Part shown: in pieces, positions 1 through 64,000 of the stretch | Numbering within the stretch: position 1 is the stretch's first letter | Layout of the letters: each line of letters starts with the position of its first letter | Assembly (NCBI GenBank): GCA_039738415.1 | Contig: JBCLLY010000006.1 | Span: forward strand, 1,814-65,813 | Origin: Candidatus Levyibacteriota bacterium | Lineage (GTDB): Bacteria > Patescibacteriota > Microgenomatia > Levybacterales > GWA1-39-11 | DNA: 64,000 bases | Direction: 5' to 3' | The notes under the pieces: model-generated | Told to the model about the DNA's origin: nothing | The model's input: the letters and a program-made list of their open reading frames with translations, nothing else | The model's database searches: none | Made by a program: the position numbers and the translations under genes

Positions 1-630
1 TCTATTACGGTAAAAGAGGCTCCAGTTACTACTTCGTATCTTTTAGTGCCACGGACTAACCAGGATGTTATAGATGCTCTTGCTACGCTTAGACCATTAT
101 TTAATAAACCTGCTGATAAAAGCCTCACTCTAACACTACAAATGGGTTCATCTAATGACAACTCAATGGGTGGACACATGATGGGTAATGACCAGATGAT
201 GGGAAATAGTCAGATGTCCATGGGAGATGTGCAAAAAATTGAGTGGGAAGACGATATGGAGATGATGAATGCTGCCTCAAATACCAAAACGCTCAAATGG
301 AAGCTTGTTGATCAAGATACAAACAAAGAGAATATGGATATTAACTGGCAGTTCAAAAAAGGTGACGTTATTAAGATCAAAATCTTTAATGATGATAAAT
401 CTATGCATCCCATGCAGCATCCGATTCACATACACGGGCAACGTTTCCTAGTGCTTTCAAAAAACGGTCAAAAGAGCTCAAATCTGGTTTGGAAGGACAC
501 AGCCTTGATTCAGACTGGCGACACAGTTGAATTTCTGGTTCAGATGGATAATCCTGGTAATTGGATGATTCACTGCCATATCCCAGAGCACATGGAAGCA
601 GGCATGATGAGCGAATTTAAAGTAATTTAA
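1..630 (+). CDS. multicopper oxidase, C-terminal cupredoxin domain (5' end outside window)
   Basis: Frame is open from base 1 with no stop upstream of the GTG at 46. Copper-ligand motifs HPIHIHG and HCHIPEHMEAGMM. TAA stop at 628-630. Confidence 0.8.
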   Translation, partial: SITVKEAPVTTSYLLVPRTNQDVIDALATLRPLFNKPADKSLTLTLQMGSSNDNSMGGHMMGNDQMMGNSQMSMGDVQKIEWEDDMEMMNAASNTKTLKWKLVDQDTNKENMDINWQFKKGDVIKIKIFNDDKSMHPMQHPIHIHGQRFLVLSKNGQKSSNLVWKDTALIQTGDTVEFLVQMDNPGNWMIHCHIPEHMEAGMMSEFKVI

Positions 631-831
631 ATGAAAACGGAAGCAATTTTGACTTGCCCCAAATGTGGTGAGGAACAGAAAGTAACAATACCGACTGACG
701 TATGACAACATTTTTACAAATGTCAAAAATGTGGTGAGATGTTGAAACCAAAAGATGATGATTGTTGTGTTTTCTGTTCCTACGCTGATATTAAATGTCC
801 GCCAAAACAAACTGAAGAACAAAATAAATAA
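631..831 (+). CDS. GDCCVxC-type small Cys-rich metal-binding protein, selenoprotein candidate (in-frame TGA at 703-705) or disrupted gene
   Basis: ATG at 631 directly abuts the oxidase stop. Translation MKTEAILTCPKCGEEQKVTIPTDV[TGA]QHFYKCQKCGEMLKPKDDDCCVFCSYADIKCPPKQTEEQNK. Contains CxxC, CxxC and a DDCCVFC...CPP motif. TAA at 829-831. Missed by the ORF track because of the TGA. Confidence 0.55.
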
Positions 832-910
832 TATGCAAAGAATATGGCTTCAAATCTTTTAATTCCCTATATCGTGTGGGTAGCTTTGCCAGTCTTTTAA
901 GCCTTGCGAT

Positions 911-930
911 AGTAATTTTAAATAGATAAG
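911..930. repeat. 20-nt direct repeat, copy 1 (AGTAATTTTAAATAGATAAG)
   Basis: Matches 1241-1260 at 19 of 20 positions. Copy 2 covers the last codons and stop of typA. Confidence 0.85.
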
Positions 931-931
931 A

Positions 932-1177
932 CTATTTCTTCTTAGTTATTTTATATTTTTGAAAGGCAAGTGTAAGCCAAAGCGATGCTACGATAAATGT
1001 TAAAACAGCACTTCCCCATAGTGATAATGTAGCAAAAGAGAATGCAAATGTATAAAGAGTAATTGACGTTAGAATACTTGTAGCAATAGCGGGTTTGTTT
1101 TTGCCAACGATGGATGGGATTAAAGCCACTATAAAGACTAAATTTCCCACAACGAAGACATAGTCTTGCCAAATCAT
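932..1177 (-). CDS. small hydrophobic membrane protein (about 3 TM segments), function unknown
   Basis: 81-aa ORF made almost entirely of hydrophobic helices, with a lysine-rich C-terminus. Lies inside a segment flanked by 20-nt direct repeats. Confidence 0.5.
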   Translation of the reverse strand: MIWQDYVFVVGNLVFIVALIPSIVGKNKPAIATSILTSITLYTFAFSFATLSLWGSAVLTFIVASLWLTLAFQKYKITKKK

Positions 1178-1240
1178 TCTTTAATAATAGTTTAACAGCG
1201 TACCAGACGCAACTATATAGTAAGTCTTTGAATGTACAGG

Positions 1241-1260
1241 AGTAATTCTAAATAGATAAG
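1241..1260. repeat. 20-nt direct repeat, copy 2 (AGTAATTCTAAATAGATAAG), overlapping the typA 3' end
   Basis: See copy 1. The two copies are 330 bp apart and bracket the 81-aa ORF. Confidence 0.85.
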
Positions 1261-3101
1261 GCTTGTCTTGTCTGAGAGCGGTCGCGGCGTGCTGCAGCTT
1301 CGTCAAGAATAATTTTTCTAATCCTTATATTTTTTGGAGTTACTTCAACTAGCTCATCATCCGCGATATATTCCAGCGCGTCTTCAAGTCCCATAATCTT
1401 TGGTGTTCTAAAATATTCAGTGACTCCATCTCCTTTAGAGCGCATATTTGTTAAATGCTTTGTTTTGCATACATTTATACCCAAATCATCACTTCTCGCA
1501 TTTTTCCCTACAACCTGACCTTTATATACAGGAGTTTGAGGTCCTATAAAAAGCAGTCCTCTGTCCTGAATATTTGCCAGTCCGTATTGGTTAGAAATAC
1601 CTGTCTCGTGTGCTACCAGCGACCCTTGTTCGCGCTCGTGAGTATATCCATTGTCCGGTGCGTATTCGTGAAAAAGAGTATTAATTATTCCCAAACCTTT
1701 TGTGTCGGTCACAAGTTCTCCGCGGTAACCAAATAATCCCTTTGAAGATACGATAAAATCCAGTGACGCAATTCCATTATCAGAGCGCATATCCCTCAGC
1801 TCACCCCTACGCTCTCCCATTTTCTGGATTACTGTTCCCAAATACTCTTCAGGTACTTCGATAAATACTTGCTCGTATGGTGTTAGTTTTTTACCATCGA
1901 TCATTTTGTCAATTACTTGTGGTCGTCCGACTTGAAATTCAAAACCCTCCCTGCGCATTCTTTCAATTAAAATTGCCAAGTGCAGTTCCCCACGTCCCGA
2001 TACTATCCACCCGCCTTGACTACCAATAGGCGAGGCAGGCCCACCGACAGAATTATTTTCAACGCGTAGTGCCATATCGGTCTCAGTCTCTTTGTAAAGT
2101 CTTTGTTCAATTTGACGTGAAGTCTTGAATTCTCCTTCATGTCCTGCAAAAGGTGAGTTATTTACCATAAATTGTGCGCGGATAGTTGGCTCTTCAATTT
2201 TAAGTAGGGGTAGTGCTATCGGATTATTAATATCTGCTAGCGTTTCTCCTATTACAGGTTCCGGTATTCCGGCAATAGCGACTATATCTCCAGCTTGAGC
2301 TTCTTTTACTTCTACTTTATCAAGACCCAAAAATGTCATAAGAGAGCTAATCTTTTCTTTTTTTACTTGCCCACTTCTGTTAATGTGAGCGATTTCCTGT
2401 CCAGAGGTAATTGTTCCGTTATATATCCGGCCTATTGCAATGCGTCCCTTGTGTTGGTCGTTGGCAAGAGTTGTTATAAGCATTTGAAGAGGCGCGTTAG
2501 GATCAACAACCGGTGCCGGAATTTCTTTAAGTATGGTTTCAAATACCGGCGTTATGTCAGTCATGTCCGCCAATGATTCAGTAAGTCCTGCTTTACCATT
2601 TTTTGCGCTAGCATAGATTATAGGAAAGTCGGCAGTAATATCATCTGCGCCTAATTCTAAAAAGAGATCTAGGGTTTTGTCCAATACATAGTGTACTCTG
2701 GCATCGGATTTGTCAATTTTATTTACAACTACAATTATTTTATGTCCCATCTCAAGCGCCTTTTTCAAAACAAATCTTGTTTGGGGCATAGGACCTTCTT
2801 TTGCGTCAACTAAAAGCAGACATCCGTCTGCCATCCCTAAAACTCTTTCGACTTCTCCTCCAAAATCAGCGTGACCCGGCGTATCGATAATGTTTATTTT
2901 AACGCCCCCCCACATGACAGATGCATTTTTAGAAAAGATAGTAATTCCGCGTTCGCGCTCCAATTCATTACTATCCATGATAAGAGTTTGCGCAGTATCC
3001 TTGTGCATCTGCGTTCTAGACTGAGTTAATAGAGCGTCGACCAGGGTTGTTTTACCATGGTCAACGTGTGCAATTATTGCTATGTTTCGAATGTCATTCA
3101 T
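1248..3101 (-). CDS. typA: translational GTPase TypA/BipA
   Basis: N-terminus [22 protein letters not shown] with [14 protein letters not shown] and NKID G-motifs. Length 617 aa. SD AAGGAGGA lies upstream of the ATG. Confidence 0.9.
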
Positions 3102-3140
3102 ATTTGAAATATCCTCCTTAGCTTACTTTTCGCCTTTTCA

Positions 3141-3156
3141 TCCGCCAGCTGGCGGA
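3141..3156. repeat. 16-nt perfect GC-rich palindrome TCCGCCAGCTGGCGGA in the typA leader
   Basis: Self-complementary. 15 nt (TCCGCCAGCTGGCGG) recur inside gatB at 30843-30857. Confidence 0.9.
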
Positions 3157-3219
3157 ACGGCTTAAAGAGCGCAATCGGAGGATTGTGTACTATTTACAAA
3201 AAATACTTGTACACAAAAA

Positions 3220-3238
3220 AACCGCCTCTTTTGCGGTT
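3220..3238 (-). terminator. terminator-like hairpin (AACCGC/GCGGTT) followed by T7 on the minus strand, upstream of typA
   Basis: The minus strand reads AACCGC-aaaagag-GCGGTT-TTTTTTT. No minus-strand gene lies upstream of it, so it is a possible attenuator or the end of a small RNA. Confidence 0.4.
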
Positions 3239-3298
3239 GCCTATATTATAACAGAAATACTATAAGAATAAAAAATTAAAAGTGTACCAATTTAGCGT

Positions 3299-3327
3299 TT
3301 GAACTAATAGCCTCATTTAACTATAAT
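3299..3327 (+). promoter_or_regulatory. sigma70-type promoter of ileS (TTGAAC-N17-TATAAT), implying a leaderless mRNA
   Basis: -35 TTGAAC at 3299-3304, 17-nt spacer, -10 TATAAT at 3322-3327. The ATG at 3334 is only 6 nt after the -10 and has no SD. Confidence 0.6.
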
Positions 3328-3333
3328 AACAGT

Positions 3334-6180
3334 ATGTTTAAATCTGTTGAGCCACAAGTATCCTTTCCTCAGGTTGAAGAAGGGATTATTAAGTTCTGGA
3401 AAGAAAATAAAATCTTTGAAAAATCAGTGGATAAAGACTACGGAGGGCGAAAGTGGACATTTCTTGACGGTCCTCCGTTTGTGACGGGAATGCCTCACTA
3501 TGGCTCTCTTCTATCTTCTTTACCTAAAGATGTATTTGGCCGCTACTTTACTATGAAAGGATACAAAGTCCGTCGTGTATGGGGTTGGGATGGTCACGGT
3601 TTGCCGATAGAAAATAAAGTAGAGGGAATTTTGAATATAAAGCGCAAACGTGACATCGAAGATGTTGTAGGAGTTGCTAAATTTATTGAGGAGTGTAGAA
3701 GGTATGTAGAGGATGTATCAGGGGAGTGGGAATGGTACATAGATCACATAGGACGTTGGGTAGATTTTAAAAATGCATATAAGACTTGGGATACAGATTA
3801 TATGGAATCTGTTATGTGGGTATTTAAAAATCTATACGAAAAAGGTCATATTTATAAGGGACTTCGCGTTTCGCTTTATTGTCCGCATTGTTCAACTCCA
3901 ATTTCTAACTTTGAAGTTGCTATGGATAGTGATAACTACAAAGATGTTGTAGATATGGGAACGACTTATAAATACAAGTTGGAAGGTGAGAAAGACACTT
4001 ATATCCTTGCTTGGTCGACTACTCCATGGAATAAAATTGTAACTTCTGCTTTGGCGGTAAATCCAGATTTAATTTATGTAAAAGTTAAGCCCCACTCCGC
4101 TGAAGCTTTGAGGGACAAGCAGAATGAAGAATTTTATATCCTTGCAAAATCTACAACTAAGGTACTGGGGGATGAAAATTCATTTGAAATAATCGAGGAA
4201 TTTAAAGGTAGCGAGTTGGTTGGAAAAAAATACGAATCGCATTACGATTACTATAAGGATAAAGTAAAAGAAGGGGAGAGGGTATTTGAGATAGCAGGAG
4301 GGGATTTTGTAGCAGCTGAGGAAGGAACGGGAGTAGTTACAATAGCTGCTTACGGGGAGGAAGATTTGAAGCTTATGAAGGAAGAAAACATCCACATAGA
4401 GCTTCACGTTGATGAGGAGGGCATAATATTACCTGAAGTTCCTAAGTTTGGAGGAATGTATTATCTCAAAGCAAGCAAGGCAGTAAATGAGGATTTAGCC
4501 TCTCGAGGGCTAATATATAAGGACGAAGAATTGGTTCATAGTGTTCCTTTGTGCTGGAGATGTCATACCAGACTTTATTATGCACCTCTTGACGCCTGGT
4601 TTGTAGATGTACAAAGTCTTAAAAATAGGCTTAAGAAAACCAATGAAGAAGTTAACTGGTTCCCCAAACATTTTAAAACAGGGAGATTTTTAAAAAGCCT
4701 CGAAAATGCTCCGGACTGGAATATTTCAAGAAACAGGTATTGGGGTTCTCCTGTTCCTGTCTGGGAATGTGCATGCGGGAATAAAATCGTGACTGGTTCC
4801 ATAGCGGAAATAGAGGAACTTTCGGGTGTTCGAGTAACAGATTTGCACAAACCTGAAATAGACCATATTCAAATAATGTGCAAAAAATGTGGACAGATGG
4901 CAAAAAGAGTACCAGAAGTACTCGATAGCTGGATAGAATCAGGAAGCGCTTCATTTGCTGAGAGGCATTATCCCTTTAGCGATGACAGGTTAGAAGATTT
5001 TTACCCCCCGGATTTCATCGCTGAATATACAGGACAGATTAGAGCATGGTTTTATGTGCTTCACGTAATAGGCGGAGGTTTGTTTGACTCTAAAGCATTC
5101 AAAAACGTACTAGTTGAGGGTGTAATTTTGGGTACTGATGGGCGCAAGATGAGCAAAAATTATGGAAATTACCCCGATCCTAAAGAGATGTTAGAAAAAT
5201 ACGGAGGAGATGCTTTAAGGCTGTATCTATTGGGAAGTAACGTGATGCACGGTGAGGATATAAAAATTTCTGAGGAAGATTATCGCGACCAGGTCAAAGG
5301 AAGTATGCTTATTTTATGGAATGTTTATAACTTTTTCATATCAAATGCAATTCTTCAGAAGTGGGAATACTCCAATTCAAGTACAAATTCTGAAAATATT
5401 TTGGACAAATGGATACTCAGTAAATCAGAGGGATTAAGAAATGATGTAACTAAAGCGCTGGACGGGTATGACACTGTTGTTGCGATAAGCGCACTAAAGG
5501 CATTTATTACCGACTTTTCGACATGGTACATACGGCGTAGTAGGGAGAGGCTTTATGGGGAGGAAAAAGAGGATATAGACGCGTTTTTTGCGACTACAAG
5601 CCATATTCTTATTAAATTATCGAAGTTAATTGCACCAATTGCCCCCTTTGTCTCTGAGGAAATATATAAAAATATAACCGGTGAGGAATCGGTTCATCTA
5701 TCTTTATGGCCGGAAGAGGACAATGGTTTGTTAAATTTAGATCTTGAAAACGAAATGGAGATTGCCCGTCAGATTGTTGAGTTAGTACATTTTGAGAGAA
5801 AAAAAGCTCAAATTAAAGTAAGACAACCACTTGAAAAAATAACAGTAGTATTAGAATCGGAGCTGTCTGAACCAATAAAAGAAGTTATAAAACTAGAGGT
5901 AAATGTTAAAAATATCGAAGTTGTAAAAGGTGAAAAGCTGAGAGTTGTGCTTTATACCGAAATTACTGAGGATTTAAGGCAAGAGGGGGAGGCAAGGGAG
6001 ATAATTAGAAAAATACAACAGGAGAGAAAAAAACTTGGAACAAAAAGAGACGAATTGGTTAATGTTTATTTAAATTCATGGCCTGAAAGCTTTGTGGAAG
6101 AAATAAAAAGACGAGCTTTGGTTTCTGAAATGAAAAAGTCGGTGAATTTTGAGTTAAAACGCGTTAATGAAGACAAATAG
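3334..6180 (+). CDS. ileS: isoleucine--tRNA ligase (type 2-like)
   Basis: PPFVTGMPHYGS (HIGH-like), WNISRNRYWGSPVPVW and KMSKN motifs. Length 948 aa. Confidence 0.9.
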   Translation: MFKSVEPQVSFPQVEEGIIKFWKENKIFEKSVDKDYGGRKWTFLDGPPFVTGMPHYGSLLSSLPKDVFGRYFTMKGYKVRRVWGWDGHGLPIENKVEGILNIKRKRDIEDVVGVAKFIEECRRYVEDVSGEWEWYIDHIGRWVDFKNAYKTWDTDYMESVMWVFKNLYEKGHIYKGLRVSLYCPHCSTPISNFEVAMDSDNYKDVVDMGTTYKYKLEGEKDTYILAWSTTPWNKIVTSALAVNPDLIYVKVKPHSAEALRDKQNEEFYILAKSTTKVLGDENSFEIIEEFKGSELVGKKYESHYDYYKDKVKEGERVFEIAGGDFVAAEEGTGVVTIAAYGEEDLKLMKEENIHIELHVDEEGIILPEVPKFGGMYYLKASKAVNEDLASRGLIYKDEELVHSVPLCWRCHTRLYYAPLDAWFVDVQSLKNRLKKTNEEVNWFPKHFKTGRFLKSLENAPDWNISRNRYWGSPVPVWECACGNKIVTGSIAEIEELSGVRVTDLHKPEIDHIQIMCKKCGQMAKRVPEVLDSWIESGSASFAERHYPFSDDRLEDFYPPDFIAEYTGQIRAWFYVLHVIGGGLFDSKAFKNVLVEGVILGTDGRKMSKNYGNYPDPKEMLEKYGGDALRLYLLGSNVMHGEDIKISEEDYRDQVKGSMLILWNVYNFFISNAILQKWEYSNSSTNSENILDKWILSKSEGLRNDVTKALDGYDTVVAISALKAFITDFSTWYIRRSRERLYGEEKEDIDAFFATTSHILIKLSKLIAPIAPFVSEEIYKNITGEESVHLSLWPEEDNGLLNLDLENEMEIARQIVELVHFERKKAQIKVRQPLEKITVVLESELSEPIKEVIKLEVNVKNIEVVKGEKLRVVLYTEITEDLRQEGEAREIIRKIQQERKKLGTKRDELVNVYLNSWPESFVEEIKRRALVSEMKKSVNFELKRVNEDK

Positions 6181-7264
6181 GGGGGAAGTACAAAATATTT
6201 TAAGGCGAATTGACTTGTATTTGTTACTTCCTGCTCTGTTTTTGGTTCTCATAAGCCTTTCTTCACTTTTTTCAATAAATATAGTATTTTTTAGACAGCA
6301 ACTAGTTTCCTTTGCTTTAGGACTCCTTTTTTTCATATTTTTCCTGAATATTGATCTTTATATGCTAAAAAGCTTATCGAAATTAATTTATATTTTAATT
6401 ATCGTAGTGTTTGTTTTACTGATTTTGCTTGGAGTAGAAGTTAGCGGTGAGAGGAATTGGTTTGATTTGTTTGGCTTAAGAATTCAGGTTGCAGAAATTG
6501 CAAAGCCTTTTTTTCTCATAGTTCTCGCTTCTTACTTATTCACCGAAGTAAAACAAAAAATGGTTAAGTTTTTTGGGGCAGTTCTGCTAATCCTACCTAT
6601 AATTTTTTTGATTACCCGATCTGATTTTGGGACCGGGATTATTTATGCAATGTCGTCCTTTATGGTATTTACGCTTGCAAAATTTCAAAAGAGATATATT
6701 TTAGGTTCAATTCTTGTCTTTGTTGCAACCTTTCCTATAGCTTTTAATTTTCTTGCAGAGTATCAAAAACAGAGAATAACGACCTTTTTAGACGTAACAA
6801 GCGACCCTACCGGAGCGTCATATAATGCTATCCAGTCGCTGATATCAATTGGGAGCGGAGGGGTCACTGGAAAAGGTTTTGGTCAAGGAACCCAGTCTCT
6901 ACTTAGGTTTCTTCCGGAACAGCATACAGACTTTATATTTGCAACAATCTCCGAAGATCTTGGTTTCGTAGGCTCATTTGTAGTTTTAATCTTATTCGTA
7001 GCGCTTCTTTATAGAATCTACAAAGTAGCTCAATGGTCTGGTAGTCAATACGAGTATCTTATATGTATGGGAGTCTTTGGCATATTCTTCTTTCAAATAT
7101 TATTCAATATCGGAATGAATTTAGGACTAATGCCTATAATTGGGATTACTTTACCTTTTGTTTCTTATGGAGGTAACTCTTTGGTAGCAAGTTTTATAAG
7201 CCTTTCATTGGTATCAATTATTTCTACAAATAACAAAAAGCAACAATCTATGGAAATAAGTTAA
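6167..7264 (+). CDS. FtsW/RodA/SpoVE family peptidoglycan polymerase
   Basis: Polytopic membrane protein with family-typical PEQHTDFIFATISEDLGFVG and a LPFVSYGGNS C-terminal motif. Confidence 0.85.
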   Translation: MKTNRGEVQNILRRIDLYLLLPALFLVLISLSSLFSINIVFFRQQLVSFALGLLFFIFFLNIDLYMLKSLSKLIYILIIVVFVLLILLGVEVSGERNWFDLFGLRIQVAEIAKPFFLIVLASYLFTEVKQKMVKFFGAVLLILPIIFLITRSDFGTGIIYAMSSFMVFTLAKFQKRYILGSILVFVATFPIAFNFLAEYQKQRITTFLDVTSDPTGASYNAIQSLISIGSGGVTGKGFGQGTQSLLRFLPEQHTDFIFATISEDLGFVGSFVVLILFVALLYRIYKVAQWSGSQYEYLICMGVFGIFFFQILFNIGMNLGLMPIIGITLPFVSYGGNSLVASFISLSLVSIISTNNKKQQSMEIS

Positions 7265-7287
7265 TTTTTTTGCTACAATATGTCACT

Positions 7288-7623
7288 ATGAACTACGCAG
7301 TCATTAAATCAGGCGGAAAACAATACGTTGTACGCCCGAATGAAAGCTTTATAACCGATAAGATAGAAGGAAATTCAGGAGACAAGGTTGCATTTGATGA
7401 AGTACTTTTAGTTGTTGATGGAGAAAATGCAACAGTTGGAACCCCTTTTGTGTCTGGTGTAAAAGTTGCGGGAAGAATTGTAGAACAGAAATTAGGAGAT
7501 AAAGTAAGAGTTGCAAAATATAAGGCAAAATCAAGATATCGAAAAGTTAGAGGATTTAGAGCAAAATTAACAGAAATTATGATAGAATCCATAAAAGAGG
7601 AAAAAAGCAAAGGAGACAAATAA
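7288..7623 (+). CDS. rplU: 50S ribosomal protein L21
   Basis: MNYAVIKSGGKQYVV start. The ATG at 7288 is preferred over the upstream TTG at 7270. Confidence 0.9.
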   Translation: MNYAVIKSGGKQYVVRPNESFITDKIEGNSGDKVAFDEVLLVVDGENATVGTPFVSGVKVAGRIVEQKLGDKVRVAKYKAKSRYRKVRGFRAKLTEIMIESIKEEKSKGDK

Positions 7624-7869
7624 ATGGCACATACAAAAACACAAGGAGCGGTTAAGGGAAACCGCGATTCGATATCGAAAAGACTTGGTGTTAAGATCTA
7701 TGGAGGCTCAAAAGTTAATGTAGGTAATATTATTATTAGGCAGAAAGGTAGTCATTTTGCAGCAGGAAATGGTGCTGCTTTAGGAAATGACTACACGCTT
7801 TTTGCTTTAAAAAGCGGAATAGTAAATTTTTTTAAAAAACGTGGAAAAAAAATTGTGGAGGTAGTATAA
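7624..7869 (+). CDS. rpmA: 50S ribosomal protein L27
   Basis: MAHTKTQGAVKGNRDSISKRLGVK. Immediately follows rplU. Confidence 0.9.
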   Translation: MAHTKTQGAVKGNRDSISKRLGVKIYGGSKVNVGNIIIRQKGSHFAAGNGAALGNDYTLFALKSGIVNFFKKRGKKIVEVV

Positions 7870-7870
7870 A

Positions 7871-8680
7871 ATGGCAGAGACAAGAGTTATAGATTTGGAG
7901 CTAATGATGCTTCAGCCAAATCCCCTTCAGCCCAGGGGACTTATTTCTCCCGAGTCTTTAACGGATTTAGTTAATTCCATCCGTGAACAAGGCATACTTG
8001 AACCTATTGTTGTAGCAGATACTCCAGCTGGATATCAAATTATTGCCGGGGAGAGACGATGGAGGGCGGCAAGAATTTTAGGACTTGAGTTTATTCCCGT
8101 TATTATAAAACAAACATCTCCTCAACAGATGCTTGAAATGTCTATCGTAGAAAACGTTCAGAGAGAGGACTTGAATCCACTTGAACGTGCGCAAGCATAT
8201 AAAAGACTAATTGACGAATTTAATCTTTCCGTAACAGAGGTTGCAAAAAGAGTTGGTAAGAGTCTTCCTTATATTTCAAATAGTGTTCGTCTTCTTACAT
8301 TGCCTGATGCTATAAAAGACGCACTTGCTGCCGGAGTCATTTCAGAGGGGCATGTAAGGCCACTTATTTCTATTGGTGATCCTAAATTAATGCTTCAGGC
8401 GTTTAGAAAAATTTTAGTGGAGGGAATAAGTGTTAGAGGGGCTGAGGATGTTGCTAGGCAAGTTAAAGCAGAAGTACAGAAAAAAGAGCCTCAAAAAAGA
8501 GCTGATAGGATATATATTCCAGAGCAGGAGGAAATGGCAAAAAGTCTTTCGCAAAGACACGGTTGGAATGTAAAATTTGACCAATCCAGAATAAACGGGA
8601 AAATTACCATAGTTATTAAGGGAGATCAGGAAAAAACAACTGAGGAATTAAAGAGAATTTACGATAAGCTGCTTGGCTAA
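7871..8680 (+). CDS. parB: ParB/Spo0J family partition protein
   Basis: ParB-box motifs PNPLQPR, EPIVV and IIAGERRWRAA. No adjacent parA. Confidence 0.85.
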   Translation: MAETRVIDLELMMLQPNPLQPRGLISPESLTDLVNSIREQGILEPIVVADTPAGYQIIAGERRWRAARILGLEFIPVIIKQTSPQQMLEMSIVENVQREDLNPLERAQAYKRLIDEFNLSVTEVAKRVGKSLPYISNSVRLLTLPDAIKDALAAGVISEGHVRPLISIGDPKLMLQAFRKILVEGISVRGAEDVARQVKAEVQKKEPQKRADRIYIPEQEEMAKSLSQRHGWNVKFDQSRINGKITIVIKGDQEKTTEELKRIYDKLLG

Positions 8681-9237
8681 TTAATTTCTGTGTGCTCAAC
8701 CACCCTCATTTTATTCAATGGCCAATAAACAAAGAAAGACTTGCCAATAATTTCACCTTCAGACACAAATCCCCATTCTCTAGAATCAGAACTGTTTGAC
8801 CTATTATCTCCAACCATAAAAAATTGTCCTTCCGGAACTTGGATTTGTGTTCCCTCATATAGAAAACTCCCTCCGGTAGTAACGTAATTTGAGGGTAAAT
8901 ACTCCTCTTTGAGCATGTTTCCATTAAGATAAAGATTTCCGTTACTTACGGACATAGTGTCGCCTTCGGTTGCAATAATTCTTTTTATAAAATCCTTATT
9001 TTTTTCAGTTGGTGAGTGAAATACGACAATATCACCCCTTTCATAACTTGTGAAGCGTTTGGAAATTAAATTTGTAAGAACATATTCTCCGTTATCAAAA
9101 TTCGGATACATAGAAAGACCGTTTACTTGATAAGGGCGGAAAAAGAATGCATAGATTACAACAAATATTGCACCAGCTATAACTAGTGTTTGGATTAAAT
9201 CAAAAAGGATGTTGTATATTTTTCTTAGGATAAACAT
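8677..9237 (-). CDS. lepB: signal peptidase I
   Basis: GLSMYPN (catalytic Ser), the FIKRIIA box and GDNRSNSSDSR. The ATG at 9235-9237 is preferred over the longer TTG-initiated ORF. Confidence 0.85.
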   Translation of the reverse strand: MFILRKIYNILFDLIQTLVIAGAIFVVIYAFFFRPYQVNGLSMYPNFDNGEYVLTNLISKRFTSYERGDIVVFHSPTEKNKDFIKRIIATEGDTMSVSNGNLYLNGNMLKEEYLPSNYVTTGGSFLYEGTQIQVPEGQFFMVGDNRSNSSDSREWGFVSEGEIIGKSFFVYWPLNKMRVVEHTEIN

Positions 9238-9531
9238 TTGTATATTTTCTCGAGTATGGTTTGCTTTGTCAACAGCAAATAGTAATAATGCATTTAATTT
9301 GTTAAAATTGGCTTTAAACAACAAGGAAATTGAAAATTACCAAATTCTAGTTGTTGTTAAAAAGTGAAAAAATCATCAGGAAGGAAACAAATTAGCAGAG
9401 TATGGTGCAAAGTGCTAATGAGCTATAAAATTCAATTTTGTTTGATATATCAATCTAAAGTGAAATTATTTTAGTATATATAAATATAATTTAATGTATC
9501 AAAGAGTATCGGATTATCAATTTTTAACATT

Positions 9532-10566
9532 ATGACAAATGCCAAAAAAAGGCGCAGAATTCTTTTTTTCACAAGACTTTATTATCCGCATATAGGAGGA
9601 GTCGAGAAGCATATTTATAAAATTTCCCAGCAACTAATTAAAAAAGGTTTTGAGATTACTGTGGTTGCCGAACAACACGGAAAAAAATTAAAGGAGAGAG
9701 AAAATATAGATGGAATAAATATATTTAGGATTCCAATTAGAACTTCTGAGAGAAATAAGAAGTTTGAAGTATGGAAATGGATGGTTAAGAATAAAAACCT
9801 TGTAAAAGGCTTTGACATCATTCATATACATGATGTTTTTTTCTGGATAATTCCTCTTATTTTTAGTATTGATAGAAAAAGGGTTTTTATAACTTTTCAT
9901 GGGTATGAGGGTTATCCAGTCAAGCTCAAACACAAAATCCTAAGAAAAATAAGCGAGCTTTATTGTAACGGAAGTATATGTGTAGGTGATTTTATAAAAA
10001 AATGGTATTGGGCAAATCCGGATATAGTAATTTATGGTGCAGCCGAGAGAACAAAACTAGCCCCAACTAGAGTAGAGAGACAACACTCCGCTGTATTTTT
10101 TGGGAGATTGGATAGTCAAACAGGAATAAAGGAGTACTACGGGGCATTTTTGAGCCTAAAAAGAAGATATAAGGACTTTAAGCTTGAAGTTATCGGTGAG
10201 GGTGAGTTTGGAAATAAAATGAACGGTGTATCTATTTCACCATTTAAGTCCAATATCGCAAAATACGTTCAAAATAACCGTTTCGTTTTTGTCTCCGGAT
10301 ATCTTTCCATGCTTGAGGCAATGCTTTCAAAAAAGCTTGTTTTTGCTGTTTATACAGATCCGGTAAAAAAGGATTATTTAGTAAAGTCACCTTTTGTAAA
10401 GTATGTCGAAGTTTGCTCTTCGAGTAAGGAGATAGAAAAAAAAGTTAAGTTTTATATTGATAATCCGAAAGAAGAATCAATTAAGGTAGAAAAGGCTTAT
10501 AATTGGGCAGTAAATCAGACTTGGAGTAAAGTGACAGATGAGTATCTTAAATTATGGAAAATTTAA
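9532..10566 (+). CDS. glycosyltransferase, GT4 / group-1 type
   Basis: N-terminus ILFFTRLYYPHIGGVEKH and a GT-B-like layout. First gene of the glycan cluster. Confidence 0.7.
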   Translation: MTNAKKRRRILFFTRLYYPHIGGVEKHIYKISQQLIKKGFEITVVAEQHGKKLKERENIDGINIFRIPIRTSERNKKFEVWKWMVKNKNLVKGFDIIHIHDVFFWIIPLIFSIDRKRVFITFHGYEGYPVKLKHKILRKISELYCNGSICVGDFIKKWYWANPDIVIYGAAERTKLAPTRVERQHSAVFFGRLDSQTGIKEYYGAFLSLKRRYKDFKLEVIGEGEFGNKMNGVSISPFKSNIAKYVQNNRFVFVSGYLSMLEAMLSKKLVFAVYTDPVKKDYLVKSPFVKYVEVCSSSKEIEKKVKFYIDNPKEESIKVEKAYNWAVNQTWSKVTDEYLKLWKI

Positions 10567-11531
10567 AAGTGTCTCTTATCGTTACAGTTTTTAACGAGCA
10601 AGAATCGATTGAAAGGTTTTTAAATTCCGTTCTTCACCAAACAATATTTCCCAAAGAGTTAGTCATTGTCGACGGTGGATCAACTGATGAAACAGTTGAA
10701 AGAATTAAGAATTATGAATCACGAATTAAGAAAAAGGGTATAAGCCTTAATCTAATTATTAAAAAAGGCAATCGTTCTGTTGGAAGAAACGAAGCAGTTA
10801 GAAGATCATCAAACAATATAATTGCCTGTTCTGATGCAGGAAACATTTTAGAGAAAAACTGGTTAGAAAAAATAACGGAGCCGTTTAAAAACAAAAAAAT
10901 AGACGTTGTTGCCGGCTACTATAAGGGATTGCCAAAGAATAATTTTCAAAAAAGTTTAATTCCTTATGTTCTAGTGATGCCGGATAAAGTAAATCCGAAA
11001 GAATTTCTTCCGGCAACAAGGTCTATTGCATTTAGAAAGAAAATTTGGAAAAAAGTAAAAGGATTTGATGAGAAATATTCCCATAATGAAGATTATGTTT
11101 TTGGAAAAAAACTTAAGAAAATTAATGCAAACATATTTTTTGCAAAAAATGCGATAGTTAATTGGATTCCTAGAAAAAATATTAAAGAATCATTTATTAT
11201 GTTTTATAGATTTGCTTATGGTGATATCGAGGCAAAAATACTTAGACCGAAAGTAGTATTTATATTTTTTAGGTACCTATTTGTGCTTATGACAATATTA
11301 GCGGCGAAACTTATTTCAACTGAATTCCAAATTTTTGTGGGAGGATTTTATTTTTCTTTTTACTCTTTGTGGGCAGTTCAGAAAAACTTCAAATATATAA
11401 ATAACATAAGTGGATTTTACTATTTACCTCTAATCCAATACTTGTCTGATATTGCAGTTATGTCCGGCTCTTTATTGGCCTTTGCTCAAAAGTCAATAAG
11501 TATTTTGAATTCAAGAATTAAGGAAAACTAG
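10554..11531 (+). CDS. glycosyltransferase family 2 with C-terminal TM segments
   Basis: VSLIVTVFNEQESIERFL...VIVDGGSTDET, a GT2 signature. Confidence 0.8.
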   Translation: MENLKVSLIVTVFNEQESIERFLNSVLHQTIFPKELVIVDGGSTDETVERIKNYESRIKKKGISLNLIIKKGNRSVGRNEAVRRSSNNIIACSDAGNILEKNWLEKITEPFKNKKIDVVAGYYKGLPKNNFQKSLIPYVLVMPDKVNPKEFLPATRSIAFRKKIWKKVKGFDEKYSHNEDYVFGKKLKKINANIFFAKNAIVNWIPRKNIKESFIMFYRFAYGDIEAKILRPKVVFIFFRYLFVLMTILAAKLISTEFQIFVGGFYFSFYSLWAVQKNFKYINNISGFYYLPLIQYLSDIAVMSGSLLAFAQKSISILNSRIKEN

Positions 11532-11567
11532 CGTATAAAATAGTAAAGTAATAGATATAATTTAATT

Positions 11568-12794
11568 ATGGGATATTTAGGACAAACAGTGAGAGGAATT
11601 ACATGGATAGGTGGATTACGTGGAGTAACCCGCGGTCTTGCTTTTGTAAGGATATTAATTTTAGCAAGACTCTTATCGCCTTCACAGTTCGGATTGTTCG
11701 GCATTGCTTCACTAATGCTTGCTCTAGTTGAGGTTCTTACAGAAACAGGAATTAATATTTTCTTAGTTCAAAGAGAAGGAAAGATTGATAAATACCTGAG
11801 TTCTGCGTGGATAGTCTCAATTGCGCGTGGTTTTATAATTTTTCTCTTCATACTGATTAGTGCGCCTTTTGTTGCTAGCTTTTTTAATGCTCCAAACGCA
11901 CTGGGTTTATTACTTCTCATTTCTATAGTGCCGTTAGTACGGGGGTTTATAAACCCATCGTTAGTTTTATTTCAGAAAGAGCTGAATTTTAATAAAGAAT
12001 TTTATTTTAGATCGGTAGTGTTGTCTTTTGAAGTTATATTATCTGTAATCCTGGTTTATATTCTAAAATCGCCAGTGGGATTGGTTTTAGGACTTATTGC
12101 CAGCGCAGTTTTGGAAGTAATATTATCCTTTATATTAATTTCCCCAAGGCCTACTTTTAAATTTGAAAAAAGTAGATTTTTGGAAGTATTTCATACGGGT
12201 AAATGGGTCACGATGTCTACGATATTTAACTATTTATACCAAAATGTTGATGATATGGTGGTTGTAAAAGTCTTGAATACAACCAGCCTGGGACTTTATC
12301 AAATGGCTTATAAAATTGCAATGCTGCCTATTACAGAAGTCGCAGACGTAATAGCAAGGGTAACATTTCCTGTTTATGCAAAAATATCAGGAGACGCCAA
12401 AAGATTAAAAAAGGCATTTTATAAAACAATTGCCGCGACAACAATTTTTTCTTTACCGGTAATATTAGTATTTATCTTATTCCCAAATGAAATAGTAATT
12501 TTAATTTTAGGTGAGGAGTGGATTGGAGCAGTAGCAGCATTTCAAATTCTAGTCTTTTTTGGACTCGCAAGAGCAATTACCAGCCCTGCATTAATTCTTT
12601 TACTTGCCTTAAAAAGACAGGATCTAGTAGCAAAAATTTCCCTTTTTACATTTCTAATAATGGCAGTGACCATCGTACCATTTGTGGTTAATTGGGGAAT
12701 ATTTGGGGCAGGGTTGTCGTCTGTTATAGCGTCTGTTATTATGCTCCCATTTGCTTACTACTGCGCTTTAAGATATTTTTCAAATTCTAAATAG
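11568..12794 (+). CDS. oligosaccharide/polysaccharide flippase (Wzx/MOP-like)
   Basis: About 12 hydrophobic helices, a MOP-type profile, and a glycan-cluster context. Confidence 0.65.
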   Translation: MGYLGQTVRGITWIGGLRGVTRGLAFVRILILARLLSPSQFGLFGIASLMLALVEVLTETGINIFLVQREGKIDKYLSSAWIVSIARGFIIFLFILISAPFVASFFNAPNALGLLLLISIVPLVRGFINPSLVLFQKELNFNKEFYFRSVVLSFEVILSVILVYILKSPVGLVLGLIASAVLEVILSFILISPRPTFKFEKSRFLEVFHTGKWVTMSTIFNYLYQNVDDMVVVKVLNTTSLGLYQMAYKIAMLPITEVADVIARVTFPVYAKISGDAKRLKKAFYKTIAATTIFSLPVILVFILFPNEIVILILGEEWIGAVAAFQILVFFGLARAITSPALILLLALKRQDLVAKISLFTFLIMAVTIVPFVVNWGIFGAGLSSVIASVIMLPFAYYCALRYFSNSK

Positions 12795-12796
12795 TT

Positions 12797-13771
12797 ATGA
12801 AAAAAGTTAAAAATAATTGGGAAGAGCCGATATGTAATTTATGCGAAGGACGAAGCTTTGAAGTTATTTATAAAGACTTAACCTATTGGGAGTATCCCGG
12901 TAAATTTACAGTTGTTAAATGCAAAAACTGTAGATTGATTTTTACTAATCCGAGACCAATTTTATCCGAAATGGAAAAATATTATGAGAGTGAAATGTAT
13001 TTTGGTCGCGATGTTAGAGGGAATGATGAGATAGAAGATAGTGAAAATCGCGAGATGCATTATGGTCCTATGTATGACTTAGTCTTAAGTAAAAAGAAAA
13101 AGGGCAAGATTTTTGATATAGGAGCGGGTACAGGTATGCTCTTAAGTAAATTTAAAGATAAGGGTTGGGACGTTAGCGGAGTTGAATTAACCCACACCGC
13201 AGCAAGTTATGCAAAAAGAAAATATGGAATAAAGCTTATGACGGGCGATTTTTTAGAAAAAAAGTTTGACAGTAAGTTATTTGATGTAATTATCCTAAAT
13301 GGGTCACTTGAACATTTGCATAGGCCATTTGAAACTTTAGAAAAAGCACATAGCTTACTGCAAAAAAAAGGATTTGTGCTAATTAGTATTCCAAATAATG
13401 ATAGTTTGGGTAGAAAAATATTTGGAAGAAATTGGTTTGCCTGGCAGACCCCACGTCATTTGTATCATTTTTCTCCAATCACAGTTAATAAAATGCTAAA
13501 AAAGGCTGGATATAAAAATATTAAAATCTCTCATTCTTTTGCTATCCAAAATTACTATATTTTATTTCAAAGTGCTAGATATATGATGTCTCCTAAATTT
13601 AAAAAGAAAAAAGCGGGAGGCTTAGTTAATCAAAAAGAAGCATTTATTCCAATAATTTCAATTAAAAAGGAAATCGGTAAAATTATTTTTAAAGTGGTAG
13701 CATTTTTAATTAGTAAAATAGAGCCAATTATAAGAAAGGGTGAGGTAATAATTGTCTATGCAGAAAAATAA
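12797..13771 (+). CDS. class I SAM-dependent methyltransferase with N-terminal Cys4 ribbon
   Basis: CNLCEG...CKNC ribbon and the SAM motif I IFDIGAGTGML. Confidence 0.75.
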   Translation: MKKVKNNWEEPICNLCEGRSFEVIYKDLTYWEYPGKFTVVKCKNCRLIFTNPRPILSEMEKYYESEMYFGRDVRGNDEIEDSENREMHYGPMYDLVLSKKKKGKIFDIGAGTGMLLSKFKDKGWDVSGVELTHTAASYAKRKYGIKLMTGDFLEKKFDSKLFDVIILNGSLEHLHRPFETLEKAHSLLQKKGFVLISIPNNDSLGRKIFGRNWFAWQTPRHLYHFSPITVNKMLKKAGYKNIKISHSFAIQNYYILFQSARYMMSPKFKKKKAGGLVNQKEAFIPIISIKKEIGKIIFKVVAFLISKIEPIIRKGEVIIVYAEK

Positions 13772-15965
13772 TATAGAAATATCTATCATCATAGTTCACT
13801 ACAATGTTAAAAAAGAACTGTTTGAATGCCTTTATTCGATATACAAATCAGAGCCAAGAGTTAGTTTTGAAATAATTGTTGTTGATAATGATGAAGAAAA
13901 AGTAATTGAAACAGACCTAAAAAATAAATTCCCAAAAGTAGTATATGTAAAAAACAAGAATACCGGGTGGGGCGGGGGGGTAAATAAAGGTCTTGGTTAC
14001 GCAAGGGGTAAATATATTTATCTTTTGAATCCGGATACTTTATTTATTAATAATGCACTAGATAAAATATATGAATTTGGCAAAGATGAGCCAGATATAG
14101 GAATAGCTTCATCTTTACTTTTTGATACAAATAAAAAAGTCTATCCCCTTCAAGGGACAAAACTTTTAAATCCAGTTAGTGCAATATTTTCACTATCTTT
14201 TATAAATAAATTTTTTCCTAATAATCCTGTCGCCAGAAAATTTTGGATGAGGGGGCGGGATAAAAAAACTGTTCAGCAGGTCGAGTCAGCGACGCTTAGC
14301 GCAGCGCTTATTAGAAAAGATGTATTAATTAAAGCAGGTAAGTTTGATGAAAACTATTTTCTATATTATGAAGAATATGACTTGAGTAAGAGATTAAAAA
14401 AATTGGAGTATAAGAATTTTATCGTTTCCGAGTCAAAGGTAGTTCACATTTGGGAGGCGAGTGCTATTAAGACCGGTAGAACAAATGAATTTATCCAAGA
14501 GAGCAGAAAATATTATTTTAAAAAACACTATGGAAATTTAACCGCAAGTTTTGTTGAGTTGATATTAGGACTAAACAAAAGAAATCTATTCACTTACTCA
14601 GCTATTTTAGGAATTATTCTAATTGGTACTTTTCTTAGATTTGATAAATTAAACCTCTATGCGCCTTTTATAGGCGATCAGGCTTGGTTTTATCTTAGTG
14701 CAAGAGACGTGATAATTAGTGGGCAAATTCCACTACTTGGAATAACTTCTAGTCATACTTGGATTCATCAAGGTCCACTTTGGACTTATATGTTGGTACC
14801 AGTTTTTACCCTATTTAATTTTAATCCATTATCAGGCGTTTATCTAACAGCTATTTTGGGAGTAATAAGTATTATTGCTGCATATAAATTTGGTGCAACA
14901 TTTATTTCTACTAAATTTGGAATACTGTTTGCGTTTCTATTTGCCCTTTCTCCATTAGTAGTCTATCATTCAAGATTTGCATATCACACAAGTCCTATTC
15001 CTCTTTTTATTTTAATTTTGTTCTTCGCAATCTCAAAATGGATTAAGGGAAATGTGAATTATTTCCCCTTGGTTTTGTTTATCATGTCAATTCTATACAA
15101 TTTTGAGCTTGCAACAGTAATATTTTGGGTAGTGATTATATTTTACTTAATATATGGCGCATATAAGAAAAAAGGGTACATAAAAAATATATTGTCCAAA
15201 CAAATATTGTCTTTTTCTATCCTTGCACTTTTAATTCCGATGATTCCTATTTTAATATACGATATTCAGAATGGTCTTCCTCAGACAATTGTATTTGCAG
15301 GGTGGTTTTTTTATAAATTATTACAAGTCATTGGATTTGTAGAAAAAAGTATGATAGATACCAGTTCTTTTAGCTCTGCATTTAATTTCTTTTTTGTTAA
15401 GTATCAATCATTGGTTTTTCCGATAAATCAGTATGTATCTTATGCGGTATTTTTTGCCTCTGTTACTTTTTCGTTTATCCTCTTACAGAGAAAAGGGTTG
15501 GTCTCCCCATTCGGGTCAGTGATATTTTTAACAGCAGTGGGACTTATGGCTTATTTTATATCCGGAGTTTCTTCAGAGGCATATCTTGTGATGTTATTTC
15601 CGGGATTATTATTTATGGTTACTTATTTAATCTATGGGATTAAAAGTAAATATCTTATAGCGTCTGTTTCATTAGTTATTTTAGTAATAAGCGTTTATTA
15701 TTCAGTTTCATCAAATTATCTGACATTAAATACTGTAACCTTGAGAGACAAAATTATTGCCTCTTATGAGGTTTATACCCTAGTAGGGGATAATGACTAT
15801 ATTTTAAAATATAGGGGTCCAGGACAGCAATTTGAGAGCTCTGTGATGCCATATGAGTACTTGGTCTGGTGGGTCAATCAGAGGTATCCTTACAGAAGTA
15901 GTTATTTTTCTGAGATTTTGATAACAGAGCAAGAAAACGAAATAATAGTTGAAAAGATTAATTAG
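13758..15965 (+). CDS. GT2 glycosyltransferase fused to a large polytopic (GT-C/ArnT-like) membrane domain
   Basis: N-terminus ISIIIVHYNVKKEL...VVDNDEE (GT2), followed by about 450 aa of TM helices. Confidence 0.7.
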   Translation: MQKNNIEISIIIVHYNVKKELFECLYSIYKSEPRVSFEIIVVDNDEEKVIETDLKNKFPKVVYVKNKNTGWGGGVNKGLGYARGKYIYLLNPDTLFINNALDKIYEFGKDEPDIGIASSLLFDTNKKVYPLQGTKLLNPVSAIFSLSFINKFFPNNPVARKFWMRGRDKKTVQQVESATLSAALIRKDVLIKAGKFDENYFLYYEEYDLSKRLKKLEYKNFIVSESKVVHIWEASAIKTGRTNEFIQESRKYYFKKHYGNLTASFVELILGLNKRNLFTYSAILGIILIGTFLRFDKLNLYAPFIGDQAWFYLSARDVIISGQIPLLGITSSHTWIHQGPLWTYMLVPVFTLFNFNPLSGVYLTAILGVISIIAAYKFGATFISTKFGILFAFLFALSPLVVYHSRFAYHTSPIPLFILILFFAISKWIKGNVNYFPLVLFIMSILYNFELATVIFWVVIIFYLIYGAYKKKGYIKNILSKQILSFSILALLIPMIPILIYDIQNGLPQTIVFAGWFFYKLLQVIGFVEKSMIDTSSFSSAFNFFFVKYQSLVFPINQYVSYAVFFASVTFSFILLQRKGLVSPFGSVIFLTAVGLMAYFISGVSSEAYLVMLFPGLLFMVTYLIYGIKSKYLIASVSLVILVISVYYSVSSNYLTLNTVTLRDKIIASYEVYTLVGDNDYILKYRGPGQQFESSVMPYEYLVWWVNQRYPYRSSYFSEILITEQENEIIVEKIN

Positions 15966-15982
15966 TGTTAAAATTTATTTGT

Positions 15983-16720
15983 ATGGTAACGGCTATTATA
16001 ATTACAAAAAACGAAGAAAAAAACATTGAAACCTGCTTGAGAGCATTGGGTTTTGCAGACGAGATTTTAATTGTTGATGATTATTCAACAGATAAAACGA
16101 TAGTACTTGCAGAAAAATATGGTGCAAGGGTAGTTAAAAATAAATTGAATTCATTTTCAGAACAAAGAAACTTTGGATTGGAGAGAGTTTCAAACGAGTG
16201 GGTGTTGTTTGTAGATGCGGATGAGATGGTCAGTAAAAACTTGGGTCTTGAGATTAAAGAAAAAATAGATGAAGAAAAATTTGATGGTTATTATATTAAG
16301 AGAGAGGACGTTTTTCTAGGTAGAAAAATGTATTATGGGGACCTTTCAAACGTATGGCTGCTAAGGCTTGGGAGGAAAAGTAAGGGGAAGTGGAAAGGTG
16401 ACGTGCACGAAGAATGGGAAATAAAAGGAGATACTTCAAGATTAAGTAACCCATTGACGCATACATCGCATGAAAATTTAAAAGACTTTATAGGAAAAAT
16501 AAATGTCTATTCTACATTGAGGGCAAAAGAGCTAAAAAAAGAGGGTATTAAGTCATCTCTTTTGACAATAATCCTATATCCGAAAATAAAGTTTATTTAT
16601 TTATATATTTTAAAATTTGGATTTGCTGATGGTCTGCACGGATTTGTACACGCAGTGCTAATGTCTATTTATTCCTTTTTAGTTAGAGCAAAGCTTTACC
16701 AATTAAGCAATGAAAATTAA
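15983..16720 (+). CDS. glycosyltransferase family 2
   Basis: VTAIIITKNEEKNIETCL...VDDYSTDKT...VDADE. The start could instead be the GTG at 15965. Confidence 0.75.
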   Translation: MVTAIIITKNEEKNIETCLRALGFADEILIVDDYSTDKTIVLAEKYGARVVKNKLNSFSEQRNFGLERVSNEWVLFVDADEMVSKNLGLEIKEKIDEEKFDGYYIKREDVFLGRKMYYGDLSNVWLLRLGRKSKGKWKGDVHEEWEIKGDTSRLSNPLTHTSHENLKDFIGKINVYSTLRAKELKKEGIKSSLLTIILYPKIKFIYLYILKFGFADGLHGFVHAVLMSIYSFLVRAKLYQLSNEN

Positions 16721-16780
16721 AAGAATAATTTATAGTGTTTATGCCGGATTAATTTTTTCAATTTACATATTTCATTTATT

Positions 16781-18343
16781 ATGCAGGGTAGATTATTGTT
16801 TTTAACCGCTATTTTAATTGGCTTTTATTCGTACTCTATTTTTTTTCTCGGAATTTTTAGTTTGATTAATGGTATCTCTATTGGTTTAGTCTCATTTACA
16901 ATATTTATAATAGTTTTTTATTCCGTATTGCACCATCCTGATTCCGTAAAGAGTCTGTACGTTCAAGCAAGAAAGAATTTTTTTTATTTCTTTATTTTTT
17001 TAATCCTTGCAGTGATAAATATTATTGGTGCATTAGGTCCGGAATTAGGCTTTGATGCTTTATGGTATCACTTAGTAATTCCAAAACTTTATATTGAGAG
17101 TGGAGTCATAGAATTTATTCCAGGAGGTCTGTTGTACTATTCGGTGATGCCAAAGCTTATTGATCTTTTGTATGTTCCAGCTCTAATGTTCTCCAATGAA
17201 ACTGCTGCAAAACTTATTCATTTTATGTTTGGAGTACTTTGTTCTATAGTTACATATAAAATTGCAAATCTTTTTGTAAGTAAAAAACTTTCTTATTTAG
17301 CAGCAATAATATTTTATTCGAATTTGGTAGTAGGGTGGATGTCGATAACTGCCTATATAGATTTAGGAAGAGCTTTTTATGCAAGTCTCTCTATATATTT
17401 TTTCATTTTATATTTAAAGCTAAGAAATATTAAGTATTTACTATTTTCTGCAATATTGGTAGGTCTTGAGATGTCAACAAAGTTACTGGGAATATCGACT
17501 TTGCTTTCATTTATATTTGTTATCCTTTTTATTAATAATCAAAATAATACCCTAAAAATTAGAAGCGCATTCCTACTTGGATTTATTCCATTTTTGATAG
17601 TATTACCATGGTTAATTTTCTCTTGGGTAAATACCGGAAACATAGTATATCCATTCTTTACAAATATTTATCCATCCGGTTTTTCCTTCGGAAGCTTTAA
17701 TCCATTAATTATATTAAAGGATACAGTTAGTCTGTTTTTGTTATCGGCAGATCCAATTTCTCCAATATATATAATTGTCCTACCTTCGATTGTAGTACTT
17801 TTTAGAAAAATGCCAAAAGAGTTAAAGGTATTGTCTATGATTTTACTTATTAACATTCTCATTTGGAATTTTATTCCACAAAAGAACTCGAGATTTATTC
17901 TTCCCTACCTACCTATTTTTTCAGTTCTTGTCGTTTGGGTTATAAGTAAATCTAATAAATCAATAAAAACAATTTTGTACATATTTACCTACTTGATAAT
18001 TTTAGTAAATATTTTTTATAGAGGAGCAGCTAATGCTAAATACGTGCCGGTAATTTTAGGATTTCAGTCTAAAGAGGAATTTCTTGTAGAAAATCTTAAC
18101 TTTGAGTTTGGAGATTATGTTGATAGAGAAAATAGAGTAAAAAATATTGTTGGGAATAATAAAGTGCTAGTTTATGGAATTCATAATTTATTCTACGTTG
18201 ATTTTCCATACGAACATGAGTCTTGGTCTAATAATAAAGAGTATAAATATGTACTTACTAAAAACGATTCTAATATGGAAAAGGGGTATAATTTAATTTA
18301 CAAAGATTTAGTTACAAGTACTTACCTTTATGAAAAAAATTAG
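16781..18343 (+). CDS. polytopic membrane protein, GT-C-like glycosyltransferase candidate
   Basis: 520 aa and more than 10 TM helices, in the glycan cluster. Family assignment rests on architecture only. Confidence 0.45.
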   Translation: MQGRLLFLTAILIGFYSYSIFFLGIFSLINGISIGLVSFTIFIIVFYSVLHHPDSVKSLYVQARKNFFYFFIFLILAVINIIGALGPELGFDALWYHLVIPKLYIESGVIEFIPGGLLYYSVMPKLIDLLYVPALMFSNETAAKLIHFMFGVLCSIVTYKIANLFVSKKLSYLAAIIFYSNLVVGWMSITAYIDLGRAFYASLSIYFFILYLKLRNIKYLLFSAILVGLEMSTKLLGISTLLSFIFVILFINNQNNTLKIRSAFLLGFIPFLIVLPWLIFSWVNTGNIVYPFFTNIYPSGFSFGSFNPLIILKDTVSLFLLSADPISPIYIIVLPSIVVLFRKMPKELKVLSMILLINILIWNFIPQKNSRFILPYLPIFSVLVVWVISKSNKSIKTILYIFTYLIILVNIFYRGAANAKYVPVILGFQSKEEFLVENLNFEFGDYVDRENRVKNIVGNNKVLVYGIHNLFYVDFPYEHESWSNNKEYKYVLTKNDSNMEKGYNLIYKDLVTSTYLYEKN

Positions 18344-18518
18344 AAATATTGCTTTTATCCTTTGCTTGTCACTTTTAGCGGTTTTCCCGTTGGGGGTTTT
18401 AGTTAGAATTAACCTTATTCCAAATGTAAATATCTATCCGCAGGATATAGTTGCCGGGCTGTTATTTATCTTACTCGCTATTGCCCTTTTTGTAGAAAAA
18501 AAAAGGCAATATGTATAA
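18330..18518 (+). CDS. N-terminal fragment (2 TM) probably belonging to the downstream O-antigen ligase
   Basis: 62-aa hydrophobic ORF ending just after an A9 run at 18496-18504. The downstream frame is open from 18496. Confidence 0.45.
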   Translation: MKKIRNIAFILCLSLLAVFPLGVLVRINLIPNVNIYPQDIVAGLLFILLAIALFVEKKRQYV

Positions 18519-19551
18519 ACAGATATTTATAGGACTTTTATTATTTAATTTAGTTGCAAGTATTTCATTACTTATAAATATTAACCAGTTAAAAAGTAAC
18601 GAATTATTTGTTGCTTTTTTGTATTTAATTAGATTTGACGTATATGTTTCATTAATCTTTTTAGGTATGTTTGAATTTAATAAATTTCAATCAATGGTCA
18701 TTAAAAGAGTTTTTTATCTAGCAACACTTCTAACTGTTGCAATAGGGTTTGTTCAGTATTTTCTATACAATAATTTAAGAAATCTATACTATCTCGGGTG
18801 GGACGAGCACCTCTATAGGCTTTTTTCCTCATATCTCGATCCTAACTATGCAGGACTCGTCTTTGCTTTATTTTCAATATTGTTAATAGGAAATCTTATT
18901 CAGAAACATGAAGGATGGAATGGTGTAAGAATTATTTATTTAATTTCTTTAGCGCTTACTTTTGTTGCAATGCTTCTAACTTTCTCACGGACTGCACTTT
19001 TGGCTTTTGTACTAGGAGTAGGGATTATTTTATTGAGCTTAAAAAAAATAAAACTTGCGTTTGTGTCTTTAGTAATACTTGCAATAGGAGTACTATTTGT
19101 TTCTGATTTTTCGGTAGAAGGGTTGAATCCATTGAGGATTGCTTCAAGCGAGGCGAGAGTTGAGTCTATGCGAAACGCTTTAGTTATTATATCCGAAAAC
19201 ATGATATTTGGTGTAGGTTTTAACGCGTATAGGTACGCGCAAATTAATAAAGGATTTCGAATTGATAATCCGGAAATTTTAAGTAACGCTGACGCGGGGA
19301 CGGACAATAGTTTGCTATTTGTTTTAGCAACCACTGGAATAGTTGGTTTTGCAGCATACGTTTTTTTCTGGTTTCAAATCGTAAGAAAAATTGCAGGCTT
19401 GAATGATAAATTCAAAAGAGTAGTATTTTTTGCCTTGATTGCGTCATTATTTTTAGGCAGCCAGTTTATAAATGCTTTGTTTTATATGCCTCTTATGCTC
19501 TGGATATTCTTTTATCTTGGAATGTTTGGTATAGAAAACGGCAAGAGCTAA
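18511..19551 (+). CDS. O-antigen ligase / Wzy_C family membrane protein
   Basis: Polytopic protein with the LTFSRTALLAFVLG motif typical of O-antigen ligase-like proteins. Confidence 0.7.
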   Translation: MYKQIFIGLLLFNLVASISLLININQLKSNELFVAFLYLIRFDVYVSLIFLGMFEFNKFQSMVIKRVFYLATLLTVAIGFVQYFLYNNLRNLYYLGWDEHLYRLFSSYLDPNYAGLVFALFSILLIGNLIQKHEGWNGVRIIYLISLALTFVAMLLTFSRTALLAFVLGVGIILLSLKKIKLAFVSLVILAIGVLFVSDFSVEGLNPLRIASSEARVESMRNALVIISENMIFGVGFNAYRYAQINKGFRIDNPEILSNADAGTDNSLLFVLATTGIVGFAAYVFFWFQIVRKIAGLNDKFKRVVFFALIASLFLGSQFINALFYMPLMLWIFFYLGMFGIENGKS

Positions 19552-20283
19552 TTATTCGCGGTAAATTAAATTTATTTCCTGAGAAGTGCTAACACCAGAT
19601 TCGCTTATTGCTTCAATAGTTATTTTGTTGTCTCCTTCTTTTAATCCGAACAAATAAGAGAACTCTCCATCGTTATTTACTATTGCCCTAAATCCATTAA
19701 CCGTAACAGAACTATTTGGGTCAGTTTGCCCTGTGATAGATACATTCCTGTCTGCTTTTGTGAATGTAGAATTATCAGCAGGGTTTTTTATTTCTAATTT
19801 TGGTTTTGAAGAAGAGCTGACAATTTTATAGTCTTGTGAAGGAACGCTTTTTTTACCATTTAATTTATAAATTGCATATATTGTATTTTCACCCTCCCTG
19901 AGTCTTATACTTTTGAACTCAAATGTTTGAGCTTTATCAAGTTCTTTACTTTCCTCCTCGCGGCCATTCACATACAGGATAATTTCACCTTCTGAGTAGT
20001 TTGAATCTCCCCGGACATTAATTTCAGCACTTGCTGTAGAGCTAGGGATGTTAGATAAGTTCGGTGCAAGCAAGACGTCGTCTAGTCGGATATTGCTACT
20101 GCTTTGTTGCTCATCTCCCCTAATTCCAAATACTAGATCTCCAAATAAGTTAAGAAATACGCCCCCGAATTGAATTAAAAGAAAAATTATTAAAAGAGTA
20201 CCTATGCCAAAAAAAATAAATTGTCTTCTGCTCTGTTTTTCAGCATATCTGGAAAGCCTTGAGGCGTGTGCTCGTCTTGCCAT
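19552..20283 (-). CDS. membrane-anchored extracytoplasmic protein of unknown function
   Basis: N-terminal TM anchor followed by a region that looks beta-rich by composition. No motif recognised. Confidence 0.4.
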   Translation of the reverse strand: MARRAHASRLSRYAEKQSRRQFIFFGIGTLLIIFLLIQFGGVFLNLFGDLVFGIRGDEQQSSSNIRLDDVLLAPNLSNIPSSTASAEINVRGDSNYSEGEIILYVNGREEESKELDKAQTFEFKSIRLREGENTIYAIYKLNGKKSVPSQDYKIVSSSSKPKLEIKNPADNSTFTKADRNVSITGQTDPNSSVTVNGFRAIVNNDGEFSYLFGLKEGDNKITIEAISESGVSTSQEINLIYRE

Positions 20284-20291
20284 ATTAAAAA

Positions 20292-20702
20292 TTAATATTT
20301 TTGCCTTTGTTTTATTTTATGAGCAACATGAAGTTCCATAATCGCCTTTTGCAGTTCTTTTTCTGCCATTACAAAATCTATTTCGCTTTCTTTCTTTTTC
20401 ATTCTCTCTTCTGCTCGTTTTTTAGCTTCTTGAGCTTTTGCTACTTGGATATTTTCAGCTTTAACTAAATGATCTGAAAGTATGTTTACATCTCCATCAA
20501 TTATCTCCACAAAGCCTCCGATGGTTGCAATTATACTATCTCTATTTCCTTTTTTAATATTAATTATTCCATCGGACATTTTGGTAAAAAGTGAAACGTG
20601 ATGGGGGAGGATGGTAATTTCTCCATCGGGAGTAGGTAGTGAGATCTCATCTACTGTGTCCTTGTATATAGTTCCTTCTGGGGAAATGACACTAAGATTC
20701 AT
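20292..20702 (-). CDS. atpC: F1 ATP synthase epsilon subunit
   Basis: Position after atpD, size, and N-terminal beta-sandwich plus C-terminal helical region. Confidence 0.85.
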   Translation of the reverse strand: MNLSVISPEGTIYKDTVDEISLPTPDGEITILPHHVSLFTKMSDGIINIKKGNRDSIIATIGGFVEIIDGDVNILSDHLVKAENIQVAKAQEAKKRAEERMKKKESEIDFVMAEKELQKAIMELHVAHKIKQRQKY

Positions 20703-20704
20703 AA

Positions 20705-22977
<2,273 letters not shown>

Positions 22978-22978
22978 A

Positions 22979-24496
22979 TTATTTTATAAATGTTTTTTTA
23001 AAGCTTCTAATTGATTCGTCCAGTTCCTTTTGTGTTTGTTCGTCAATTTTATTTCCTGTTCTAAGTTTTTCAATAGTTTTTTTACTTTTAACTTTTAGAA
23101 AATCCTTAAATTTCTCCTCAAACTCAAGAACTCTTTCGACCGGAATATCGTCGAGTCCTCCAGAGGTTGCTGCATAAATAGAAATGATTTCCGAAACTTC
23201 ATCTTGAGGAGAGTATTGCGGTTGTTTCATAATCTCAGTAACTCTTTTACCGCGCTCAATCTTCTTTTGGGTTTCTTCATCCAAGTCGCTTCCAAATTGT
23301 ACAAAAGCAGCAAGAGACCTGTATTGCGCGAGCTCAATACGGAGTGGAGCACCGACCTGCTTCATTCCTTTAGTCTGGGCTGCTCCTCCCACACGTGAGA
23401 CAGACAGACCTGCGTTAATTGCCGGTCTAATTCCGCTATTAAACAAGTCGTTTTCCAGGTATATTTGACCGTCAGTAATTGAAATGATATTAGTTGGAAT
23501 ATATGCTGAGCTATCTCCTGCCTGAGTTTCAATAATTGGAAGAGAGGTAAGTGACCCTCCGCCATTTTTTTCAGACATTCTTGAGGATCTTTCTAAGAGA
23601 CGGGAATGGAGATAAAAAATATCTCCGGGGTAAGCTTCACGCCCGGCAGGGCGTCTTAGTAAAAGGGAAAGCTGTCTGTATGCCCAAGCATGTTTTGAAA
23701 GATCATCATATACAACAAGTACATCTTGACCTTTATCCATAAAATACTCCCCGATCGCAGTTGCGGTAAATGGAGCTAGAAATTGAAGGGCAGCAGGGTC
23801 TGAAGCGCCGGATGCGACCACAATTGTATAGTCCATTGCACCTTCCTCCTCGAGTTTTCCTATAATTCTTGCGATACTACTTCTTTTCTGACCTATTGCG
23901 CAGTAAATACAAATTACTTGTTTTAATCCTAAGTCTCTTTTCTTTTGGTTGATAATCGTATCAATTGCAATTGCAGTCTTTCCGGTATTCCTATCTCCGA
24001 TAATAAGTTCTCTTTGTCCGCGTCCGATTGGAATCATAGCATCAATTGCCTTAATTCCGGTTTTTATGGGGGTATCAACAGGTTCGCGCTCTATGATTCC
24101 CGGAGCTATTTTTTCGAGTAGATAGTCCTTTCCCTCCAGAGTAAGCTTCTTTCCATCCAGTGGACTTTGAAGAGGATCTATTACCCTTCCAATTAAATCG
24201 TCAGATCCTATTGCTGCTAAAATTTTTCCTGTTGACCTTACCTTGTCTCCTTCTTTTATAGTTAGTGTGTCAGATAGAAGTATTATGGATGCGAAGTCCT
24301 CATCCAGATTAAATGCAAGACCAGTTGCTTTTCCTTCAAATTCTACAATTTCTCCAAATCCTACTTTTGAAAGACCGCTCACTTGAACTATTCCGTCTCC
24401 TATGGACTCAACCACTCCGACATTTTCAAATTTCGGATCAGACTTTACTGTAGTAAGTCTTTGTTCTATTTGTTTGATTAAATCCTCAGCCTTCAT
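22979..24496 (-). CDS. atpA: F1 ATP synthase alpha subunit
   Basis: Walker A GDRNTGKT and alpha-type conservation throughout. Confidence 0.95.
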   Translation of the reverse strand: MKAEDLIKQIEQRLTTVKSDPKFENVGVVESIGDGIVQVSGLSKVGFGEIVEFEGKATGLAFNLDEDFASIILLSDTLTIKEGDKVRSTGKILAAIGSDDLIGRVIDPLQSPLDGKKLTLEGKDYLLEKIAPGIIEREPVDTPIKTGIKAIDAMIPIGRGQRELIIGDRNTGKTAIAIDTIINQKKRDLGLKQVICIYCAIGQKRSSIARIIGKLEEEGAMDYTIVVASGASDPAALQFLAPFTATAIGEYFMDKGQDVLVVYDDLSKHAWAYRQLSLLLRRPAGREAYPGDIFYLHSRLLERSSRMSEKNGGGSLTSLPIIETQAGDSSAYIPTNIISITDGQIYLENDLFNSGIRPAINAGLSVSRVGGAAQTKGMKQVGAPLRIELAQYRSLAAFVQFGSDLDEETQKKIERGKRVTEIMKQPQYSPQDEVSEIISIYAATSGGLDDIPVERVLEFEEKFKDFLKVKSKKTIEKLRTGNKIDEQTQKELDESIRSFKKTFIK

Positions 24497-24499
24497 ACC

Positions 24500-24847
24500 T
24501 TAAATCGCTTTCATTTTATTTGTTATTAAACCTGCTATTGTATAGTTGATAATCATATCATTTGCTATTATCATTATTCCACCGCCTATTTTTCTATCTT
24601 TTTCGTAATTTATTTTTTTGTTTTTATAGTTTAACTGTATTTCACTTTTAATCCGATCTGTTAAATTACCCTCATATTTTACTATAATTGTTTGCTCCAT
24701 GTGGCTTTTCTTTAGCCTTCTTAAGAAAATTTTTAGTTCTTTTTTAGCTAACTTGTTTAAAACATAATCCGCAATTTTATTGTTTATATTCCCATTTGCA
24801 TCAATGGCTTCTTGAGCCAATTTTTTTATAATCTGTGTACTTCTCAT
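24500..24847 (-). CDS. atpH: F1 ATP synthase delta (OSCP) subunit, unusually short (115 aa)
   Basis: Operon position between atpF and atpA. The C-terminus IGGGIMIIANDMIINYTIAGL resembles the OSCP C-terminal motif. Confidence 0.7.
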   Translation of the reverse strand: MRSTQIIKKLAQEAIDANGNINNKIADYVLNKLAKKELKIFLRRLKKSHMEQTIIVKYEGNLTDRIKSEIQLNYKNKKINYEKDRKIGGGIMIIANDMIINYTIAGLITNKMKAI

Positions 24848-25344
24848 AAAGACTTAATTCTCTTAAGACTTCTTTGCAAAATTTCATTTTTCTCTTTTTC
24901 AGTAAACGGTTCTGAAATGACACTGTCCAGTATTTTTTGAGATACTGCAATTGCTATACCCGAAATTTGTTTCTCCATCGCTTGCCTTTCCAAAGATGCT
25001 TGTTCTTTAGCAATTCTAATAATTCTCTCCGACTCCTTTTTAGTTTCTGTAATTATCAATTCGCCCTCAGACCGGGCACTCTTTTTTGCCTCGTTTATAA
25101 TTCTTTCGGCCTCAGCTGCTGCTTTATTAATAATTTCATCCTTTTTTTCCTCAGCACTAAATAAAGCTTTTTCAGCTTTTTCTGCATTGTCTAATCCTCT
25201 ATTTATTTCTTCTTCCCGTTTTTTTACTGCACCAAGTAGTGGTTTGTATAAAAACTTTTTAAATAGAAAGGCAAGTATTAGAAAATTTAGAATTTGAGCT
25301 ATAAAAAGCTTTAGGTCGAATCCAAATTCTGATAGTATTTCCAT
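24844..25344 (-). CDS. atpF: Fo ATP synthase b subunit
   Basis: Single N-terminal TM followed by a long charged coiled coil. Operon position. Confidence 0.85.
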   Translation of the reverse strand: MEILSEFGFDLKLFIAQILNFLILAFLFKKFLYKPLLGAVKKREEEINRGLDNAEKAEKALFSAEEKKDEIINKAAAEAERIINEAKKSARSEGELIITETKKESERIIRIAKEQASLERQAMEKQISGIAIAVSQKILDSVISEPFTEKEKNEILQRSLKRIKSL

Positions 25345-25354
25345 AAATTTCTTT

Positions 25355-25561
25355 CTATCCTATAAAAGCTAATATTAAAGAGTAAATTGCGATAGCCTCA
25401 GCAAAAGCCATACCTAAAAGCATCGGAGGAAGAATTTTGGTAGCAGCTTCCGGATTTCTTCCGATTGCTTCCATAGCCTTAAAACCGATTAAGCCAACTG
25501 CAATTGCCGGGAACATTCCTCCAAAAGCAATAGCAGCTCCGCCTGTTAATGTAAATTCCAT
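25355..25561 (-). CDS. atpE: Fo ATP synthase c subunit
   Basis: 68-aa two-helix proteolipid with the conserved carboxylate context MAFAEAIAIY. Confidence 0.9.
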   Translation of the reverse strand: MEFTLTGGAAIAFGGMFPAIAVGLIGFKAMEAIGRNPEAATKILPPMLLGMAFAEAIAIYSLILAFIG

Positions 25562-25655
25562 AATTTAGTGCCCACCTCCCTTCGCCCTACGAAGCTTTAT
25601 GCGAAGTAGGGTTCCGTTAATTATTTTGTTAATTGTTCTATTCATAAATATTATT

Positions 25656-26414
25656 TCATGTTGCTTTTGAATGGAGAGCCTCCTGGTGATCCAGGTGCGG
25701 TGTGCTAAGCACAGCCATAAATACCATAGTTAACATTGCAAATACAAGAGCTTGTACTAAGGAGACTATAGTCTCAAGCATTATAAAAGGTAAAGGTGCT
25801 AAGAAAGCAAACATACCAGTAACTGTAACCAGCACTATTTTTCCTGCAAATATATTACCAAATAGTCTAAAAGAAAGGGAAATTATTTTTACAAATTCCA
25901 GTACAAATTCTAAAAGTCCAATTAATAAGTTAATGGGATTAAGGGAAAGGAATTTTTTTAAGTAACCAAAAATTCCCAGAACGTTTATAGTAAGTAAGTG
26001 CGTGGCAACTACGGATACAGTTCCTAATGCAAGAGTCATATTAAAGTCTGTTGTAGCAGTTCTGAATAATGGTACAAGTTCTGTTTTGCCTTGATGCTCC
26101 TCGAGGATTCCAACAGCTGTAATTCCCGGAAGAAGACCAAATAGATTATTTACTAAAATTACTATAAAAAATGACGCAAACCATGGAAAAATTTTCGTCA
26201 CCCTGCTTCCTGCAATTTGCTCAGTCAAATCATAAAAATAAGTAATAACTGGTTCAACATAAGACTGAATTCCTGCCGGTCTAAGTCGTATACTTTTTGC
26301 AACTATAAAAAGTAAAAAAAGAAGTATTGCGTCTACCGCAATTGTTGCGACAATTGTGTTTGTTACTGGAAAACCAGCAACTTGAATTATTAATTCAGGT
26401 TGTAATGAAGCCAT
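25656..26414 (-). CDS. atpB: Fo ATP synthase a subunit
   Basis: Polytopic protein with the LSFRLFGNIFAG motif. Ends in TGA. Confidence 0.9.
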   Translation of the reverse strand: MASLQPELIIQVAGFPVTNTIVATIAVDAILLFLLFIVAKSIRLRPAGIQSYVEPVITYFYDLTEQIAGSRVTKIFPWFASFFIVILVNNLFGLLPGITAVGILEEHQGKTELVPLFRTATTDFNMTLALGTVSVVATHLLTINVLGIFGYLKKFLSLNPINLLIGLLEFVLEFVKIISLSFRLFGNIFAGKIVLVTVTGMFAFLAPLPFIMLETIVSLVQALVFAMLTMVFMAVLSTPHLDHQEALHSKAT

Positions 26415-26487
26415 AAAAACTATTCACCCAATCTTACTAAGGGAATGAGATTATTTTAACTAACGGGAATTTAATAGTCAAGGGAAT

Positions 26488-29400
26488 TTAGTTAATTAGT
26501 CTTACGCTATCAACAAGTATTACAGGGACGCCGTCTTTATTGTCAATTTTTCCCTGTATAAACACTATCGCGTCTTTATTTAATAAAGACTTGTCACGGG
26601 CAAAAACTTTAGGGAATATAACACATTCAACACTCCTGCCAGCATGGTCCTCTACGGATAAAAATGCCATTTCATCATTTTTTTTCTTTGTAAATATTTT
26701 TTTAACTAATGTAATTAGTCCCCCTATGCGGACGTTTGTGCCTTCCTTAACTTCACTCAACTCGTTAATTTTATGAGTAGAGAGAGAGAACAAATTCCCC
26801 AATTTTTGATTTAGGGGATGATCTGTTAAGAAAAATCCTAATAGCTCCCTTTCAAAAACCAGTTTTTCATTTTGCGAAAAATCTTCAATATCCTTATATG
26901 CCGTCATGTCAAAATGCAGAGTGCTTTCATCGGGAAGATCTCCGAATAAACTCTCTTGGTTAAGATTAACGTTTTTATTTTTTTTACTTACGGTGTCTAC
27001 TATTTCATTCATCGCAGTAAGCATCATGGCGCGGTTCCCAAACTCGTCAAACGCGCCTGCCTTAATAAGACTTTCTAAAGTTTTTCTATTTACTTTAGAT
27101 AAATCAACACGACTTACAAAGTCCATAAGACTGTTAAATACTTTCCCCTTTCTTGCTGTAAGAATTGTAGAAATAGCAGCCTCCCCAACATTTTTTATTG
27201 CACTCAGTCCGAACCGGATATTTTCGTGATTTTCAATTATAAATTCCGAATCGGATTTATTCACTGAGGGAGTAAGTACATTTAATTTTAGCCTTTTACA
27301 CTCTGCAATAGCCTCTGCCATTTTTTCGTTTTTAGATGGCCCTGTTGAACCACGTGATTCAGCGGTAAGAAGTGCAGTCATAAATTCTACGCTATAATTT
27401 GCCTTAAGATAGGCGGTTCTATATGCAATTGTTGCATAGCAGGCTGCGTGTGCTTTGTTAAATCCGTACCCTGCAAATGGTGCGATGAGATCAAAAAGCT
27501 CCTCGCTTTTTTTTCTTGTTAGCCCATTTTTTACAGCTCCCGCTATAAACAAGTCTCTCTGTTTTTTCATTTCGGCAGGAATTTTTTTTCCTACCGCTTT
27601 TCTCAATTTGTCAGCATCTAGCCATGAAAATCCCGCAACTTTAATTGCTGTTAAGAGTACGTCGTCCTGGTAAGTTAGGATGCCGTATGAAGGTTTTAAA
27701 ATCTCCTCGAGTCTTGGGTCTGGATAGGTAATTTTTTTTGGATTGTGTTTTCTTTCAATAAAATCAGGGATGTTTTGCATAGGACCGGGACGATAGAGTG
27801 CTACCATCGCCATTAGATCGAAAATTGAAGTAGGTTTTAGTTCCTTAATATAGCGTCTCATTCCCGCCGATTCAAGCTGAAATATGCCGGTGTTCTCCCC
27901 TGAAGATAAGAGAGCGTAGGTTTTTTTATCATCTAGCGGTACGTTAGAAAAGTCTACCTTCTCTCCTTTGTTAACTTTAATAAATCCTAATGCTTCCTGA
28001 ATAATCGTTAAATTTCTAAGCCCTAGAAGATCCATTTTCAAAAGACCGACACCGTCTTCTCCGACAGTATACATATCGTACTGTGTAATAATTTTCCCTC
28101 CGCGAGTTTCCCTTTGCAGTGGAGTATATTCTGTTATATCTCTGTCTGCAATAACCACTCCGGCAGCATGTACTGAAGCGTGTCTTGCGACCCCCTCAAG
28201 CTTTTTAGAAAGGTCGATAAGCCTTTTCGTGTCCTCCTCTTCGTTATATGCTTTTTTCAAATCCGGACTTTGAGAAAGGGCATTGCTCAATGTCATGGAA
28301 TGTCCTTGCCAGCCCGGTGGAATCATTTTAGAAATTCTATCAGTAGCTGAGTAGGGCATCCCCAAAGCACGACCAACGTCACGAATAGATCCTCGTGCCT
28401 CCATTCTTCCAAAAGTTATAATTTGTGCAACTTTGTCATGTCCATATTTTTCAGTTACGTAATTTATAACTTCATCCCTTTTTGTATCAGCAAAATCAAG
28501 ATCTATATCTGGTGCTGAGGGTCTTTCCGGATTTAAAAATCTTTCGAAAGGGAGTTTAAAATAAAAGGGATCAACGTCAGTAATTGCTAATATGTAAGAG
28601 ACTACAGAGCCCGCAGCAGATCCTCTTCCGGGACCAACGGAGATGTCATTATCCTTTGCCCAATTTACAAAATCAGCGACAACTAAAAAATAAGTTGCAT
28701 AACCTTTGTCGTTGATAACAGAAAGCTCGTAATCAATTCTTTCGTTTATTTGCGCAGTTATTTCTTTGTAGCGCTTTCCAACGTTCTCACCGATAAGTTT
28801 TTTTAGGTATTTCTGTGGGGTTATATCATTTGGGACTTCAAAATTTGGCATTATCCATTTTCCTAATTGGATTTCAACGTTACATCTCTGGGCAATTTTA
28901 GAGGTGTTTTCGTAAGCATCCGGTACGTCTAAAAATAAATTTTTCATTTCTTCTGAGGATTTAATATACATGTCTGGGGAGTCTATCATTGACAACTTTC
29001 TATTTGGAGTATCAATTGTAGTTTGTGTTCCAATACAAAGTAGTATCTCCTGTGCTGCCGCGTCATCTTTATTTATGTAGTGATTATCATTTGTAGCAAC
29101 AAGCGGAAGGCCTTCTTTTTTTGAAAGCTCTATTAACTTATCATTCAATTCATCCTGTTGTGGGATTTTCAAGTGTCTTTGGATTTCCAAATAAAGTCTA
29201 TCATTGTCAAAAATCTCACGGAGTTTTTTCAAACGGACAGCCGTCTCTTTCTCGTTTCCATTTAAAAGTGGTTTTGAGATATAACCGTTTAAGCATGCGG
29301 TCAAACAGATTAGCCCCTCGTTATATTTTTTCAATAGCTCTATGTCGCATCTAGGTTTGTAGTAAAATCCTTCAAGATGAGCAATTGAAACAATTTTCAT

Positions 29401-29706
29401 TAAATTTTTGTATCCGGTGATGTTTTCCGCAAGTAATATTAAGTGATTGTAATCTTTATCGACACCCGCTTCTTTATCTTGTAAGGATCTTTGTGCCATA
29501 TAAATTTCACATCCTATGATGGGTTTTATTTCATACTTCTTGCAGGTTTGGAAAAATTTAATTGCTCCGTATAAATTTCCATGGTCGGTTATAGCAATCG
29601 AGCTCATCCCTAACTCTTTTGCTCTTATTACCATTGGCTCTATTCTTGAAAGCCCGTCAAGCAAAGAAAATTCTGAATGATTGTGAAGGTGCGTAAAATC
29701 TGCCAT
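26488..29706 (-). CDS. dnaE: DNA polymerase III alpha subunit
   Basis: N-terminal PHP domain (FTHLHNHSEFSLLDG). Length 1072 aa, with a C-terminal OB-fold region. Confidence 0.95.
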   Translation of the reverse strand: MADFTHLHNHSEFSLLDGLSRIEPMVIRAKELGMSSIAITDHGNLYGAIKFFQTCKKYEIKPIIGCEIYMAQRSLQDKEAGVDKDYNHLILLAENITGYKNLMKIVSIAHLEGFYYKPRCDIELLKKYNEGLICLTACLNGYISKPLLNGNEKETAVRLKKLREIFDNDRLYLEIQRHLKIPQQDELNDKLIELSKKEGLPLVATNDNHYINKDDAAAQEILLCIGTQTTIDTPNRKLSMIDSPDMYIKSSEEMKNLFLDVPDAYENTSKIAQRCNVEIQLGKWIMPNFEVPNDITPQKYLKKLIGENVGKRYKEITAQINERIDYELSVINDKGYATYFLVVADFVNWAKDNDISVGPGRGSAAGSVVSYILAITDVDPFYFKLPFERFLNPERPSAPDIDLDFADTKRDEVINYVTEKYGHDKVAQIITFGRMEARGSIRDVGRALGMPYSATDRISKMIPPGWQGHSMTLSNALSQSPDLKKAYNEEEDTKRLIDLSKKLEGVARHASVHAAGVVIADRDITEYTPLQRETRGGKIITQYDMYTVGEDGVGLLKMDLLGLRNLTIIQEALGFIKVNKGEKVDFSNVPLDDKKTYALLSSGENTGIFQLESAGMRRYIKELKPTSIFDLMAMVALYRPGPMQNIPDFIERKHNPKKITYPDPRLEEILKPSYGILTYQDDVLLTAIKVAGFSWLDADKLRKAVGKKIPAEMKKQRDLFIAGAVKNGLTRKKSEELFDLIAPFAGYGFNKAHAACYATIAYRTAYLKANYSVEFMTALLTAESRGSTGPSKNEKMAEAIAECKRLKLNVLTPSVNKSDSEFIIENHENIRFGLSAIKNVGEAAISTILTARKGKVFNSLMDFVSRVDLSKVNRKTLESLIKAGAFDEFGNRAMMLTAMNEIVDTVSKKNKNVNLNQESLFGDLPDESTLHFDMTAYKDIEDFSQNEKLVFERELLGFFLTDHPLNQKLGNLFSLSTHKINELSEVKEGTNVRIGGLITLVKKIFTKKKNDEMAFLSVEDHAGRSVECVIFPKVFARDKSLLNKDAIVFIQGKIDNKDGVPVILVDSVRLIN

Positions 29707-29770
29707 AAGTTGTTATTGTGTTTTGTCTGCAGGTTGTTTTTCTATTACTCCTAATCCGTCTTCCATGCAA

Positions 29771-31219
29771 TCATTCTAGCATTTCGATAACCTTTTCTCT
29801 AATTTGGTCGTTGTTTTTTGCCTCGGGTAGAGTTCTTTTTACCATACCCATTAAAAATCCTACCACTTGCGTTTTGCCTAATTTATAATCTGTAACAGCT
29901 TGTGAGTTTTCTCTTAAGACCTGTTTGATAGCATTTTGGAGCTTGTCTTCGTTTATTGATTCCATACTTGATGCTTCAAGAATTTCTTTAATTAGAGTAG
30001 CAGGAAGAACTTGATCTATGTTTATTTTTTTATTTATTATAAATCCTGCTATTTTTTGAGGATTTACTTTATGTTCTTTACCAATTTCTACTGCCTGCTC
30101 AAAATAGTCAGCAAGGCTTTTTTCCTTTGTTAAGATTTGCGCGTCGTATTGTTTTATTCCATAATCCACTTCAAATCTTTGTACTCTTATAGATGGAAGT
30201 TCAGGGATTGATTCTTTAATTTTTTTAATCTGCTCATCGCTAAATTCAATAGGTGGTATATCAGGTTCCGGAAAATATCTATAGTCATGAGCTTCTTCTT
30301 TGCTTCTTTGGCTAACTGTTTTATTTTTAAATTCGTTCCATCCGCGCGTTTCCTGAACAGGTATTTCTCCCTTATCTAATAATTCTTTGTGACGCTTCTC
30401 TTCAAATTGGATAGCCTTATCAACAAATTTGAATGAGTTGATGTTTTTCACTTCAACTTTGTACTTCGCAAGAGTTGTCTGTCCAGGTGGACGCAATGAA
30501 ATATTTGGTTCAAGTCTCATGTGCCCCTTCTCCATGTCAGCGTCAGAGACTCCTAAATAGCGGATGATTTTTTGAAGTTCTGTTAGAAATATTTTTGCCT
30601 CTTCACCTGACCGGATGTCGGGCTCGGTAACAATTTCAACAAGGGGAACTCCCGAGCGATTAAAATCAATTAAACTTACTTCTTTCCCATCAACTGTGGA
30701 GTGCATTAATTTCCCTGTGTCCTCTTCCATGTGGACACGGGTGATGCCAACTCGTTTATTAATCATCTTTGTCATCCGAGCCCGCTTCGCCGAAGCCTCA
30801 TTGATGCGAGCTTGTCCAGGATCATTTTTTGATTCCGGTGTCTCCGCCAGCTGGCGGGTCCCCAGAATGACGGGAACCTGTATATCCAAATATCCTTTTT
30901 CTCCGAAGGGGTGAAGGTATTGGCTGGTTTGAAAACCTTTTGCTAAATCCGGGTAGAAATAATTTTTTCTCTCAAAAAATGAACTATTGTTTATTTCACA
31001 ATTTAGCGCAAGTGCTATTTTTACACAGCATTCAATTGCTTGTTGGTTAGTGTAGGGTAGAGCGCCTGGAAGTCCCAGACAGACTGGGCAAGTGTTCGTG
31101 TTTGGCTTGTCTGTTAGTGTTGGATTTTTGCAACGACAAAACATTTTGCTAAATGTTCCTAGCTCAACGTGTATTTCAAGTCCAACTATCGTTTCGTAAG
31201 CATTTGGTTTAATATTCAT
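29771..31219 (-). CDS. gatB: Asp/Glu-tRNA amidotransferase subunit B (carries an extra internal segment of about 34 aa)
   Basis: YETIVGLEIHVEL and GITRVHMEEDTGK motifs. The extra GC-rich block encodes ILGTRQLAETPESKNDPGQARINEASAKRARMT. Ends in TGA. Confidence 0.9.
   Translation of the reverse strand: MNIKPNAYETIVGLEIHVELGTFSKMFCRCKNPTLTDKPNTNTCPVCLGLPGALPYTNQQAIECCVKIALALNCEINNSSFFERKNYFYPDLAKGFQTSQYLHPFGEKGYLDIQVPVILGTRQLAETPESKNDPGQARINEASAKRARMTKMINKRVGITRVHMEEDTGKLMHSTVDGKEVSLIDFNRSGVPLVEIVTEPDIRSGEEAKIFLTELQKIIRYLGVSDADMEKGHMRLEPNISLRPPGQTTLAKYKVEVKNINSFKFVDKAIQFEEKRHKELLDKGEIPVQETRGWNEFKNKTVSQRSKEEAHDYRYFPEPDIPPIEFSDEQIKKIKESIPELPSIRVQRFEVDYGIKQYDAQILTKEKSLADYFEQAVEIGKEHKVNPQKIAGFIINKKINIDQVLPATLIKEILEASSMESINEDKLQNAIKQVLRENSQAVTDYKLGKTQVVGFLMGMVKRTLPEAKNNDQIREKVIEMLE
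30771..30871. repeat. GC-rich palindromic block inside gatB (candidate in-frame mini-insertion)
   Basis: Ends GTCAT...ATGAC are inverted. Contains the palindromes GCTTCGCCGAAGC and CCGCCAGCTGGCGG (30844-30857). Composition is far more GC-rich than the flanking gatB sequence. Boundaries are approximate. Confidence 0.5.
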
Positions 31220-31242
31220 ATATTTGTTTGCCCCCTAAAGCT

Positions 31243-32658
31243 TTAGCGTAAGAGGGGTGTTTGTTTGTAATGTTCGGTTTTCTTTTCAAAGCTTGAACCA
31301 ATTTGGAATAAAAGTTTTTCTGAAAAGTGAGGTCCTATAAATTGAATTCCAATGGGAAGTTTGTTCTCGGAAAAGCCTGCAGGGACTGAAATTGCCGGAA
31401 TTCCGGCAAGGTTTACGGGGACTGTTAAGGCGTCAGATAGATACATCTGCAATGGGTCATTTTTACTGCCGAATTTCCAAGCCGGAGTAGGGGATACTGG
31501 TGCAACAAGTGCATCTACTTTAGAAAAGGCATCTGTAAAGTCTTTAACTATAAGAGTTCTTACCTGCATAGCTTTTTTATAGTACGCGTCATAATAACCT
31601 GACGAAAGTGTAAAAGTTCCTAGCATTATGCGTCGTTTTGCTTCTTTCCCGAAATAACTTCTATCGTTTCCAAATCTTATTCCATCGTATCTAGCTAAAT
31701 TCGAACTAACCTCTGAGGGTTGAATAATATAGTAAGTAGCAATTGCATAATCTGTGTTTGGAAGAGAAACTTCAATAACTTCAGCGCCCAAGTCCTCCAA
31801 TGTCTTAATAGACTTTTCAAATACTTGCTTAGTATCTTTATCTAGTGCGTTTGTTACGTATTCTTTTGGTACACCAATTTTAAGACCTTTGATATCTTTG
31901 TTTAAGTCTTTTAAGTAATTTTCCTTCTCTCGTTTGGCAACCGTACTATCATATCCATCAGCGCCTGCTGTAACATTTAAAATCGTTGCACTATCTTCAA
32001 CTGTTTTTGTGAAATGACCGATACTATCCAGGGAGGATGCCATAGCGATAACTCCATAGCGACTCACTAATCCATACGTAGGTTTTAGTCCTACGGTGTT
32101 TGTAAAAGACGCAGGGAGTCTAATTGACCCTCCGGTATCAGTTCCCGTTGCAAAAGGCACAAGAGATGCTGCAACCGATACGGCGGAACCGCTACTCGAG
32201 CCTCCCGGCACATAATCTTTATTCCATGGATTTAGGGTATTTCCAAAATCCGAATTTTCTCCTGAGGAGCCATGTGCCCAAGCGTCACAATTTAATTTTC
32301 CTAGAGAAATTGCACCTGCATCAATTAGTTTGGTAACAGCAGTTGCAGAGTAGGGAGGAATATAATTTTCCAGTACTTTAGAGCCTGCTGTGGTTCTGAC
32401 ATCCTTGGTCAAAAACATATCTTTAATTCCAAGTGGAATTCCGAAAAGGGGTTGCGAGTTAAAACGTTTACGGGCTAAAGAGTTATCTAGGTCTTTTGCA
32501 TTTTTTATTGCATTTTCATCAATTGTAACAAACGCGTTAAGCTCTGGGTTTAGTTTGTCAATTCGTTCTAAGTAAAATTTAATTATCTCACCTACGGAAA
32601 ACTTTTTTTCCTTATATCCGTTTAGAATGTCTGAAATTGTAAAGTTAGTTATATCCAC
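31243..32658 (-). CDS. gatA: Asp/Glu-tRNA amidotransferase subunit A
   Basis: Amidase signature GGSSSGSAVSVAA. GTG start overlaps the gatC stop. Confidence 0.95.
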   Translation of the reverse strand: MDITNFTISDILNGYKEKKFSVGEIIKFYLERIDKLNPELNAFVTIDENAIKNAKDLDNSLARKRFNSQPLFGIPLGIKDMFLTKDVRTTAGSKVLENYIPPYSATAVTKLIDAGAISLGKLNCDAWAHGSSGENSDFGNTLNPWNKDYVPGGSSSGSAVSVAASLVPFATGTDTGGSIRLPASFTNTVGLKPTYGLVSRYGVIAMASSLDSIGHFTKTVEDSATILNVTAGADGYDSTVAKREKENYLKDLNKDIKGLKIGVPKEYVTNALDKDTKQVFEKSIKTLEDLGAEVIEVSLPNTDYAIATYYIIQPSEVSSNLARYDGIRFGNDRSYFGKEAKRRIMLGTFTLSSGYYDAYYKKAMQVRTLIVKDFTDAFSKVDALVAPVSPTPAWKFGSKNDPLQMYLSDALTVPVNLAGIPAISVPAGFSENKLPIGIQFIGPHFSEKLLFQIGSSFEKKTEHYKQTPLLR

Positions 32659-32948
32659 TATTTGTTTGTATCGACTAATTTATCCACTACGAAAAGTCCG
32701 TTATGTACGTTTTTATCACCTGAAAGAGCCTGTTCTTGGGTGAGCATGTCATCAGTATAGTTATCATTCCTAGTAACATTTTTAAGTCCTGTTACCTGTG
32801 CTGTTGGTTCAATGCCTTTCGTATCTATTGCGTTAAGCTTTTCAATATATTCAACAATGTTATTTAATTGACCGCCGAATTCTTTTTCTTCAGAGGCAGT
32901 TAGCGTAAGCTTTGAAAGCTTAGCAATTTTTTTAACATCAATTTTCAT
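32658..32948 (-). CDS. gatC: Asp/Glu-tRNA amidotransferase subunit C
   Basis: 96 aa, with a LSKLTLTASEEKEF-type N-terminus. Located upstream of gatA and gatB. Confidence 0.85.
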   Translation of the reverse strand: MKIDVKKIAKLSKLTLTASEEKEFGGQLNNIVEYIEKLNAIDTKGIEPTAQVTGLKNVTRNDNYTDDMLTQEQALSGDKNVHNGLFVVDKLVDTNK

Positions 32949-32987
32949 TTAATTAATTATATAATTTTGAGGCTGTATTAACAATAC

Positions 32988-33779
32988 TTAATATGAAGCC
33001 TTTAGTTTTTTTAAAATATTACCCTTTGCCTTTTTCGAAAAAGTGTCATCAGTTTTATTACTTGGAAGTTTTATCCCGTATTTTCTTACAAAAGTTTTTT
33101 CCAGAAGAGTGTCTGCGAGTTCCGGATTTGCCGGTAATATAGGACCATGCAGATATGTGCCAATCGCATTTTTGTAAACTGCTCCCTCTGTTTTGTCATT
33201 TCCATTATTTCCATATCCCGATATTACTTGTGCAAATGCCTGAGATTTATTGGAAAGATAAGTTCTTCCTCCGTGATTTTCAAAACCCGTTAGGTAAGGA
33301 ATAGGGAGTAGGGAATGGGGAATAGATTTTGGTTGAATAACGATATTTCCAATAAGTCTCTCTCCTGTTTGTGGTGCTTGTGTATACATATCAAAAAGTC
33401 CTAGTCCATTTATTTTTACTCCATTGGAGTCTAAATAGTAATTCCCCATGAGTTGATATGCCCCGCAGATAAAAAGAGCTGGCGTGTCGTCTTCTATCAT
33501 CTCAGAAATTTTATTCCCTTTGTTTGTGAGCAAATCTTCATTGACTATTTCTTGCTGAATGTCCTGTGCACCTCCCATAAATAACAAATCGCATGTAGTA
33601 AGTAGCTTGTAATTAGTGTTTTGGTTAATCCGCTCAATCTTTATATTAATTCCCCGCCACTGCGCGCGCTTTTGCAAAACAATAACATTTCCGCGGTCTC
33701 CATATGTAGACATTAATTCCGGATAAAGCCAACCGAGAGTAAGTGAATGGTGAATGGTAGGCGTATGGTTATTTTTCAT
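32988..33779 (-). CDS. gatD: lipid II isoglutaminyl synthase, glutaminase subunit (CobQ/GATase-like)
   Basis: Type-1 glutamine amidotransferase-like protein overlapping murT by 4 nt. Contains the FICGAYQLMG nucleophile elbow. Confidence 0.75.
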   Translation of the reverse strand: MKNNHTPTIHHSLTLGWLYPELMSTYGDRGNVIVLQKRAQWRGINIKIERINQNTNYKLLTTCDLLFMGGAQDIQQEIVNEDLLTNKGNKISEMIEDDTPALFICGAYQLMGNYYLDSNGVKINGLGLFDMYTQAPQTGERLIGNIVIQPKSIPHSLLPIPYLTGFENHGGRTYLSNKSQAFAQVISGYGNNGNDKTEGAVYKNAIGTYLHGPILPANPELADTLLEKTFVRKYGIKLPSNKTDDTFSKKAKGNILKKLKASY

Positions 33780-35065
33780 AATATGTTTCTTCCTGTTAAT
33801 ATTTTTCTAATCTCAAGCATGGCGGAGTAGGTTGGGAGAATGCATAATGTTTGCTTATCTGATAGTTTTGCAAGTGAATTTTCTATTGCCAACTCTAATT
33901 TTTCCTCAGCTCTAATTTTATTAATTTCTGCGTATTGTAGTCTATTTGCCAAATCATAAATCCTGTCTCCCGCAACTGTAATGTTTAAGTCCTTATTCTT
34001 AAGCATTTCAAAATCGACATCCCAGATCCAGCTGATATCCCGACCATCAGGTATTCTGTCGTTAAGAACTAGCAAAAGGTTCGAATATTTGCTTTTTAAA
34101 GCCACTTTTAAGCTTTCATTAAACCCTGTAGGATTTTTTGAGAGGAAGATAATTATTTTTTTACCTTTATAAAATATTTCTTCCTGTCTTCCAAAGGCAG
34201 GCTTAAAACTTTCTATATCAAGAACTGCTTTTTCAACAGGAATATCAAATGCTTTGTTGGCCGTTACAACTGCTGCAGTTAAATTATAAACATTAAAAGA
34301 TCCCCTAAGATTTGTTTTCAAATCAAAAAAAATAGATTTAGGATTTTTGAAACCGCAATTCTCGCATTTATAATTTCCCAAGTGTGAATATGAAATTTCT
34401 GAATAAGTTAACAAGTTAAAGCACGTAGGGCAAGTTGTTGAGTCAACGGCGTGTGAAAGAGTTTTCTCTAGTTTTAGTTTATCCGGAATGGAAAAATATA
34501 TTTTTTCTCCCTTTGCCTCTTTTGTTATGTTTGCTATCTGAGGGTCGTCACTATTTGCAATTATTTTGGTTTGTTTGTTAATTTTGCCCAGCACCTCTTT
34601 CCATTTTTGGGCAGTTGTATTTATTTCTCCATAACGGTCAAGCTGGTCGCGGAAGAGATTTAAAAGAATCAATGCCCAAGGATTTGGAATTTCTCCAAGA
34701 ACTAAAGGCAAAGAATTTTCATCAACCTCAAAAATAAGTGCATCCTTTTTAACCTTTCCCAATACATTTGTCTCCTTAATTAACAAGGATGCAAAACCAT
34801 TGAGAAGGTTTGCACCGGAGGCATTTCGGATTGTTGAAATATCGTTTGATTTTAGAATATAATCAAGTGCCTTTGTGGTAGTTGTCTTACCATTTGTGCC
34901 TGCTATCAAAACGACTTTAAGTTTTGGATTTTTATTTAAGATTTGCCTTATAAACTTTTGGTTTGCCTCTAAAACTAAATGTCCCGGCCAAGTTGAAGCA
35001 TTTCTGCCCAGAAAATTTTTTATTAAAAAAGATGTAAATTTACCAGCTAAAATTTGGAAGAGCAT
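33776..35065 (-). CDS. murT: lipid II isoglutaminyl synthase, MurT (Mur-ligase-like) subunit
   Basis: Mur ligase P-loop IAGTNGKTTT, and a Cys4 ribbon CPTC...CENCGF typical of MurT. Confidence 0.8.
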   Translation of the reverse strand: MLFQILAGKFTSFLIKNFLGRNASTWPGHLVLEANQKFIRQILNKNPKLKVVLIAGTNGKTTTTKALDYILKSNDISTIRNASGANLLNGFASLLIKETNVLGKVKKDALIFEVDENSLPLVLGEIPNPWALILLNLFRDQLDRYGEINTTAQKWKEVLGKINKQTKIIANSDDPQIANITKEAKGEKIYFSIPDKLKLEKTLSHAVDSTTCPTCFNLLTYSEISYSHLGNYKCENCGFKNPKSIFFDLKTNLRGSFNVYNLTAAVVTANKAFDIPVEKAVLDIESFKPAFGRQEEIFYKGKKIIIFLSKNPTGFNESLKVALKSKYSNLLLVLNDRIPDGRDISWIWDVDFEMLKNKDLNITVAGDRIYDLANRLQYAEINKIRAEEKLELAIENSLAKLSDKQTLCILPTYSAMLEIRKILTGRNIL

Positions 35066-35123
35066 TTATTTATTATACATCGAGATCCTTCTACTACGCT
35101 CAGGATGATTTTTGTTCCAAAAA

Positions 35124-36005
35124 TCACATTTCCCTTAGTCTTTTAATTCGTTCTTGTGCCGGAGGATGAGTACTATAAAGATTTGAGAAAAAATTTCTTG
35201 TTTCTTTACCGCTAAAAGGACTCTCAATGAACATATGCGCAGTTGCGTGAGACGCATTTTTAATATTTGAATGCTTGCTTATTTTTTCAAGCGCACTGGC
35301 AAGTCCGTCAGGGTAGCGTGTTAAAAGCGCTCCACTCGCGTCTGCCAAATATTCACGGTTTCTGGAAACTGAAAGTTTGATAAGTACTGCTGCAATTGGT
35401 GCGAGTACTGCAGCTACGAGTGCGATTACTATTAAGATTCCATTGCTATTTTTTCTGTCTCCGCCTCCCCAAATAAGACTTCGTAGAAAAAAATCCGAAA
35501 TTATGGCAATACTTCCTGCAAGAATTACAACCAAACTCATTAGCCTTATATCGTAATTTCTTACATGTGATAGTTCGTGTGCCATAACTCCTTCAAGTTC
35601 CGGTTTGGTGAGTGCTTGAAGAAGGCCAGTTGTGGCGGCCACAGCGCTGTGCTTTGGGTCGCGTCCTGTTGCAAACGCATTCATTGCGGGATCTTCAATT
35701 ACATAAATTTTTGGTACTGGTTGTCCAAGTCCAATAGATAAATTTTCTACTATGCTATAGAGTTGAGGATAATTTTCTTTTGTAGCAGGTTTTGCGTGAG
35801 ATAGAGCAAGTGCTACCTTGTCAGAATTATAATATGAGATATACGTTATTACTCCGAAAATAATTAAAAATACTCCAAGACCCAAAAGTCCAAAATCGAA
35901 GAACAAGGAAATAATATAACCGAATATAATTACAAAGACCACAAATAATGCTATAAGAATTAATGTTTTCCTCTTGTTTGAGGCTATCTGTTGATAGATA
36001 TTCAT
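35124..36005 (-). CDS. htpX: M48 family zinc protease HtpX
   Basis: HELSH zinc motif, N-terminal TM helices, and a lemA neighbour. Confidence 0.9.
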   Translation of the reverse strand: MNIYQQIASNKRKTLILIALFVVFVIIFGYIISLFFDFGLLGLGVFLIIFGVITYISYYNSDKVALALSHAKPATKENYPQLYSIVENLSIGLGQPVPKIYVIEDPAMNAFATGRDPKHSAVAATTGLLQALTKPELEGVMAHELSHVRNYDIRLMSLVVILAGSIAIISDFFLRSLIWGGGDRKNSNGILIVIALVAAVLAPIAAVLIKLSVSRNREYLADASGALLTRYPDGLASALEKISKHSNIKNASHATAHMFIESPFSGKETRNFFSNLYSTHPPAQERIKRLREM

Positions 36006-36010
36006 AATTA

Positions 36011-36562
36011 CTAGAAGGAGACTTTAACAGGGTCTTTTGCTGCAGGTTCTGCTTCAAAGAATTCTTGTTCTTTAAAGTTGAATTGTCCTACAATTAAGTT
36101 AGTTGGGAACATTTTAATTTTTGTGTTATAAGACAGTACATTTGAATTATAAAATTGTCTGGAGTAGGAAATTTTATCTTCAGTATCAGTAAGTTCATCC
36201 TGAAGTTTCGAAAAATTTGCGCTAGCTTTAAGGTCCGGATAGCTTTCTGATACAGCAAAAAGACTTTTTAGAGTGTCAGTAAGCATGTTATTCGCGACCG
36301 CTTTTTGTTCGGGAGTCTTTGCGTGCATTAGAGATGCTCTGGCATTTGTAACATTTTCAAGAAGCTGTTTTTCGTGCTTTGCATATCCTCTTACTGTTTC
36401 AATAAGGTTTGGGATAAGGTCTATCCGACGTTTTAGCTGAACATCAATGCTACTTAGTGCTTCTTTTATGCGTTCACGAAGCGTTACAAGCTGGTTATAT
36501 GTTAACCAAATGAATGCAACTAGTATTAAGGCAATTACTGCAATTCCAATTAAAATTTCCAT
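36011..36562 (-). CDS. lemA: LemA family protein
   Basis: N-terminal TM plus the LemA-typical [14 protein letters not shown]...[15 protein letters not shown]. Confidence 0.85.
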
Positions 36563-36601
36563 AACTTATTTTTACATAGCAGGGGTCAAATGTCAATTAG
36601 A

Positions 36602-38371
36602 TTAACTTTTAATCCAGCTTAATAAGTCATCATAGGGCAGTGTGTTGATGATGTCTTCTTTTCCACACCAACCTCGTCTCGCAACAGCTACCCCGTATTT
36701 CATATTATCCATATGTTTGGCTGCGTGACTGTCTGTGTTAATAACAAATTTACATCCTTTTCTCTGTGCCTCCAGTACAAGATCATCTCTCAAGTCAAGG
36801 CGAGTTGGCCATGAGTTTATTTCAAGTGCTTTATTATTTTTCCTCACAAAATCAAATATCATATTCCAGTCTGCATCGTATCCATTTCTTTGATTAATAA
36901 GTCTACCTGTAGGATGCGCAAATATTTTTGCTTTAGGGTGGGAAAGGCCGTTTAGTATTCTTTTTGTCATTTTCTCCCCGCCGGTTTTAAATGAACTGTG
37001 AACAGATACTATCGCCATATCAAGAAGTTCTAGGCATCTATCGCTGAGAGCAAGCTCTCCTGAGGTCAAAATGTCTATTTCGAGTAAATTAATTATTCGT
37101 ATATTTTTATTACTCTTTCTAAGTTGTTCAATTTTGTTATTCCTTTTATCAAGTATTTTATAAATTTCCTCCTCACTGTGATTGCCTATACTGGGATTAT
37201 GCTCAGAAAATCCAAAATATTCGTATCCCAAATCTCTTGCCTTATCGATCATTGCCTGCATCGAATCACTACCCAAATCATGGCTTGGTTTAATGGGGTA
37301 GTCAGAATGTATATGAAAATCTCCCTTTATGTCTTTTTCTTCAATAAGTTTTGGTAGCGACTTTTTAATACTGGCCTCAATTTCTCCATTATTTTCCCTC
37401 ATTTCAGGCGGAATCCACTCTAGACCAAGGAAATTGTAAAGTGCCTTTTCTTCTTTGAATTTTTTTAAAGTTCCATTTTTAAGCTTAATTCCCTTCTCGG
37501 AAAGCGAATAGCCTTTTTTTAATGCATATTCACGTAATTTCACATTGTGTTCCTTGCTCCCCGTAAAATGCTGTAGAAGAGAGCCTATTTGGTCAGGATT
37601 TAGAACCATAAGGTCAATTTGCTTATTTCCTGATAAGATTATTGACGCTGTTGCGCCACCTTTTTCAATAACTCGGTCTTTATTCGGATAATTTACAAAA
37701 TGTTCGATAACCTTTGCCGGTTTGTTAGAAGTTACTCCGATATCGACGTCTCCAATTGTCGATTTTTTACGCCTCAGGCTGCCTAGTGGATATACTTCAA
37801 TGGTCTCTTTTTCTTTTTTCAGGTACAAAACCATATTATCAGCAATTTCCTGCGCAAGCGGGAGAACCATTCTTGAGGATTTTGTTTTACCCAGCTTATA
37901 TTCATCGATTGCTTGAATGATGTCGGCTTGGGATTTTTCTCCAAAAGTGTCAAGTGAAGCTATCTTATTATCATGTGCCAATTTATAAATTTGACTGATA
38001 ACTTTGTTGGGTTCATCTAGGTCAAATGCCTCGACCAGTTTGAATGCTTTTTTGGGTCCAAAGGAGGGTATATCTAAAAGAGGAAAAATTGCCGGTGAGA
38101 CTTCTTTCAAAATATCATCGAAGTGTTTTACTTCTCCCTTTTCAAATAATTCAATCAGATATGTCTTAATGCCTTGCCCAACACCTTCGAGCTTGTCTAA
38201 TTGTCCTTCTGATATTAAATCTTTTACTTGCCTACTAGAGCCTTCTATGGAATTGGCTGCTTTTTGATAGGCAAGTATTTGAAACCTATATTTTGCTTCA
38301 TTTTTAATAGTATAAGCGCTGGCTACATTACGCAATAGTTTTGCTATGTCCTCATTTGTAAAAGACTTCAT
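36602..38371 (-). CDS. polX: DNA polymerase X family protein with C-terminal PHP domain
   Basis: The ATG at 38369-38371 (MKSFTNEDIAKLLRNVA) is preferred. The longer track ORF would overlap tRNA-Asp. Contains GSLRRKKSTIGDVDI and a C-terminal PHP domain (HIHSDY). Confidence 0.85.
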   Translation of the reverse strand: MKSFTNEDIAKLLRNVASAYTIKNEAKYRFQILAYQKAANSIEGSSRQVKDLISEGQLDKLEGVGQGIKTYLIELFEKGEVKHFDDILKEVSPAIFPLLDIPSFGPKKAFKLVEAFDLDEPNKVISQIYKLAHDNKIASLDTFGEKSQADIIQAIDEYKLGKTKSSRMVLPLAQEIADNMVLYLKKEKETIEVYPLGSLRRKKSTIGDVDIGVTSNKPAKVIEHFVNYPNKDRVIEKGGATASIILSGNKQIDLMVLNPDQIGSLLQHFTGSKEHNVKLREYALKKGYSLSEKGIKLKNGTLKKFKEEKALYNFLGLEWIPPEMRENNGEIEASIKKSLPKLIEEKDIKGDFHIHSDYPIKPSHDLGSDSMQAMIDKARDLGYEYFGFSEHNPSIGNHSEEEIYKILDKRNNKIEQLRKSNKNIRIINLLEIDILTSGELALSDRCLELLDMAIVSVHSSFKTGGEKMTKRILNGLSHPKAKIFAHPTGRLINQRNGYDADWNMIFDFVRKNNKALEINSWPTRLDLRDDLVLEAQRKGCKFVINTDSHAAKHMDNMKYGVAVARRGWCGKEDIINTLPYDDLLSWIKS

Positions 38372-38443
38372 AAGTAGTATGATACCACACGCACAAATCA
38401 CATTGACGTTGGACAACTTATTTGATAGTATAATGTGAATTGT

Positions 38444-38517
38444 GGGGTGGTAGCTCAGTTGGCTAGAGCGCTTCCCTGTCACGGAAGAGGTCGCGGGTCC
38501 GAGTCCCGTCCATCCCG
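38444..38517 (+). tRNA. tRNA-Asp (GTC)
   Basis: Acceptor GGGGTGG/CCATCCC, anticodon arm CTTCC-CTGTCAC-GGAAG, T arm GCGGG-TCCGAGT-CCCGT. No encoded CCA. Confidence 0.9.
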
Positions 38518-38528
38518 CAACGTCGTCG

Positions 38529-38589
38529 CAACGGAACTAGTGCTTTCGCATTTTAGTAAAACTAAAATGCTTCAGCTTCTAGTTCGTTG
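38529..38589 (+). other. long imperfect hairpin immediately 3' of tRNA-Asp
   Basis: Outer stem CAACGGAACTAG/CTAGTTCGTTG with a 1-nt bulge. Inner perfect 10-bp stem GCATTTTAGT-AAA-ACTAAAATGC. Confidence 0.6.
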
Positions 38590-38597
38590 TTCCTCTT

Positions 38598-38619
38598 TAA
38601 AAATGCTAATGCATTTTTA
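38598..38619. terminator. symmetric hairpin TAAAAATGC-TAAT-GCATTTTTA
   Basis: 9-bp stem with A/T runs on both sides, so it resembles a bidirectional terminator. Confidence 0.45.
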
Positions 38620-38623
38620 CTGT

Positions 38624-38641
38624 AAATTTCAGCTGAAATTT
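38624..38641. other. 18-nt perfect palindrome AAATTTCAGCTGAAATTT
   Basis: Self-complementary. Third hairpin in a row after tRNA-Asp. Confidence 0.6.
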
Positions 38642-38764
38642 ATAAAGGATGAGCGGCGAATATTATAATAATTTTGATTTGTTCAAAATTATCTTTCCTA
38701 CTTGCCCTAAGTTTAAATATATGTATCCTCTGCCCAGAAAGGAGGCGAAATAAACTCTAAAAAA

Positions 38765-39376
38765 ATGGCAAAAAAATCGACAAATAAAAATTTTGATATA
38801 AAGCACCTGCTAGATACATCCGGTTCTTATAAAAATCTTATTTACGGAGCTGTAACTGTATTAATACTTGCAGTTATAGTTTTTTTGGGCATAAGAACTA
38901 TTTCTCAAAATAAGGGAGATATAAATGGAGACGCTGTTGTGGTTAAAGAAGAAGAGTCAATATATGAGGTTTCCAAAGGAGATACTCTCTGGAGTATATC
39001 TGAAAAAGTATATGGCACGGGATTTAATTGGCAGCTCATAGCTGATACAAATAAATTGGAGGATCCAAATAATATTGAGGCTGGTACTAAGCTGTCAATT
39101 CCTAAATTAACTCCTACAGTAACAGAGGAAGTTGAAGTGGGTGAATCTGAACAAGAAGCGAAAATCGAACCGGTGCAGGACAAAGACACTGAAACCGAAA
39201 TATCTAAGGACGATAAAAAAGCTACTGAGTACGTTGCTAAGTCTGGAGATAACCTTTGGAAAATAGCAGTAGAGCAGTATGGAGATGGTTATAAATGGGT
39301 AGAAATTGCAAAGGCAAACAGTTTGGTAAATCCAGACATTATTCATGCAGGTAACAGCTTTGCAATTCCAAGATAA
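38765..39376 (+). CDS. LysM-domain protein (two LysM repeats, N-terminal TM anchor)
   Basis: Two copies of the LysM pattern (YEVSKGDTLWSISEKVYG...IEAGTKLSIP and YVAKSGDNLWKIAVEQYG...IHAGNSFAIP). Confidence 0.85.
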   Translation: MAKKSTNKNFDIKHLLDTSGSYKNLIYGAVTVLILAVIVFLGIRTISQNKGDINGDAVVVKEEESIYEVSKGDTLWSISEKVYGTGFNWQLIADTNKLEDPNNIEAGTKLSIPKLTPTVTEEVEVGESEQEAKIEPVQDKDTETEISKDDKKATEYVAKSGDNLWKIAVEQYGDGYKWVEIAKANSLVNPDIIHAGNSFAIPR

Positions 39377-39594
39377 AGAGGTATATTTAGTAAATATAAT
39401 TCTTTTAGTTCGGTATTGATTGTAAAAATACCGCTCTTATGGATTGTGTCAAGGCGAATTTAAAAACGTCTCTTTAATATAATCACTTGCGAGGTTAGTA
39501 CACCGTCCGTCAGAAACGCAAGCTTGCTTTGTGGGCAGGGCAGTATGTCACATCCCCCGCCTGCAATCGCCTGTGCGGTGGTAGTTCAGTGGTA

Positions 39595-39692
39595 TCCCGT
39601 TAAGCAGATGTAGTGTAGTGGTAACACGCCTCCTTCCCAAGGAGGAAACCGCGGGTTCGAATCCCGTCATCTGCTCACATTGCTTAACGGGA
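39595..39692 (+). mobile_element. 98-bp unit: 11-nt perfect inverted repeats (TCCCGTTAAGC / GCTTAACGGGA) enclosing tRNA-Gly(CCC)
   Basis: Left arm 39595-39605, right arm 39682-39692. The unit sits exactly where the outer tRNA is interrupted. Mobility is inferred, not shown. Confidence 0.4.
39604..39675 (+). tRNA. tRNA-Gly (CCC)
   Basis: Acceptor GCAGATG/CATCTGC, D arm GTGT-AGTGGTA-ACAC, anticodon arm CCTCC-TTCCCAA-GGAGG, T arm GCGGG-TTCGAAT-CCCGT, discriminator T. Length 72 nt, no encoded CCA. Confidence 0.9.
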
Positions 39693-39851
39693 CCAAGGAA
39701 GAGGTCGCCAGTTCAAATCTGGTCCACCGTTCTAGCATTGGCGGGCAGGCCAAGGTGTACCCTCCTTCGTATCGTTTTGACGAGACTACTGAAGGGCAAG
39801 GAAGTGAGTTGGATTCCCGCACTCGCTCTGATTACAGTTTTATAAGCAGGA

Positions 39852-39897
39852 AATCTCACAGTCAGACTTTCAAAATCAAAAGCCTGACTGTGAGATT
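39852..39897 (+). other. 14-bp perfect-stem hairpin (AATCTCACAGTCAG / CTGACTGTGAGATT) with an 18-nt loop
   Basis: Lies at the 3' end of the GC-rich tRNA-Gly region, upstream of the pyrG promoter. Possible terminator or processing site. Confidence 0.55.
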
Positions 39898-39952
39898 GGG
39901 ATAAGAAAATTTTTCTCATTGACACGTTTTGGTCTATTTGGTAGTATAAATC

Positions 39953-41623
39953 GTGCCGCTCAAGAAAAACAAAACAAAATATATTTTTGTTTCCGGAGGA
40001 GTAATCTCGGGAATTGGAAAAGGACTTACCGCATCTTCAATAGCATTTCTTCTCAAATCAGCAGGTTACAAAGTAGCCCCCATTAAATTTGAAAATTATC
40101 TCAACTTGGATGCCGGGACAATAAATCCAATAGAGCATGGCGATCCATTTCTATGCGAAGACGGAACAGAGGCGGACATGGATATAGGATCATACGAAAA
40201 ATTCCTAAATGAAGATATGGGAAAAGAGAATTTCGTGACAATGGGATGCATCTATCAAACAGTAATTGACCGTGAACGCCGTTTTGAATATAACGGTGAG
40301 GACGTTGAAGCAATTCCCCACATAACTGATGAAATAACCTCCAGAATCAATCATCTGGCAAAAGTAAAGGGGGCAGATATCGTTATTATCGAGCTTGGGG
40401 GAACGGCAGGCGAGTATCAGAACATTTTTTACTATGAGGCATCCAGAATCATGACTCTGAGAAATCCCGGAGACGTTATTCACGTTCATGTAAGTTATGT
40501 TCCAACCCCTTCACATCTTGGAGAACCTAAAACGAAACCCACACAGCTATCAGTAAGAACCCTTAATTCAATGGGAATTCAGCCTGATTTTATTATTGCT
40601 CGCTCTGCACGATACCTTGATCAAAGAAGAAGAGATAGATTTGCGCTTTTCTGTAATATGCATCCTGAAGATATCATTTCAAATCCGGATTTAAAAAGTG
40701 TCTACGAAATTCCACTGATTTTACATAAGCAGGGGCTTGAAAAAAGAATTTTTAAAAAACTTGGACTTACTCCAAAGGCTCCAGTTCTTGCGCCTTGGGA
40801 AAAATTAATAGAAAAAGTGAAAAGTAAAAAAGGAAAAAGCATAGAGATTGCAATTGTAGGAAAGTATTTTGGGACGGGAGAATATCAGCTGAGAGATTCG
40901 TATGCTGCGCTTTTAGACGCAATAGAGCATGCTTCGTGGAGTGCTGACGTTACGGTCATAACGCGCTGGGTGAATGCGGAGAAAGTCGAGAAAAATGGGG
41001 CTGAAAAAACAATCGGAAAACCTGACGGAATCATCGTGCCAATCGGATGGGGGGAAAGAGGTTCCGAAGGCATGATACTGGCAGTAGAGCATGCACTGGA
41101 GAATAAAATTCCGTATCTTGGGCTATGCTACGGTATGCAGCTTGCAGCAGTTGCTTTTGCCAGAAGCGCTATGGGTTGGAAAGACGCGAATACGACTGAA
41201 AATGATAAGAAGACGAAGCATCCGGTAGTGCATATGATAGAAAATCAAAAAGAATTGATGGAAAGGCGTGCTTATGGAGGCACTATGAGGCTGGGTACAT
41301 GGGATGCTCTTGTTAAAAAGGGGACACGGGCATATGAAATTTATAAAAAAGCTAATGCTTTCATCCGTGGGAAAGACGGGTTAACTTCTGAAAGACACAG
41401 ACACAGATATGAATTTAATAATAAATTTGCTCCGGAATTTGAAAAAGCAGGGTTGGTAATTTCTGCCCGCTCTGTCGTTGAAAATTTAGTTGAAATTATC
41501 GAGCTGCCGAAAGAAAAACACCCCTTCTTTATGGGAACACAGGGACATCCTGAGTATAAAAGCAGACCGTTGAGCCCCCACCCCCTATTCGTTGAGTTTA
41601 TAAAGGCAGCTTCAGCTCAATAG
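39953..41623 (+). CDS. pyrG: CTP synthase
   Basis: KYIFVSGGVISGIGKG N-terminus and the GATase domain motif GLCYGMQ. GTG start. A TTGACA hexamer lies at 39920-39925. Confidence 0.95.
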   Translation: MPLKKNKTKYIFVSGGVISGIGKGLTASSIAFLLKSAGYKVAPIKFENYLNLDAGTINPIEHGDPFLCEDGTEADMDIGSYEKFLNEDMGKENFVTMGCIYQTVIDRERRFEYNGEDVEAIPHITDEITSRINHLAKVKGADIVIIELGGTAGEYQNIFYYEASRIMTLRNPGDVIHVHVSYVPTPSHLGEPKTKPTQLSVRTLNSMGIQPDFIIARSARYLDQRRRDRFALFCNMHPEDIISNPDLKSVYEIPLILHKQGLEKRIFKKLGLTPKAPVLAPWEKLIEKVKSKKGKSIEIAIVGKYFGTGEYQLRDSYAALLDAIEHASWSADVTVITRWVNAEKVEKNGAEKTIGKPDGIIVPIGWGERGSEGMILAVEHALENKIPYLGLCYGMQLAAVAFARSAMGWKDANTTENDKKTKHPVVHMIENQKELMERRAYGGTMRLGTWDALVKKGTRAYEIYKKANAFIRGKDGLTSERHRHRYEFNNKFAPEFEKAGLVISARSVVENLVEIIELPKEKHPFFMGTQGHPEYKSRPLSPHPLFVEFIKAASAQ

Positions 41624-41664
41624 TCTATGGAAATAGATTTAAATTTATTGTATAATTGCCTTTT

Positions 41665-41910
41665 ATGGAAGTAATTGATGTAAGACGTAAAAATATTGTT
41701 AAAGTCTCTCAAAAAATTAAAGAGGGAAAGCGCGAGCGCGTGGTTTCTTTTATCGGAGAGGTAATTAAATCCAGGGGAATTGGTGATAATAAGATGGTCA
41801 CAATAAGACAAAGCATAGATGGAGTAGGCGTTGATAGAATTTTGCCTATGATGCACCCTTCTTTAATTAGCATTGAAATTATTCAGAAAAAAGCAAAGAG
41901 AAAGAAATAA
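41665..41910 (+). CDS. rplS: 50S ribosomal protein L19 (short form)
   Basis: EGKRERVVSFIGEVIKSRGIGDNKMVTIRQSIDGVGVDRILPMMHP matches the L19 core. TATAAT at 41651-41656 lies 8 nt upstream of the ATG. Confidence 0.7.
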   Translation: MEVIDVRRKNIVKVSQKIKEGKRERVVSFIGEVIKSRGIGDNKMVTIRQSIDGVGVDRILPMMHPSLISIEIIQKKAKRKK

Positions 41911-41945
41911 TATCTTTAAATCCTCTAATTTAGTATTCTATTCTT

Positions 41946-42296
41946 GTGAGACAAAAAGGACTTGATGGTGAAGCTTTGGCTGCAGAGTATCTTAAGGGTA
42001 TTGGTTATAAATTAGTTTCAAAAAACTTTCACTCTAGATTTGGCGAAATTGATTTAATTGTGTTAGATAAGACGACAATAGTTTTTGTTGAGGTGAAGTT
42101 AAGGACAAATAGGCTTTTTGGAACTCCTTTAGAAGCAATTACTTATTCGAAGCTTGAGAAAATTAAAAAAACCGCACTTTATTTTTTAACTGTCAATAAT
42201 CTGGCAAATAAGCCTTACAGACTTGATGCGATTGAAATTGAAAGAAATAATTTAGGAGAAAATTCTATAAATCATGTGAAAAATATTACTTTATAG
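41946..42296 (+). CDS. yraN: YraN family (UPF0102) endonuclease-like protein
   Basis: GEALAAEYLKGIGYKLVSKNFHSRFGEIDLIV...FVEVK pattern. Confidence 0.85.
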   Translation: MRQKGLDGEALAAEYLKGIGYKLVSKNFHSRFGEIDLIVLDKTTIVFVEVKLRTNRLFGTPLEAITYSKLEKIKKTALYFLTVNNLANKPYRLDAIEIERNNLGENSINHVKNITL

Positions 42297-42297
42297 C

Positions 42298-43596
42298 TTA
42301 CTCTTCTAGCATTTCTTCAGTTTCAGAGTCATAGACAGGTTTTATAAGAAACTCTTTCATGTCTGTGTATCCGACAAGCATAGGAAATGAAAGGTGAGAA
42401 CGGTCAGCAACGGTTGCAACAACTGTTTTTTTAATTCCTCCTATTTGAATAGTAACGTTTGCAGTTGGCCTATAACTGGAACCGTTAGCAGATATTATAT
42501 GAGCCAGCTCACCGGTAAGAGGAATTTGTAGTTTTTCAAGAAGTCCTTTGTCAATAGATGAGCGCTTTGCGCCGGTATCCATTTTTGCCTTTGTTTCATA
42601 CATATTGCCTTTGTAGTGGATTATTACATTTTGATTTATGGAAAGTATGGATGGAGAAATTTTTATTTTATCTGAAAAAGCCGCTGTAAAAAGATTTTTA
42701 CCAATTTCAACACCTCTGTCAGGACTACTTACAAGCATATTCTCTACCCTTTCAAGCCTGTTTCTCAAAGATGTCTTATTAGCATTTTGAATAGAAAGAC
42801 CTGGTCTTGCGTTAACTTCAAGAATTAATGGTCCTCTATCGCGGTCCAGAGCAATATCTACTCCGGCATATCCCAGCCCAATTTTAAACTGCGTATTTGA
42901 GGCAAGTTTTAGCATATCATCCCAGAAGGGAAGACGAATTCCGCGTGTTTTAATTTTTGTATCGGGGATAAAGTCTACGTGCTGATCATAAAGAATTGCA
43001 CCCGTTGTAATCCCTGTTCTAATATCTATTCCAAATCCAAGTGCACCCTGATGGAGATTCGCTTTCCCATTTGATATTGTAGTTGGCAATCTTAGCATAG
43101 CCATAATTGGTACGGAGTTAAACGAAATTATTCTAGTATCAGGAATTCCCCTATCGCGGTACTTTTTAAAAAAGGGGTGTAAGATTATTCTTTCCTCGAT
43201 AAATGCAACGTCGGGTAAGAATTTTAAAGAATAAGCACCCTCAAATATATCCAGAATGTGCGACTCCAGCTGGTGAATAGAATAGGATAAATTTTCATTT
43301 ATATAAGCACTGTCGTTCTCAAATTTCCTTACAACTAAAATTCCCAATCCGCCATATCCCCTAGCGGGCTTTACAACAAATCCTTGTTTTGGTAGGCAAG
43401 ACCAGTCAAAAGACCGGAGTTCCTCTCTACTATAAAAAGCCTGAATTAAGTTTGGCGTAGGAATATTATTTTCAGCAAGTATTCTTTTTGTCTCCAATTT
43501 ATCATCAGCGATTTTTTTCGCATCATGGGAATTATATTTGTTTACAAATAGGAAATTCCGGGCGTTCATACCCAATATGTTTTTACTTACCGACAT
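42298..43596 (-). CDS. ATP-grasp peptide/amino-acid ligase (alpha-L-glutamate-ligase-like) fused to a C-terminal retropepsin-like (DUF785-type) domain
   Basis: N-terminus GMNARNFLFVNKYN...ADDKLETKRIL...VVKPARGYGG (ATP-grasp). C-terminus AKMDTGAKRSSID...VADRSHLSFPMLVG (aspartyl-protease-like). Confidence 0.65.
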   Translation of the reverse strand: MSVSKNILGMNARNFLFVNKYNSHDAKKIADDKLETKRILAENNIPTPNLIQAFYSREELRSFDWSCLPKQGFVVKPARGYGGLGILVVRKFENDSAYINENLSYSIHQLESHILDIFEGAYSLKFLPDVAFIEERIILHPFFKKYRDRGIPDTRIISFNSVPIMAMLRLPTTISNGKANLHQGALGFGIDIRTGITTGAILYDQHVDFIPDTKIKTRGIRLPFWDDMLKLASNTQFKIGLGYAGVDIALDRDRGPLILEVNARPGLSIQNANKTSLRNRLERVENMLVSSPDRGVEIGKNLFTAAFSDKIKISPSILSINQNVIIHYKGNMYETKAKMDTGAKRSSIDKGLLEKLQIPLTGELAHIISANGSSYRPTANVTIQIGGIKKTVVATVADRSHLSFPMLVGYTDMKEFLIKPVYDSETEEMLEE

Positions 43597-44539
43597 GGCG
43601 AGATATTGAAGAAAATCTAAAAAACTCCAGAAGTCTTAGACCAAAATACCTTCCTATTAAAATATTAATAGGAACAAGCAGAAATATTAGCTCGGGATAT
43701 AAAAGAAAAGTATTTCTGACTAGCTCAGAGGACAGTACTACAAATCCTACTACACCCAGGGCAAAAGTAACAAGCGTTATTACAAGCATTTCCTGAAAAC
43801 TTCTCTCAATCTGAACCGAAATTATCTGTTCACTAAGAAGAATTAGTAAGAGTACCGGGAATATAGAAAGTTGTCGTACTACTAGAATTCCTGCCATAGC
43901 ACTCAGCGTAATTACTGTAAAAATTATAATCGATACTATAAACATAGAAAGAGCCATTTTAGGTAGTTGCATTATTCTAAGTTTTTTTAATATAACCCTG
44001 GCAAATGTTGACCCTAAAATAATTGAGGCAAGTAAAATAAGTCCCGCCGTAATACCGGTTGAAAGAAGCGTTATTGATAGCGCAATGGGTACTAATAAAC
44101 CTATACTGGGAAGTCCCACAACGTGTCTTATAAAAGCAATAATTGTTGCAAGCATTGGTAGAAGTAAAATAAGAATTATAGTTCTAGATGGAACACCGGC
44201 TTTGACCGATTCCTGGATAGAATAGGCAGCGAAGTTAAATGGGGTTAATTTTTCCGCAGGTCTTCTTTCAAAAAGAGTCAGAATTTCATCTATTGACGCC
44301 GGTTCTTCAGGCCTTGTGACATCATCTTCCGCAATTTTTTTTAAAGCTTCCAGCTCTTGCGCAGAAGGTGAGGATGTGGCAGAGTCTGTTGCGAGCTTAT
44401 CGGCCAGTTCCTTGTTTACAGGAGTTGCCGTTGGATTAAGTCTTATCTGCGCAAAAGTGCTGTTTGCAAATAAAATCGATACAAACAATATTGCCGAAAA
44501 GAATACAAAAAATTTGCCTAAAAACAAAAGTTTTACCAT
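43583..44539 (-). CDS. signal peptide plus 7-TM membrane protein (resembles the 7TM module associated with inactive transglutaminases)
   Basis: N-terminal signal or anchor, an acidic/Ser-rich linker, then about 7 TM helices. Overlaps the ATP-grasp gene by 14 nt. Confidence 0.5.
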   Translation of the reverse strand: MVKLLFLGKFFVFFSAILFVSILFANSTFAQIRLNPTATPVNKELADKLATDSATSSPSAQELEALKKIAEDDVTRPEEPASIDEILTLFERRPAEKLTPFNFAAYSIQESVKAGVPSRTIILILLLPMLATIIAFIRHVVGLPSIGLLVPIALSITLLSTGITAGLILLASIILGSTFARVILKKLRIMQLPKMALSMFIVSIIIFTVITLSAMAGILVVRQLSIFPVLLLILLSEQIISVQIERSFQEMLVITLVTFALGVVGFVVLSSELVRNTFLLYPELIFLLVPINILIGRYFGLRLLEFFRFSSISRHVGK

Positions 44540-44569
44540 ATTGAATAATTATAGTATATTATAACATCA

Positions 44570-45055
44570 ATGAGGATACTTGGAGTAGATCCTGGACTTG
44601 GAAGAACCGGGTGGGCAATAGTCAATGAACAACAGGGAAAGGTTGTTGCAAAGGCATTTGGCTGTATTGAAACAAGCAAAGATAAAAAGGAGGTAAATAG
44701 AATAAAAGAAATTTATTCAGAGCTTATCAAAATAATAGAAAAATATGCTCCTGAGGTTCTAGCAGTTGAAAAACTTTTTTTTAATAAAAATGTGGCAACA
44801 GCTTTAAGCGTAGGTCAGGCTCGGGGAGTAATTATTCTTGCCGCAGTAAATAAGGAACTAATAGTAGAAGAATATACACCGCTTCAAGTAAAAATAGCAG
44901 TTACGGGTTATGGTCGGGCAGATAAAAATCAAGTTGGCCAAATGGTTAAAAGCAGTTTCAACCTCTCTTGCGTTCCCAAGCCGGACGATACTGCTGATGC
45001 ACTGGCAATCGCCCTAACTCATGCTGTCTCATATAAAATTAGAAATTTGGCTTAA
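44570..45055 (+). CDS. ruvC: Holliday junction resolvase RuvC
   Basis: MRILGVDPGLGRTGWA...DTADALAIALTHA. Confidence 0.95.
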   Translation: MRILGVDPGLGRTGWAIVNEQQGKVVAKAFGCIETSKDKKEVNRIKEIYSELIKIIEKYAPEVLAVEKLFFNKNVATALSVGQARGVIILAAVNKELIVEEYTPLQVKIAVTGYGRADKNQVGQMVKSSFNLSCVPKPDDTADALAIALTHAVSYKIRNLA

Positions 45056-45077
45056 TGTAGCGTAGTATAATAGGATT

Positions 45078-45650
45078 ATGATTGGTTATTTAACAGGAGA
45101 AGCTTTTGAGGTTTTTGAGAATAATTTAATAATCCTTGTAAGTGGGATTGGGTATAAAGTTTCCTCCACAGGCCGCGCCTTAGAAAAAATAAAAAAAGGG
45201 GATAGTGTAGCTTTTTATATTACGAGCGTTATCAAAGAGGATGCTTTTGATCTTTATGGATTTGAAAGTATTAACGAAAAAAATCTTTTTGAGCTTATGA
45301 TTAGTATCTCCGGTATTGGACCAAGGACAGGGCTTGCCATTCTTTCAAAGCATAAAATTGATGATATCATGAATGCGATTAGTAGGGGAGATGTAGCTTT
45401 TTTCACAGGAATTCCTCGTCTTGGAAAGAAGAATGCGCAAAAACTTATTATTGAGCTTGGGAGCAAGATGGGGGATGTTACTCCTCTAAGTCTTGAGCAA
45501 AATCAGGAAAGGGACGAATTGTTTATGGCTTTAAAGGGGTTTGGTTATCAGGAGCGGGAAATTGCAGACATAATGCCTGATATAGAAAAAAATGGCGGTA
45601 CAATTGAAAAGAAAATTACTTTTGCAATAAAGCACTTAGGAAAAAAATAA
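45078..45650 (+). CDS. ruvA: Holliday junction branch migration protein RuvA
   Basis: MIGYLTGE N-terminus, HhH motifs ([13 protein letters not shown]) and ruvCAB synteny. TATAAT at 45066-45071 lies 6 nt upstream of the ATG. Confidence 0.9.
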
Positions 45651-45651
45651 T

Positions 45652-46668
45652 ATGAGCGATGTATTGGACCCAAAAGATGAAGTAGATGAAATAGTTATCC
45701 AGAGTTTGAGGGCTTCATCCTGGCCTGAGTTTATAGGTCAAGAAGGTGTAAAAAGAACCCTTTTTATTTCGATGAAGGCAGCGAAAAAAAGGGCTGAGAG
45801 TTTGGAGCATTTATTATTTTACGGTCCTCCAGGACTTGGCAAGACAACTATTTCACACATTATAGCAAAAGAAATGGGTGCAAATATCAAAATTACATCA
45901 GGTCCGGCGTTAGAGCGTTCGGGAGACTTGGCGTCAATACTTACAAATTTATCAGATGGGGACATTTTATTTATTGACGAAATTCATAGGCTGAATAAGG
46001 TAGTTGAGGAAACACTTTATCCTGCTATGGAGGAATTTGCACTCGATATAGTAATTGGCAAAGGACCTTCTGCAAGAATTCTTAGGATGGATTTACCGCG
46101 CTTTACTATCATCGGTGCAACTACCAAGGCAGGAATGCTTTCGGGGCCTTTAAGAGACCGTTTTGGACTTATTAATAGGCTTACTTTTTATAACGCTAGG
46201 GAATTATCTGAAATTATAAAAAACGCTGCAAAAAAACTAAATGTAGAGATTAGTGATGAAGCATGTGATGAGCTTGCTACTCGTGGCAGAGGTACGCCAC
46301 GAATTGCTTTAAGATTACTTAAAAGGGCAAGAGACTTTGCCGCATTTTATGACTCAAAAGTTATATCAAAAGAAGTTGTAGAGAAAACGCTTTTAGTTTT
46401 AGAGATTGATAAAAAGGGATTGGACGGTTCAGATAAAAGATATCTTTTGGCAATTATAGAAAAGTATGACGGCGGACCTGTGGGTCTTGAGACTTTGGCT
46501 GCAAGCCTTTCTGAGGATAGAGTAACTTTAGAAGAGGTAGTTGAGCCATATCTTATGCAAATAGGTTTTGTAAAAAGAACTAATAGAGGTCGGATGATAA
46601 CTGAAAACGCCCTAAAGCATTTAAATTTAAAAATTCAAATACTCTCTGATCAAAAAAAACTTCTGTAA
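45652..46668 (+). CDS. ruvB: Holliday junction DNA helicase RuvB
   Basis: Walker [10 protein letters not shown], Walker B FIDEIHRL and sensor motifs. Confidence 0.95.
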
Positions 46669-46692
46669 GTTAATTTATTCTCCCAGAAACTA

Positions 46693-49341
46693 TTACTCGG
46701 AAAGTGAGTTAATAAATGACTTTGTTATTTTAAATGGAACAGATTTTACTAAGTCCTGAAGACAGAGAATAATAAAAGATGCAGTAATAGGCAATATCCA
46801 AATACGCGGATCAAGCGGCGCTGTTGAGAAAACATTTCGTACAGGCGTGTAAAGAATTATGAGTGTTGCAGATATGGATAGAATTGTTGCCATAACAAGG
46901 TATTTATTTACAAAGGGAGAGCGGGTCAAAACATTTTTTCTAAAAGAACGGAAAGTGTAGACATTTACTATTTCAAGTAGAATTATAGTAACGAGTGCTG
47001 CAGTTCTTGCAACCTCAACGCTTTGACCCAGAACATTGAATACAACATAATATATGATAAGCGTTGCTGTGGCTATCAAACTTCCCAGCACGATAATTAC
47101 CCCTAAGTGAGTTTTGCTTAAAATTGAAGATTTTCTCCTGGGTGGATAATTCATAATATCTTTTGAGGTGGGGTTTAGGCCAAGTGTCATTGCGGGTATA
47201 TTGTCAGTTACCAGATTTAGAAATAGAATCTGAAGCGCTAAAAGAATCGGAGCTTCCCAGCCCAGAACCGGAGACAAAAGAACGCCTACGAAAATTATAG
47301 TAAGCTCTGCGAAGTTATCACACAGTTGATAGGTTACAAATTTTCTGATGTTATTAAATATAGTTCTTCCTTCCCTTATAGCGTTAACAATAGTGGCAAA
47401 GTTATCGTCTTTAAGGGTTAAATCCGATACCGAGCGCGAGACATCTGTTCCATTTTTTCCCATTGCTACACCAATGTGTGCTTCTTTTAGCGCCGGCGCG
47501 TCATTTACTCCATCTCCCGTCATGGTTACAATTTCGCCTTGTTCTTTAAGAGCCCTTACAATTCTGAGTTTATGCTCCGGATCTACTCTCGCAAAAATCG
47601 CGGTTTCCATTACTGCAGTTCTAAGCTCCTCATCTGACATATCATTCATTTCTTTTCCCATAAGAACATTGCCTGTTATTCCTACCTGCTTACCAATTGC
47701 AACGGCTGTTTCGCTATTATCACCAGTTATCATTTTTACTTTAATTTGAGCTTTTCTGCAGGTTTCAATTGCTTCTTTTACCTCTTCGCGGGGTGGATCT
47801 TCCAATGCGACAATTCCCAAAAATATAAGATTATCCTCAGTATAATTTTTATCACCGGAGTTTTTCTTAAAGGCCATAGAAAGAGTTCGAAAAGCTTTGG
47901 CTGCAAGATGTTTGTTTATTTCGATAAGCTGTTCCCTTCTTTCCCTTGTAAGCTTTATTGCTTTTCCATTCTCAAAGATTTCAGAACAGTTTTCGAGAAT
48001 TATTTCAAAGGCGCCTTTTGCGTAGACATATTCACCGCGTTCTTCCTTGACCAAAATTGACATCATCTTGCGCTCTGAGCTAAAAGGGGTTTCATTTAAC
48101 CGTTCGGCTTTGTAATCTTCAGTAAATAATTTAGACTTTGCACCGAGAATTAAAAGCGCACCCTCCGTTTGGTTGCCTATAACATCATACTCGTGGTTCT
48201 CTCTTAATTTTTCAATCCTTGAATCATTGCATAGTATTCCGGTTTTGATAATTAGCCCGAGCGCCTCATTGCTTGCTACGTCAATTGGCTTTTTATTTTG
48301 ATAAATTCCTCCTTCTCCTTTGTGCCCGGTTCCTGTGACAGAATATACCTCATCTCCCGATAGAATACCCCTTACAGTCATTTCTCCTACGGTAAGAGTT
48401 CCTGTTTTATCTGTACAAATAACGGTTGTTTCGCCGAGCGTTTCTATAATAGACATACGATTTACTATCGCGTTTTGCTTTGCCATACGAGACGCACCGA
48501 CTGCAAGAGTAGTTGTCAGAACAACAGGAAAACCCTCAGGAAATGCCGATACGGAAAGAGCAATCACCAGAATTAAAATCTCAGTCATGTAACCGGTAGA
48601 AATTTCCGTAGCCCGGGAAAGCATTATCGCGCCGGTTGCAACGGATGTAACCAGTGCAATTCCAACCATAACTTTTGAAATACTATTTACTTTGTCCTGA
48701 AGAGGCAGATCTTTTTCAACGGTAGAAATTAATGCAGCTATTTTTCCAAATTTAGTATTCATTCCTGTATGTATAACTTTTGCATAGCATTTACCCCTTA
48801 CTACAAAAGAACCCATATAAAGAGTATTTTTCTCATCATACTTTTCCTCAGAGGTTACTTGAATCTTTGGAAGGTCATCTGATTCTCCGGTAAGAATTGC
48901 CTCACTTACTTCCACATCCTCACCATCAATTAAAATACAGTCAGCAGGAACCCTTTCGCCGCTTCGAAGCACCAATACATCTCCAGTTACTATTTCACCC
49001 GAGGCAATCTCTTTCTCTTTTCCACCCCGGACTGCCATGCTTAACGGGAGAATCATATTTTTCAGGGCGCTGATTGCTTTTTCAGCGCGATATTCTTGTA
49101 TAAATCCGGTCGCAATAACCAGTACAATTACCCCGATAATTGCGTATCCTGTTACATCTTTTCCAACAAAAAAGGAAACAATTGCTGCCGCAAGTAACAA
49201 ATAGAGTATAAGATTTTTTCTAACTTGACGGAAAAGTATTTTATATGGTGATGTCTTTGAGATATCTGTTATTTCGTTTGGTCCAAATTCCCTTAGTCTC
49301 CTTAACGCTTCAATATCTGAAAGACCGACTATTTTACTCAT
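46693..49341 (-). CDS. cation-transporting P-type ATPase (type II, Ca2+-ATPase-like)
   Basis: DKTGTLT phosphorylation site and the TGDGVNDAPAL hinge. The ATG at 49339-49341 (MSKIVGLSDIEALRRL) is preferred over the longer ORF. Confidence 0.85.
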   Translation of the reverse strand: MSKIVGLSDIEALRRLREFGPNEITDISKTSPYKILFRQVRKNLILYLLLAAAIVSFFVGKDVTGYAIIGVIVLVIATGFIQEYRAEKAISALKNMILPLSMAVRGGKEKEIASGEIVTGDVLVLRSGERVPADCILIDGEDVEVSEAILTGESDDLPKIQVTSEEKYDEKNTLYMGSFVVRGKCYAKVIHTGMNTKFGKIAALISTVEKDLPLQDKVNSISKVMVGIALVTSVATGAIMLSRATEISTGYMTEILILVIALSVSAFPEGFPVVLTTTLAVGASRMAKQNAIVNRMSIIETLGETTVICTDKTGTLTVGEMTVRGILSGDEVYSVTGTGHKGEGGIYQNKKPIDVASNEALGLIIKTGILCNDSRIEKLRENHEYDVIGNQTEGALLILGAKSKLFTEDYKAERLNETPFSSERKMMSILVKEERGEYVYAKGAFEIILENCSEIFENGKAIKLTRERREQLIEINKHLAAKAFRTLSMAFKKNSGDKNYTEDNLIFLGIVALEDPPREEVKEAIETCRKAQIKVKMITGDNSETAVAIGKQVGITGNVLMGKEMNDMSDEELRTAVMETAIFARVDPEHKLRIVRALKEQGEIVTMTGDGVNDAPALKEAHIGVAMGKNGTDVSRSVSDLTLKDDNFATIVNAIREGRTIFNNIRKFVTYQLCDNFAELTIIFVGVLLSPVLGWEAPILLALQILFLNLVTDNIPAMTLGLNPTSKDIMNYPPRRKSSILSKTHLGVIIVLGSLIATATLIIYYVVFNVLGQSVEVARTAALVTIILLEIVNVYTFRSFRKNVLTRSPFVNKYLVMATILSISATLIILYTPVRNVFSTAPLDPRIWILPITASFIILCLQDLVKSVPFKITKSFINSLSE

Positions 49342-49432
49342 TATTATATAGTACCTGAATTCAATGAAAGTATTCAAGGTTTTATACCTAAGAAAATATA
49401 ATTTAAGTTTATTATTTCGTATAATAGGGGAG

Positions 49433-49894
49433 ATGAGAAAAATTAAAAGAATTCCCGTGACCCGAGAAGGGTACGAAAAATTAGTAAAAGATTTGGTAAG
49501 TTTAAAATCTTCCCGTCCTGAGGCAGTAAATACTTTGTCAGAGGCTCGCAAAATGGGGGATTTATCGGAAAATGGACTTTATTCTGCAGCAAAGATGCGT
49601 TTGCGTGGTATTGACTCCCAAATATTAAGACTGAATATCCAAATAAAACTTGCAGACATTATAGAGGAAAATAAGAGTGGTTTTGTTTCTATTAATTCAA
49701 AAGTTCTTATTTCAGACGGAAAGAAAGAGAGAGTACTGCATATAGTTGGACAATTTGAAGCAGATCCGCTGAATAACAAAATTTCTAGCTCGTCTCCGAT
49801 AGGACGTGGCTTAATCGGAAAAAAGACAGGAGACAGAGTGGGGGTAAATATTCCTTCGGGGAGAATTACATTTGAAATCCTAAAAGTGTTTTAA
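49433..49894 (+). CDS. greA: transcription elongation factor GreA
   Basis: IPVTREGYEKLVKDL...DLSENGLYSAAK. The ATG at 49433 is preferred over the upstream in-frame start. Confidence 0.9.
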   Translation: MRKIKRIPVTREGYEKLVKDLVSLKSSRPEAVNTLSEARKMGDLSENGLYSAAKMRLRGIDSQILRLNIQIKLADIIEENKSGFVSINSKVLISDGKKERVLHIVGQFEADPLNNKISSSSPIGRGLIGKKTGDRVGVNIPSGRITFEILKVF

Positions 49895-49909
49895 TCCTAA
49901 TCACCGTCA
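49889..49909. repeat. 21-nt perfect direct repeat, copy 1 (TTTTAATCCTAATCACCGTCA), overlapping the greA stop
   Basis: Identical to 49990-50010. Confidence 0.9.
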
Positions 49910-49942
49910 AAAATTCATAATGTTTGCATTTAAGGTTAATTT

Positions 49943-49982
49943 AAGGTTCAACCTTCAATAGCCTCAAGCAAGGTTGAACCTT
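49943..49982. terminator. 13-bp-stem hairpin (AAGGTTCAACCTT / AAGGTTGAACCTT) between convergent greA and PBP1A
   Basis: Perfect complementarity with a 14-nt loop. Lies between the two 21-nt repeat copies. Confidence 0.6.
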
Positions 49983-49989
49983 AGCTATC

Positions 49990-50010
49990 TTTTAATCCTA
50001 ATCACCGTCA
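49990..50010. repeat. 21-nt perfect direct repeat, copy 2, overlapping the PBP1A stop and last codons
   Basis: Identical to 49889-49909, 101 bp away. Confidence 0.9.
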
Positions 50011-52262
50011 CCAATTCCTAAGGTAGGAGTTAGCGTGGGAGTAGGAGTTGGGGTGGGAGTCAGGATTGGAGTACTTGTAATTCCAGTTGTGGGAGTTGGT
50101 GTTTGAGGAATTTGTGTTGGACTAGGAGTATTTGTCGGTTGATTGTTGTTATCTTTTTCTTTTTCTTCAGTTTCACTTGGCGTTGGAGTAGGGGTGGGGA
50201 TATTGCAGAGTTTTTTAGGTACCGTCCCTCTTATGAAAAATTCAGTATATGCAGATGAAGTTGCAAATTCTATTTTTAACCCGTCCTCAAAACAAACTTC
50301 TTGCGCAACTACTCCGGGAGGTTGTCTGAAGTTTTCAGTAGGTTTGCCCGCAAGATACGCCTCCATTATTTGCCTCCAGATAGGAGCTGCGCCTAATGCT
50401 CCCGCGACACTTGTCATGGGAGTATTATCATTGTTTCCTATCCAGACGCCGACTGCAATTTGAGGTGTATAGCCAAGAGTAAGTGCATCGCGGTAATTTT
50501 CAGTAGTACCTGTTTTAACAGCCGCGGTTCTTGAAATATTTAGAGCTGTTCCAAATATCTCAGAGCGTATTTTATTATCAGAAAGAATTGAGCTAATAAG
50601 AAATGCCACAGTTGCTGCTATGGCTTGTTTGTTTTTAGTTTTATTACTTAAAATTGTTCTTCCATTCTTATCCATAACTTTTGTAAATAGAGAATAAGTG
50701 TTCCATTCTCCCTCATTCGCAAATGTTGCGTATACATTCGTCATCTCAATTAGAGGAACCTCCGCAGACCCCAAAACAAGCGGAAGACCATAATCTATAT
50801 CATCTTTAAGAGTTGTAATACCAAGATCTTTTGCAACCTCTATGCCTTTTTTAACTCCCAGCATATTCATAACGTGAACCGCCGGGATATTAAGAGAATT
50901 TGCTAAAGCAAAACGTACAAGAACTTTACCTCTGAAATTATTGTCATAATTTGCAGGAGTATAGTTGCCAAATGAAATTTTTTCGTCCTCAAGTTGAGTA
51001 GATGGAGTTATTAGTCTTTGCTCAAGAGCACCTGCATAAATAATAGGTTTAAAAGAAGAGCCGGGCTGGCGGGGGGCAACTGCCATATTGATTCTGCCCG
51101 TAATTTCATCATTCCAGTCATAGCTTCCAACGAGTGCGAGTACTTCGCCGGTTTTTGGGTCTATTGCGACTGCAGCACCGTTGCCTACCTTTGAACCTTT
51201 AAGTCTTTTAACTTGTGCTTTAACAGCGCTTTGAGCTGATTTTTGTAAGCTGAGGTTAAGTGTAGTTTTGACCACTAATCCGCTTCGTGCGACGTGCTGC
51301 TCTCCAAACTCCTTAATCAAAAGGTCTTGAATCATCAAGGCAAAATGTACAGCATCCTCATTTATGTCAACTGTAGTTGGGTCTAGTACTATTTCCTCCT
51401 CTTGTGCCACAATTTTTTCCTCCTCAGTTATAAAACCTTGCTCTTCCATTAATTTTAATATTAGATCCTTTCTCCCTAGCGCTGCTTCAAAATCCCCTGA
51501 AATTGGAGAGTAAAATGAAGGGGCTCTGATAATCCCCGCAAAAAGCGCGCTTTGGGCAAGAGTTAAATCCTTTGCGTCTTTAGAAAAGTATCTTTGGGAA
51601 GCATCCTGAATTCCAAAAGCCCCTTGCCCATAATAGTTTGTGTTTATATATAATTCCAAAATATCGTCTTTTGAATAACGCCTTTCAAGCTCGAGTGCGA
51701 GTACTAGCTCCTGATATTTTCTCAAAAGCCTTCTGTCCGGGGATAGAATCGCATTCTTCATGAGCTGTTGTGAGATAGTAGACCCACCCTGAATTGAGGA
51801 TTGAGAAAGAAAATTTTCACGAATCGCACGGCCAATTCCTCTTATAGAAAAACCCGGGTGGTTGTAAAAATCCCTATCTTCAACTGCAACAAAAGCTTTC
51901 CCGGCGTATTCCGGCAAGTCGTTAAGAGAAATTGAGTTTTTGCTACTACCACCAAATAGTGTAAAGAAAGGTTTATCATTTCTATCAAGTAAAACTACTC
52001 CCTGATTTTTTTTATTTAATATTCTTTCTTTTGAGGACAAATCTCTGACAAAGTAAAGATATGTAGCAATAGGAATTAAAATTATAATTACTAGAGAAAT
52101 AATTATCGCGTATTTTAGAGGCTTCCGCCCTTTTATGATAATGAGCTTTATGTCCTCCCGATTAAGATTGCGCAGCCGCAAGTACTTCTGCTTTATGTAG
52201 GGTTTGTCTATTTTCCGGATGAATTTAACTATTTCCCCAAGTTTATTTTTTATCTTATTCAT
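49998..52262 (-). CDS. bifunctional penicillin-binding protein 1A (GT51 transglycosylase plus transpeptidase) with a Pro/Thr-rich C-terminal tail
   Basis: EDRDFYNHPGF (GT51) and the SSFKP active site. The tail is PTPTPTPSETEEKEKDNNNQPTNTPSPTQIPQTPTPTTG.... Confidence 0.9.
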   Translation of the reverse strand: MNKIKNKLGEIVKFIRKIDKPYIKQKYLRLRNLNREDIKLIIIKGRKPLKYAIIISLVIIILIPIATYLYFVRDLSSKERILNKKNQGVVLLDRNDKPFFTLFGGSSKNSISLNDLPEYAGKAFVAVEDRDFYNHPGFSIRGIGRAIRENFLSQSSIQGGSTISQQLMKNAILSPDRRLLRKYQELVLALELERRYSKDDILELYINTNYYGQGAFGIQDASQRYFSKDAKDLTLAQSALFAGIIRAPSFYSPISGDFEAALGRKDLILKLMEEQGFITEEEKIVAQEEEIVLDPTTVDINEDAVHFALMIQDLLIKEFGEQHVARSGLVVKTTLNLSLQKSAQSAVKAQVKRLKGSKVGNGAAVAIDPKTGEVLALVGSYDWNDEITGRINMAVAPRQPGSSFKPIIYAGALEQRLITPSTQLEDEKISFGNYTPANYDNNFRGKVLVRFALANSLNIPAVHVMNMLGVKKGIEVAKDLGITTLKDDIDYGLPLVLGSAEVPLIEMTNVYATFANEGEWNTYSLFTKVMDKNGRTILSNKTKNKQAIAATVAFLISSILSDNKIRSEIFGTALNISRTAAVKTGTTENYRDALTLGYTPQIAVGVWIGNNDNTPMTSVAGALGAAPIWRQIMEAYLAGKPTENFRQPPGVVAQEVCFEDGLKIEFATSSAYTEFFIRGTVPKKLCNIPTPTPTPSETEEKEKDNNNQPTNTPSPTQIPQTPTPTTGITSTPILTPTPTPTPTLTPTLGIGDGD

Positions 52263-52466
52263 GAGAATGTATATTTTAACATTTTGAGCCTATTCTAGCC
52301 AAAAGTCAAATAAATTTGAATTTATTTGCAATGCTACGATTTGGCACAAAATCCTAAAGTCGGGTTGGAATGAGTTAAAAAAGAAGCCTTTTTCTATAAG
52401 TACCTATTGTCAATCTCAGCTTGCACTGAGCTTGCTCGCCTCGCTGAGTCGAAGCGGGCCAAAGTG

Positions 52467-52540
52467 TGAGCCGACTGGGACTCGAACCCAGAACCAAAAG
52501 CTTAAAAGGCTTTTGCTCTACCAAATTGAGCTATCGGCCC
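52467..52540 (-). tRNA. tRNA-Lys (TTT)
   Basis: Sense strand GGGCCGA-TA-GCTC...GAGC-A-AAAGC-CTTTTAA-GCTTT-TGGTT-CTGGG-TTCGAGT-CCCAG-TCGGCTC-A. No encoded CCA. Confidence 0.9.
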
Positions 52541-52688
52541 GCTCGCAATCGTATTAATATTGAAAATATTAGAAGAGCGTAACTGTAATTTTATCAAAAT
52601 TAGACCTCACACGCAATGAAGTTATTTGACAAAACATTTTATTTTTTTAATACTGTTTATAGTATATAACTGAAAGGAGGTGAATTAC

Positions 52689-53345
52689 ATGCAGGATATA
52701 AATAATACATTAATAACAACACTTAACAGTAGTATCGAGACAATTGTCACTTTTGCTCCTAAATTTGTCCTCGGCTTAATCTTTCTTTTAGTCGGTATTA
52801 TAATTGCCGCTTTCCTAAAACAAATTCTAAATGAACTATTTAGGTTTTTTAAGGTCGAGACTTATTTGGCAAAATATGGAGTCCCTGAATCAAAAGACGG
52901 GGCTCAGTGGAGTACGATAATTGCAGAAATAGCCAGATGGTTTGTGATTGTAGCCTTTCTTATTCCTACCGCAGATGTATGGGGGTTAGGGCGCTTTGCG
53001 TCAGTTCTAGACGGGTTGCTTTCATATTTACCAAATGTATTCGTGGCGGTGTTATTACTGCTTGTTGGTTTTGTAGTTTCTAGACTTGTTCACGATTTGG
53101 TTCTCGCTTCGGTACGTGGACTTTCGAAAGAATCTGCAAAATCTGTTGCACTTGTTGCCAGATATGCAGTAATAATATTTGTGTTGCTAGTAGTTTTAAA
53201 TCAGCTAGGAATAGCAACTGATTTAATAAGAATTTTATTTAGCGGGATAATTGCCATGCTAGCAATAGCAGGAGGACTCGCTTTCGGACTTGGTGGAAAA
53301 GATGCGGCAAAGGAAACAATAGAAAAACTCAGGAAAAGACTTTAA
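52689..53345 (+). CDS. membrane protein with repeated conserved TM-helix units (mechanosensitive-channel-associated TM_helix type)
   Basis: SD GGAGGTG lies 7 nt upstream of the ATG at 52689. Four hydrophobic helices with a repeating pattern. Family call is tentative. Confidence 0.5.
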   Translation: MQDINNTLITTLNSSIETIVTFAPKFVLGLIFLLVGIIIAAFLKQILNELFRFFKVETYLAKYGVPESKDGAQWSTIIAEIARWFVIVAFLIPTADVWGLGRFASVLDGLLSYLPNVFVAVLLLLVGFVVSRLVHDLVLASVRGLSKESAKSVALVARYAVIIFVLLVVLNQLGIATDLIRILFSGIIAMLAIAGGLAFGLGGKDAAKETIEKLRKRL

Positions 53346-53360
53346 AAATTCTTATTTTGG

Positions 53361-53400
53361 AAAACACACCTGGAATAATTTTGGGTGTGTTTTCTTTTTT
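53361..53400 (+). terminator. rho-independent terminator
   Basis: AAAACACACC-13 nt-GGTGTGTTTT followed by CTTTTTT. Confidence 0.8.
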
Positions 53401-53483
53401 AAGCTGTGGGATTGTAGAAAAGAGCTAATTTTAATATAATTGGCTAGATTTAATACTTGGATCTTAGGTCTTAAGTCTTTTTT

Positions 53484-53555
53484 GGCCCGTTCGTCTATCG
53501 GTTAGGACGCTAGACTTTCACTCTGGCAAGGGGGGTTCGACTCCCCCACGGGTCA
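53484..53555 (+). tRNA. tRNA-Glu (TTC)
   Basis: Acceptor GGCCCGT/ACGGGTC, anticodon arm CTAGA-CTTTCAC-TCTGG, T arm GGGGG-TTCGACT-CCCCC. No encoded CCA. Confidence 0.9.
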
Positions 53556-53621
53556 CATTTTAATCAAGGGGAGAAGAAGTTTACCCTGCTGTGCCCGCCT
53601 CTGCAGGGAGCTTGTGCAAGG

Positions 53622-53640
53622 GAGTCCCAGTCGGCTCACA
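53622..53640 (+). repeat. 19-nt copy of the tRNA-Lys 3' end (GAGTCCCAGTCGGCTCACA), att-like and inverted relative to the gene
   Basis: Exact reverse complement of 52465-52483 (T-loop to 3' end of tRNA-Lys plus 2 nt). Marks the left edge of the accessory region. Confidence 0.8.
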
Positions 53641-53711
53641 AATAGGGTTTTGGAGGTTGGATTTCAGAAGCAGATATACAAACTGACTGGCAGGAATGTA
53701 AAAAATGGAAT

Positions 53712-53891
53712 ATGGAAACAGAATCTTTACTTTTAACTGGGATTCCCGGTAAAGAGGGTATAAAAATGACGGAGGAGCAGATGGGCTATTTGAATGATTG
53801 GGATGTATGGCTTGAGGAAATGTGTATTCAGTTAGAGAAAGATAAGTCTCATATTGTAAATGAGTTTGATAGAAGGCAATTTGAAAAATAG
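53712..53891 (+). CDS. small hypothetical protein (59 aa)
   Basis: ORF METESLLLTGIPGKEG...RRQFEK, just below the track cutoff. Followed by a same-length ORF that also starts ME.ES. No SD. Confidence 0.3.
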   Translation: METESLLLTGIPGKEGIKMTEEQMGYLNDWDVWLEEMCIQLEKDKSHIVNEFDRRQFEK

Positions 53892-53897
53892 AGAAAT

Positions 53898-54077
53898 ATG
53901 GAAAGAGAATCTAAAATAACATACGAACAAATAAGTGATAGTGTGCCTATGCTTGCAGAACAAGCCTATCATTTGCATGAAGAAATTGACCTAGACGTTG
54001 AACTTAAAAGAAGGAAAGAACAAGAGGCTTGGGAACGTAGACAATATGGAAATGATATATGTGACTTCCTAATTTAA
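53898..54077 (+). CDS. small hypothetical protein (59 aa)
   Basis: ORF MERESKITYEQISDS...DICDFLI. Its last ~45 bp are duplicated in degenerate form at about 54071-54118. Confidence 0.3.
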   Translation: MERESKITYEQISDSVPMLAEQAYHLHEEIDLDVELKRRKEQEAWERRQYGNDICDFLI

Positions 54078-54434
54078 AAGAAGGAAAGATTATGCGATTT
54101 GGGAGCGTAGACAGTATTAAAAGTGATGCTTTGACTGTACTGTAGGTTCTTTAAAGCCGTCGGAAATCCCGACAAACTGAATTTTCATCCAATTCTCCCT
54201 CCAAAGGCGGGTAGACAAGAACCTTGGAATGAACCATAAATTTGCAAGTTGGCTGTAGATTAATTACTTAAATCCCAATTAATCAAGGTATTTTAAAAGA
54301 CTTAGAGAACAGCGGTGGGCTCAAATACCGCGCCGCATCTAGACATGCTTGGCTTATACGCGAGGGAATATGCCCAGTCTGATTAATTCTTCTTTTCTGA
54401 ATCCTTCCGTGAAATTTGGAGTTACTAAGGATTG

Positions 54435-55073
54435 ATGCATTCTGGCACGGTTTGTATTGCTTTTGGTTCAAATGAGGGTATAATTTCACTTATGGTCGAA
54501 AATTCTATTCATGAAAAAGCAATGCTCCTTATAAATGGGGAGCAAAGTGAGTTTGTAAGTAAAATTGAGGAAATTATTGCAATTTCTAACCTTGTTGGCA
54601 AACAAACTGAAATGGGAAATTGCGTAATGCAATCATTTCTATTAGGTGAACTTTGCTTAAAGCCTGATGTTGCAAAACAGCTCTATCCCGATCTTGGCTT
54701 AGACCAAGCATTGAAAAATACAGGATCCGTGCGTACTAACTTTAACAGTAGAGTTAAGCCACATGGACTTAAAATTGGTCAAGAACATTCTCCGACTACA
54801 TATTTTTATGAACTAATTGAACCAGCGGATAAAGTTAAAAAGAAAATTAGAGAAAAGCCTACGGAACATATACTTTCAATGCAAATGATCGCAGGAGTAA
54901 GTGTTCCACTAATTAGGGACCATAACCATCATTGGGTAATAGCCGAAGCAAACGGGCCAGTTTCTGATGGTAGATGTAAGGGTTGTGGAGAACACCGTGT
55001 ATACCGAAATTCGCTATCTGAGGAACAAATAAATCCCAACAGGAATTTCAATAGGCATTCCCGTCGAGACTAA
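54435..55073 (+). CDS. hypothetical protein with a C-terminal CxxC motif
   Basis: Long ORF. Start is uncertain (ATG at 54435 or 54492). The C-terminus DGRCKGCGEHRVY carries a single CxxC. No family recognised. Confidence 0.45.
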   Translation: MHSGTVCIAFGSNEGIISLMVENSIHEKAMLLINGEQSEFVSKIEEIIAISNLVGKQTEMGNCVMQSFLLGELCLKPDVAKQLYPDLGLDQALKNTGSVRTNFNSRVKPHGLKIGQEHSPTTYFYELIEPADKVKKKIREKPTEHILSMQMIAGVSVPLIRDHNHHWVIAEANGPVSDGRCKGCGEHRVYRNSLSEEQINPNRNFNRHSRRD

Positions 55074-55080
55074 AGGATTT

Positions 55081-55140
55081 TACCTTAAATAGTGCACCTT
55101 ACCCTTGTCAAAAGAGGGGAACAGTCCCCTTATTTGAGTA
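55081..55140 (+). repeat. intergenic repeat family T, copy 1 (27-nt core TACCTTAAATAGTGCACCTTACCCTTG plus hairpin AGGGGA-ACAG-TCCCCT and a T-rich tail)
   Basis: The core is identical to 56972-56998. The second half is similar to 57024-57053. Terminator-like hairpin at 55115-55130. Confidence 0.8.
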
Positions 55141-55286
55141 GCATATCGACTCCATCTTCATTCCTCGCTTAAGGAAATGAATTTAGTGATAAAATTGCAG
55201 ATGTGAGGACTTATCAATCCTCTGGTGAAATTTACCCATTCGGTATTCTAAATATTCAAGATTATTGAATATAAACTAACATACGT

Positions 55287-55796
55287 ATGCAAATAAAATT
55301 AAAAAGACCAACTCTTCCGACTCTATTATTAATTCTAGTTGTCTGTGTCCTTGCGATAATTTCCATATTTCTTTTTGCTGCTAATAAAAAAAATGGGGAT
55401 TGGAAGACTTACATCAATTACCGTTTCAATTATTCAATTAGCTACCCAAAAGATTGGAAAGAAGGCAGAGTAGCAACAAATGGCGACGGTAGAGCATTAT
55501 ATAAAGACAATTCTAATGAAATCTTAGTTTACGCAAGCTATATGCTTTGGTCCTTTTCTCAGCAAGATGCTCCAATTGAACGTAATATATTTACTACAAC
55601 TAGTGGAATAAGAGCAACATCTCTTAAAGAAACGAAGAATGGAAAAGTTAAATATATTGTATTTTTTACACTGAAAAATAAAAAGGATAATAACTTAGAA
55701 ACTCAATACGTTTTTAATGTAAATGTAACTGAAAAGTTTTTTAAAGCTAATGAACAAATTATTATTAAAGTTGCTAAAAGTCTCTCGCTTAATTAA
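55287..55796 (+). CDS. membrane-anchored hypothetical protein
   Basis: N-terminal TM (LPTLLLILVVCVLAIISIFLF) followed by a soluble domain beginning WKTYINYRFNYSISYPKDW. Confidence 0.5.
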   Translation: MQIKLKRPTLPTLLLILVVCVLAIISIFLFAANKKNGDWKTYINYRFNYSISYPKDWKEGRVATNGDGRALYKDNSNEILVYASYMLWSFSQQDAPIERNIFTTTSGIRATSLKETKNGKVKYIVFFTLKNKKDNNLETQYVFNVNVTEKFFKANEQIIIKVAKSLSLN

Positions 55797-55918
55797 TGGA
55801 AATAGATTGTAAACCTGCTTTGACTTAAATAAATAAAATTATAGAAAAAATTATTAAGAGAGTTAAACATGCATATTGCTTTATATATCAAGTGGATTTA
55901 TATATATAATAAAGCTAA

Positions 55919-56824
55919 ATGAGATCAAAAAAACATATTCTTATTATTGTACTGCTTGGACTATTAGTTGTTGCCGGATACCTTATTATTTCAAGAAACA
56001 AACCCTCCAAAATAGTTAAAACTACTCCCCCAATTACTGAAAGTAAATTTGAAGATGTTAAAGCCGATCTGAATGGTGATGGAAATCAGGAGACGCTTCG
56101 CTTGTCGTATACCAACTCAGAAAGGGAACCTGTTGTATCCCTAATTGCTTTAGATAAAAATGGAAAGGAAATAGGCAAGCTTCCAACAAGTATGCCAATT
56201 AAGGTACCTATGCCTAAAAGTGGAAAAGTACACACCCCTGTTAAAAAAGACAAAAATCAATTTGTAAGTTTTGATTTTTCCGTAGGTCCCCATTCTTCTG
56301 AAACAATGTTTTTTGGTCTTTTTCAACTTAAGACTGGTGGTATGGGAGTTTTACCTATATGTCTTACCGACAATGTAAATGGAGCCTCAGATTGCCTATT
56401 TTGGTCAGGAGAGGTTGGAGAACTAGCTGCTAAAGACTTAGACAATGATGGAAACTTAGAAGTTATAGAAATAGTTGATGAATATCCTAAAGATGGTCAA
56501 ATAACTACTGACACAGAAAAGATAATTAATGATGAATTTAAAGATATGGGTCAAGATGCGGTAAGTGGAATGACTAGAATTGCTAAACGCGAGCAGGGCG
56601 ATAGGGGCAATAAGGTTGTTTGGGGAATATATAAATTTAATGGAGAATATTTCAAAGAGCAGACAGGTAAAAATTACGATAGATACTATGACTTGGTAAG
56701 TAAGCACTTGAAGGCAACATATCCCAACTACCCGACAATAATGAAAAGGAATAGTATGAGCAAAGATTCTTTAGACTACAACTTGTCTATGCGACAGTTT
56801 TGGACCCATAGCGGCGGAAATTAG
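55919..56824 (+). CDS. membrane-anchored or secreted hypothetical protein with DxDxDG-type Ca-binding-like motifs
   Basis: N-terminal TM, then DLNGDGNQE and DLDNDGNLEV motifs (FG-GAP/EF-hand-like). Confidence 0.5.
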   Translation: MRSKKHILIIVLLGLLVVAGYLIISRNKPSKIVKTTPPITESKFEDVKADLNGDGNQETLRLSYTNSEREPVVSLIALDKNGKEIGKLPTSMPIKVPMPKSGKVHTPVKKDKNQFVSFDFSVGPHSSETMFFGLFQLKTGGMGVLPICLTDNVNGASDCLFWSGEVGELAAKDLDNDGNLEVIEIVDEYPKDGQITTDTEKIINDEFKDMGQDAVSGMTRIAKREQGDRGNKVVWGIYKFNGEYFKEQTGKNYDRYYDLVSKHLKATYPNYPTIMKRNSMSKDSLDYNLSMRQFWTHSGGN

Positions 56825-56971
56825 ACAACAATCGTAATAACTCAAGAATACCTGATAGCTTCACTTTTTTACTCACAAAAATTACTGCTTTAATTTTCAC
56901 TAGAAGCTCAAATGATTCGCAGAATCTTAAACTTTACCCCAAATACTCCTTGACTTACCTCAAACACTCCT

Positions 56972-57053
56972 TACCTTAAATAGTGCACCTTACCCTTGCA
57001 CTTCGGAGATCTCAGTGTAAACAAAAAGAGGGGCGCAGTCCTTTATGTGAGTA
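56972..57053 (+). repeat. intergenic repeat family T, copy 2 (with a 24-nt internal insertion)
   Basis: 27-nt core identical to copy 1. The tail AAAAGAGGGGCGCAGTCCTTTATGTGAGTA is a degenerate version. Confidence 0.8.
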
Positions 57054-57166
57054 CTTTTGTTCGTTTATTCGAACAATTGGTATAGAAAAGCTATTAATCT
57101 AATGGTTCGATATATTAGAACAATTGTTTTAGGTTTCTAGTTTTAAGTTTTACGTTTATTCTCCAG

Positions 57167-57341
57167 CCTCAGGAGAATACATTTTATTCTATCGTTTGAA
57201 TGGATGGTTTTGTTTAGTCTAATGTTTCGATACATTAGACTGGGTGTTTGAATTTATTTGGGAGTAGAGGTGAGGCCTCTATTCAGTTTATCTCAGGATT
57301 TGGGTTTCATTGGTGAAAAGGTCTCACCTCTACACGGTAAT
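57167..57341 (+). repeat. 175-bp direct repeat R, copy 1 (two internal hairpins)
   Basis: 169 of 175 positions identical to 60428-60602. Hairpin 1 at 57216-57241 (10-bp perfect stem AGTCTAATGT/ACATTAGACT, loop TTCGAT). Hairpin 2 at 57264-57333 (14-bp stem GTAGAGGTGAGGCC/GGTCTCACCTCTAC). Confidence 0.9.
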
Positions 57342-57359
57342 TTGTATTATAATTTTTAT

Positions 57360-57581
57360 ATGCCGATTATATTTTCTGATCACGCAAAACAGCAGTTGAG
57401 AAGAAGGAAAATACCCCAAAAATTAGTAATTGAAACAATTAAAAACTTTGAGGGTAAAGGCGCAAGTTTTAAGGAGCGTAAGTTGCGGCAAAAGACGTTT
57501 GGTGATAAAATATTGGAGGTGGTAACAAAGACCGAAGGATCAAAAGTAACGGTTATTACAGGTTACTATATTAATAAATAA
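57360..57581 (+). CDS. DUF4258-like protein (putative toxin of a two-gene TA-like pair)
   Basis: MPIIFSDHAKQQLRRRKIP... The ATG at 57360 sits 6 nt after TATAAT (57348-57353). The longer track ORF reads through repeat R. Confidence 0.6.
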   Translation: MPIIFSDHAKQQLRRRKIPQKLVIETIKNFEGKGASFKERKLRQKTFGDKILEVVTKTEGSKVTVITGYYINK

Positions 57582-57583
57582 TT

Positions 57584-57784
57584 ATGAAAATGAGATACGA
57601 TAAAAAAGTAGATGCAGTCTACATTGAATTGGCAAAAGGCTTATATGATAGTTCGCGCAAAGTGTCTGATGTGATTGTGGTGGATGAAGATAAAAAGGGA
57701 AAAGTTTTGGGAATAGAAATTTTGGATGCCTCTAAAAATATTAATGCATTTGACCCAAAATCTATATCTGTAGCTACCTCCTAG
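57584..57784 (+). CDS. DUF2283-like protein (putative antitoxin partner)
   Basis: YDKKVDAVYIELAKG...GKVLGIEILDASKNI pattern. Starts 2 nt after the upstream stop. Confidence 0.6.
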   Translation: MKMRYDKKVDAVYIELAKGLYDSSRKVSDVIVVDEDKKGKVLGIEILDASKNINAFDPKSISVATS

Positions 57785-57827
57785 TTTTTTTATTCAAGCC
57801 TTAATTTGTAACGAATACAATCTCAAC

Positions 57828-57887
57828 AAAATTCGCATCCCAGCCTTGACTAGACCGCCGAGTCTAGGCGGGCCAGCTACAGGAAAG
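57828..57887 (+). repeat. junction repeat J, copy 1
   Basis: AAAATTCGCATCCCAGCC-TTGACTAGACCGCCGAGTCTAGGCGGGCCAGCT-ACAGGAAAG. Confidence 0.85.
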
Positions 57888-57935
57888 TATATCTAGTATT
57901 CAATATGAGCGTGCGAGTGTAGTGGTTGCACAGAT

Positions 57936-57959
57936 GTATGATATATCGATATATCATAC
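57936..57959. promoter_or_regulatory. 24-nt perfect palindrome GTATGATATATCGATATATCATAC
   Basis: Exactly self-complementary. Intergenic, about 160 bp upstream of the KilA-N gene. Operator-like. Confidence 0.5.
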
Positions 57960-58067
57960 AGACAAGATGGGTAAATGGGGGGAAGTGAAACTCTTTTACG
58001 TAGAGGTTTTACTTTTATATAAACATAACACGCTGAGGGTTGATGACTAAATTCTAAAAATAGTAAT

Positions 58068-58204
58068 CCAGCCTCAGGAGTGATAATATAAATAAATCAG
58101 ACAAAGCCTTTTAAATTATGAAAAGTAAAAAAATAGAAGTGAAAGGAATTGTAATTGCCACATTTAGCAAAAACGAAAAAGACTATATTTCCCTGACTGA
58201 TATG
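58068..58204 (+). repeat. 137-nt exact duplication, copy 1 (KilA-N upstream region plus first 29 codons)
   Basis: Identical to 62098-62234. Confidence 0.9.
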
Positions 58205-58945
58205 GCAAAGTTTAAATCCTATGATAGTGGAATAGTCATTGCTAATTGGCTGTCAACAAAATACACAATTCAGTTTATGGGAGCTTGGGAACAATTACAT
58301 AATCCGAATTTTAATCTTATTGAATTCCATAAGATTAAAAGTGAAGCTGGATCAAATGGATTTATTGTTTCATCCTCATTTTGGATCAAACAAACTAAGG
58401 CAATTGGAATTATCTCAAGTGCAGGTAGATATGGGGGAACTTATGCCCATAAAGATATTGCTTTTGAGTTTGCAACCTGGCTTTCTCCAGAGTTCAAACT
58501 TTTTCTTATTAAAGAATTCCAAAGACTTAAGGCAGAAGAAAGTGAGCGGCTTGAATTGGGTTGGGATTTGAAAAGAACATTGGCAAAAATTAATTACCGT
58601 ATTCACACAGATGCGATTAAAGAGCATCTCATCCCACCAAAAATTTCTCAAAAATCAACTCAAATCATTTACGCCACTGAGGCAGATGTATTAAATGTAG
58701 CTTTGTTTGGAATAACAGCAAGAATATGGCGTGATCAAAATCCAAAAAGGGAGGGGAACATCCGAGACTATTCTACTGTAGAGCAACTGGTAGTACTCTC
58801 AAACCTTGAAGGAATGAATGCGGAATTTATCCGACAAGGACTATCTCAAAGCGCGCGACTAGTAAGACTTAATATAAATGCAATTTCTCAAATGAAGTCA
58901 CTTCTTGGAAACCCAGCGGTGAAAAAGTTAGAAAAACAAAAATAG
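58118..58945 (+). CDS. KilA-N domain-containing protein
   Basis: ISLTDMAKF...GRYGGTYAHKDIAFEFATWLSPEFKLFLIKEFQRLK, typical of the KilA-N family often found near restriction-modification loci. Confidence 0.8.
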   Translation: MKSKKIEVKGIVIATFSKNEKDYISLTDMAKFKSYDSGIVIANWLSTKYTIQFMGAWEQLHNPNFNLIEFHKIKSEAGSNGFIVSSSFWIKQTKAIGIISSAGRYGGTYAHKDIAFEFATWLSPEFKLFLIKEFQRLKAEESERLELGWDLKRTLAKINYRIHTDAIKEHLIPPKISQKSTQIIYATEADVLNVALFGITARIWRDQNPKREGNIRDYSTVEQLVVLSNLEGMNAEFIRQGLSQSARLVRLNINAISQMKSLLGNPAVKKLEKQK

Positions 58946-58948
58946 TAT

Positions 58949-58997
58949 CTCAGCCTCGACTAGACCGCCGAGTCTAGGCGGGCCAGCCACCGGAAAC
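58949..58997 (+). repeat. junction repeat J, copy 2
   Basis: CTCAGCC-TCGACTAGACCGCCGAGTCTAGGCGGGCCAGCC-ACCGGAAAC. Begins 4 nt after the KilA-N stop. Confidence 0.85.
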
Positions 58998-59006
58998 AGT
59001 TTTAAT

Positions 59007-59042
59007 ACGGAGAAGGTGTACCCCCAAATCACGGAGAAGGTG
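59007..59042 (+). promoter_or_regulatory. 12-nt perfect direct repeat ACGGAGAAGGTG x2 (24-nt period) upstream of a promoter
   Basis: Copies at 59007-59018 and 59031-59042. Possible regulator-binding sites. Confidence 0.4.
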
Positions 59043-59065
59043 AAATATCCGTCTTATACAAAGTG

Positions 59066-59093
59066 TTGAAATAATCTTAACTCATAGTATAAT
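59066..59093 (+). promoter_or_regulatory. sigma70-type promoter TTGAAA-N16-TATAAT driving a leaderless transcript of the 231-aa ORF
   Basis: -35 at 59066-59071, -10 at 59088-59093. The ATG at 59099 is 5 nt after the -10 hexamer. Confidence 0.6.
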
Positions 59094-59098
59094 GCGGT

Positions 59099-59794
59099 AT
59101 GAGTAATTTTAGAGAGGAAATGGACAAAGCAAGAAGGGCTGCTGAAGAAGCAAGTAGAAATAATCAAAAAAAAGTTGAAAAGTCAGAGTTGGATGTCAAT
59201 TCATGGGGATATCTCTGGAAAAAAAAGGAATTGCAAAAAGACTATCAGGGGATATATATAGAAAATGTTATAGTGCCAGTCATAGCAGAGGTGAGGCAAG
59301 TTTTAAACGAACAAAGAAAGGGAGATGAATGGTCAAGCAAAAGAGTGCAAGACCATGTTGACTTTAGAATCAACTGGCCAGGGGGTGACGGTGCTGAAGG
59401 GGCTGACCCACATACACAACACTATCATGAAATATTTGATGGCGTATTACTTACACAAGTACAAAAAACTGGACTGTTACGTAGACCAGTTGTACTACAA
59501 ATATTTTCCGGCTTTACTCAAGATGTACGGGAAGGCAGTGATATTTCACATACCGTTTTAATTAGGGCTGCATTAAGTTCTGATAGAAATAGATGTGCTG
59601 TTGAGCTAGGACAAAATCCAATTGATAGCAGTTATTATTGGATTCCGGGAAATAATGCTTGGATTCATCAAGTAGAACATAGTATTGAAAATATAATATC
59701 ACCATCCTCAGAAGTGGCTTCTAATGAGATGAGTAGACTACGTTCTCATCTTTCATCCATTGTTGTTTCTCTCCAAGGAAAAGGAAATATGTAG
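59099..59794 (+). CDS. hypothetical protein (231 aa), no recognised family
   Basis: Long ORF with a charged coiled-coil-like N-terminus. Locally more GC-rich than its surroundings. Confidence 0.5.
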   Translation: MSNFREEMDKARRAAEEASRNNQKKVEKSELDVNSWGYLWKKKELQKDYQGIYIENVIVPVIAEVRQVLNEQRKGDEWSSKRVQDHVDFRINWPGGDGAEGADPHTQHYHEIFDGVLLTQVQKTGLLRRPVVLQIFSGFTQDVREGSDISHTVLIRAALSSDRNRCAVELGQNPIDSSYYWIPGNNAWIHQVEHSIENIISPSSEVASNEMSRLRSHLSSIVVSLQGKGNM

Positions 59795-59812
59795 ATGGAG
59801 TATGTATAAATG

Positions 59813-59870
59813 AATTCGCATACCAGCCTCGACTAGACCGTCGAGTCTAGGCGGGCCAGCCACCGGAAAT
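59813..59870 (+). repeat. junction repeat J, copy 3
   Basis: AATTCGCATACCAGCC-TCGACTAGACCGTCGAGTCTAGGCGGGCCAGCC-ACCGGAAAT. Confidence 0.85.
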
Positions 59871-60061
59871 TTGTCCAGTTTGATCTAGTTGTTAATAGTT
59901 GACACTACAAATATAGTGGTTTAACATAATTTTGGATACTACATAGCAGCGGAATAGGAGAAGGAGATATGGGAAGAGTTTTTACATTTGAAATCACAGC
60001 ACCAAGGACGCACAAAAGCGACGGAGGTGTTTTTTTGTGGTTATTCTTATGAAAGGAGGTG

Positions 60062-60337
60062 ATGAAAATGAAAGAAAAAAAACAAAGTCAGGAAGTCCAA
60101 ATTAATTTCGATTTTGGTGCAGAACCAATTTTGTATACTGACTCAATTTTTATTACATCAAATGAAGATGGAATAATTATTAACTTCAGTCAACCTCAAG
60201 CCATTCCTACACAACAGAAAGTTGTAGCAAGAATAGGTATGAGTCGGGAACATGCCAAAAAGTTCATTCAAAAAATTAGCAATTTATTTGCTATTACTGA
60301 AAATAATAAGCAAATTGGTCAAAAGTCCCAGAATTAA
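60062..60337 (+). CDS. DUF3467-like protein
   Basis: ILYTDSIFITSNEDGIIINFSQ...KVVARIGMSREHAKKFIQKISNL resembles the DUF3467 pattern. SD AAAGGAGGTG upstream. Confidence 0.55.
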   Translation: MKMKEKKQSQEVQINFDFGAEPILYTDSIFITSNEDGIIINFSQPQAIPTQQKVVARIGMSREHAKKFIQKISNLFAITENNKQIGQKSQN

Positions 60338-60342
60338 CCTAG

Positions 60343-60370
60343 AGCCGGCTGGGAGAAATCCCACTCGGCT
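60343..60370 (+). other. hairpin AGCCG-gct-GGGA-GAAA-TCCC-act-CGGCT with a GNRA tetraloop
   Basis: Follows the DUF3467 stop. Its 5' arm contains GGCTGGGA, the reverse complement of the junction-motif core TCCCAGCC. Confidence 0.6.
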
Positions 60371-60427
60371 TGCTCCATTTCTGATCATAACAAAAAAATA
60401 AGGAAATTAAAATAATTAGGAAACTGA

Positions 60428-60602
60428 CCTCAAGAGAATACATTTTATTCAATCGTTTGAATGGATGGTTTTGTTTAGTCTAATGTTTCGATACATTAGA
60501 CTGGGTGTTTGAATTTATTTAGGAGTAGAGGCGAGACCACTATTCAGTTTATCTCAGGATTTGGGTTTCATTGGTGAAAAGGTCTCACCTCTACACGGTA
60601 AT
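60428..60602 (+). repeat. 175-bp direct repeat R, copy 2
   Basis: Six mismatches relative to 57167-57341. Same orientation, same length. Confidence 0.9.
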
Positions 60603-60644
60603 ATAGTGCTATGTGGATGGCCGAGGTTTTGGTTTCTTTAGATT

Positions 60645-61502
60645 TTAACTCCAGCTTTCCCCAAGATATTGAACAAGTAATTCGCGCAGTCGTTCTCCGC
60701 CAATAAGTTCAACATTGTTAACTTTCGCTAGCTGAATGGCTTCTGGAGTGAAATATGAGGTAGTAACAACCATAGCGCGCGTGCAATTATAAAGTTTTAA
60801 TGCAGTACTAGCTTCTTGCACCGCAGAATTACCAACGGATCCTGTATAGCACTTTGCTTGCACAACAACCCTTTCTGAGCCCATATTCACAACTAAATCA
60901 CAACCCTGATCACCAGTTTTACCTGTTTTCATAGCAGAGTATCCCATCGCTTCATATAATTTACATAAAAGAACTTCAAATTCAGTACCCGTTAATTGGC
61001 TAGTTGTATGAGGTATGCTTGCGATGCTGTCGCGGACAAATTTATCCTCTTTATTATAAATGTAATGCTTAAGTAGCAAGCTAATATCTTTATAGTCGTC
61101 CATAGAGAGTTTGACACCTTTGTCATGTAGCGCTTTTCTGAAGATTTCTAGCTGCTGCCATGTGAACGAGAACTCTCCGTCTTTCCATAAATCTTTTCCT
61201 GCCTTTTTTTGATAGCCAAGACTGTTTATAAAGTTTTTTATATTTTCATCAGCTCCAGCTTGTTTAACTGAATCAAGCAAATCTGATATTTTCTTCTTTT
61301 GTCTCTTTGATTGAAAATCATGCCATGCATAAATTCCAATCACTATGAGAACAAGTGCTATTGCGCCACCCCAAAGCAAGACAAAAAAAAGGGAGTTATT
61401 GGTTTTAAAAAGAGATACTAAATAAAAAGTAGCCAATACAAAAATAAAAAATATTATTTTTGCTAATGTGTAATCATTATTCCTATATCTCCCTCGAGCC
61501 AT
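60645..61502 (-). CDS. membrane-anchored restriction endonuclease-like protein (Mrr_cat-type PD-(D/E)xK domain)
   Basis: The ATG at 61500-61502 (MARGRYRNNDY) is preferred. Two N-terminal TM helices. C-terminus FEVLLCKLYEAMGY...GDQGCDLVV...VVQAKCY... Confidence 0.7.
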   Translation of the reverse strand: MARGRYRNNDYTLAKIIFFIFVLATFYLVSLFKTNNSLFFVLLWGGAIALVLIVIGIYAWHDFQSKRQKKKISDLLDSVKQAGADENIKNFINSLGYQKKAGKDLWKDGEFSFTWQQLEIFRKALHDKGVKLSMDDYKDISLLLKHYIYNKEDKFVRDSIASIPHTTSQLTGTEFEVLLCKLYEAMGYSAMKTGKTGDQGCDLVVNMGSERVVVQAKCYTGSVGNSAVQEASTALKLYNCTRAMVVTTSYFTPEAIQLAKVNNVELIGGERLRELLVQYLGESWS

Positions 61503-61646
61503 ATAATAATAGTAGCACATTTTTCTTAAGGACTGAAAGGAGCAATTAACAAAATTAAATGGGAATTCGCAAAATTCGCATCCCAGAATCAGGAGTGGTA
61601 GAATAGAGTTCATCGAATTAATGTTTAATAAGAAAATTAAAAATAT

Positions 61647-62090
61647 ATGGAAAAAATCAATCTATTCGACCTAAAAACACTACTCAAGGGAAGGGATTGG
61701 GCAGACTTGACGAAGCAGGAACGGTTGGAAATCTCCCAAAAAATATTAGACCTGATTTCACAGGATTAGCCAAGTTTGTAAACGAAAATCCTCAAGGATT
61801 TACTATCAACATAAATGGAGTACCAGCCACTAAGGGTTTTGTGGTATCACCTTACAAGGGTAGGGAAACTATTCTTGAAATAGTAGATGAGAATTCTATC
61901 AGAGATTTTATATCAAAAAACATAGATTTATTACAACAAGAAGGTAATTTTTTTGGAGGATGGAAAAATTCAAAGGGAAAATTCTAGATATTATGGAAGG
62001 GCAGGTAAAATATTATCCCAACGGGAAAATTTTTGATACCAATGACCCTAACCACAACAGAAGCTTGGAAATTTTAATTAGAAGCAAAAT
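61647..62090 (+). pseudogene. fragmented gene: three consecutive ORF pieces in different frames
   Basis: Pieces are MEKINLFDLKTLLKGRDWADLTKQERLEISQKILDLISQD*, then ...FVNENPQGFTININGVPATKGFVVSPYKGRE...FFGGWKNSKGKF*, then MEGQVKYYPNGKIFDTNDPNHN.... Consistent with frameshift and nonsense decay. Confidence 0.35.
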
Positions 62091-62097
62091 TCGCATC

Positions 62098-62234
62098 CCA
62101 GCCTCAGGAGTGATAATATAAATAAATCAGACAAAGCCTTTTAAATTATGAAAAGTAAAAAAATAGAAGTGAAAGGAATTGTAATTGCCACATTTAGCAA
62201 AAACGAAAAAGACTATATTTCCCTGACTGATATG
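62098..62234 (+). repeat. 137-nt exact duplication, copy 2
   Basis: Identical to 58068-58204. Confidence 0.9.
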
Positions 62235-62490
62235 CTGCGGGCTAAAGATGGTGATTTCTTTATTTCTGATTGGTTGAGAAATAGGAATACAGTTGAATTC
62301 ATTGGTATATGGGAAAAGTTGAATAATCCGAATTTTAATTATGGCGAATTTGCCATAATTAAAAGTCAGGTAGGATTAAACAGCTACAAGATTAGTGTTA
62401 AAGAGTGGGTCGTGTAATACTTAATCTTACACAATCTCTCAAATGAAGTCACTTATCGGGAACCCAGCAGTGAAAAAGTTAGAAAACCGG
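62148..62490 (+). pseudogene. KilA-N gene remnant (mosaic with an internal deletion)
   Basis: The first 29 codons are identical to the 58118 copy. These are followed by a divergent KilA-N N-domain (WLRNRNTVEFIGIWEKLNNPNF), a premature stop at 62415-62417, then the out-of-frame C-terminal tail (QMKSLIGNPAVKKLE). Confidence 0.7.
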
Positions 62491-62548
62491 AATTCGTAAT
62501 CCAGCCTCGACTAGACCGTCGAGTCTAGGCGGGCCAGCCTCAGGAAAG
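62491..62548 (+). repeat. junction repeat J, copy 4
   Basis: AATTCGTAATCCAGCC-TCGACTAGACCGTCGAGTCTAGGCGGGCCAGCC-TCAGGAAAG. Lies immediately upstream of hsdR. Confidence 0.85.
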
Positions 62549-62582
62549 TGGAATTTAAGTTCAAGAAGTGGTAGAATAAATC

Positions 62583-64000
62583 ATGATATTTAACGAAAAC
62601 ACTAGGGTAAAGATTCCTGCATTGATTCATTTGACACGACTTGGCTATCTTTATTTTTCATTGAAAGATCAAAATTACGAAGTCGATCCAGACACAAATA
62701 TTATTACGAACGTACTAACTAGAAAGATCAAAGAACTTAATCCTGATGCTACGGATGAATCTGTTATCCAAGAATTGCAGAATATTAAAGAAGAACTAAA
62801 TTATGATGATTTAGGAAGAGCGTTTTATAAGCGTTTAATTGGAGATGGGGATGGGAGCCTAAAACTTATAGAGTGGGATAAGTTTGGTAATAATTTGTTT
62901 CATGTGACTTCAGAGTTAACGTGCAAGAGTGGGGAAGATGAATTCCGGCCCGATATTACAATCTTTATTAATGGACTACCCCTCTCATTTATAGAGGTAA
63001 AGAAGCCCAATAACCCAGAAGGTATTAAGGCTGAGCGAGATCGTATAAATGTTCGTTTCAAAAATGACAAATTTCGACGATTTATCAATGCCACACAGCT
63101 GATTGTTTTCTCCAATAACATGGAATACGACGATACCGACACTAACAAACTTCAAGGTGCATTTTATGCAACCACTGCAAAAAACACGGATACAAAATTT
63201 AACAACTTACGTGAGCAAAAAAGGTCTGAATTTATAGATGAGATTAAAGCCATAGATGAGCGTATAGAGGATTTTATTCTCTTAGATAATAACTGCAGGA
63301 TTATTAAGCATTCTCCTGAATTCTTGTCTAACAAAGATATAGACACCCCGACCAATCGAATTTTATCGTCGTTGTTTAGTATGTTCAGGCTAAGAGATCT
63401 GCTTAAATATGGGATCTGTTATGTCGACGAAGTTGAGGAAAATACAGGCAAAGTAACTATAGAAAAACAAGTCATGAGGTATCCTCAGTTTTTTGCCACC
63501 AAAGCAATTAAGACTAAGCTTGACGAAGGTATGAAAAGGGGTGTGATTTGGCACACTCAGGGTTCAGGTAAAACAGCTTTATCCTTTTACAACGTTCATT
63601 CACTTAAAGATTATTTTGCCAAAAATGGAGTGATTCCTAAGTTCTATTTTGTAGTTGATCGTCTTGATCTTGCTACACAAGCAAAAGAAGAATTTAGCAA
63701 GCGTGGAATGACAACAAATACTATTGATAGCAAGGAAGCATTACTTGAAGACTTTAAAAATAATACCTCAACGGAAGGTATTACTGTTTTAAATATCCAC
63801 AAATTTCGAGAAGATACTATGGCACTTGATGACAGTGGATACAATATAAATTTACAACGCATATTCTTCATTGACGAAGCTCATCGTAGTTATGATCCAA
63901 AGGGTTCTTTCTTGGCAAATCTTTACAGCTCAGACAAAAATTCCATAAAAATAGCTCTTACAGGCACACCACTAATTATCTATAAAGATCATGATGATCG
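62583..64000 (+). CDS. hsdR: type I restriction enzyme R subunit (N-terminal part, continues beyond window)
   Basis: Not in the ORF track because there is no stop within the window. Nuclease motif FRPDITIFINGLPLSFIEVKKP, helicase Walker A WHTQGSGKT and DEAH box FIDEAHRS. Confidence 0.9.
   Translation, partial: MIFNENTRVKIPALIHLTRLGYLYFSLKDQNYEVDPDTNIITNVLTRKIKELNPDATDESVIQELQNIKEELNYDDLGRAFYKRLIGDGDGSLKLIEWDKFGNNLFHVTSELTCKSGEDEFRPDITIFINGLPLSFIEVKKPNNPEGIKAERDRINVRFKNDKFRRFINATQLIVFSNNMEYDDTDTNKLQGAFYATTAKNTDTKFNNLREQKRSEFIDEIKAIDERIEDFILLDNNCRIIKHSPEFLSNKDIDTPTNRILSSLFSMFRLRDLLKYGICYVDEVEENTGKVTIEKQVMRYPQFFATKAIKTKLDEGMKRGVIWHTQGSGKTALSFYNVHSLKDYFAKNGVIPKFYFVVDRLDLATQAKEEFSKRGMTTNTIDSKEALLEDFKNNTSTEGITVLNIHKFREDTMALDDSGYNINLQRIFFIDEAHRSYDPKGSFLANLYSSDKNSIKIALTGTPLIIYKDHDD

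Follow-up and report, generated by a model that had tools for sequence, protein, structure and literature searches.

Results

The window analyzed here, a 64,000-nt stretch of a Candidatus Levybacteria (CPR) genome, contains a tRNA-Lys(UUU) gene on the minus strand (52466 to 52540 according to ARAGORN, 52467-52540 according to Rfam, 72.1 bits), followed on the plus strand by a gene for a membrane protein of 218 or 221 aa (52680/52689-53345; PF05552, mechanosensitive-channel TM helix; Pfam E=1.4e-12) and by a tRNA-Glu(UUC) gene (53484 to 53556; ARAGORN and Rfam). Further to the right, from 53641 to the end of the window at 64000 and continuing beyond it, lies an accessory island. Two occurrences of the 19-mer GAGTCCCAGTCGGCTCACA are present in the window, one on the minus strand (52465-52483) and one on the plus strand (53622-53640). 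A sequence-only reading of this DNA had noted that the plus-strand copy is identical to the 3′ end of the minus-strand tRNA-Lys gene and that a membrane protein gene and tRNA-Glu lie between the two copies; we find the match to be exact (19/19), and Pfam, ARAGORN, and Rfam place both genes there. In a repeat search of the window, the pair forms an inverted repeat with 1138 nt between its arms. There is no third copy in the 64-kb window with up to 3 mismatches allowed, and a chance match can be rejected (0 in 100 dinucleotide-preserving shuffles).

The minus-strand copy consists of the last 18 nt of tRNA-Lys plus 1 nt, the A at 52465, which falls outside the gene; it spans T-loop position 57, the 3′ strand of the T-stem, the 3′ strand of the acceptor stem, the discriminator, and 2 nt. 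The plus-strand copy starts within the TTCGAGT loop, at GAGT, and extends 2 nt beyond the discriminator. We rejected an overlooked tRNA, tmRNA, or other known RNA at 53557-53640: ARAGORN found only four tRNAs in the window, and Rfam, run at both gathering and E-value thresholds, gave nothing relevant there.

The membrane protein gene is a core gene, found between tRNA-Lys(-) and tRNA-Glu(+) in 67 of 80 related loci, with the block oriented as in the window. The present orientation is therefore the usual one, not the flipped departure that had been suspected. Elsewhere in the clade, a flip of the block is seen in L074, which has ruvB on the tRNA-Glu side; in the closest relatives, L001 and L087, PBP adjoins tRNA-Lys, as it does in the window today. 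The inverted 19-mer copy is in none of the 80 relatives' blocks. Only L081, the same strain, shares the 19-mer, and conservation of the 19-mer across relatives, in a non-island context that would have spoken against an insertion scar, can be rejected.

Downstream of tRNA-Glu, the flank is different in every relative; close relatives have an 87-aa gene and dus where the window has the island. The edge of the accessory region had been drawn at 53640. A 19-mer does sit at that edge, but the conserved core already stops at the 3′ end of tRNA-Glu (53556), the last conserved core feature on that side.

The island (plus strand; Pfam and six-frame translation) starts right after the plus-strand 19-mer. 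None of its proteins has a homologue in the 80 related loci, and the inserted DNA is missing from the same site in these relatives. It holds two paralogous 59-aa ORFs, secreted proteins, repeated junction motifs, a DUF4258/DUF2283 toxin-antitoxin-like pair, KilA-N (twice), and an Mrr-type endonuclease (Pfam), together with the 5′ part of a type I hsdR-like ORF, recognized by eye, that runs off the window end.

Given this setting, the 19-mer might be an integrase att scar, the island having targeted the tRNA-Lys 3′ end and its integrase having flipped the 1.1 kb between the inverted copies. The tRNA-Lys gene is a genuine integration site in this family; in L051, a large serine recombinase adjoins it, and the tRNA end recurs as a 20-nt direct repeat 8.6 kb away, without the RH motif described below. 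The island begins directly after the 19-mer and is absent from relatives, and an island integrase could in principle have targeted the copy, the island's far end being outside the window. However, as the sequence-only reading had also stated, no integrase is found in the window: no recombinase family gave a Pfam hit in the 14 ORFs scanned right of 53640 or in the left flank. The two 19-mers are inverted rather than direct repeats, with no more copies at up to 3 mismatches, and the window has no direct repeat of the tRNA-Glu 3′ end, the mark of an island at tRNA-Glu. A likeness to the island's junction motif had been suggested; it is weak, in that TTCGCATCCCAGCC is 1 mismatch from the T-loop/T-stem of other Levybacteria tRNA-Lys genes, with the acceptor part not following. 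Furthermore, the copy forms part of the RH module of a GIY-YIG element family, and the homology breakpoints lie away from the 19-mers, as detailed below. We regard an att scar as improbable.

The element family in question is absent from Rfam, and we found no description of it in the searchable literature. In its intact layout, the tRNA gene is followed directly at its 3′ end by a left half (LH; ACTTCGGCAAGCTCAG...), then by an optional GIY-YIG gene, and then by a right half (RH). The core of RH is a conserved, nearly invariant motif of ~30 nt with the consensus TGAGAAGTTTACCCTGAGCGAAGTCGAAGG. Within RH, a stem identical to the tRNA's T-stem surrounds a conserved 33-nt insert that replaces the 5′ part of the T-loop, and the module ends with the tRNA's own T-loop 3′ part, T-stem 3′ strand, and acceptor 3′ strand. 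LH and RH carry imperfect terminal inverted repeats. In six relatives (L004, L006, L011, L021, L024, and L042), tRNA-Lys is followed by LH, RH, and a copy of the tRNA 3′ end. Full-length members have a gene for a ~96-aa GIY-YIG (UPF0213/SLX1-like) nuclease between LH and RH. L051 and L024 have such an arrangement, ending in a 17-nt copy, behind tRNA-Glu; their nucleases match PF01541 (E about 1e-16), and the nearest PDB entries are UPF0213 (1ywl and 1zg2) and SLX1.

A metagenome scan with the RH consensus gave at least 120 loci and at least 136 RH sites, of which 130 were scored and 6 were cut by contig ends. Among the 130 listed sites scored, RH is nearly always followed by a tRNA 3′ copy. 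In the matches listed, the copied tRNA is usually the gene 10-80 nt upstream, with spacings clustered at 9-18 and 41-82 nt, and tRNAs of almost every kind can serve, with 14 or more amino-acid identities represented. A same-strand tRNA lies within 700 nt upstream of 88 listed sites, with an exact copy/3′-end identity of at least 15 nt in 58/88, and in roughly 10-15% of elements (L042, L006, L158, and others) the copy mismatches the adjacent tRNA. A GIY-YIG ORF is upstream in 10 of the 130; about 92% are ORF-less miniatures of 45-100 nt, often in tandem. At 29 listed RH sites, there is no tRNA within 700 nt upstream despite available upstream sequence, so that relocated RH modules appear to be common; many of these orphans are preceded by only 4-7 nt of acceptor-like sequence. 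In L085, only an LH immediately follows tRNA-Lys, and a degenerate RH stands about 950 nt beyond it. Judging from these sequence matches, the family would be widespread in Levybacteria and in other, mostly unidentified metagenomic genomes, and it is apparently undescribed.

Pairing in both stems of RH is supported by compensatory changes. Across the alignment, 85.4% of cells are paired, compared to 71.2 ± 0.8% when shuffled and 32-58% when partners are slid, and double changes number 224 versus 92. The inner stem was recovered independently by RNAalifold, and the outer stem tracks the tRNA, with a mean of 5.45 bp versus 3.81 ± 0.10 bp with shuffled partners. Readings of the RH core as a hammerhead, k-turn, or other known ribozyme were unsupported by Rfam.

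Both halves of such an element can be recognized in the window. An LH lies directly after the tRNA-Lys 3′ end, at 52407 to 52465 on the minus strand (ACTTTGG..CAAGCTCAGTGCAAGCTGAGATTGACAA), and starts at the first base beyond the tRNA gene (...GGCTCAC, then ACTTTGG...CAAGCTCAGTGCAAGCTGAG). It aligns with the LH of the intact tRNA-Lys elements in all six relatives named above (nhmmer match at 52408-52435, E=0.02). A 24-nt insertion is private to this LH, whose sequence breaks off within the 3′ strand of the outer stem. An RH module lies at 53568 to 53621 on the plus strand; it comprises GGGGA, which is what remains of the T-stem-like 5′ strand, followed by AGAAGAAGTTTACCCTG and GAGCTTGTGCAAGG with a 19-nt private insertion between them. 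With the plus-strand 19-mer, whose boundaries and place relative to RH are those of tRNA copies at metagenomic RH sites, it occupies 53568-53640 (+), beginning 11 nt after tRNA-Glu, i.e., behind a different tRNA. Covariance model R1, built only from metagenomic sites and roughly calibrated, has its best match in the whole window at 53563-53638 (+), with 16.3 bits and an E value of about 0.06; the match covers the full model length and ends on the 19-mer. Taken alone, this RH is weak (E about 0.06 with R1, E=0.39 with nhmmer) and degenerate, having, besides its insertion, AGAAGAAG in place of TGAGAAG (a mutated UGAG). Of its outer stem, GGGA:TCCC (4 bp) remains, the predicted breakpoint cutting the 5′ strand. 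No significant tblastn match to a GIY-YIG gene was found in the window with the L051 and L024 nucleases as queries. Further relics of the element are seen in the window at 35086-35105 and 56999-57022.

One could also envision that the copy is itself a functional RNA feature, such as a tRNA-like 3′ minihelix for processing or an antisense to the tRNA-Lys 3′ end. The compensatory changes and G-U tolerance of RH are typical of RNA structure, and RH sequence is strongly conserved in ORF-less copies. However, the copy in the window is degenerate, with an outer stem of 4 bp, the 19-nt insertion, and a mutated core; it stands apart from its tRNA, and there is no Rfam family. On sequence grounds, such a function would be very improbable.

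Joined together, LH and RH of the window are collinear with the intact Lys elements, with about 8 nt missing. Unlike in intact family members, LH (-) and RH plus copy (+) are not contiguous and lie on opposite strands; most likely, this reflects an inversion that split the element. The left junction would lie at 52406/52407, where ...GTACCTA meets TTGTCAATC... (the reverse complement of the LH end) and homology to intact elements stops. The right junction would lie at 53567/53568, where tRNA-Glu plus ATTTTAATCAA meets GGGGAGAAGAAG... and the RH alignment and covariance model start. TTG/CAA is common to both, and the flanks beside both junctions showed no informative homology to relatives' flanks. 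We think it fairly probable, from this anatomy, that the plus-strand 19-mer is the terminal tRNA-3′-end repeat of an ORF-less decayed mini-element behind tRNA-Lys, split by an inversion of 52407-53567.

The att-scar proposal was right that the 19-mer is the footprint of a mobile element and stems from the tRNA-Lys 3′ end, but integrase attL/attR sites are not supported, as the RH motif precedes the 19-mer and the complementary LH of the same element adjoins tRNA-Lys. Similarly, a flip is still the best account of the orientation, but not one between inverted att copies, the breakpoints not being at the 19-mers. A programmed inversion failed on the same ground (predicted breakpoints 52406/7 and 53567/8), and no invertase gene was found near the segment among the ORFs scanned with Pfam. 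A partial tRNA copy beside an island is thus not automatically an integrase att site, a trap for annotation.

Discussion

We imagine the following history for the locus. A mini-element would have stood behind tRNA-Lys, its copy repeating the gene end in direct orientation about 120 nt away. The 1161-bp segment 52407-53567 would then have been inverted, with a break midway through the element on one side and 11 nt past tRNA-Glu on the other; the junctions share 3 nt of microhomology (TTG/CAA), and about 8 nt would have been lost. LH would have been kept beside tRNA-Lys, and RH plus copy would have ended up beside tRNA-Glu on the other strand. With breakpoints at 52406/52407 and 53567/53568, the flipped segment contains one 19-mer but not the other, and this separation of LH from RH plus copy would explain why the 19-mers are now inverted and 1.1 kb apart. 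The predicted order before inversion is tRNA-Lys(+)-LH-RH-copyK-AATAGGG..., copyK being the tRNA-Lys 3′ copy, with the junction CAAGCTGAGATTGACAAAGT-N(5)-CTGGGGAGAAGAAG. No contig with this un-inverted arrangement was found, and a metagenome scan for RH plus copyK in any arrangement gave 0 hits. Given that the present orientation is the usual one (67/80), the flip would have restored the common order, not departed from it; given that PBP lies beside tRNA-Lys in L001 and L087, a prior state with tRNA-Glu by PBP, i.e., two flips in the lineage, would be needed. Homologous recombination between full elements at tRNA-Lys and tRNA-Glu was rejected on paper, as it would leave copyK on the PBP side.

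It could instead be that there was no inversion and that the two halves are independent remnants. The tRNA-Lys element would have lost its RH by deletion, and an RH-copyK fragment would have reached tRNA-Glu separately, either by ectopic insertion or with the island from a related strain with the same tRNA-Lys 3′ end. LH-only and RH-only orphans are common (e.g., L085 and the 29 listed RH sites without a tRNA), relics are present elsewhere in this window (35086-35105 and 56999-57022), and the need for two flips is avoided. The tRNA-Lys 3′ end is identical in all close relatives, and thus copyK need not be local. Against this, the fragments are complementary, non-overlapping, and nearly complete together (about 8 nt missing), they lie 1.1 kb apart around their own source tRNA, and TTG/CAA is found at both junctions; the donor arrangement was not found in the metagenome scan or in relatives' flanks. 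A rough estimate for two independent truncations giving complementary halves by luck is 0.1-0.25. Independent remnants seem to us rather unlikely.

How might such elements enter tRNA genes? From the anatomy and the GIY-YIG domain, a homing mechanism seems most likely for the family, in which the predicted nuclease would cut the empty T-loop target and repair would copy the element in. A homing-endonuclease-type element would insert between T-loop positions 56 and 57 of a tRNA gene, carrying its own replacement 3′ end, and the displaced original 3′ end would remain downstream as the copy. The tRNA would stay intact because the element brings this replacement, and tandem arrays would be explained if the reconstituted T-loop stays targetable. 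The roughly 10-15% of copies that do not match their tRNA are left unexplained by a simple model of a displaced host end. If the elements do home to the universal T-loop, they would represent a new route by which selfish DNA exploits tRNA genes and yet leaves them functional. They would also create hot spots of rearrangement in reduced CPR genomes and could serve in practice to flag misassemblies and variable tRNA flanks.

A more far-reaching possibility is that RH serves as a functional module, made of structured RNA or DNA, in an undescribed class of selfish elements that target the tRNA T-loop. In that case, the ~96-aa SLX1/UPF0213-like GIY-YIG nuclease would recognize the universal T-arm by its structure or with help from RH, the RH stem covarying with its target tRNA in the manner of an internal guide. 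Across CPR genomes, tRNA genes of nearly every identity would have been colonized by the elements, and recombination between copies would drive local rearrangements such as that in the window. Taken as a whole, we consider this chain doubtful.

Free-standing homing-endonuclease genes enter the 3′ part of a host gene with a replacement 3′ end, leaving a pseudo-copy downstream; the GIY-YIG ORF in Allomyces/fungal mitochondrial atp6 is an example. Our family resembles them in having a small GIY-YIG gene, insertion inside a conserved gene, no integrase or transposase, a host gene kept intact by a duplicated 3′ part, and a displaced partial copy downstream. It differs in its target, the T-loop in tRNA genes of nearly any identity, in the covariation-supported re-pairing of RH with the displaced T-stem strand, and in its imperfect terminal inverted repeats and abundant 45-100-nt miniatures in tandem. 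T4 SegB, a GIY-YIG enzyme in a tRNA gene cluster, is related (PMC2330249). Unlike I-TevI and the Seg enzymes, the nuclease here is UPF0213/SLX1-like, and its cleavage is putative.

With tRNA islands and prophages, which use the same tRNA-Lys in L051, the elements share a duplication of 17-20 nt of the tRNA 3′ end that begins in the T-loop and marks a variable region. Whereas such islands have tyrosine or large serine integrases, here an integrase is lacking, intact elements have the repeat about 100 nt from the gene rather than kilobases away, LH and RH are not integrase arm sites, and the repeat in the window is inverted. Like MITEs, the family has ORF-less miniatures that are internal deletions of the ORF-bearing form, imperfect terminal inverted repeats, and many copies per metagenome, with tandem and nested insertions. 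Unlike MITEs, it has no DDE transposase, its flanking repeat is 17-19 nt of a functional gene rather than a short target duplication of fixed length, and it carries a tRNA-derived stem that covaries with the target.

Finally, the 1.1-kb block in the window is reminiscent of Hin/Gin-type segments and shufflons, being a short segment between inverted sequences whose orientation varies among relatives (L074). It differs from these in that there is no invertase gene and the inverted repeats are not at the breakpoints. The loss of about 8 nt and the 3-nt microhomology point instead to a one-off illegitimate event rather than a programmed switch.

The 19-mer pair and its genomic context

The 19-mer GAGTCCCAGTCGGCTCACA occurs exactly twice in the window, at 52465-52483 (-) and 53622-53640 (+), as an inverted repeat; no third match was found there even when three mismatches were allowed (0 in 100 shuffles). 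The minus-strand occurrence is the 3′ part of the tRNA-Lys(UUU) gene (52466-52540, -), running from GAGT of the TTCGAGT T-loop through the 3′ strands of the T-stem and the acceptor stem to the discriminator, plus 2 nt. The inverted copy of the tRNA-Lys 3′ end described in a sequence-only reading is therefore correct, at both positions. Between the two 19-mers lie a gene for a membrane protein with a mechanosensitive-channel helix (52689-53345, +; PF05552) and tRNA-Glu(UUC) (53484-53556, +).

Related loci, retrieved via the membrane protein, came from Candidatus Levybacteria and other Microgenomates. The arrangement tRNA-Lys(-), membrane gene(+), tRNA-Glu(+) is found in 67 of 80 such loci, most of the rest being interrupted by contig ends. 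A tRNA-Lys copy after tRNA-Glu is absent from all the relatives compared (80 related loci); the assembly L081 (GCA_039731645.1), from the same strain as the window, carries the identical 19-mer pair. In the closest relatives, L087 and L001 (membrane proteins 86% and 84% identical to that of the window), the left side reads ruvCAB, P-type ATPase, greA, PBP1, tRNA-Lys(-), and the right side membrane gene, tRNA-Glu(+), an 87-aa gene(-), dus(-) and, further on, pgm and pgi. The window agrees with them on the left; after tRNA-Glu, an island of at least 10.4 kb replaces their genes. The DNA directly 3′ of tRNA-Lys and of tRNA-Glu varies from relative to relative, and both tRNA ends are thus hot spots.

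A family of small elements behind tRNA genes

Six relatives (L004, L006, L011, L021, L024, and L042) have, behind tRNA-Lys, an element of ~85-100 nt that consists of a left half (LH), ACTTCGGCAAGCTCAGTG...CTGAGATTG.CGAAGT; a right module (RH), GGGATGAGAAGTTTACCCTGAGCG.AGTCGAAGG; and a copy of the tRNA 3′ part from the T-loop onward. L004 has tandem units. Behind tRNA-Glu in L051 and L024, LH and RH enclose a 96-98-aa ORF, and after RH come 17 nt copied from the tRNA-Glu end. This ORF encodes a GIY-YIG nuclease (PF01541, E about 1e-16), its closest solved structures being the UPF0213 proteins 1ywl and 1zg2, and SLX1; the miniature elements are internal deletions that retain its final codons (CTGAGTTTGTCGAAGT). 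Foreign copies occur as well: in L042, the copy behind tRNA-Lys is Glu-like, and L006 is likewise mismatched. In L085, LH is followed by two small genes (61 and 107 aa) and then a degenerate RH, suggesting elements with other cargo.

A metagenome scan with the pattern TGAGAAGTTTAYNCTGAN{7,8}GAAG matched at least 120 loci (L092-L211) with at least 136 RH sites, 130 of them scorable and 6 interrupted by contig ends. Among the matches listed, tRNA-3′-like sequence follows nearly all of the 130 scorable sites, and 88 sites have a same-strand tRNA at most 700 nt upstream; the copy is exactly identical to the 3′ end of that tRNA over at least 15 nt at 58 of the 88, the other 30 differing mostly by one or two bases. 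The tRNAs involved, again among the matches listed, represent at least 14 amino acid identities, and the distances between tRNA end and RH fall into two clusters, 9-18 nt and 41-82 nt, larger distances containing GIY-YIG ORFs (10/130 sites) or tandem units. The same listed matches include 29 sites with no tRNA within 700 nt despite the presence of upstream sequence, and several elements whose copy derives from a tRNA other than the neighboring one. Tandem periods are 60-65 nt or about 100 nt (L165, with three units, L093, L101, L108, and L112, for example). Rfam holds no family corresponding to the element, nor did we find a description of it in the searchable literature. The RH/LH family is widespread and tRNA associated, with no published description found.

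Structure of the right module

RH is nearly invariant over ~30 nt across elements behind tRNAs of 14 identities among the matches listed. An ungapped alignment of 99 RH sites (A2) contains two stems. In the inner stem, YNCT pairs with AGN′R′ (columns 26-29 with 42-45; 99.5% paired), with exchanges from CG to UA, AU, and GU; RNAalifold recovers this stem unaided. The outer stem joins columns 7-14, directly upstream of TGAGAAG, with columns 48-55, which are the start of the copy (last T-loop base and T-stem 3′ strand). In A2, 85.4% of cells are paired, compared to 71.2 ± 0.8% when shuffled and 32-58% with partners slid, and double changes number 224 versus 92 cells. The stem columns were either not covered by the search pattern or matched its degenerate positions, so this pairing is not an artifact of selection.

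The outer stem follows the tRNA, with a mean of 5.45 bp compared to 3.81 ± 0.10 when partners are shuffled; both stems are supported by covariation, one of them copying the T-stem of the target tRNA. The copy thus amounts to a whole T-arm in which a conserved 33-nt insert replaces the 5′ part of the loop, followed by the acceptor 3′ strand. Position 57 of the T-loop is where identity between copy and tRNA begins. LH, in the elements that have one, repeats the RH core imperfectly in inverted orientation; some RH modules lack LH and stand after a terminator hairpin or ~10 nt past the tRNA.

A split element in the window

The window has both halves. LH begins at the first base after tRNA-Lys (ACTTTGG...CAAGCTCAGTGCAAGCTGAGATTGACAA, 52465 down to 52407, -), and a degenerate RH, GGGGAGAAGAAGTTTACCCTG...GAGCTTGTGCAAGG (53568-53621, +), precedes the plus-strand 19-mer. 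A covariance model of RH built from metagenomic sites only (R1) has its best match on either strand of the whole window at 53563-53638 (+), covering the full model length and ending on the 19-mer. At 16.3 bits (rough E about 0.06), this match is marginal by itself, since the window copy is interrupted by a 19-nt insertion and its UGAG is mutated; its position is the one predicted by the family rule, beside a tRNA 3′ copy with family boundaries. When joined, LH (52465-52407, -) and RH with its copy (53568-53640, +) are collinear with intact Lys elements, with about 8 nt missing at the joint and two private insertions. The 19-mer site is a degenerate, split member of the RH/LH family, and it is as such that the partial tRNA copy proves to be a mobile-element footprint, as the sequence-only reading had it.

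Judging from the sequence, the split probably arose by inversion of 52407-53567 within one mini-element behind tRNA-Lys. Before the inversion, the gene end and the copy would have been direct repeats ~120 nt apart; the inversion would have broken the element midway, with its second breakpoint 11 nt after tRNA-Glu, leaving the copies inverted, 1.1 kb apart, with one element half at each tRNA. TTG/CAA is common to both inferred new junctions. A flip of this segment had been suggested before, between the two 19-mers; an inversion is indeed probable, but not one between them, as only one of them is within the flipped segment. The main rival, that the two halves are independent remnants and no inversion took place, seems unlikely, even if isolated remnants of such elements are common. 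The un-inverted form was not found in the metagenome scan for RH together with the plus-strand copy.

Inversion of a single element implies an earlier state with tRNA-Glu beside PBP, the gene on the tRNA-Lys side of the block. L001 and L087 share the present orientation, with PBP adjoining tRNA-Lys, so two flips would be needed in the window lineage. A double flip is not implausible: in L074, the tRNA-Glu side is occupied by ruvB, and in L085, whose contig may be chimeric, a dus flank lies on the tRNA-Lys side.

Of the loci compared, L083, L084, and L085 come from the same sample and share an identical membrane protein, with three different tRNA-Lys-side flanks. L085 carries dus and the 87-aa gene on both the tRNA-Lys and tRNA-Glu sides, and its tRNA-Lys-side flank is 100% identical to the reverse complement of the L083 right end; either the population is polymorphic for an inversion, or the L085 contig is chimeric. 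In L087, a similar ~30-nt sequence, TAACTTT(A)GCTAAAGCTAYAGATAGCARGC, lies in both tRNA 3′ flanks (9610-9648 and 10855-10890), forming inverted repeats around the tRNA-Lys/membrane gene/tRNA-Glu block. They may represent a divergent kind of LH at which the block could invert.

Elsewhere in the window, an isolated relic of the family, the RH inner-stem module TCCTGAGCGTAGTAGAAGGA, lies between genes at 35086-35105 (-). Downstream of tRNA-Gly(CCC), 39677-39880 holds two fragments resembling the 3′ halves of other tRNAs, GGTCGCCAGTTCAAATCTGGTCCACCG and GGATTCCCGCACTCGCTC, the latter preceded by a GAAG-rich stretch; they may be further decayed elements of this kind.

Possible mechanism and precedents

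With low to moderate confidence, we infer from its anatomy that the family is a homing-type element. In this scheme, tRNA genes would be cut in their T-loop, which is universally conserved, by a small GIY-YIG nuclease specific for structure or sequence; the element would be copied in with its own T-loop-3′/T-stem/acceptor end, and the tRNA would remain functional. The original 3′ end of the host gene, displaced but still present downstream, would pair with the T-stem-like strand of the element, the two enclosing the RH core; the rebuilt T-loop would still be a target, giving rise to tandem arrays. In the mitochondrial atp6 gene of Allomyces, a GIY-YIG ORF replaced and displaced the 3′ end of the gene. 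This is the nearest known precedent, and we group the RH/LH family with those homing-endonuclease elements whose host gene has its 3′ end duplicated. T4 SegB, in a tRNA cluster, is a looser analogue (PMC2330249). Homing does not explain the strong conservation of RH in copies without the ORF, the covariation of the outer stem, or the elements with a foreign tRNA copy, which would allow for a module that functions as RNA or DNA and for recombination among elements located at different tRNAs.

The att-site reading and the island

The sequence-only reading took the 19-mers for attL/attR scars of an integrase. tRNA-Lys is a genuine integrase target among these relatives: in L051, a large serine recombinase lies beside it and 20 nt of the tRNA end are repeated directly, without RH, 8.6 kb off, and an island integrase might have used the plus-strand copy as a landing site. 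However, no recombinase is present among the island ORFs scanned, the window has no further repeat of the 19-mer, and the copy is embedded in an RH module, so that an att site at the tRNA-Lys 3′ end now appears quite improbable, and the scar interpretation does not stand. The L051 locus (782-9577) is a classical island, its 553-aa recombinase ORF running into the tRNA gene and its cargo including an M23 peptidase and a 970-aa beta-helix protein.

The accessory region proposed to start at the 19-mer does have its edge there. Its proteins have no homologues in the 80 related loci; they include small paralogous ORFs, secreted proteins, a DUF4258/DUF2283 pair, KilA-N (twice), an Mrr-like nuclease (60645-61613, -), and the 5′ part of an hsdR-like ORF. 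The last (62583-64000, +) exits the right end of the window, and its translation, judged by eye, resembles a type I restriction enzyme R subunit (HsdR). With the Mrr-like gene and the toxin-antitoxin-like pair, this looks like a defense island. Tandem paralogous 59-aa ORFs without a Pfam match open it (53712-53891 and 53898-54077), with a 52-nt direct repeat (79% identical; 54001-54052/54071-54122) at the end of the second. An LH-like relic, CACTTCGGAGATCTCAGTGTAAAC (56999-57022, +), adjoins an exact 28-nt repeat (55080-55107/56971-56998).

Two longer direct repeats, each 97% identical, span 175 nt (57167-57341/60428-60602) and 149 nt (58056-58204/62086-62234), the latter duplicating the start of the KilA-N gene, of which 62148-62417 is a truncated second copy. 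It is probably because of these repeats that L081 ends at ~58.4 kb. A recurring motif, ..TTCGCATCCCAGCC|TCAGGAG.., joins the island modules. Its likeness to the 19-mer, pointed out earlier, is weak: TTCGCATCCCAGCC is one mismatch from the tRNA-Lys T-loop/T-stem of other Levybacteria (TTCGAATCCCAGCC), but the acceptor part does not follow, and a tRNA origin is therefore only a hint. All copies are oriented as the plus-strand 19-mer. The motif has a short form (57160-57180, 58054-58090, 61569-61605, and 62084-62120) and a long form (57825-57886, 58935-58996, 59808-59869, and 62486-62547); four copies contain an inserted 27-nt hairpin, TCGACTAGACCGCCGAGTCTAGGCGGG, with CCAGCC(T) duplicated, resembling a tiny MITE.

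Follow-up and report, generated by a model that had tools for sequence, protein, structure and literature searches.

A defence-type accessory island with repeats between its gene modules, next to tRNA-Glu in a Levyibacteriota bacterium

Introduction

The last 10 kb of the DNA analysed here (the window, 64,000 nucleotides from a Candidatus Levyibacteriota contig) pass from housekeeping genes into a mixture of nuclease, KilA-N, TA-like, decayed and orphan genes. This raises the question of what kind of region it is, how it was assembled, and whether its orphan genes belong to new anti-phage systems. A sequence-only reading had called it defence-island-like and had proposed the orphans, above all a 231-aa gene and a DUF3467 gene next to it, as hidden systems.

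Results

Gene content and boundary

The region begins directly 3' of a tRNA gene, about 80 nt past it. On the other side are housekeeping genes (BipA, IleRS, DnaE, GatB, ATP synthase, RuvABC, PBP1).

53484..53556, + strand: tRNA-Glu (TTC), found by ARAGORN and scored at 53.9 bits by Rfam; boundary between housekeeping genes and island

The modules follow in this order: small acidic paralogues, a 213-aa orphan, two anchored surface proteins, DUF4258/DUF2283, KilA-N/PDC-S22, a 231-aa orphan, a DUF3467-like gene, a 2-TM Mrr-family nuclease, a frameshifted remnant, a recombinant truncated KilA-N, and hsdR of a type I RM system. Each module has its own promoter, with leaderless geometry in several, and the coding score shows all ORFs to be coding in their own frame. 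The host is a low-GC bacterium, presumably of a groundwater CPR/Patescibacteria-like lineage, and because its lineage is very poorly sampled all proteins of the region are singletons at 90% identity. Pfam and PADLOC scans recovered nearly all of the gene content that the sequence-only reading had listed.

57360-57581, + strand: DUF4258 (Pfam E 8.6e-08), 73 aa from the likely start at 57360
57584-57784, + strand: DUF2283 (Pfam E 1.7e-14)
58118-58945, + strand: intact KilA-N, 275 aa (Pfam E 6.9e-20; PADLOC PDC-S22 over the full length, E 8.5e-127)
60645..61613, - strand: Mrr_cat nuclease (Pfam E 3.4e-30), two TM segments and a C-terminal PD-(D/E)xK domain
61647-62121, + strand: frameshifted gene remnant, overlapping ORFs (40, 96 and 53 aa), each in a different frame
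62148-62417, + strand: truncated mosaic KilA-N, with the N-terminus of PDC-S22 (PADLOC E 9.2e-34)
62432-62499, + strand: 3'-end remnant of the truncated KilA-N, from alignment
Upstream of 62583, + strand: hsdR promoter TGGTAGAAT, 5 nt from the ATG, with copy 4 of repeat D2 farther 5'
62583..64000, + strand: hsdR, N-terminal 472 aa (HSDR_N E 5.4e-27; SWI2_SNF2 E 7e-31; ResIII; PADLOC REase_I)

HsdR and the Mrr_cat nuclease give the island DNA-degrading defence components. The hsdR gene starts within the window, as had been noted, and extends past its end. With hsdM and hsdS beyond the window, the type I RM system is visible here as hsdR alone. The nuclease is membrane anchored and of Mrr type, again as described before. 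The first 37 codons of its ORF overlap a promoter-like D6 repeat, so the probable start is M38 at 61502. It resembles the Mrr-family type IV restriction endonucleases in its C-terminal Mrr_cat domain, but has two transmembrane helices where canonical Mrr carries its N-terminal DNA-binding domain. In PADLOC it matches mREase_IV, PDC-S02 and ZorD, in each case over the nuclease domain only. The fragmented gene beside it is a genuine remnant.

Pfam identifies the TA-like pair that had been reported, and gene calls in a sister assembly support the DUF4258 start. Pfam, PADLOC and alignment likewise agree with the two KilA-N genes, one intact and one mosaic. PDC-S22 is a PADLOC family of phage-defence candidates from type I RM, BREX and DISARM loci; embedding in such loci is what defines the PDC families (bioRxiv 10.1101/2024.01.29.577857). 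The KilA-N copies just upstream of hsdR fit this definition. Both the TA-like pair and KilA-N appear to be candidates for accessory defence or stabilisation.

KilA-N is also typical of phages and plasmids, and together with the start of the region at a tRNA gene it would suit a decayed single integrative element (prophage or integrative island) at tRNA-Glu, with the integrase and far end beyond the window. The intact copy matches phrog_2657 (E 3.9e-53), plasmid KilA-N proteins of other phyla are 55-61% identical to it, and homologues elsewhere adjoin serine recombinases and Tn3 elements. Integrative mobile elements often carry TA pairs and decayed genes, both found here as well. However, the part of the island in the window has no integrase, structural or replication genes, and PHROGs gives no match except KilA-N and a few marginal ones. 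No second copy of the tRNA-Glu 3' end occurs anywhere in the 64-kb window, and GC and codon scores differ module by module instead of being uniform. A single integrative element is therefore unlikely.

Repeats at the module junctions

Reiterated repeats join the modules. They occur only at 55-62.5 kb, in intergenic positions and always on the + strand. These repeats were absent from the sequence-only reading.

55080-55107 and 56971-56998, + strand: D9, perfect 28-nt direct repeat, from the repeat search
57167..57341, + strand: D1 copy 1, 175 nt, upstream of DUF4258, with a terminator-like hairpin
60428..60602, + strand: D1 copy 2, 175 nt, between convergent genes, 97% identical to copy 1
58054..58090, + strand: D6 upstream of KilA-N, with CCAGCCTCAGGAG and then the extended -10 TGATAATAT; the hexamer at the -35 position is degenerate here
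61569-61605, + strand: D6 upstream of the frameshifted remnant
62084-62120, + strand: D6 upstream of the truncated KilA-N
57825..57886, + strand: D2 copy 1, 3' of DUF4258/DUF2283
58935..58996, + strand: D2 copy 2, 3' of the intact KilA-N
59808..59869, + strand: D2 copy 3, between the 231-aa gene and the next module
62486..62547, + strand: D2 copy 4, upstream of the hsdR promoter

D6 is a promoter-like unit, TTCGCA-N18-TGnTAnAAT, with CCAGCCTCAGGAG in the spacer. D2 consists of D6 plus a 33-nt GC-rich palindromic insert bounded by CCAGCC. The D2 and D6 copies differ among themselves (84-89% identity). D1 is highly structured as RNA; copy 1 has a fold of -60.3 kcal/mol (z = -4.63).

The shared junctions would be substrates for homologous recombination and gene conversion, through which modules could be duplicated, converted, deleted or exchanged. 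The mosaic KilA-N appears to be the clearest product of this process. From -50 to +87 it matches the intact copy without a difference (100% identity), and beyond that point identity drops abruptly to about 65%; relative to the intact copy about 560 nt have been lost, with the 3' remnant kept. We infer junction recombination from this one mosaic gene and one assembly break.

D2 might instead be a site-specific recombination site, making the island a cassette array served by a tyrosine recombinase encoded elsewhere. Four copies in the same orientation each lie directly 3' of a module, and read from the sequence they have imperfect inverted arms of about 13 nt around a 6-nt centre. The 34-nt D2 core is also common to six contigs that are unrelated and range in GC from 33 to 50%. 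Short palindromic repeats on the same strand at the 3' ends of successive single-gene modules are a feature of integron cassette arrays and of the pdif modules of Acinetobacter. The cargo of these elements typically includes TA genes and orphans. Unlike in integrons and pdif modules, no IntI or Xer gene is nearby (no recombinase gene of any kind was found within the 10 kb examined), neither integron R'/R'' core sites nor an XerC/D-like consensus was found, and the modules carry their own promoters. Elsewhere the core occurs as a single copy, in housekeeping contexts away from cassette borders, and in one or two of these contigs it falls in frame within an ATP-grasp ORF. No alternative cassette arrangement was seen among the contigs examined. 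A cassette array is thus quite improbable.

D2 can also be compared to REP/MITE-like repeats and Rickettsia palindromic elements. It shares with them a short GC-rich imperfect palindrome, which here is a precise insert of 33 nt (11 codons) when compared with the "empty" D6 sites. Rickettsia palindromic elements sit in frame within genes, as the core does in the ATP-grasp ORF. The D2 element differs in being much shorter than Rickettsia palindromic elements, in its very low apparent copy number per genome, and in a 34-nt core that is nearly invariant across distant genomes. No RAYT-type transposase associated with D2 was seen.

The assembly break mentioned above comes from the sister assembly, which is 99.94% identical over 14 kb and terminates inside KilA-N at 58463. 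Its eight differences from the window all fall in the converted block. A mis-join or collapse at the 137-nt perfect KilA-N repeat could produce such a pattern and make the region past about 58.2 kb partly an artefact; genes upstream of the sister contig's end are seen on two contigs, and those downstream on one. The second KilA-N copy, however, has its own divergent body, with flanks that run smoothly into hsdR, and the D2 and D6 copies are too different from each other to resemble collapsed repeats. An artefact of this kind is very unlikely. Recombination between repeats in an accessory island remains the preferred reading.

Orphan genes

The first modules of the island hold small ORFs, the 213-aa orphan and the surface-protein genes.

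53712-53891 and 53898-54077, + strand: two 59-aa soluble acidic ORFs, from the ORF list
54071-54122, + strand: decayed duplicate of the 3' end of the second 59-aa ORF (repeat D7, 79% identity)
54432..55073, + strand: 213-aa soluble orphan; the annotation starts from the ATG at 54435 and gives 212 aa
55080..56998, + strand: low-GC two-gene segment (GC 0.25-0.31) with D9 repeats at both ends
55287-55796, + strand: 169-aa gene with an N-terminal membrane anchor
55919-56824, + strand: 301-aa gene with an N-terminal membrane anchor and FG-GAP-like DxDxDG repeats

The two 59-aa ORFs are weakly paralogous (E 0.16) and share the terminus [ED]RRQ[YF] with the decayed copy. Each forms a singleton cluster, both are found in both assemblies, and the sole PHROGs match of the second is marginal (E 0.079). 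The 213-aa orphan has a coding score of +0.25 in its frame and negative scores in the others, and it contains an HNHHW...CKGCG stretch near its C-terminus. A search of 5.8 billion proteins returned only itself, and it has no relatives in viral contigs. In the two-gene segment, Pfam gives weak FG-GAP and PsbP matches. Neither the surface-protein genes nor the small acidic ORFs have a defence link among the evidence examined.

Pfam, NCBIfam and PADLOC give no match at E <= 0.1 to the 213-aa, 231-aa and 59-aa ORFs, and PHROGs gives none apart from the marginal one of the second 59-aa ORF, which agrees with their earlier description as lacking a recognisable family. Structure predictions for the orphans are of low confidence (pLDDT 36-50). 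The orphans appear to be lineage-specific cargo. The proposal that they are new anti-phage systems survives to the extent that the genes are real, while the two-gene system that it named is unsupported. Because no function is assignable to any of them, hidden anti-phage systems stay a guess, resting on zero loci for the 213-aa ORF and on two for the 231-aa family.

59007..59042, + strand: tandem 12-mer ACGGAGAAGGTG, two copies at 24-nt spacing, 5' of the 231-aa promoter
59066-59093, + strand: promoter TTGAAA-16-TATAAT, 5 nt 5' of the ATG of the 231-aa gene
59099-59794, + strand: leaderless 231-aa orphan gene, with coding score and one homologue in its favour
59899-59927, + strand: separate promoter TTGACA-17-TAACAT of the DUF3467-like gene
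60059/60068-60337, + strand: DUF3467-like gene, about 89-92 aa, with a strong Shine-Dalgarno

The 231-aa gene is genuine. The leaderless promoter claimed for it is the best of the region (11/12 match), and the claimed tandem site exists, with exact matches at 59007 and 59031 only; two matches were reached in 1/100 shuffles. Its supposedly higher local GC is marginal. The value of 0.38 is raised only against low-GC neighbours and is not unusual, being equal to that of the 213-aa ORF and of an MscS gene and below that of a PBP gene (0.40).

Searches of about 15 billion proteins, including 1.84 billion representatives and the 5.8-billion-protein profile search, found one homologue of the 231-aa protein. 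This protein, P0005, has 238 aa and aligns over the full length (E 2.9e-13, about 28-30% identity). The two share the motif HT-x-H-x2-EIFDG, and the 231-aa protein is predicted, at low confidence, to have a long N-terminal helix that leads into a beta-rich domain. The P0005 gene has the same leaderless promoter-to-ATG geometry and carries the CCAGCCTCAG motif upstream. It too lies in a defence island, 1.6 kb upstream of a cluster with an HKD+Snf2 helicase, a type IIG REase-MTase and CBASS genes (a cyclase and a 2TM effector). Two unrelated genes are in between, one encoding a beta-helix protein and the other a small TnsA-like nuclease. None of its neighbours is DUF3467-like or resembles any gene of the window. 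The co-occurrence suggested as a check thus extends to defence genes near the 231-aa homologue, but not to a DUF3467 partner, nor to the 213-aa ORF, which has no relatives.

That the 231-aa and DUF3467-like genes, adjacent on the same strand within a defence island, form one unrecognised two-gene anti-phage system under the genuine tandem 12-mer is extremely unlikely, since they stand 264 nt apart, with copy 3 of D2 and another promoter in between, the DUF3467 match (20.9 bits, E 3.8e-4) is under the Pfam cutoff of 25, and the sole homologue has neither a DUF3467-like neighbour nor a conserved tandem site. The 231-aa protein is instead a real, soluble, stand-alone member of a two-member family, and from its two loci it is probably a single-gene defence-associated factor.

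Conclusions

The region that starts near 53.6 kb and reaches 64 kb or beyond is probably a chromosomal, strain-variable accessory island of defence type, a chain of one- and two-gene modules joined by repeats and built by recombination. Its defence character, proposed earlier, is borne out by hsdR, the Mrr-family nuclease, KilA-N/PDC-S22 and the TA-like pair, with further support from the start at a tRNA gene beside housekeeping genes, the decayed and recombinant genes, and the break of the sister assembly inside it. The nearest known counterparts are defence islands whose genes lie within or beside type I RM loci ("guilt-by-embedding"; PADLOC PDC candidates, bioRxiv 10.1101/2024.01.29.577857). 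The resemblance here lies in KilA-N/PDC-S22 immediately 5' of hsdR, with a type IV-like nuclease and a TA pair nearby and uncharacterised genes among them. The differences are that hsdM and hsdS are outside the window and that modules of surface proteins and acidic ORFs are included. Overall the anti-phage accessory island is genuine, though fairly ordinary, and its oddest feature is the small palindromic DNA repeat that links its gene modules.

Gene content and boundaries of the region

The flagged region adjoins a long run of housekeeping genes and begins 80 nt past a tRNA-Glu gene. Up to about 53.4 kb the window holds ordinary chromosomal genes, including those for BipA, IleRS, DnaE, PolX, CTP synthase, GatB and an ATP synthase subunit; genes for RuvCAB, a P-type ATPase, GreA, PBP1 and an MscS-like protein also lie on this side, before the flagged region. 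No integrase, phage structural or replication genes were found in the region, and the 3' end of the tRNA has no duplicate within the window. The map below is based on ORF listing and on profile scans (Pfam, NCBIfam, PADLOC, PHROG).

Features of the region and its boundary (position in the window, strand, feature)
52466-52540, minus, tRNA-Lys
53484-53556, plus, tRNA-Glu
53712-53891 and 53898-54077, plus, two 59-aa ORFs (ORF listing)
54432-55073, plus, 213-aa orphan (ORF listing)
55287-55796 and 55919-56824, plus, 169-aa and 301-aa proteins, both with an N-terminal membrane anchor
57360-57581, plus, DUF4258 protein (57360 is the likely true start)
57584-57784, plus, DUF2283 protein
58118-58945, plus, KilA-N protein, 275 aa
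59099-59794, plus, 231-aa orphan
60059/60068-60337, plus, DUF3467-like small protein
60645-61613, minus, Mrr_cat nuclease with two TM segments
61647-62121, plus, gene remnant across three reading frames
62148-62417, plus, truncated KilA-N copy
62583 to window end, plus, hsdR (HSDR_N and SWI2/SNF2)

With some corrections, the genes that the sequence-only reading had described, orphans included, are recovered by ORF listing, profile scans and codon scores. Every listed ORF has a positive codon-usage score in frame and a negative score out of frame (trained on the window's long ORFs), so that the orphans, too, have the appearance of genuine genes. The host lineage is so poorly sampled that all proteins of the region are singletons at 90% identity.

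The two acidic 59-aa ORFs are weak paralogues, both ending in [ED]RRQ[YF], and a decayed third copy of their tail, encoding FKRRKDYAIWERRQY and a stop, lies directly past the second stop codon (53712-54122). The arrangement resembles a small gene family that expands by tandem duplication. D9, a direct repeat of 28 nt with perfect identity, is found at 55080-55107 and 56971-56998, with further similarity beyond it. The segment between its copies has low GC (0.25-0.31) and encodes the two N-terminally anchored proteins, one of them with FG-GAP-like DxDxDG repeats, and it looks like an inserted two-gene module. The 213-aa protein matched only itself in a word-index search of 5.8 billion proteins and has no relatives in viral contigs.

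Defence genes

The region is a true accessory island of the defence type, made up of separately promoted modules. The earlier suggestion of a defence island is borne out in the usual loose sense, with hsdR, the Mrr nuclease domain and the intact KilA-N protein all recognized by PADLOC. The hsdR product, within which the window ends, matches REase_I in PADLOC and HSDR_N (E 5.4e-27), SWI2_SNF2 (E 7e-31) and ResIII (E 2.8e-24) in Pfam. Its N-terminal HSDR_N nuclease domain is followed by an SF2 motor (SWI2/SNF2, ResIII), the domain order of a type I HsdR.

The intact KilA-N protein matches, along its full length, PDC-S22, a PADLOC phage-defence candidate family (E 8.5e-127, residues 1-274 on profile positions 1-276 of 281). 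The PDC set comprises 145 candidate families defined by their embedding in BREX, DISARM or type I RM loci (bioRxiv 10.1101/2024.01.29.577857). Both KilA-N copies are near hsdR, which begins 84 nt beyond the end of the truncated copy and 3.6 kb downstream of the intact one; this is the location expected for PDC-S22, in or beside an RM type I, BREX or DISARM locus. The copy directly upstream of hsdR fits the embedding pattern of PDC candidates. Homologues with 55-61% identity are carried on plasmids of Bacteroidota and Gammaproteobacteria, where they adjoin serine recombinases, Tn3 transposases and a Qat system. Horizontal transfer of the KilA-N gene is therefore widespread.

The minus-strand nuclease has the Mrr_cat catalytic domain of Mrr-type (type IV) restriction endonucleases (Pfam PF04471, E 3.4e-30, residues 206-313), and in PADLOC this domain matches mREase_IV, PDC-S02 and the ZorD nuclease domain. 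Mrr_N, the N-terminal winged-helix DNA-binding domain, has no Pfam match in the protein; two TM segments are found there instead. The protein probably starts at 61502 rather than 61613, since the first 37 codons of the longer frame overlap a promoter-like repeat. DUF4258 (32.8 bits, cutoff 25) and DUF2283 (54.2 bits, cutoff 23) both exceed the Pfam gathering score, and their genes are small, co-directional and adjacent, with a 2-nt gap. Family match and arrangement point to a putative toxin-antitoxin-like pair. DUF3467 (PF11950) falls below its gathering threshold (20.9 bits, cutoff 25, E 3.8e-4), and the protein is called DUF3467-like only.

CRISPR is rare in bacteria of this poorly sampled type, which are thought to rely on RM-type defences. 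It is therefore sensible to search islands such as this one for new systems.

Repeats at the module junctions

The modules are joined by reiterated repeats, which occur only between 55 and 62.5 kb, always on the plus strand and always between genes. The sequence-only reading had seen the genes and overlooked these repeats, which were found by repeat analysis and alignment. D6 is a promoter-like unit with copies at 58054, 61569 and 62084, upstream of KilA-N, the frameshifted remnant and the truncated KilA-N copy, respectively. In its best copies D6 has the form of a sigma-70-type promoter, TTCGCA-N18-TGnTAnAAT, with CCAGCCTCAGGAG in the spacer. In D2 the D6 unit is interrupted by a GC-rich palindromic insert of exactly 33 nt, with CCAGCC at its bounds. 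Judged from the sequence, the insert would lengthen the promoter spacer from 18 to 51 nt. The D2 copies (57825, 58935, 59808 and 62486; 84-89% mutual identity) lie just 3' of the TA pair, KilA-N, the 231-aa gene and the KilA-N remnant. D2 was also considered as an intrinsic terminator and rejected: it has no T-tract, is unflagged on the plus strand and has fold z-scores of -0.55 to -1.13.

A third repeat is more strongly structured. D1 is 175 nt long, occurs at 57167-57341 and 60428-60602 with 97% identity, and contains two long hairpins. Its RNA fold (z = -4.63) is far better than that of shuffled controls, and it may represent a MITE-like element, a small RNA or a module for termination in both directions. 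None of D2, D1 and D6 matches a covariance model in Rfam 15; the tRNA alone was found, even at E <= 5.

A shorter sequence, CCAGCCTCAG, occurs exactly four times in the 64-kb window, always inside the island. It also occurs twice in the 20.7-kb locus of P0005, a 238-aa homologue of the 231-aa orphan from a metagenomic genome unrelated to that of the window. Both sites there are intergenic, upstream of P0005 and of an HKD-Snf2 gene (contig L003:9952-9961 and L003:12258-12330), and the second is a promoter-like, threefold CTCGCA...CCTCA unit ending in TGCTAGAAT. The CCAGCCTCAG sites may be a promoter or operator type shared among accessory genes. The P0005 locus also has repeats of its own at intergenic junctions between accessory genes (L003:5705-5812 and 8089-8188; 8930-8985 and 9548-9603; 77-86% identity), and junction repeats may be widespread in genomes of this kind.

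Probable recombination at the junctions

The two KilA-N copies have a mosaic relationship. Between -50 and +87 of the start codon the second has 100% identity with the first, and beyond this the identity falls abruptly to about 65%; about 560 nt are missing, and similarity resumes at the last 55 nt or so plus D2, at 86% identity. The sister assembly GCA_039731645.1 (contig JBCLLX010000012.1) is 99.94% identical to window positions 44435-58463, where its contig ends inside KilA-N. All eight differences fall within 58108-58198, the converted block that is identical between the window's KilA-N copies. Proteins upstream of the 58463 break are each represented by two contigs and those downstream by one. 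These observations fit gene conversion in the recent past together with variation between strains; an assembly problem induced by the repeat could also have produced them. The island has probably been reshuffled by recombination at its shared junction repeats.

The arrangement of modules and repeats differs from an integron array. Integrons have IntI and attI, whereas no ORF between 52.7 and 64 kb of the window contains a recombinase domain, and no recombinase is annotated among the 44-58 kb genes in the sister assembly. The attC sites of integrons have R''/R' core sites (RYYYAAC ... GTTRRRY), while alignment of the D2 sequences revealed no such motifs.

The palindromic core in other genomes

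The GC-rich palindrome within D2 is also found outside the island. Its nearly invariant 34-nt core, CCAGCCTCGACTAGACCGTCGAGTCTAGGCGGGC, occurs four times at module junctions in the window and once in each of six unrelated contigs, from groundwater and CPR bacteria, in public collections (L001 and L006-L010).

Copies of the core
57848-57877, 58958-58987, 59831-59860 and 62509-62538, in the window
L001:675-698, L006:8087-8110, L007:916-939, L008:2132-2155, L009:1368-1391 and L010:3606-3629, in the outside contigs

The inner 24-mer of D2 has one match in 185,579 species-representative genomes, a Candidatus Doudnabacteria MAG, and occurs in five metagenome contigs, mostly from groundwater; an exact-match scan found none in viral contigs. 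Its invariance is partly an ascertainment effect, as the collection scans demanded exact matches. In the outside contigs the conserved block is 34 nt, and the flanks are unrelated, with GC of 33-50%. Since 23 specified bases are unexpected by chance at collection scale, the copies are homologous. Degenerate D2 copies were absent from the P0005 locus in an nhmmer profile search.

The contexts of the outside copies are not defence-related. They include a site between ftsL-like and ftsI genes, one upstream of hsp20, one beside a GIY-YIG gene and one in a divergent intergenic region. On the homologous contigs L006 and L010 the core lies in frame in the N-terminal part of a cyanophycin-synthetase-like ATP-grasp ORF, encoding PPRLDGLV(K/E)AG, and alignments of this ORF with PDB homologues begin only beyond the core-encoded segment. 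The core can fold as a 6-bp perfect stem or as an imperfect hairpin of about 12 bp with a 6-nt loop. It belongs to no Rfam family and has no terminator T-tract, and neither its sequence nor the assembly accession turned up in the papers searched. Of two putative readings of this miniature palindromic element, a REP/MITE-like element is more likely than a recombinase site.

The 231-aa protein and its homologue

The 231-aa protein belongs to a very small family. It matched only itself in the word-index search of 5.8 billion proteins, while an exhaustive HMMER search of 1.84 billion representatives found one true homologue, P0005. The two align end to end (E 2.9e-13, about 28-30% identity depending on the aligner) and share the N-terminus MSNF[KR]E and the motifs HT-x-H-x2-EIFDG and C-x-VELG. 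A second HMMER match, P0006, is spurious, being a Thr/Ser/Ala-rich tandem repeat matched in six stretches. A profile built from the alignment of the pair found no further members, and no relatives were found in viral contigs. The 231-aa protein has no Pfam, NCBIfam, PHROG or PADLOC match, and a sequence profile search of the PDB gave nothing below E 0.24. The AlphaFold2 models are of low confidence (pLDDT 36 and 49.8), and Foldseek with the better one gave no usable result.

The P0005 gene comes from a single locus (L003-L005), represented by six metagenomic contigs. Downstream are a secreted beta-helix protein and a small TnsA-like PD-(D/E)xK protein, followed by a defence cluster of an HKD and Snf2 helicase, a type IIG REase-MTase, a CBASS cyclase with a 2TM effector and a PDDEXK protein. 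Both known members of the family are therefore in defence neighbourhoods. By blastp the neighbours of P0005 do not resemble the window's genes, and none is a DUF3467-like partner. Its promoter, TTGACT-17-TATAAT followed by 6 nt and ATG, has the same geometry as that of the window's 231-aa gene; the ACGGAGAAGGTG tandem site is absent upstream of P0005.

The proposal that the 231-aa and DUF3467-like genes form a two-gene unit is unsupported, because the genes are 264 nt apart, with a D2 repeat and a second promoter in between, and P0005 lacks such a neighbour. The DUF3467-like gene is preceded by a long leader and a strong Shine-Dalgarno sequence of its own, unlike the leaderless hsdR and 231-aa gene. 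The -10 box is 5-6 nt before the ATG in hsdR (62565-62585), the 231-aa gene (59088-59101) and P0005 (L003:9988-10003). Both modes of initiation therefore coexist in this genome.

Implications

The analysis yields a short, specific list of genes and sequences and removes the unsupported two-gene hypothesis. Its concrete lead is a protein family of two members (231 and 238 aa), both in defence neighbourhoods, and the conserved 34-nt palindromic element at module junctions is a structural curiosity. We consider it unlikely that the core is a new miniature mobile or recombinogenic DNA element and that the 231-aa family is, at the same time, a new single-gene defence protein. If this were true, the core would insert at CCAGCC, split promoters and mediate the shuffling of defence modules in ultra-small bacteria.

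Follow-up and report, generated by a model that had tools for sequence, protein, structure and literature searches.

Within the window, by which we mean the whole 64-kb stretch of DNA analysed here, a recurrent motif marks the junctions between the modules of a defence island, and we favour, with some reserve, an explanation in which a mobile GC hairpin element is superimposed on a promoter-bearing intergenic repeat. The 33-nt insert that sets the long form of the motif apart from the short form would be a copy of a palindromic mini-element that is dispersed at low copy across AT-rich Patescibacteria genomes, while the short form would represent the -35 box and spacer of the promoter-bearing repeat, rather than an empty recombination site. 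Copies of this repeat would head small modules of the island, and would have multiplied through block duplication (J0-R1-cargo-J-x-J-KilA-N-J, where J is a junction and R1 a structured repeat) and gene conversion. The hairpin would have landed once, in a promoter spacer where the target resembled its own 5' end (CCAGCCTC), after which the filled version of the promoter spread to four junctions. The enzyme that mobilises it would act in trans, possibly on single-stranded DNA.

The 33-nt element and its spread among Patescibacteria

Four copies of the element are present in the window, all on the + strand. Copy 1 (CCAGCCTTGACTAGACCGCCGAGTCTAGGCGGG; 57840-57872) is located in junction J1, 55 nt downstream of the stop codon of a DUF2283 antitoxin, and is found likewise in a second assembly, L012. 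Copy 2 (58950-58982), a C variant starting with TCAGCC, is located in J3, 4 nt downstream of the KilA-N stop codon. Copies 3 (59823-59855) and 4 (62501-62533) are consensus T variants located in J4 and J8, downstream of a 231-aa ORF and of a KilA-N remnant, respectively; the former has exact counterparts in L001, L004, L005 and L006, and the latter is followed by TCAGGAA and an extended -10 box (TGGTAGAAT), 5 nt before the HsdR ATG. When up to three mismatches are allowed, the 33-mer matches solely at 57846, 58956, 59829 and 62507, again all on the + strand, with none expected from shuffled sequences. The consensus, CCAGCCTCGACTAGACCGYCGAGTCTAGGCGGG, has the anatomy of a non-autonomous, GC-rich palindromic mini-insertion element, of which the two halves are inverted repeats, and for which no parent IS was found. 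The GC content of the window is 30-41%, and its other intergenic GC clusters are restricted to tRNA genes and their flanks.

The preliminary description of this DNA had called for a search for the insert in other genomes, and this search was productive: the unit CCAGCCTCGACTAGACCGTCGAGTCTAGGCGGG(C) was recovered, between unrelated flanks, from at least six further contexts in Doudnabacteria, Saccharibacteria and Paceibacteria-type genomes. Demanding an exact 22-mer core, by which diverged copies are missed, the cross-genome search returned two species-representative genomes (one each of Doudnabacteria and Saccharibacteria) and six metagenome contigs, and each match outside the window was a single copy of the complete 34-nt unit between unrelated flanks. 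One copy per contig in this exact search is unusually few for a REP- or MITE-like element. Solo copies occur near two tRNA-Gln genes, 66 nt upstream of the first and about 290 nt away from the second, and before a small heat-shock-like ORF (Hsp20-type, judged by eye); neither these copies nor those in the housekeeping gene described below are accompanied by a cassette.

The sole site outside the window with a known empty allele is a Patescibacteria ATP-grasp gene, in which the element, on the opposite strand, inserts exactly 11 aa in frame (GPPRLDGLV[KE]A). The empty allele is 395 aa long and the filled allele 406 aa, and most of the 120 homologues listed are of the 395-aa type, without the element; in DNA, the site reads AAAGGTAAA when empty and AAAGGCCCGCC...GGCTGGCAAA when filled. 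In a neighbour-joining tree of the gene, the four filled alleles are dispersed, and their nearest neighbours are empty. Furthermore, the elements of L003 and L010 are identical at 31 of 33 positions, where identity amounts to 71% for the ATP-grasp gene, 47% for its third codon positions, and 49 of 66 nt for the immediate flanks. Since 33 nt equals 11 codons, and two of the six reading frames are open, the element can survive inside genes. At the level of sequence comparison, its presence or absence, unrelated flanks and recurrence demonstrate that it is mobile: a GC-rich palindrome in an AT-rich genome, spread across lineages and filling some homologous sites but not others.

At every locus the 5' CCAGCC forms part of the element, and a second CCAGCC(TC) is seen in this window alone. 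The earlier proposal of a tiny hairpin element with a 6-bp target duplication can therefore be kept for the element, given its unrelated contexts and its empty and filled alleles, whereas the proposed anatomy has to be revised, as the 5' CCAGCC belongs to the element itself. Apparent target duplications amount to at most 1-3 nt (C/GCC) at the ATP-grasp site, GA..GA in three loci, and 6-8 nt in the window, where the landing site shares an 8-nt identity with the 5' end of the element. This identity could alternatively mean that the short form arose from the long form by deletion. In the reconstructed empty sites of L001, L002 and L006, the insertion point falls in or beside the apical loop when folded, and the element appears to show a tendency towards the loops of pre-existing intergenic hairpins. 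Other lineages carry a different 24-nt GC hairpin at the same ATP-grasp codon. Recurrence at this single codon could stem from the survival of insertions in a tolerant loop, or from selection at the nucleotide level, and not from targeting.

The best fold of the element is an 11-bp imperfect hairpin, GCC(T)CG(A)CTAGAC-loop-GTCTAG(G)CGGGC, in which one T is bulged, A.G forms a mismatch, and the polymorphic C/T base lies in the loop. As single-stranded DNA the + strand is predicted to fold at -9.2 kcal/mol (z = -2.9), one structure making up 66% of the ensemble, and the fold of the - strand is poorly defined. Pairing is kept at 100% across seven variants, and the covariation check suggested earlier found no two-sided changes in the stem among them. 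The preliminary description took the + strand to be the folded species, with two mutually exclusive hairpins and a single C-to-T polymorphism. Its choice of strand agrees with the stem substitutions among variants, four out of four being C to U opposite G on the + strand, while its hairpins and polarity have to be revised: the T variant makes a third alternative stem (CTCGAC/GTCGAG) perfect, copy 1 differs as well (TTGAC, CCAGCT), and T is found in nine of nine copies outside the window, which makes T the consensus and C the derived state.

Could the hairpin then be a terminator, or an mRNA-stabilising 3' stem-loop, that evolved locally in an ordinary 3' UTR and involves nothing mobile? Each of the four copies does follow a stop codon or a gene remnant at a distance of 4-55 nt, on the strand that encodes the preceding genes, and their stems are GC-rich in an AT-rich genome. 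However, the stem is not followed by a T/U tract (CCAGCCACCGGAAA or similar), a terminator scan omits all four hairpins, and their 66-nt RNA contexts have ordinary folding energies (z -1.1 to +0.1). Moreover, evolution in situ cannot explain the hairpin, because identical 34-nt copies exist at unrelated places in other phylum-level lineages, one of them in frame within an opposite-strand gene. As the insertion polymorphism across genomes already contradicts this explanation, it seems very improbable to us.

Junctions and paralogous blocks of the defence island

The island holds a DUF4258/DUF2283 toxin-antitoxin pair, a KilA-N gene that corresponds to PDC-S22 (E = 8.5e-127), a Mrr/type IV-like gene and a type I HsdR. 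Within the 64-kb window, the junction motif is confined to 57.1-62.6 kb, where the + strand carries four long copies and four or five short ones; the coordinates, sequences and single orientation reported before were all recovered. The short form AATTCGCATCCCAGCC (up to three mismatches) has five matches, every one inside the island, against 0.31 expected, and CCAGCCTCAGGAG (up to two mismatches) matches at 57163, 58068, 61583, 62098 and 62534, with a degenerate copy of the short form near 60420.

These junctions are not nine independent observations, as the island consists of two parallel blocks with four paralogous pairs: J0/J5, J1/J6, J2/J7 and J3/J8. Short form J0 (57157-57179, with CCAGCCTCAGGAG at 57163-57175) starts repeat R1 and forms a local hairpin (TATTCTCC/GGAGAATA); its paralogue J5 (60420-60433; CTGACCTCAAGAG) is degenerate and starts the second R1 copy. 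Long form J1 (57828-57887) is paired with the short-form variant J6 (61565-61604), in which a tandem AATTCGCA duplication is followed by CCAGAA and TCAGGAG. In short form J2 (58054-58089), AAATAGTAATCCAGCC is followed by TCAGGAG and the extended -10 box TGATAATAT, which precedes the KilA-N start codon by 28 nt, and its partner J7 (62085-62119), with AAATTCGCATCCCAGCC, TCAGGAG and TGATAATAT, is the canonical short form and the empty-site counterpart of the long forms. The remaining long forms are J3 (58939-58996), its partner J8 (62489-62577), and J4 (59811-59869).

Within KilA-N paralogues of otherwise about 80% identity, a 137-nt tract at 58068-58204 on the + strand is 100% identical to 62098-62234, with its first base exactly at CCAGCC; judging from this pattern, the tract stems from recent gene conversion or recombination that had its breakpoint at the junction core. 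Together with this tract, repeats D1, D3 and D4 each start or stop at the junction core. Because the homology of paralogous modules breaks exactly there, the junctions are real module boundaries, as had been proposed, and are probably recombination-prone. Downstream of the junctions GGAA is found in four of four long forms and GGAG in all short forms, and for this reason the long forms probably share descent, instead of having arisen through four separate insertions. Among related strains, none whose module content differs came to light; L012, at 99.9% identity, stops within KilA-N.

Putative promoter architecture and alternative origins of the junctions

We read the short form as a sigma-70-type promoter, in which TTCGCA and TGnTAnAAT are separated by an 18-nt spacer that contains CCCAGCCTCAGGAG. 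A promoter scan returned TTCGCA-18-TAGAAT with an upstream TG at J6 (61575), and TTCGCA-16-GATAAT at J7 (62090), while TGATAATAT or TGGTAGAAT is found downstream of J2, J6, J7 and J8. TGnTAnnAT boxes of the same type lie upstream of tRNA-Asp, CTP synthase and HsdR, and the predicted promoter in the short form is of the kind that drives the housekeeping genes of this genome; a KilA-N homologue elsewhere has AGTGGTAAAAT upstream. From this agreement with the sigma-70-type extended -10 promoter, which is one of consensus matches only, we infer promoter activity. The -35 box TTCGCA agrees with TTGACA at only four of six positions, J2 is without a -35 box, and across the island the total count of promoter-like sites is no higher than in shuffles. 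In the long forms, the hairpin splits the promoter, bringing the -35 to -10 distance to 51 nt, and the downstream -10 boxes have decayed. Modules M4 and M5, downstream of long forms J3 and J4, have strong predicted promoters of their own at 59066 and 59899, and the hairpin may serve an insulating or terminating role. For the conservation of the spacer between unrelated modules, descent is the sole explanation we can offer.

Conversely, the long form could be ancestral, its complete repeat measuring about 60 nt (AATTCGCATCCCAGCC-hairpin-CCAGCCTCAGGA), and at some junctions replication slippage across the hairpin, between the two CCAGCC(TC) repeats, would have deleted 33 nt to yield the short form. 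A hairpin between direct repeats of 6-8 nt is a classic substrate for slippage deletion, the paralogous J1 (long) and J6 (short) differ in the presence of the insert, and the resemblance of the 'target' to the 5' end of the element would be accounted for. We nevertheless consider such deletions unlikely, since in every other genome the 5' CCAGCC occurs alone, which means that the 3' copy is not part of the element, and since the short forms keep an intact promoter-like architecture with correct spacing, which deletion scars would show only by chance. The systematic division between GGAA and GGAG is likewise not a pattern that independent deletions would yield.

The preliminary description also considered the junctions as a cassette recombination site. 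In an integron-like system, a recombinase encoded outside the window would insert and excise small defence-gene modules at CCAGCC|TCAGGAG, with the hairpin form as an attC-like folded substrate. Like attC sites and CALIN arrays, about nine co-oriented sites flank about nine small modules, among which a toxin-antitoxin pair and defence genes; the KilA-N module stands between junctions in two neighbourhoods, with homology ending at the junction, and the perfect 137-nt tract starts precisely at CCAGCC. The long form is, furthermore, an imperfect hairpin with extrahelical bases in which substitutions keep pairing on one strand only, and the second assembly breaks within the island. However, as had been noted before, no recombinase is encoded in the window: Pfam searches of all ORFs of at least 120 aa and of the island ORFs found no tyrosine or serine recombinase, transposase or HUH gene in 64 kb, including the upstream side where an integron integrase (IntI) is expected. 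By inspection, the RYYYAAC/GTTRRRY boxes (R''/R') are absent from all nine junctions, half of the sites (four or five) lack the hairpin, and it is the sequence itself that is conserved, not structure alone. Where integron cassettes are mostly promoterless and rely on Pc, modules here have their own predicted sigma-70-type promoters, and the hairpin is found solo elsewhere. The junction motif is absent near KilA-N and HsdR homologues at 13 other loci, and the paired structure of the island suits segmental duplication. Because neither a recombinase, nor attC features, nor the junction motif near homologues were found, the integron-like site is without positive support, and we regard it as rather unlikely.

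Relation to known palindromic elements

Palindromic GC clusters of fungal mitochondria can lie in frame within coding genes (var1). In yeast and other fungi such clusters (e.g. GC42) measure about 30-50 nt, and their mobilising enzyme is unknown (PMC4478555). The 33-nt element resembles them as a short GC-rich palindrome in an AT-rich genome that occurs sporadically at homologous positions, is exchanged between species, and merges or nests with other clusters (PMC4478555). It differs in its bacterial host (Patescibacteria), its very few copies outside the window, its unrelated sequence, and in that no AG-type target duplication can be defined. Rickettsia palindromic elements, of about 100-150 bp and restricted to Rickettsia (review, PMC10969869), similarly enter conserved protein genes in frame, where they add a tolerated peptide, as well as intergenic regions, and for these too a transposase is not known (PMC10969869). 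In contrast, our element is only 33 nt long, and nearly identical copies are common to phylum-level CPR lineages.

The REP/REPIN sequences moved by RAYT proteins (Y1 HUH transposases) offer another parallel, being imperfect palindromes of 20-40 nt that fold as a single strand, one strand being the better folder, and that are mainly intergenic, often just downstream of genes. Unlike these, which number tens to hundreds of copies, the present element has four copies clustered within 5 kb, no further copy in the remaining 59 kb, no GTAG-type 5' tetranucleotide, one site inside an ORF, and no RAYT or other Y1/HUH gene in the window. As in REP sequences, related families have common stem ends (here GCCNCG...GCGGGC): a related but distinct GC-rich hairpin, GCCTCGCTGAGTCGAAGCGGGC (52438-52459, + strand), adjoins tRNA-Lys and has its stem ends (GCCTCG...GCGGGC) in common with the 33-nt element, and in L001 a hairpin of the GCCTCGCTGAGTCGAAGCGGGC type holds the 33-nt element in its loop.

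A 33-nt hairpin element inside and outside the window

The most interesting outcome of this analysis is a family of small hairpin elements together with recurrent in-frame insertion. Mismatch-tolerant matching confirmed the recurring junction motif, with and without a hairpin insert, that a preliminary description had placed at 57.1-62.6 kb: in the whole 64 kb the 33-mer TCGACTAGACCGYCGAGTCTAGGCGGGCCAGCC, with up to three mismatches allowed, has four matches, at 57846, 58956, 59829 and 62507, all on the + strand, and no further one, and shuffled sequences yielded none. These are the long-form junctions J1, J3, J4 and J8 (element copies 1-4). The 5' half of the junction, AATTCGCATCCCAGCC, matches five times against 0.31 expected, and the core CCAGCCTCAGGAG lies at 57163, 58068, 61583, 62098 and 62534, with a degenerate copy, CTGACCTCAAGAG, at ~60420. 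Once the insert is removed, all nine junctions (J0-J8, of which J0, J2, J5, J6 and J7 are short forms without it) align as (A)AATTCGCAT(C)CCAGCC followed by (T/A)C(A/C)GGA(G/A).

As single-stranded DNA, the + strand of the unit folds into one dominant hairpin, GCC(T)CG(A)CTAGAC-CGTCGA-GTCTAG(G)CGGGC (-9.2 kcal/mol, z = -2.9, 66% of the ensemble), the fold of the complementary strand being ill-defined (z = -1.6). The two shorter hairpins proposed earlier are alternatives that are no better supported than this dominant fold. Among seven distinct sequence variants, 77/77 stem cells are paired on the + strand, and each of the four variant cells has U in place of C opposite G. Folding and covariation had been named as a check on the hairpin; the former favours the + strand, and for the latter no double-sided change was found among the seven variants, so that the one-sided C to U changes may do little more than hint at a + strand structure. 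The polymorphic base of the insert sits in the loop of the best fold and is T in all copies outside the window, which makes the C of copies 1 and 2 the derived state. Folded as RNA in contexts of 66 nt, the hairpins are unremarkable; the stem lacks a U tract behind it, and a terminator scan omits the four hairpins.

Outside the window, the exact core CTAGACCGNCGAGTCTAGGCGG was found in one MAG each of Candidatus Doudnabacteria and Candidatus Saccharibacteria, both species representatives, and in six metagenome contigs. A phage or plasmid origin was considered and rejected, as the viral contigs, phage records and plasmid records searched all lack the core. The conserved unit in these other genomes and contigs is always the same 34 nt, CCAGCCTCGACTAGACCGTCGAGTCTAGGCGGGC, present once per contig; its flanks are unrelated from one contig to the next and bear no relation to the window either. 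The 5' CCAGCC is therefore part of the element, and the second CCAGCC, after the insert, is a property of the landing site in the window. Of the earlier suggestion of a tiny hairpin element with a 6-bp target duplication, the element is supported by its recurrence within unrelated flanks, with its boundaries moved to include the 5' CCAGCC; a duplication of 6-8 nt is confined to the window.

In two contigs of ~47-50% GC, the element lies upstream of a minus-strand tRNA-Gln (L005, 1761-2157; L002, 5767-5937), with similar TTAGA-..-GA flanks, and in L005 a 90-aa ORF whose N-terminus appears, by eye, to be of the GIY-YIG type separates the two. These copies may represent one orthologous site, or be a sign that a nuclease goes with the element. 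Short ATTCG-type repeats (ATTCGCA, GTTCGTA, ATTCGCG, ATTCGAAATTCGATATTCGTCATTCGAA), spaced by 7-13 nt, are present in the flanks of L001, L004 and L005 and at J6 (61565-61582 in the window), and lie within ~100 nt of the element in several unrelated loci.

Landing sites in hairpin loops and in an ATP-grasp gene

The reconstructed empty sites of three loci, L001, L002 and L006, are themselves hairpins (z = -2.2, -1.0 and -2.9, respectively), and the point at which the element entered is the apical loop or directly adjoins it. In L001, a Doudnabacteria contig, the outer hairpin around the element (~660-730; CGCCTCGCTCGAC...GTCGAAGCGGGCG) is a member of a second family of GC-rich hairpins, CTCGCCTCGCT..GAAGCGGG. 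Further members lie next to tRNA-Lys in the window (52438-52459) and within a PNPase gene of another Patescibacteria genome, at its 3' end (L011, 18111-18146). This family and the 33-nt element have the stem ends GCCNCG...GCGGGC in common. Any remaining intergenic GC clusters of the window coincide with tRNA genes or directly adjoin them.

A different kind of landing site is found in L003 and L008, where the 33-nt unit lies in frame, on the opposite strand, within a 406-aa ATP-grasp gene whose homologues are mostly 395 aa among the 120 listed. The alignment has a clean 11-residue insert, GPPRLDGLV(K/E)A, between EYK and GK; at the DNA level, the empty allele GAATATAAAGGTAAAATA and the filled allele GAATATAAAGGCCCGCCTAGACTCGACGGTCTAGTCAAGGCTGGCAAAACC differ by exactly 33 nt, and any duplication extends to GCC/GGC at most. 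A third locus, L010, encodes a protein that is 73% identical and shares both the insert and its codon position. The elements of L003 and L010 are identical at 31/33 positions, compared with 71% for the gene, 47% for its third codon positions and 49/66 for the adjacent 66 nt; within the insert, third positions agree in 10/11 cases (P ~0.003 on the 47% background, by our own binomial estimate). Because the flanks are no more alike than the remaining gene, transfer of the insert by homologous recombination is unsupported. When the insert is masked, a neighbour-joining tree places the four filled alleles apart from one another, each beside empty relatives. Repeated gain could account for the recurrence of the insert, as could its maintenance by selection at the nucleotide level, or frequent precise loss.

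At this very codon, inserts of other sequence but likewise rich in GC codons (GPRTGGAS, SPRQGGAS and others) are found in several further lineages; one of them is, at the DNA level, a distinct 24-nt GC hairpin, AGCCCACGCCAAGGCGGGGCAAGT (L024, 2324-2347; contig Ga0315279_10000023), with 71% GC inside a gene of 44% GC. Judging from these sequences, the codon appears to be an insertion hot spot. The other inserts there measure 5-10 aa and occur in many lineages (proteins P0023, P0055, P0080, P0082, P0087, P0106, P0111 and P0117).

The genomes of CPR/Patescibacteria are small, AT-rich and considered repeat-poor, and full-text literature searches returned no description of REP-, MITE- or GC-cluster-like elements in them, nor any occurrence of the element sequence. 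Its closest parallels lie elsewhere. Palindromic GC clusters of yeast mitochondria are mobile, GC-rich within an AT-rich genome, exchanged between species and prone to merging, by an unknown mechanism (PMC4478555), and the 33-nt element behaves alike. Rickettsia palindromic elements insert in frame into genes (PMC10969869), which the 33-nt element does as well. In size and hairpin form it resembles REP sequences; however, it departs from REP/RAYT systems in copy number and in the conserved 5' tetranucleotide, from classical MITEs in having neither a defined target duplication nor a parent IS, and from integron attC sites in their defining features.

It is conceivable, though we would not bet on it, that the hairpin founds an undescribed class of tiny, GC-rich mobile DNA in Patescibacteria, with the stem ends mentioned, that homes repeatedly to one ATP-grasp codon in several lineages and to hairpin loops, crosses phylum-level lineages via a putative ssDNA-acting enzyme and, together with the CCAGCC-TCAGGAG core, may be a crossover point at which defence modules are shuffled. 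At 33 nt and nearly identical across phylum-level lineages, such an element would be one of the smallest bacterial mobile DNAs known. It could mark DNA exchange among these uncultivated organisms, supply variation to protein loops, and be a handle on the enzyme that mobilises it.

The junctions as probable repeated promoters

What, then, are the short junctions? Housekeeping promoters of this genome consist of TTGACR, 14 nt and TGnTAnnAT, often a few bases ahead of the start codon, as at tRNA-Asp (38423) and CTP synthase (39939). The short junctions have the same layout: TTCGCA, 15 nt (TCCCAGCCTCAGGAG), then TGATAATAT (J2 and J7) or TGGTAGAAT (J6). The latter box also follows J8, 5 nt before the ATG of HsdR, and a KilA-N homologue in another organism has AGTGGTAAAAT upstream. 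Given this shared architecture, the conserved junction would represent a -35 box and spacer belonging to a repeated promoter. Long forms have the 33 nt inside that spacer, which places -35 and -10 51 nt apart, and GGAA and decayed boxes are found downstream, whereas the short forms retain GGAG-TGnTAnAAT; judging from this consistent GGAA/GGAG contrast, a single filled copy may have given rise to all four long forms. We infer both the promoter interpretation and the single origin of the long forms. The modules after J3 and J4 have strong predicted promoters of their own, at 59066 and 59899. Read in this way, the "module junctions" of the island would be promoter copies, into some of which the element has inserted, and not an obvious new cassette-capture system; expression of the defence genes is therefore probably shaped by the insertions. 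As a side observation, the extended -10 boxes TGGTAGTAT and TGGTAGAAT (39939-39952 and 62569-62582) lie only 5 nt ahead of the start codons of CTP synthase and HsdR, implying that this organism may make leaderless transcripts.

The other possibility raised earlier, a cassette or module recombination site, found no positive support. As the preliminary description had remarked, no recombinase is visible in the window; a Pfam search of its ORFs of at least 120 aa and of the island ORFs found none, and no transposase either. Furthermore, attC-type boxes are missing at the junctions, and neither the junction motif nor the hairpin occurs around 13 loci with homologues of KilA-N (L011, L013-L021) or HsdR (L022, L023). 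For this organism there is one further assembly, L012, which is 99.9% identical and breaks off within KilA-N. The cassette-site reading is unsupported and improbable.

Several further explanations of the motif were rejected. J6 and J7 read KIRIP(A/E)SGV.., but a coding function was dropped as other junctions lie in different frames, and Rfam returned no known RNA family at gathering or E-value thresholds. A tRNA-derived att site is suggested by the likeness of TTCGCAT-CCCAG-CCTCAGG-A to a T-loop, T-stem and acceptor 3' half, and by a nearby 19-nt copy of the tRNA-Lys 3' end. Against it count position 58 of the would-be T-loop, which is C, the absence of an intact tRNA from the left end, and the failure of ARAGORN and Rfam to find any tRNA or pseudo-tRNA within the island. 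Likewise, AATTCGCATA resembles the XerC arm of plasmid dif sites; a Xer/dif-like site was abandoned as an XerD-type arm is missing.

Modules and recombination in the defence island

The modules comprise repeat R1 with a DUF4258/DUF2283 toxin-antitoxin pair, a 190-nt non-coding piece, a KilA-N gene, a 231-aa ORF, a DUF3467-like ORF, a second R1 copy with a minus-strand Mrr-type nuclease, a small frameshifted gene, a KilA-N remnant and a type I HsdR gene. PADLOC assigns the KilA-N protein to candidate defence gene PDC-S22 (E = 8.5e-127), Mrr to type IV-like restriction and HsdR to type I, which makes the region a defence island; it is set in a housekeeping chromosome segment (ATP synthase, DnaE, GatAB, RuvABC, penicillin-binding protein, GreA). 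Two parallel blocks, with two more modules between them, can be recognised: Block A (57163-58996) runs from J0 through R1, the toxin-antitoxin pair, J1, the non-coding piece, J2 and KilA-N to J3, and Block B (60422-62547) from J5 through R1', Mrr, J6, the frameshifted gene, J7 and KilA-N' to J8.

Homology between the paralogous parts begins or ends at the junction core. The 175-nt R1 repeat starts inside CCAGCC-TCAGGAG, at CCTCAGGAG, and the 3' KilA-N repeat ends just past the long form. Moreover, a 137-nt tract of 100% identity has CCAGCC exactly as its first bases, within KilA-N paralogues that are 80% identical around it, and points to what would be a recent gene conversion or recombination with its breakpoint at the core. 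Homology breaks and perfect tract together indicate that the junctions are genuine module limits and repeats prone to recombination; they can be explained without a dedicated site-specific system, and nothing positive favours one.

The two R1 copies (57167-57341 and 60428-60602, 97% identical), each starting from a junction core, lie upstream of the toxin-antitoxin pair and past the 3' end of the minus-strand Mrr gene, respectively. As RNA, R1 folds strongly (-56.6 kcal/mol, z = -4.3), with a 13-bp hairpin and a 15-bp long-range stem, and matches no Rfam family; it may be a structured non-coding RNA or have a regulatory role. Another intergenic repeat specific to the island is the exact 28-nt TTACCTTAAATAGTGCACCTTACCCTTG (55080-55107 and 56971-56998), placed after a 213-aa and a 301-aa ORF, with likeness continuing downstream (AAAGAGGGG..CAGTCC). 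At 61647-62121, three short overlapping ORFs (40, 96 and 53 aa) resemble one gene with two frameshifts, the last reading through J7 (..KIRIPASGVII*). Perfect or near-perfect AT-rich palindromes of 26-38 nt are located in the non-coding module (57935-57960; GTATGATATATCGATATATCATAC) and, at equal positions, in both KilA-N copies (58309-58340 and 62330-62367).

The last 19 nt of the minus-strand tRNA-Lys recur as an exact inverted copy 65 nt past tRNA-Glu (52465-52483 and 53622-53640), both adjoined by an AGCT(C/T)(A/G)TGCAAG-like motif; this may be an integration or inversion relic at the left edge of the accessory region. Finally, >8000 homologues exist for the 275-aa KilA-N/PDC-S22 protein. 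The best 120 are 70-80% identical, and those with a named host belong to a number of CPR lineages (Roizman-, Levy-, Moran- and Peregrinibacteria); these named homologues and the element-bearing relatives point to Patescibacteria as the source of the window. The gene, associated with defence and widely exchanged, is typically found inside type I restriction-modification operons or beside methyltransferases (L011, L013-L021).
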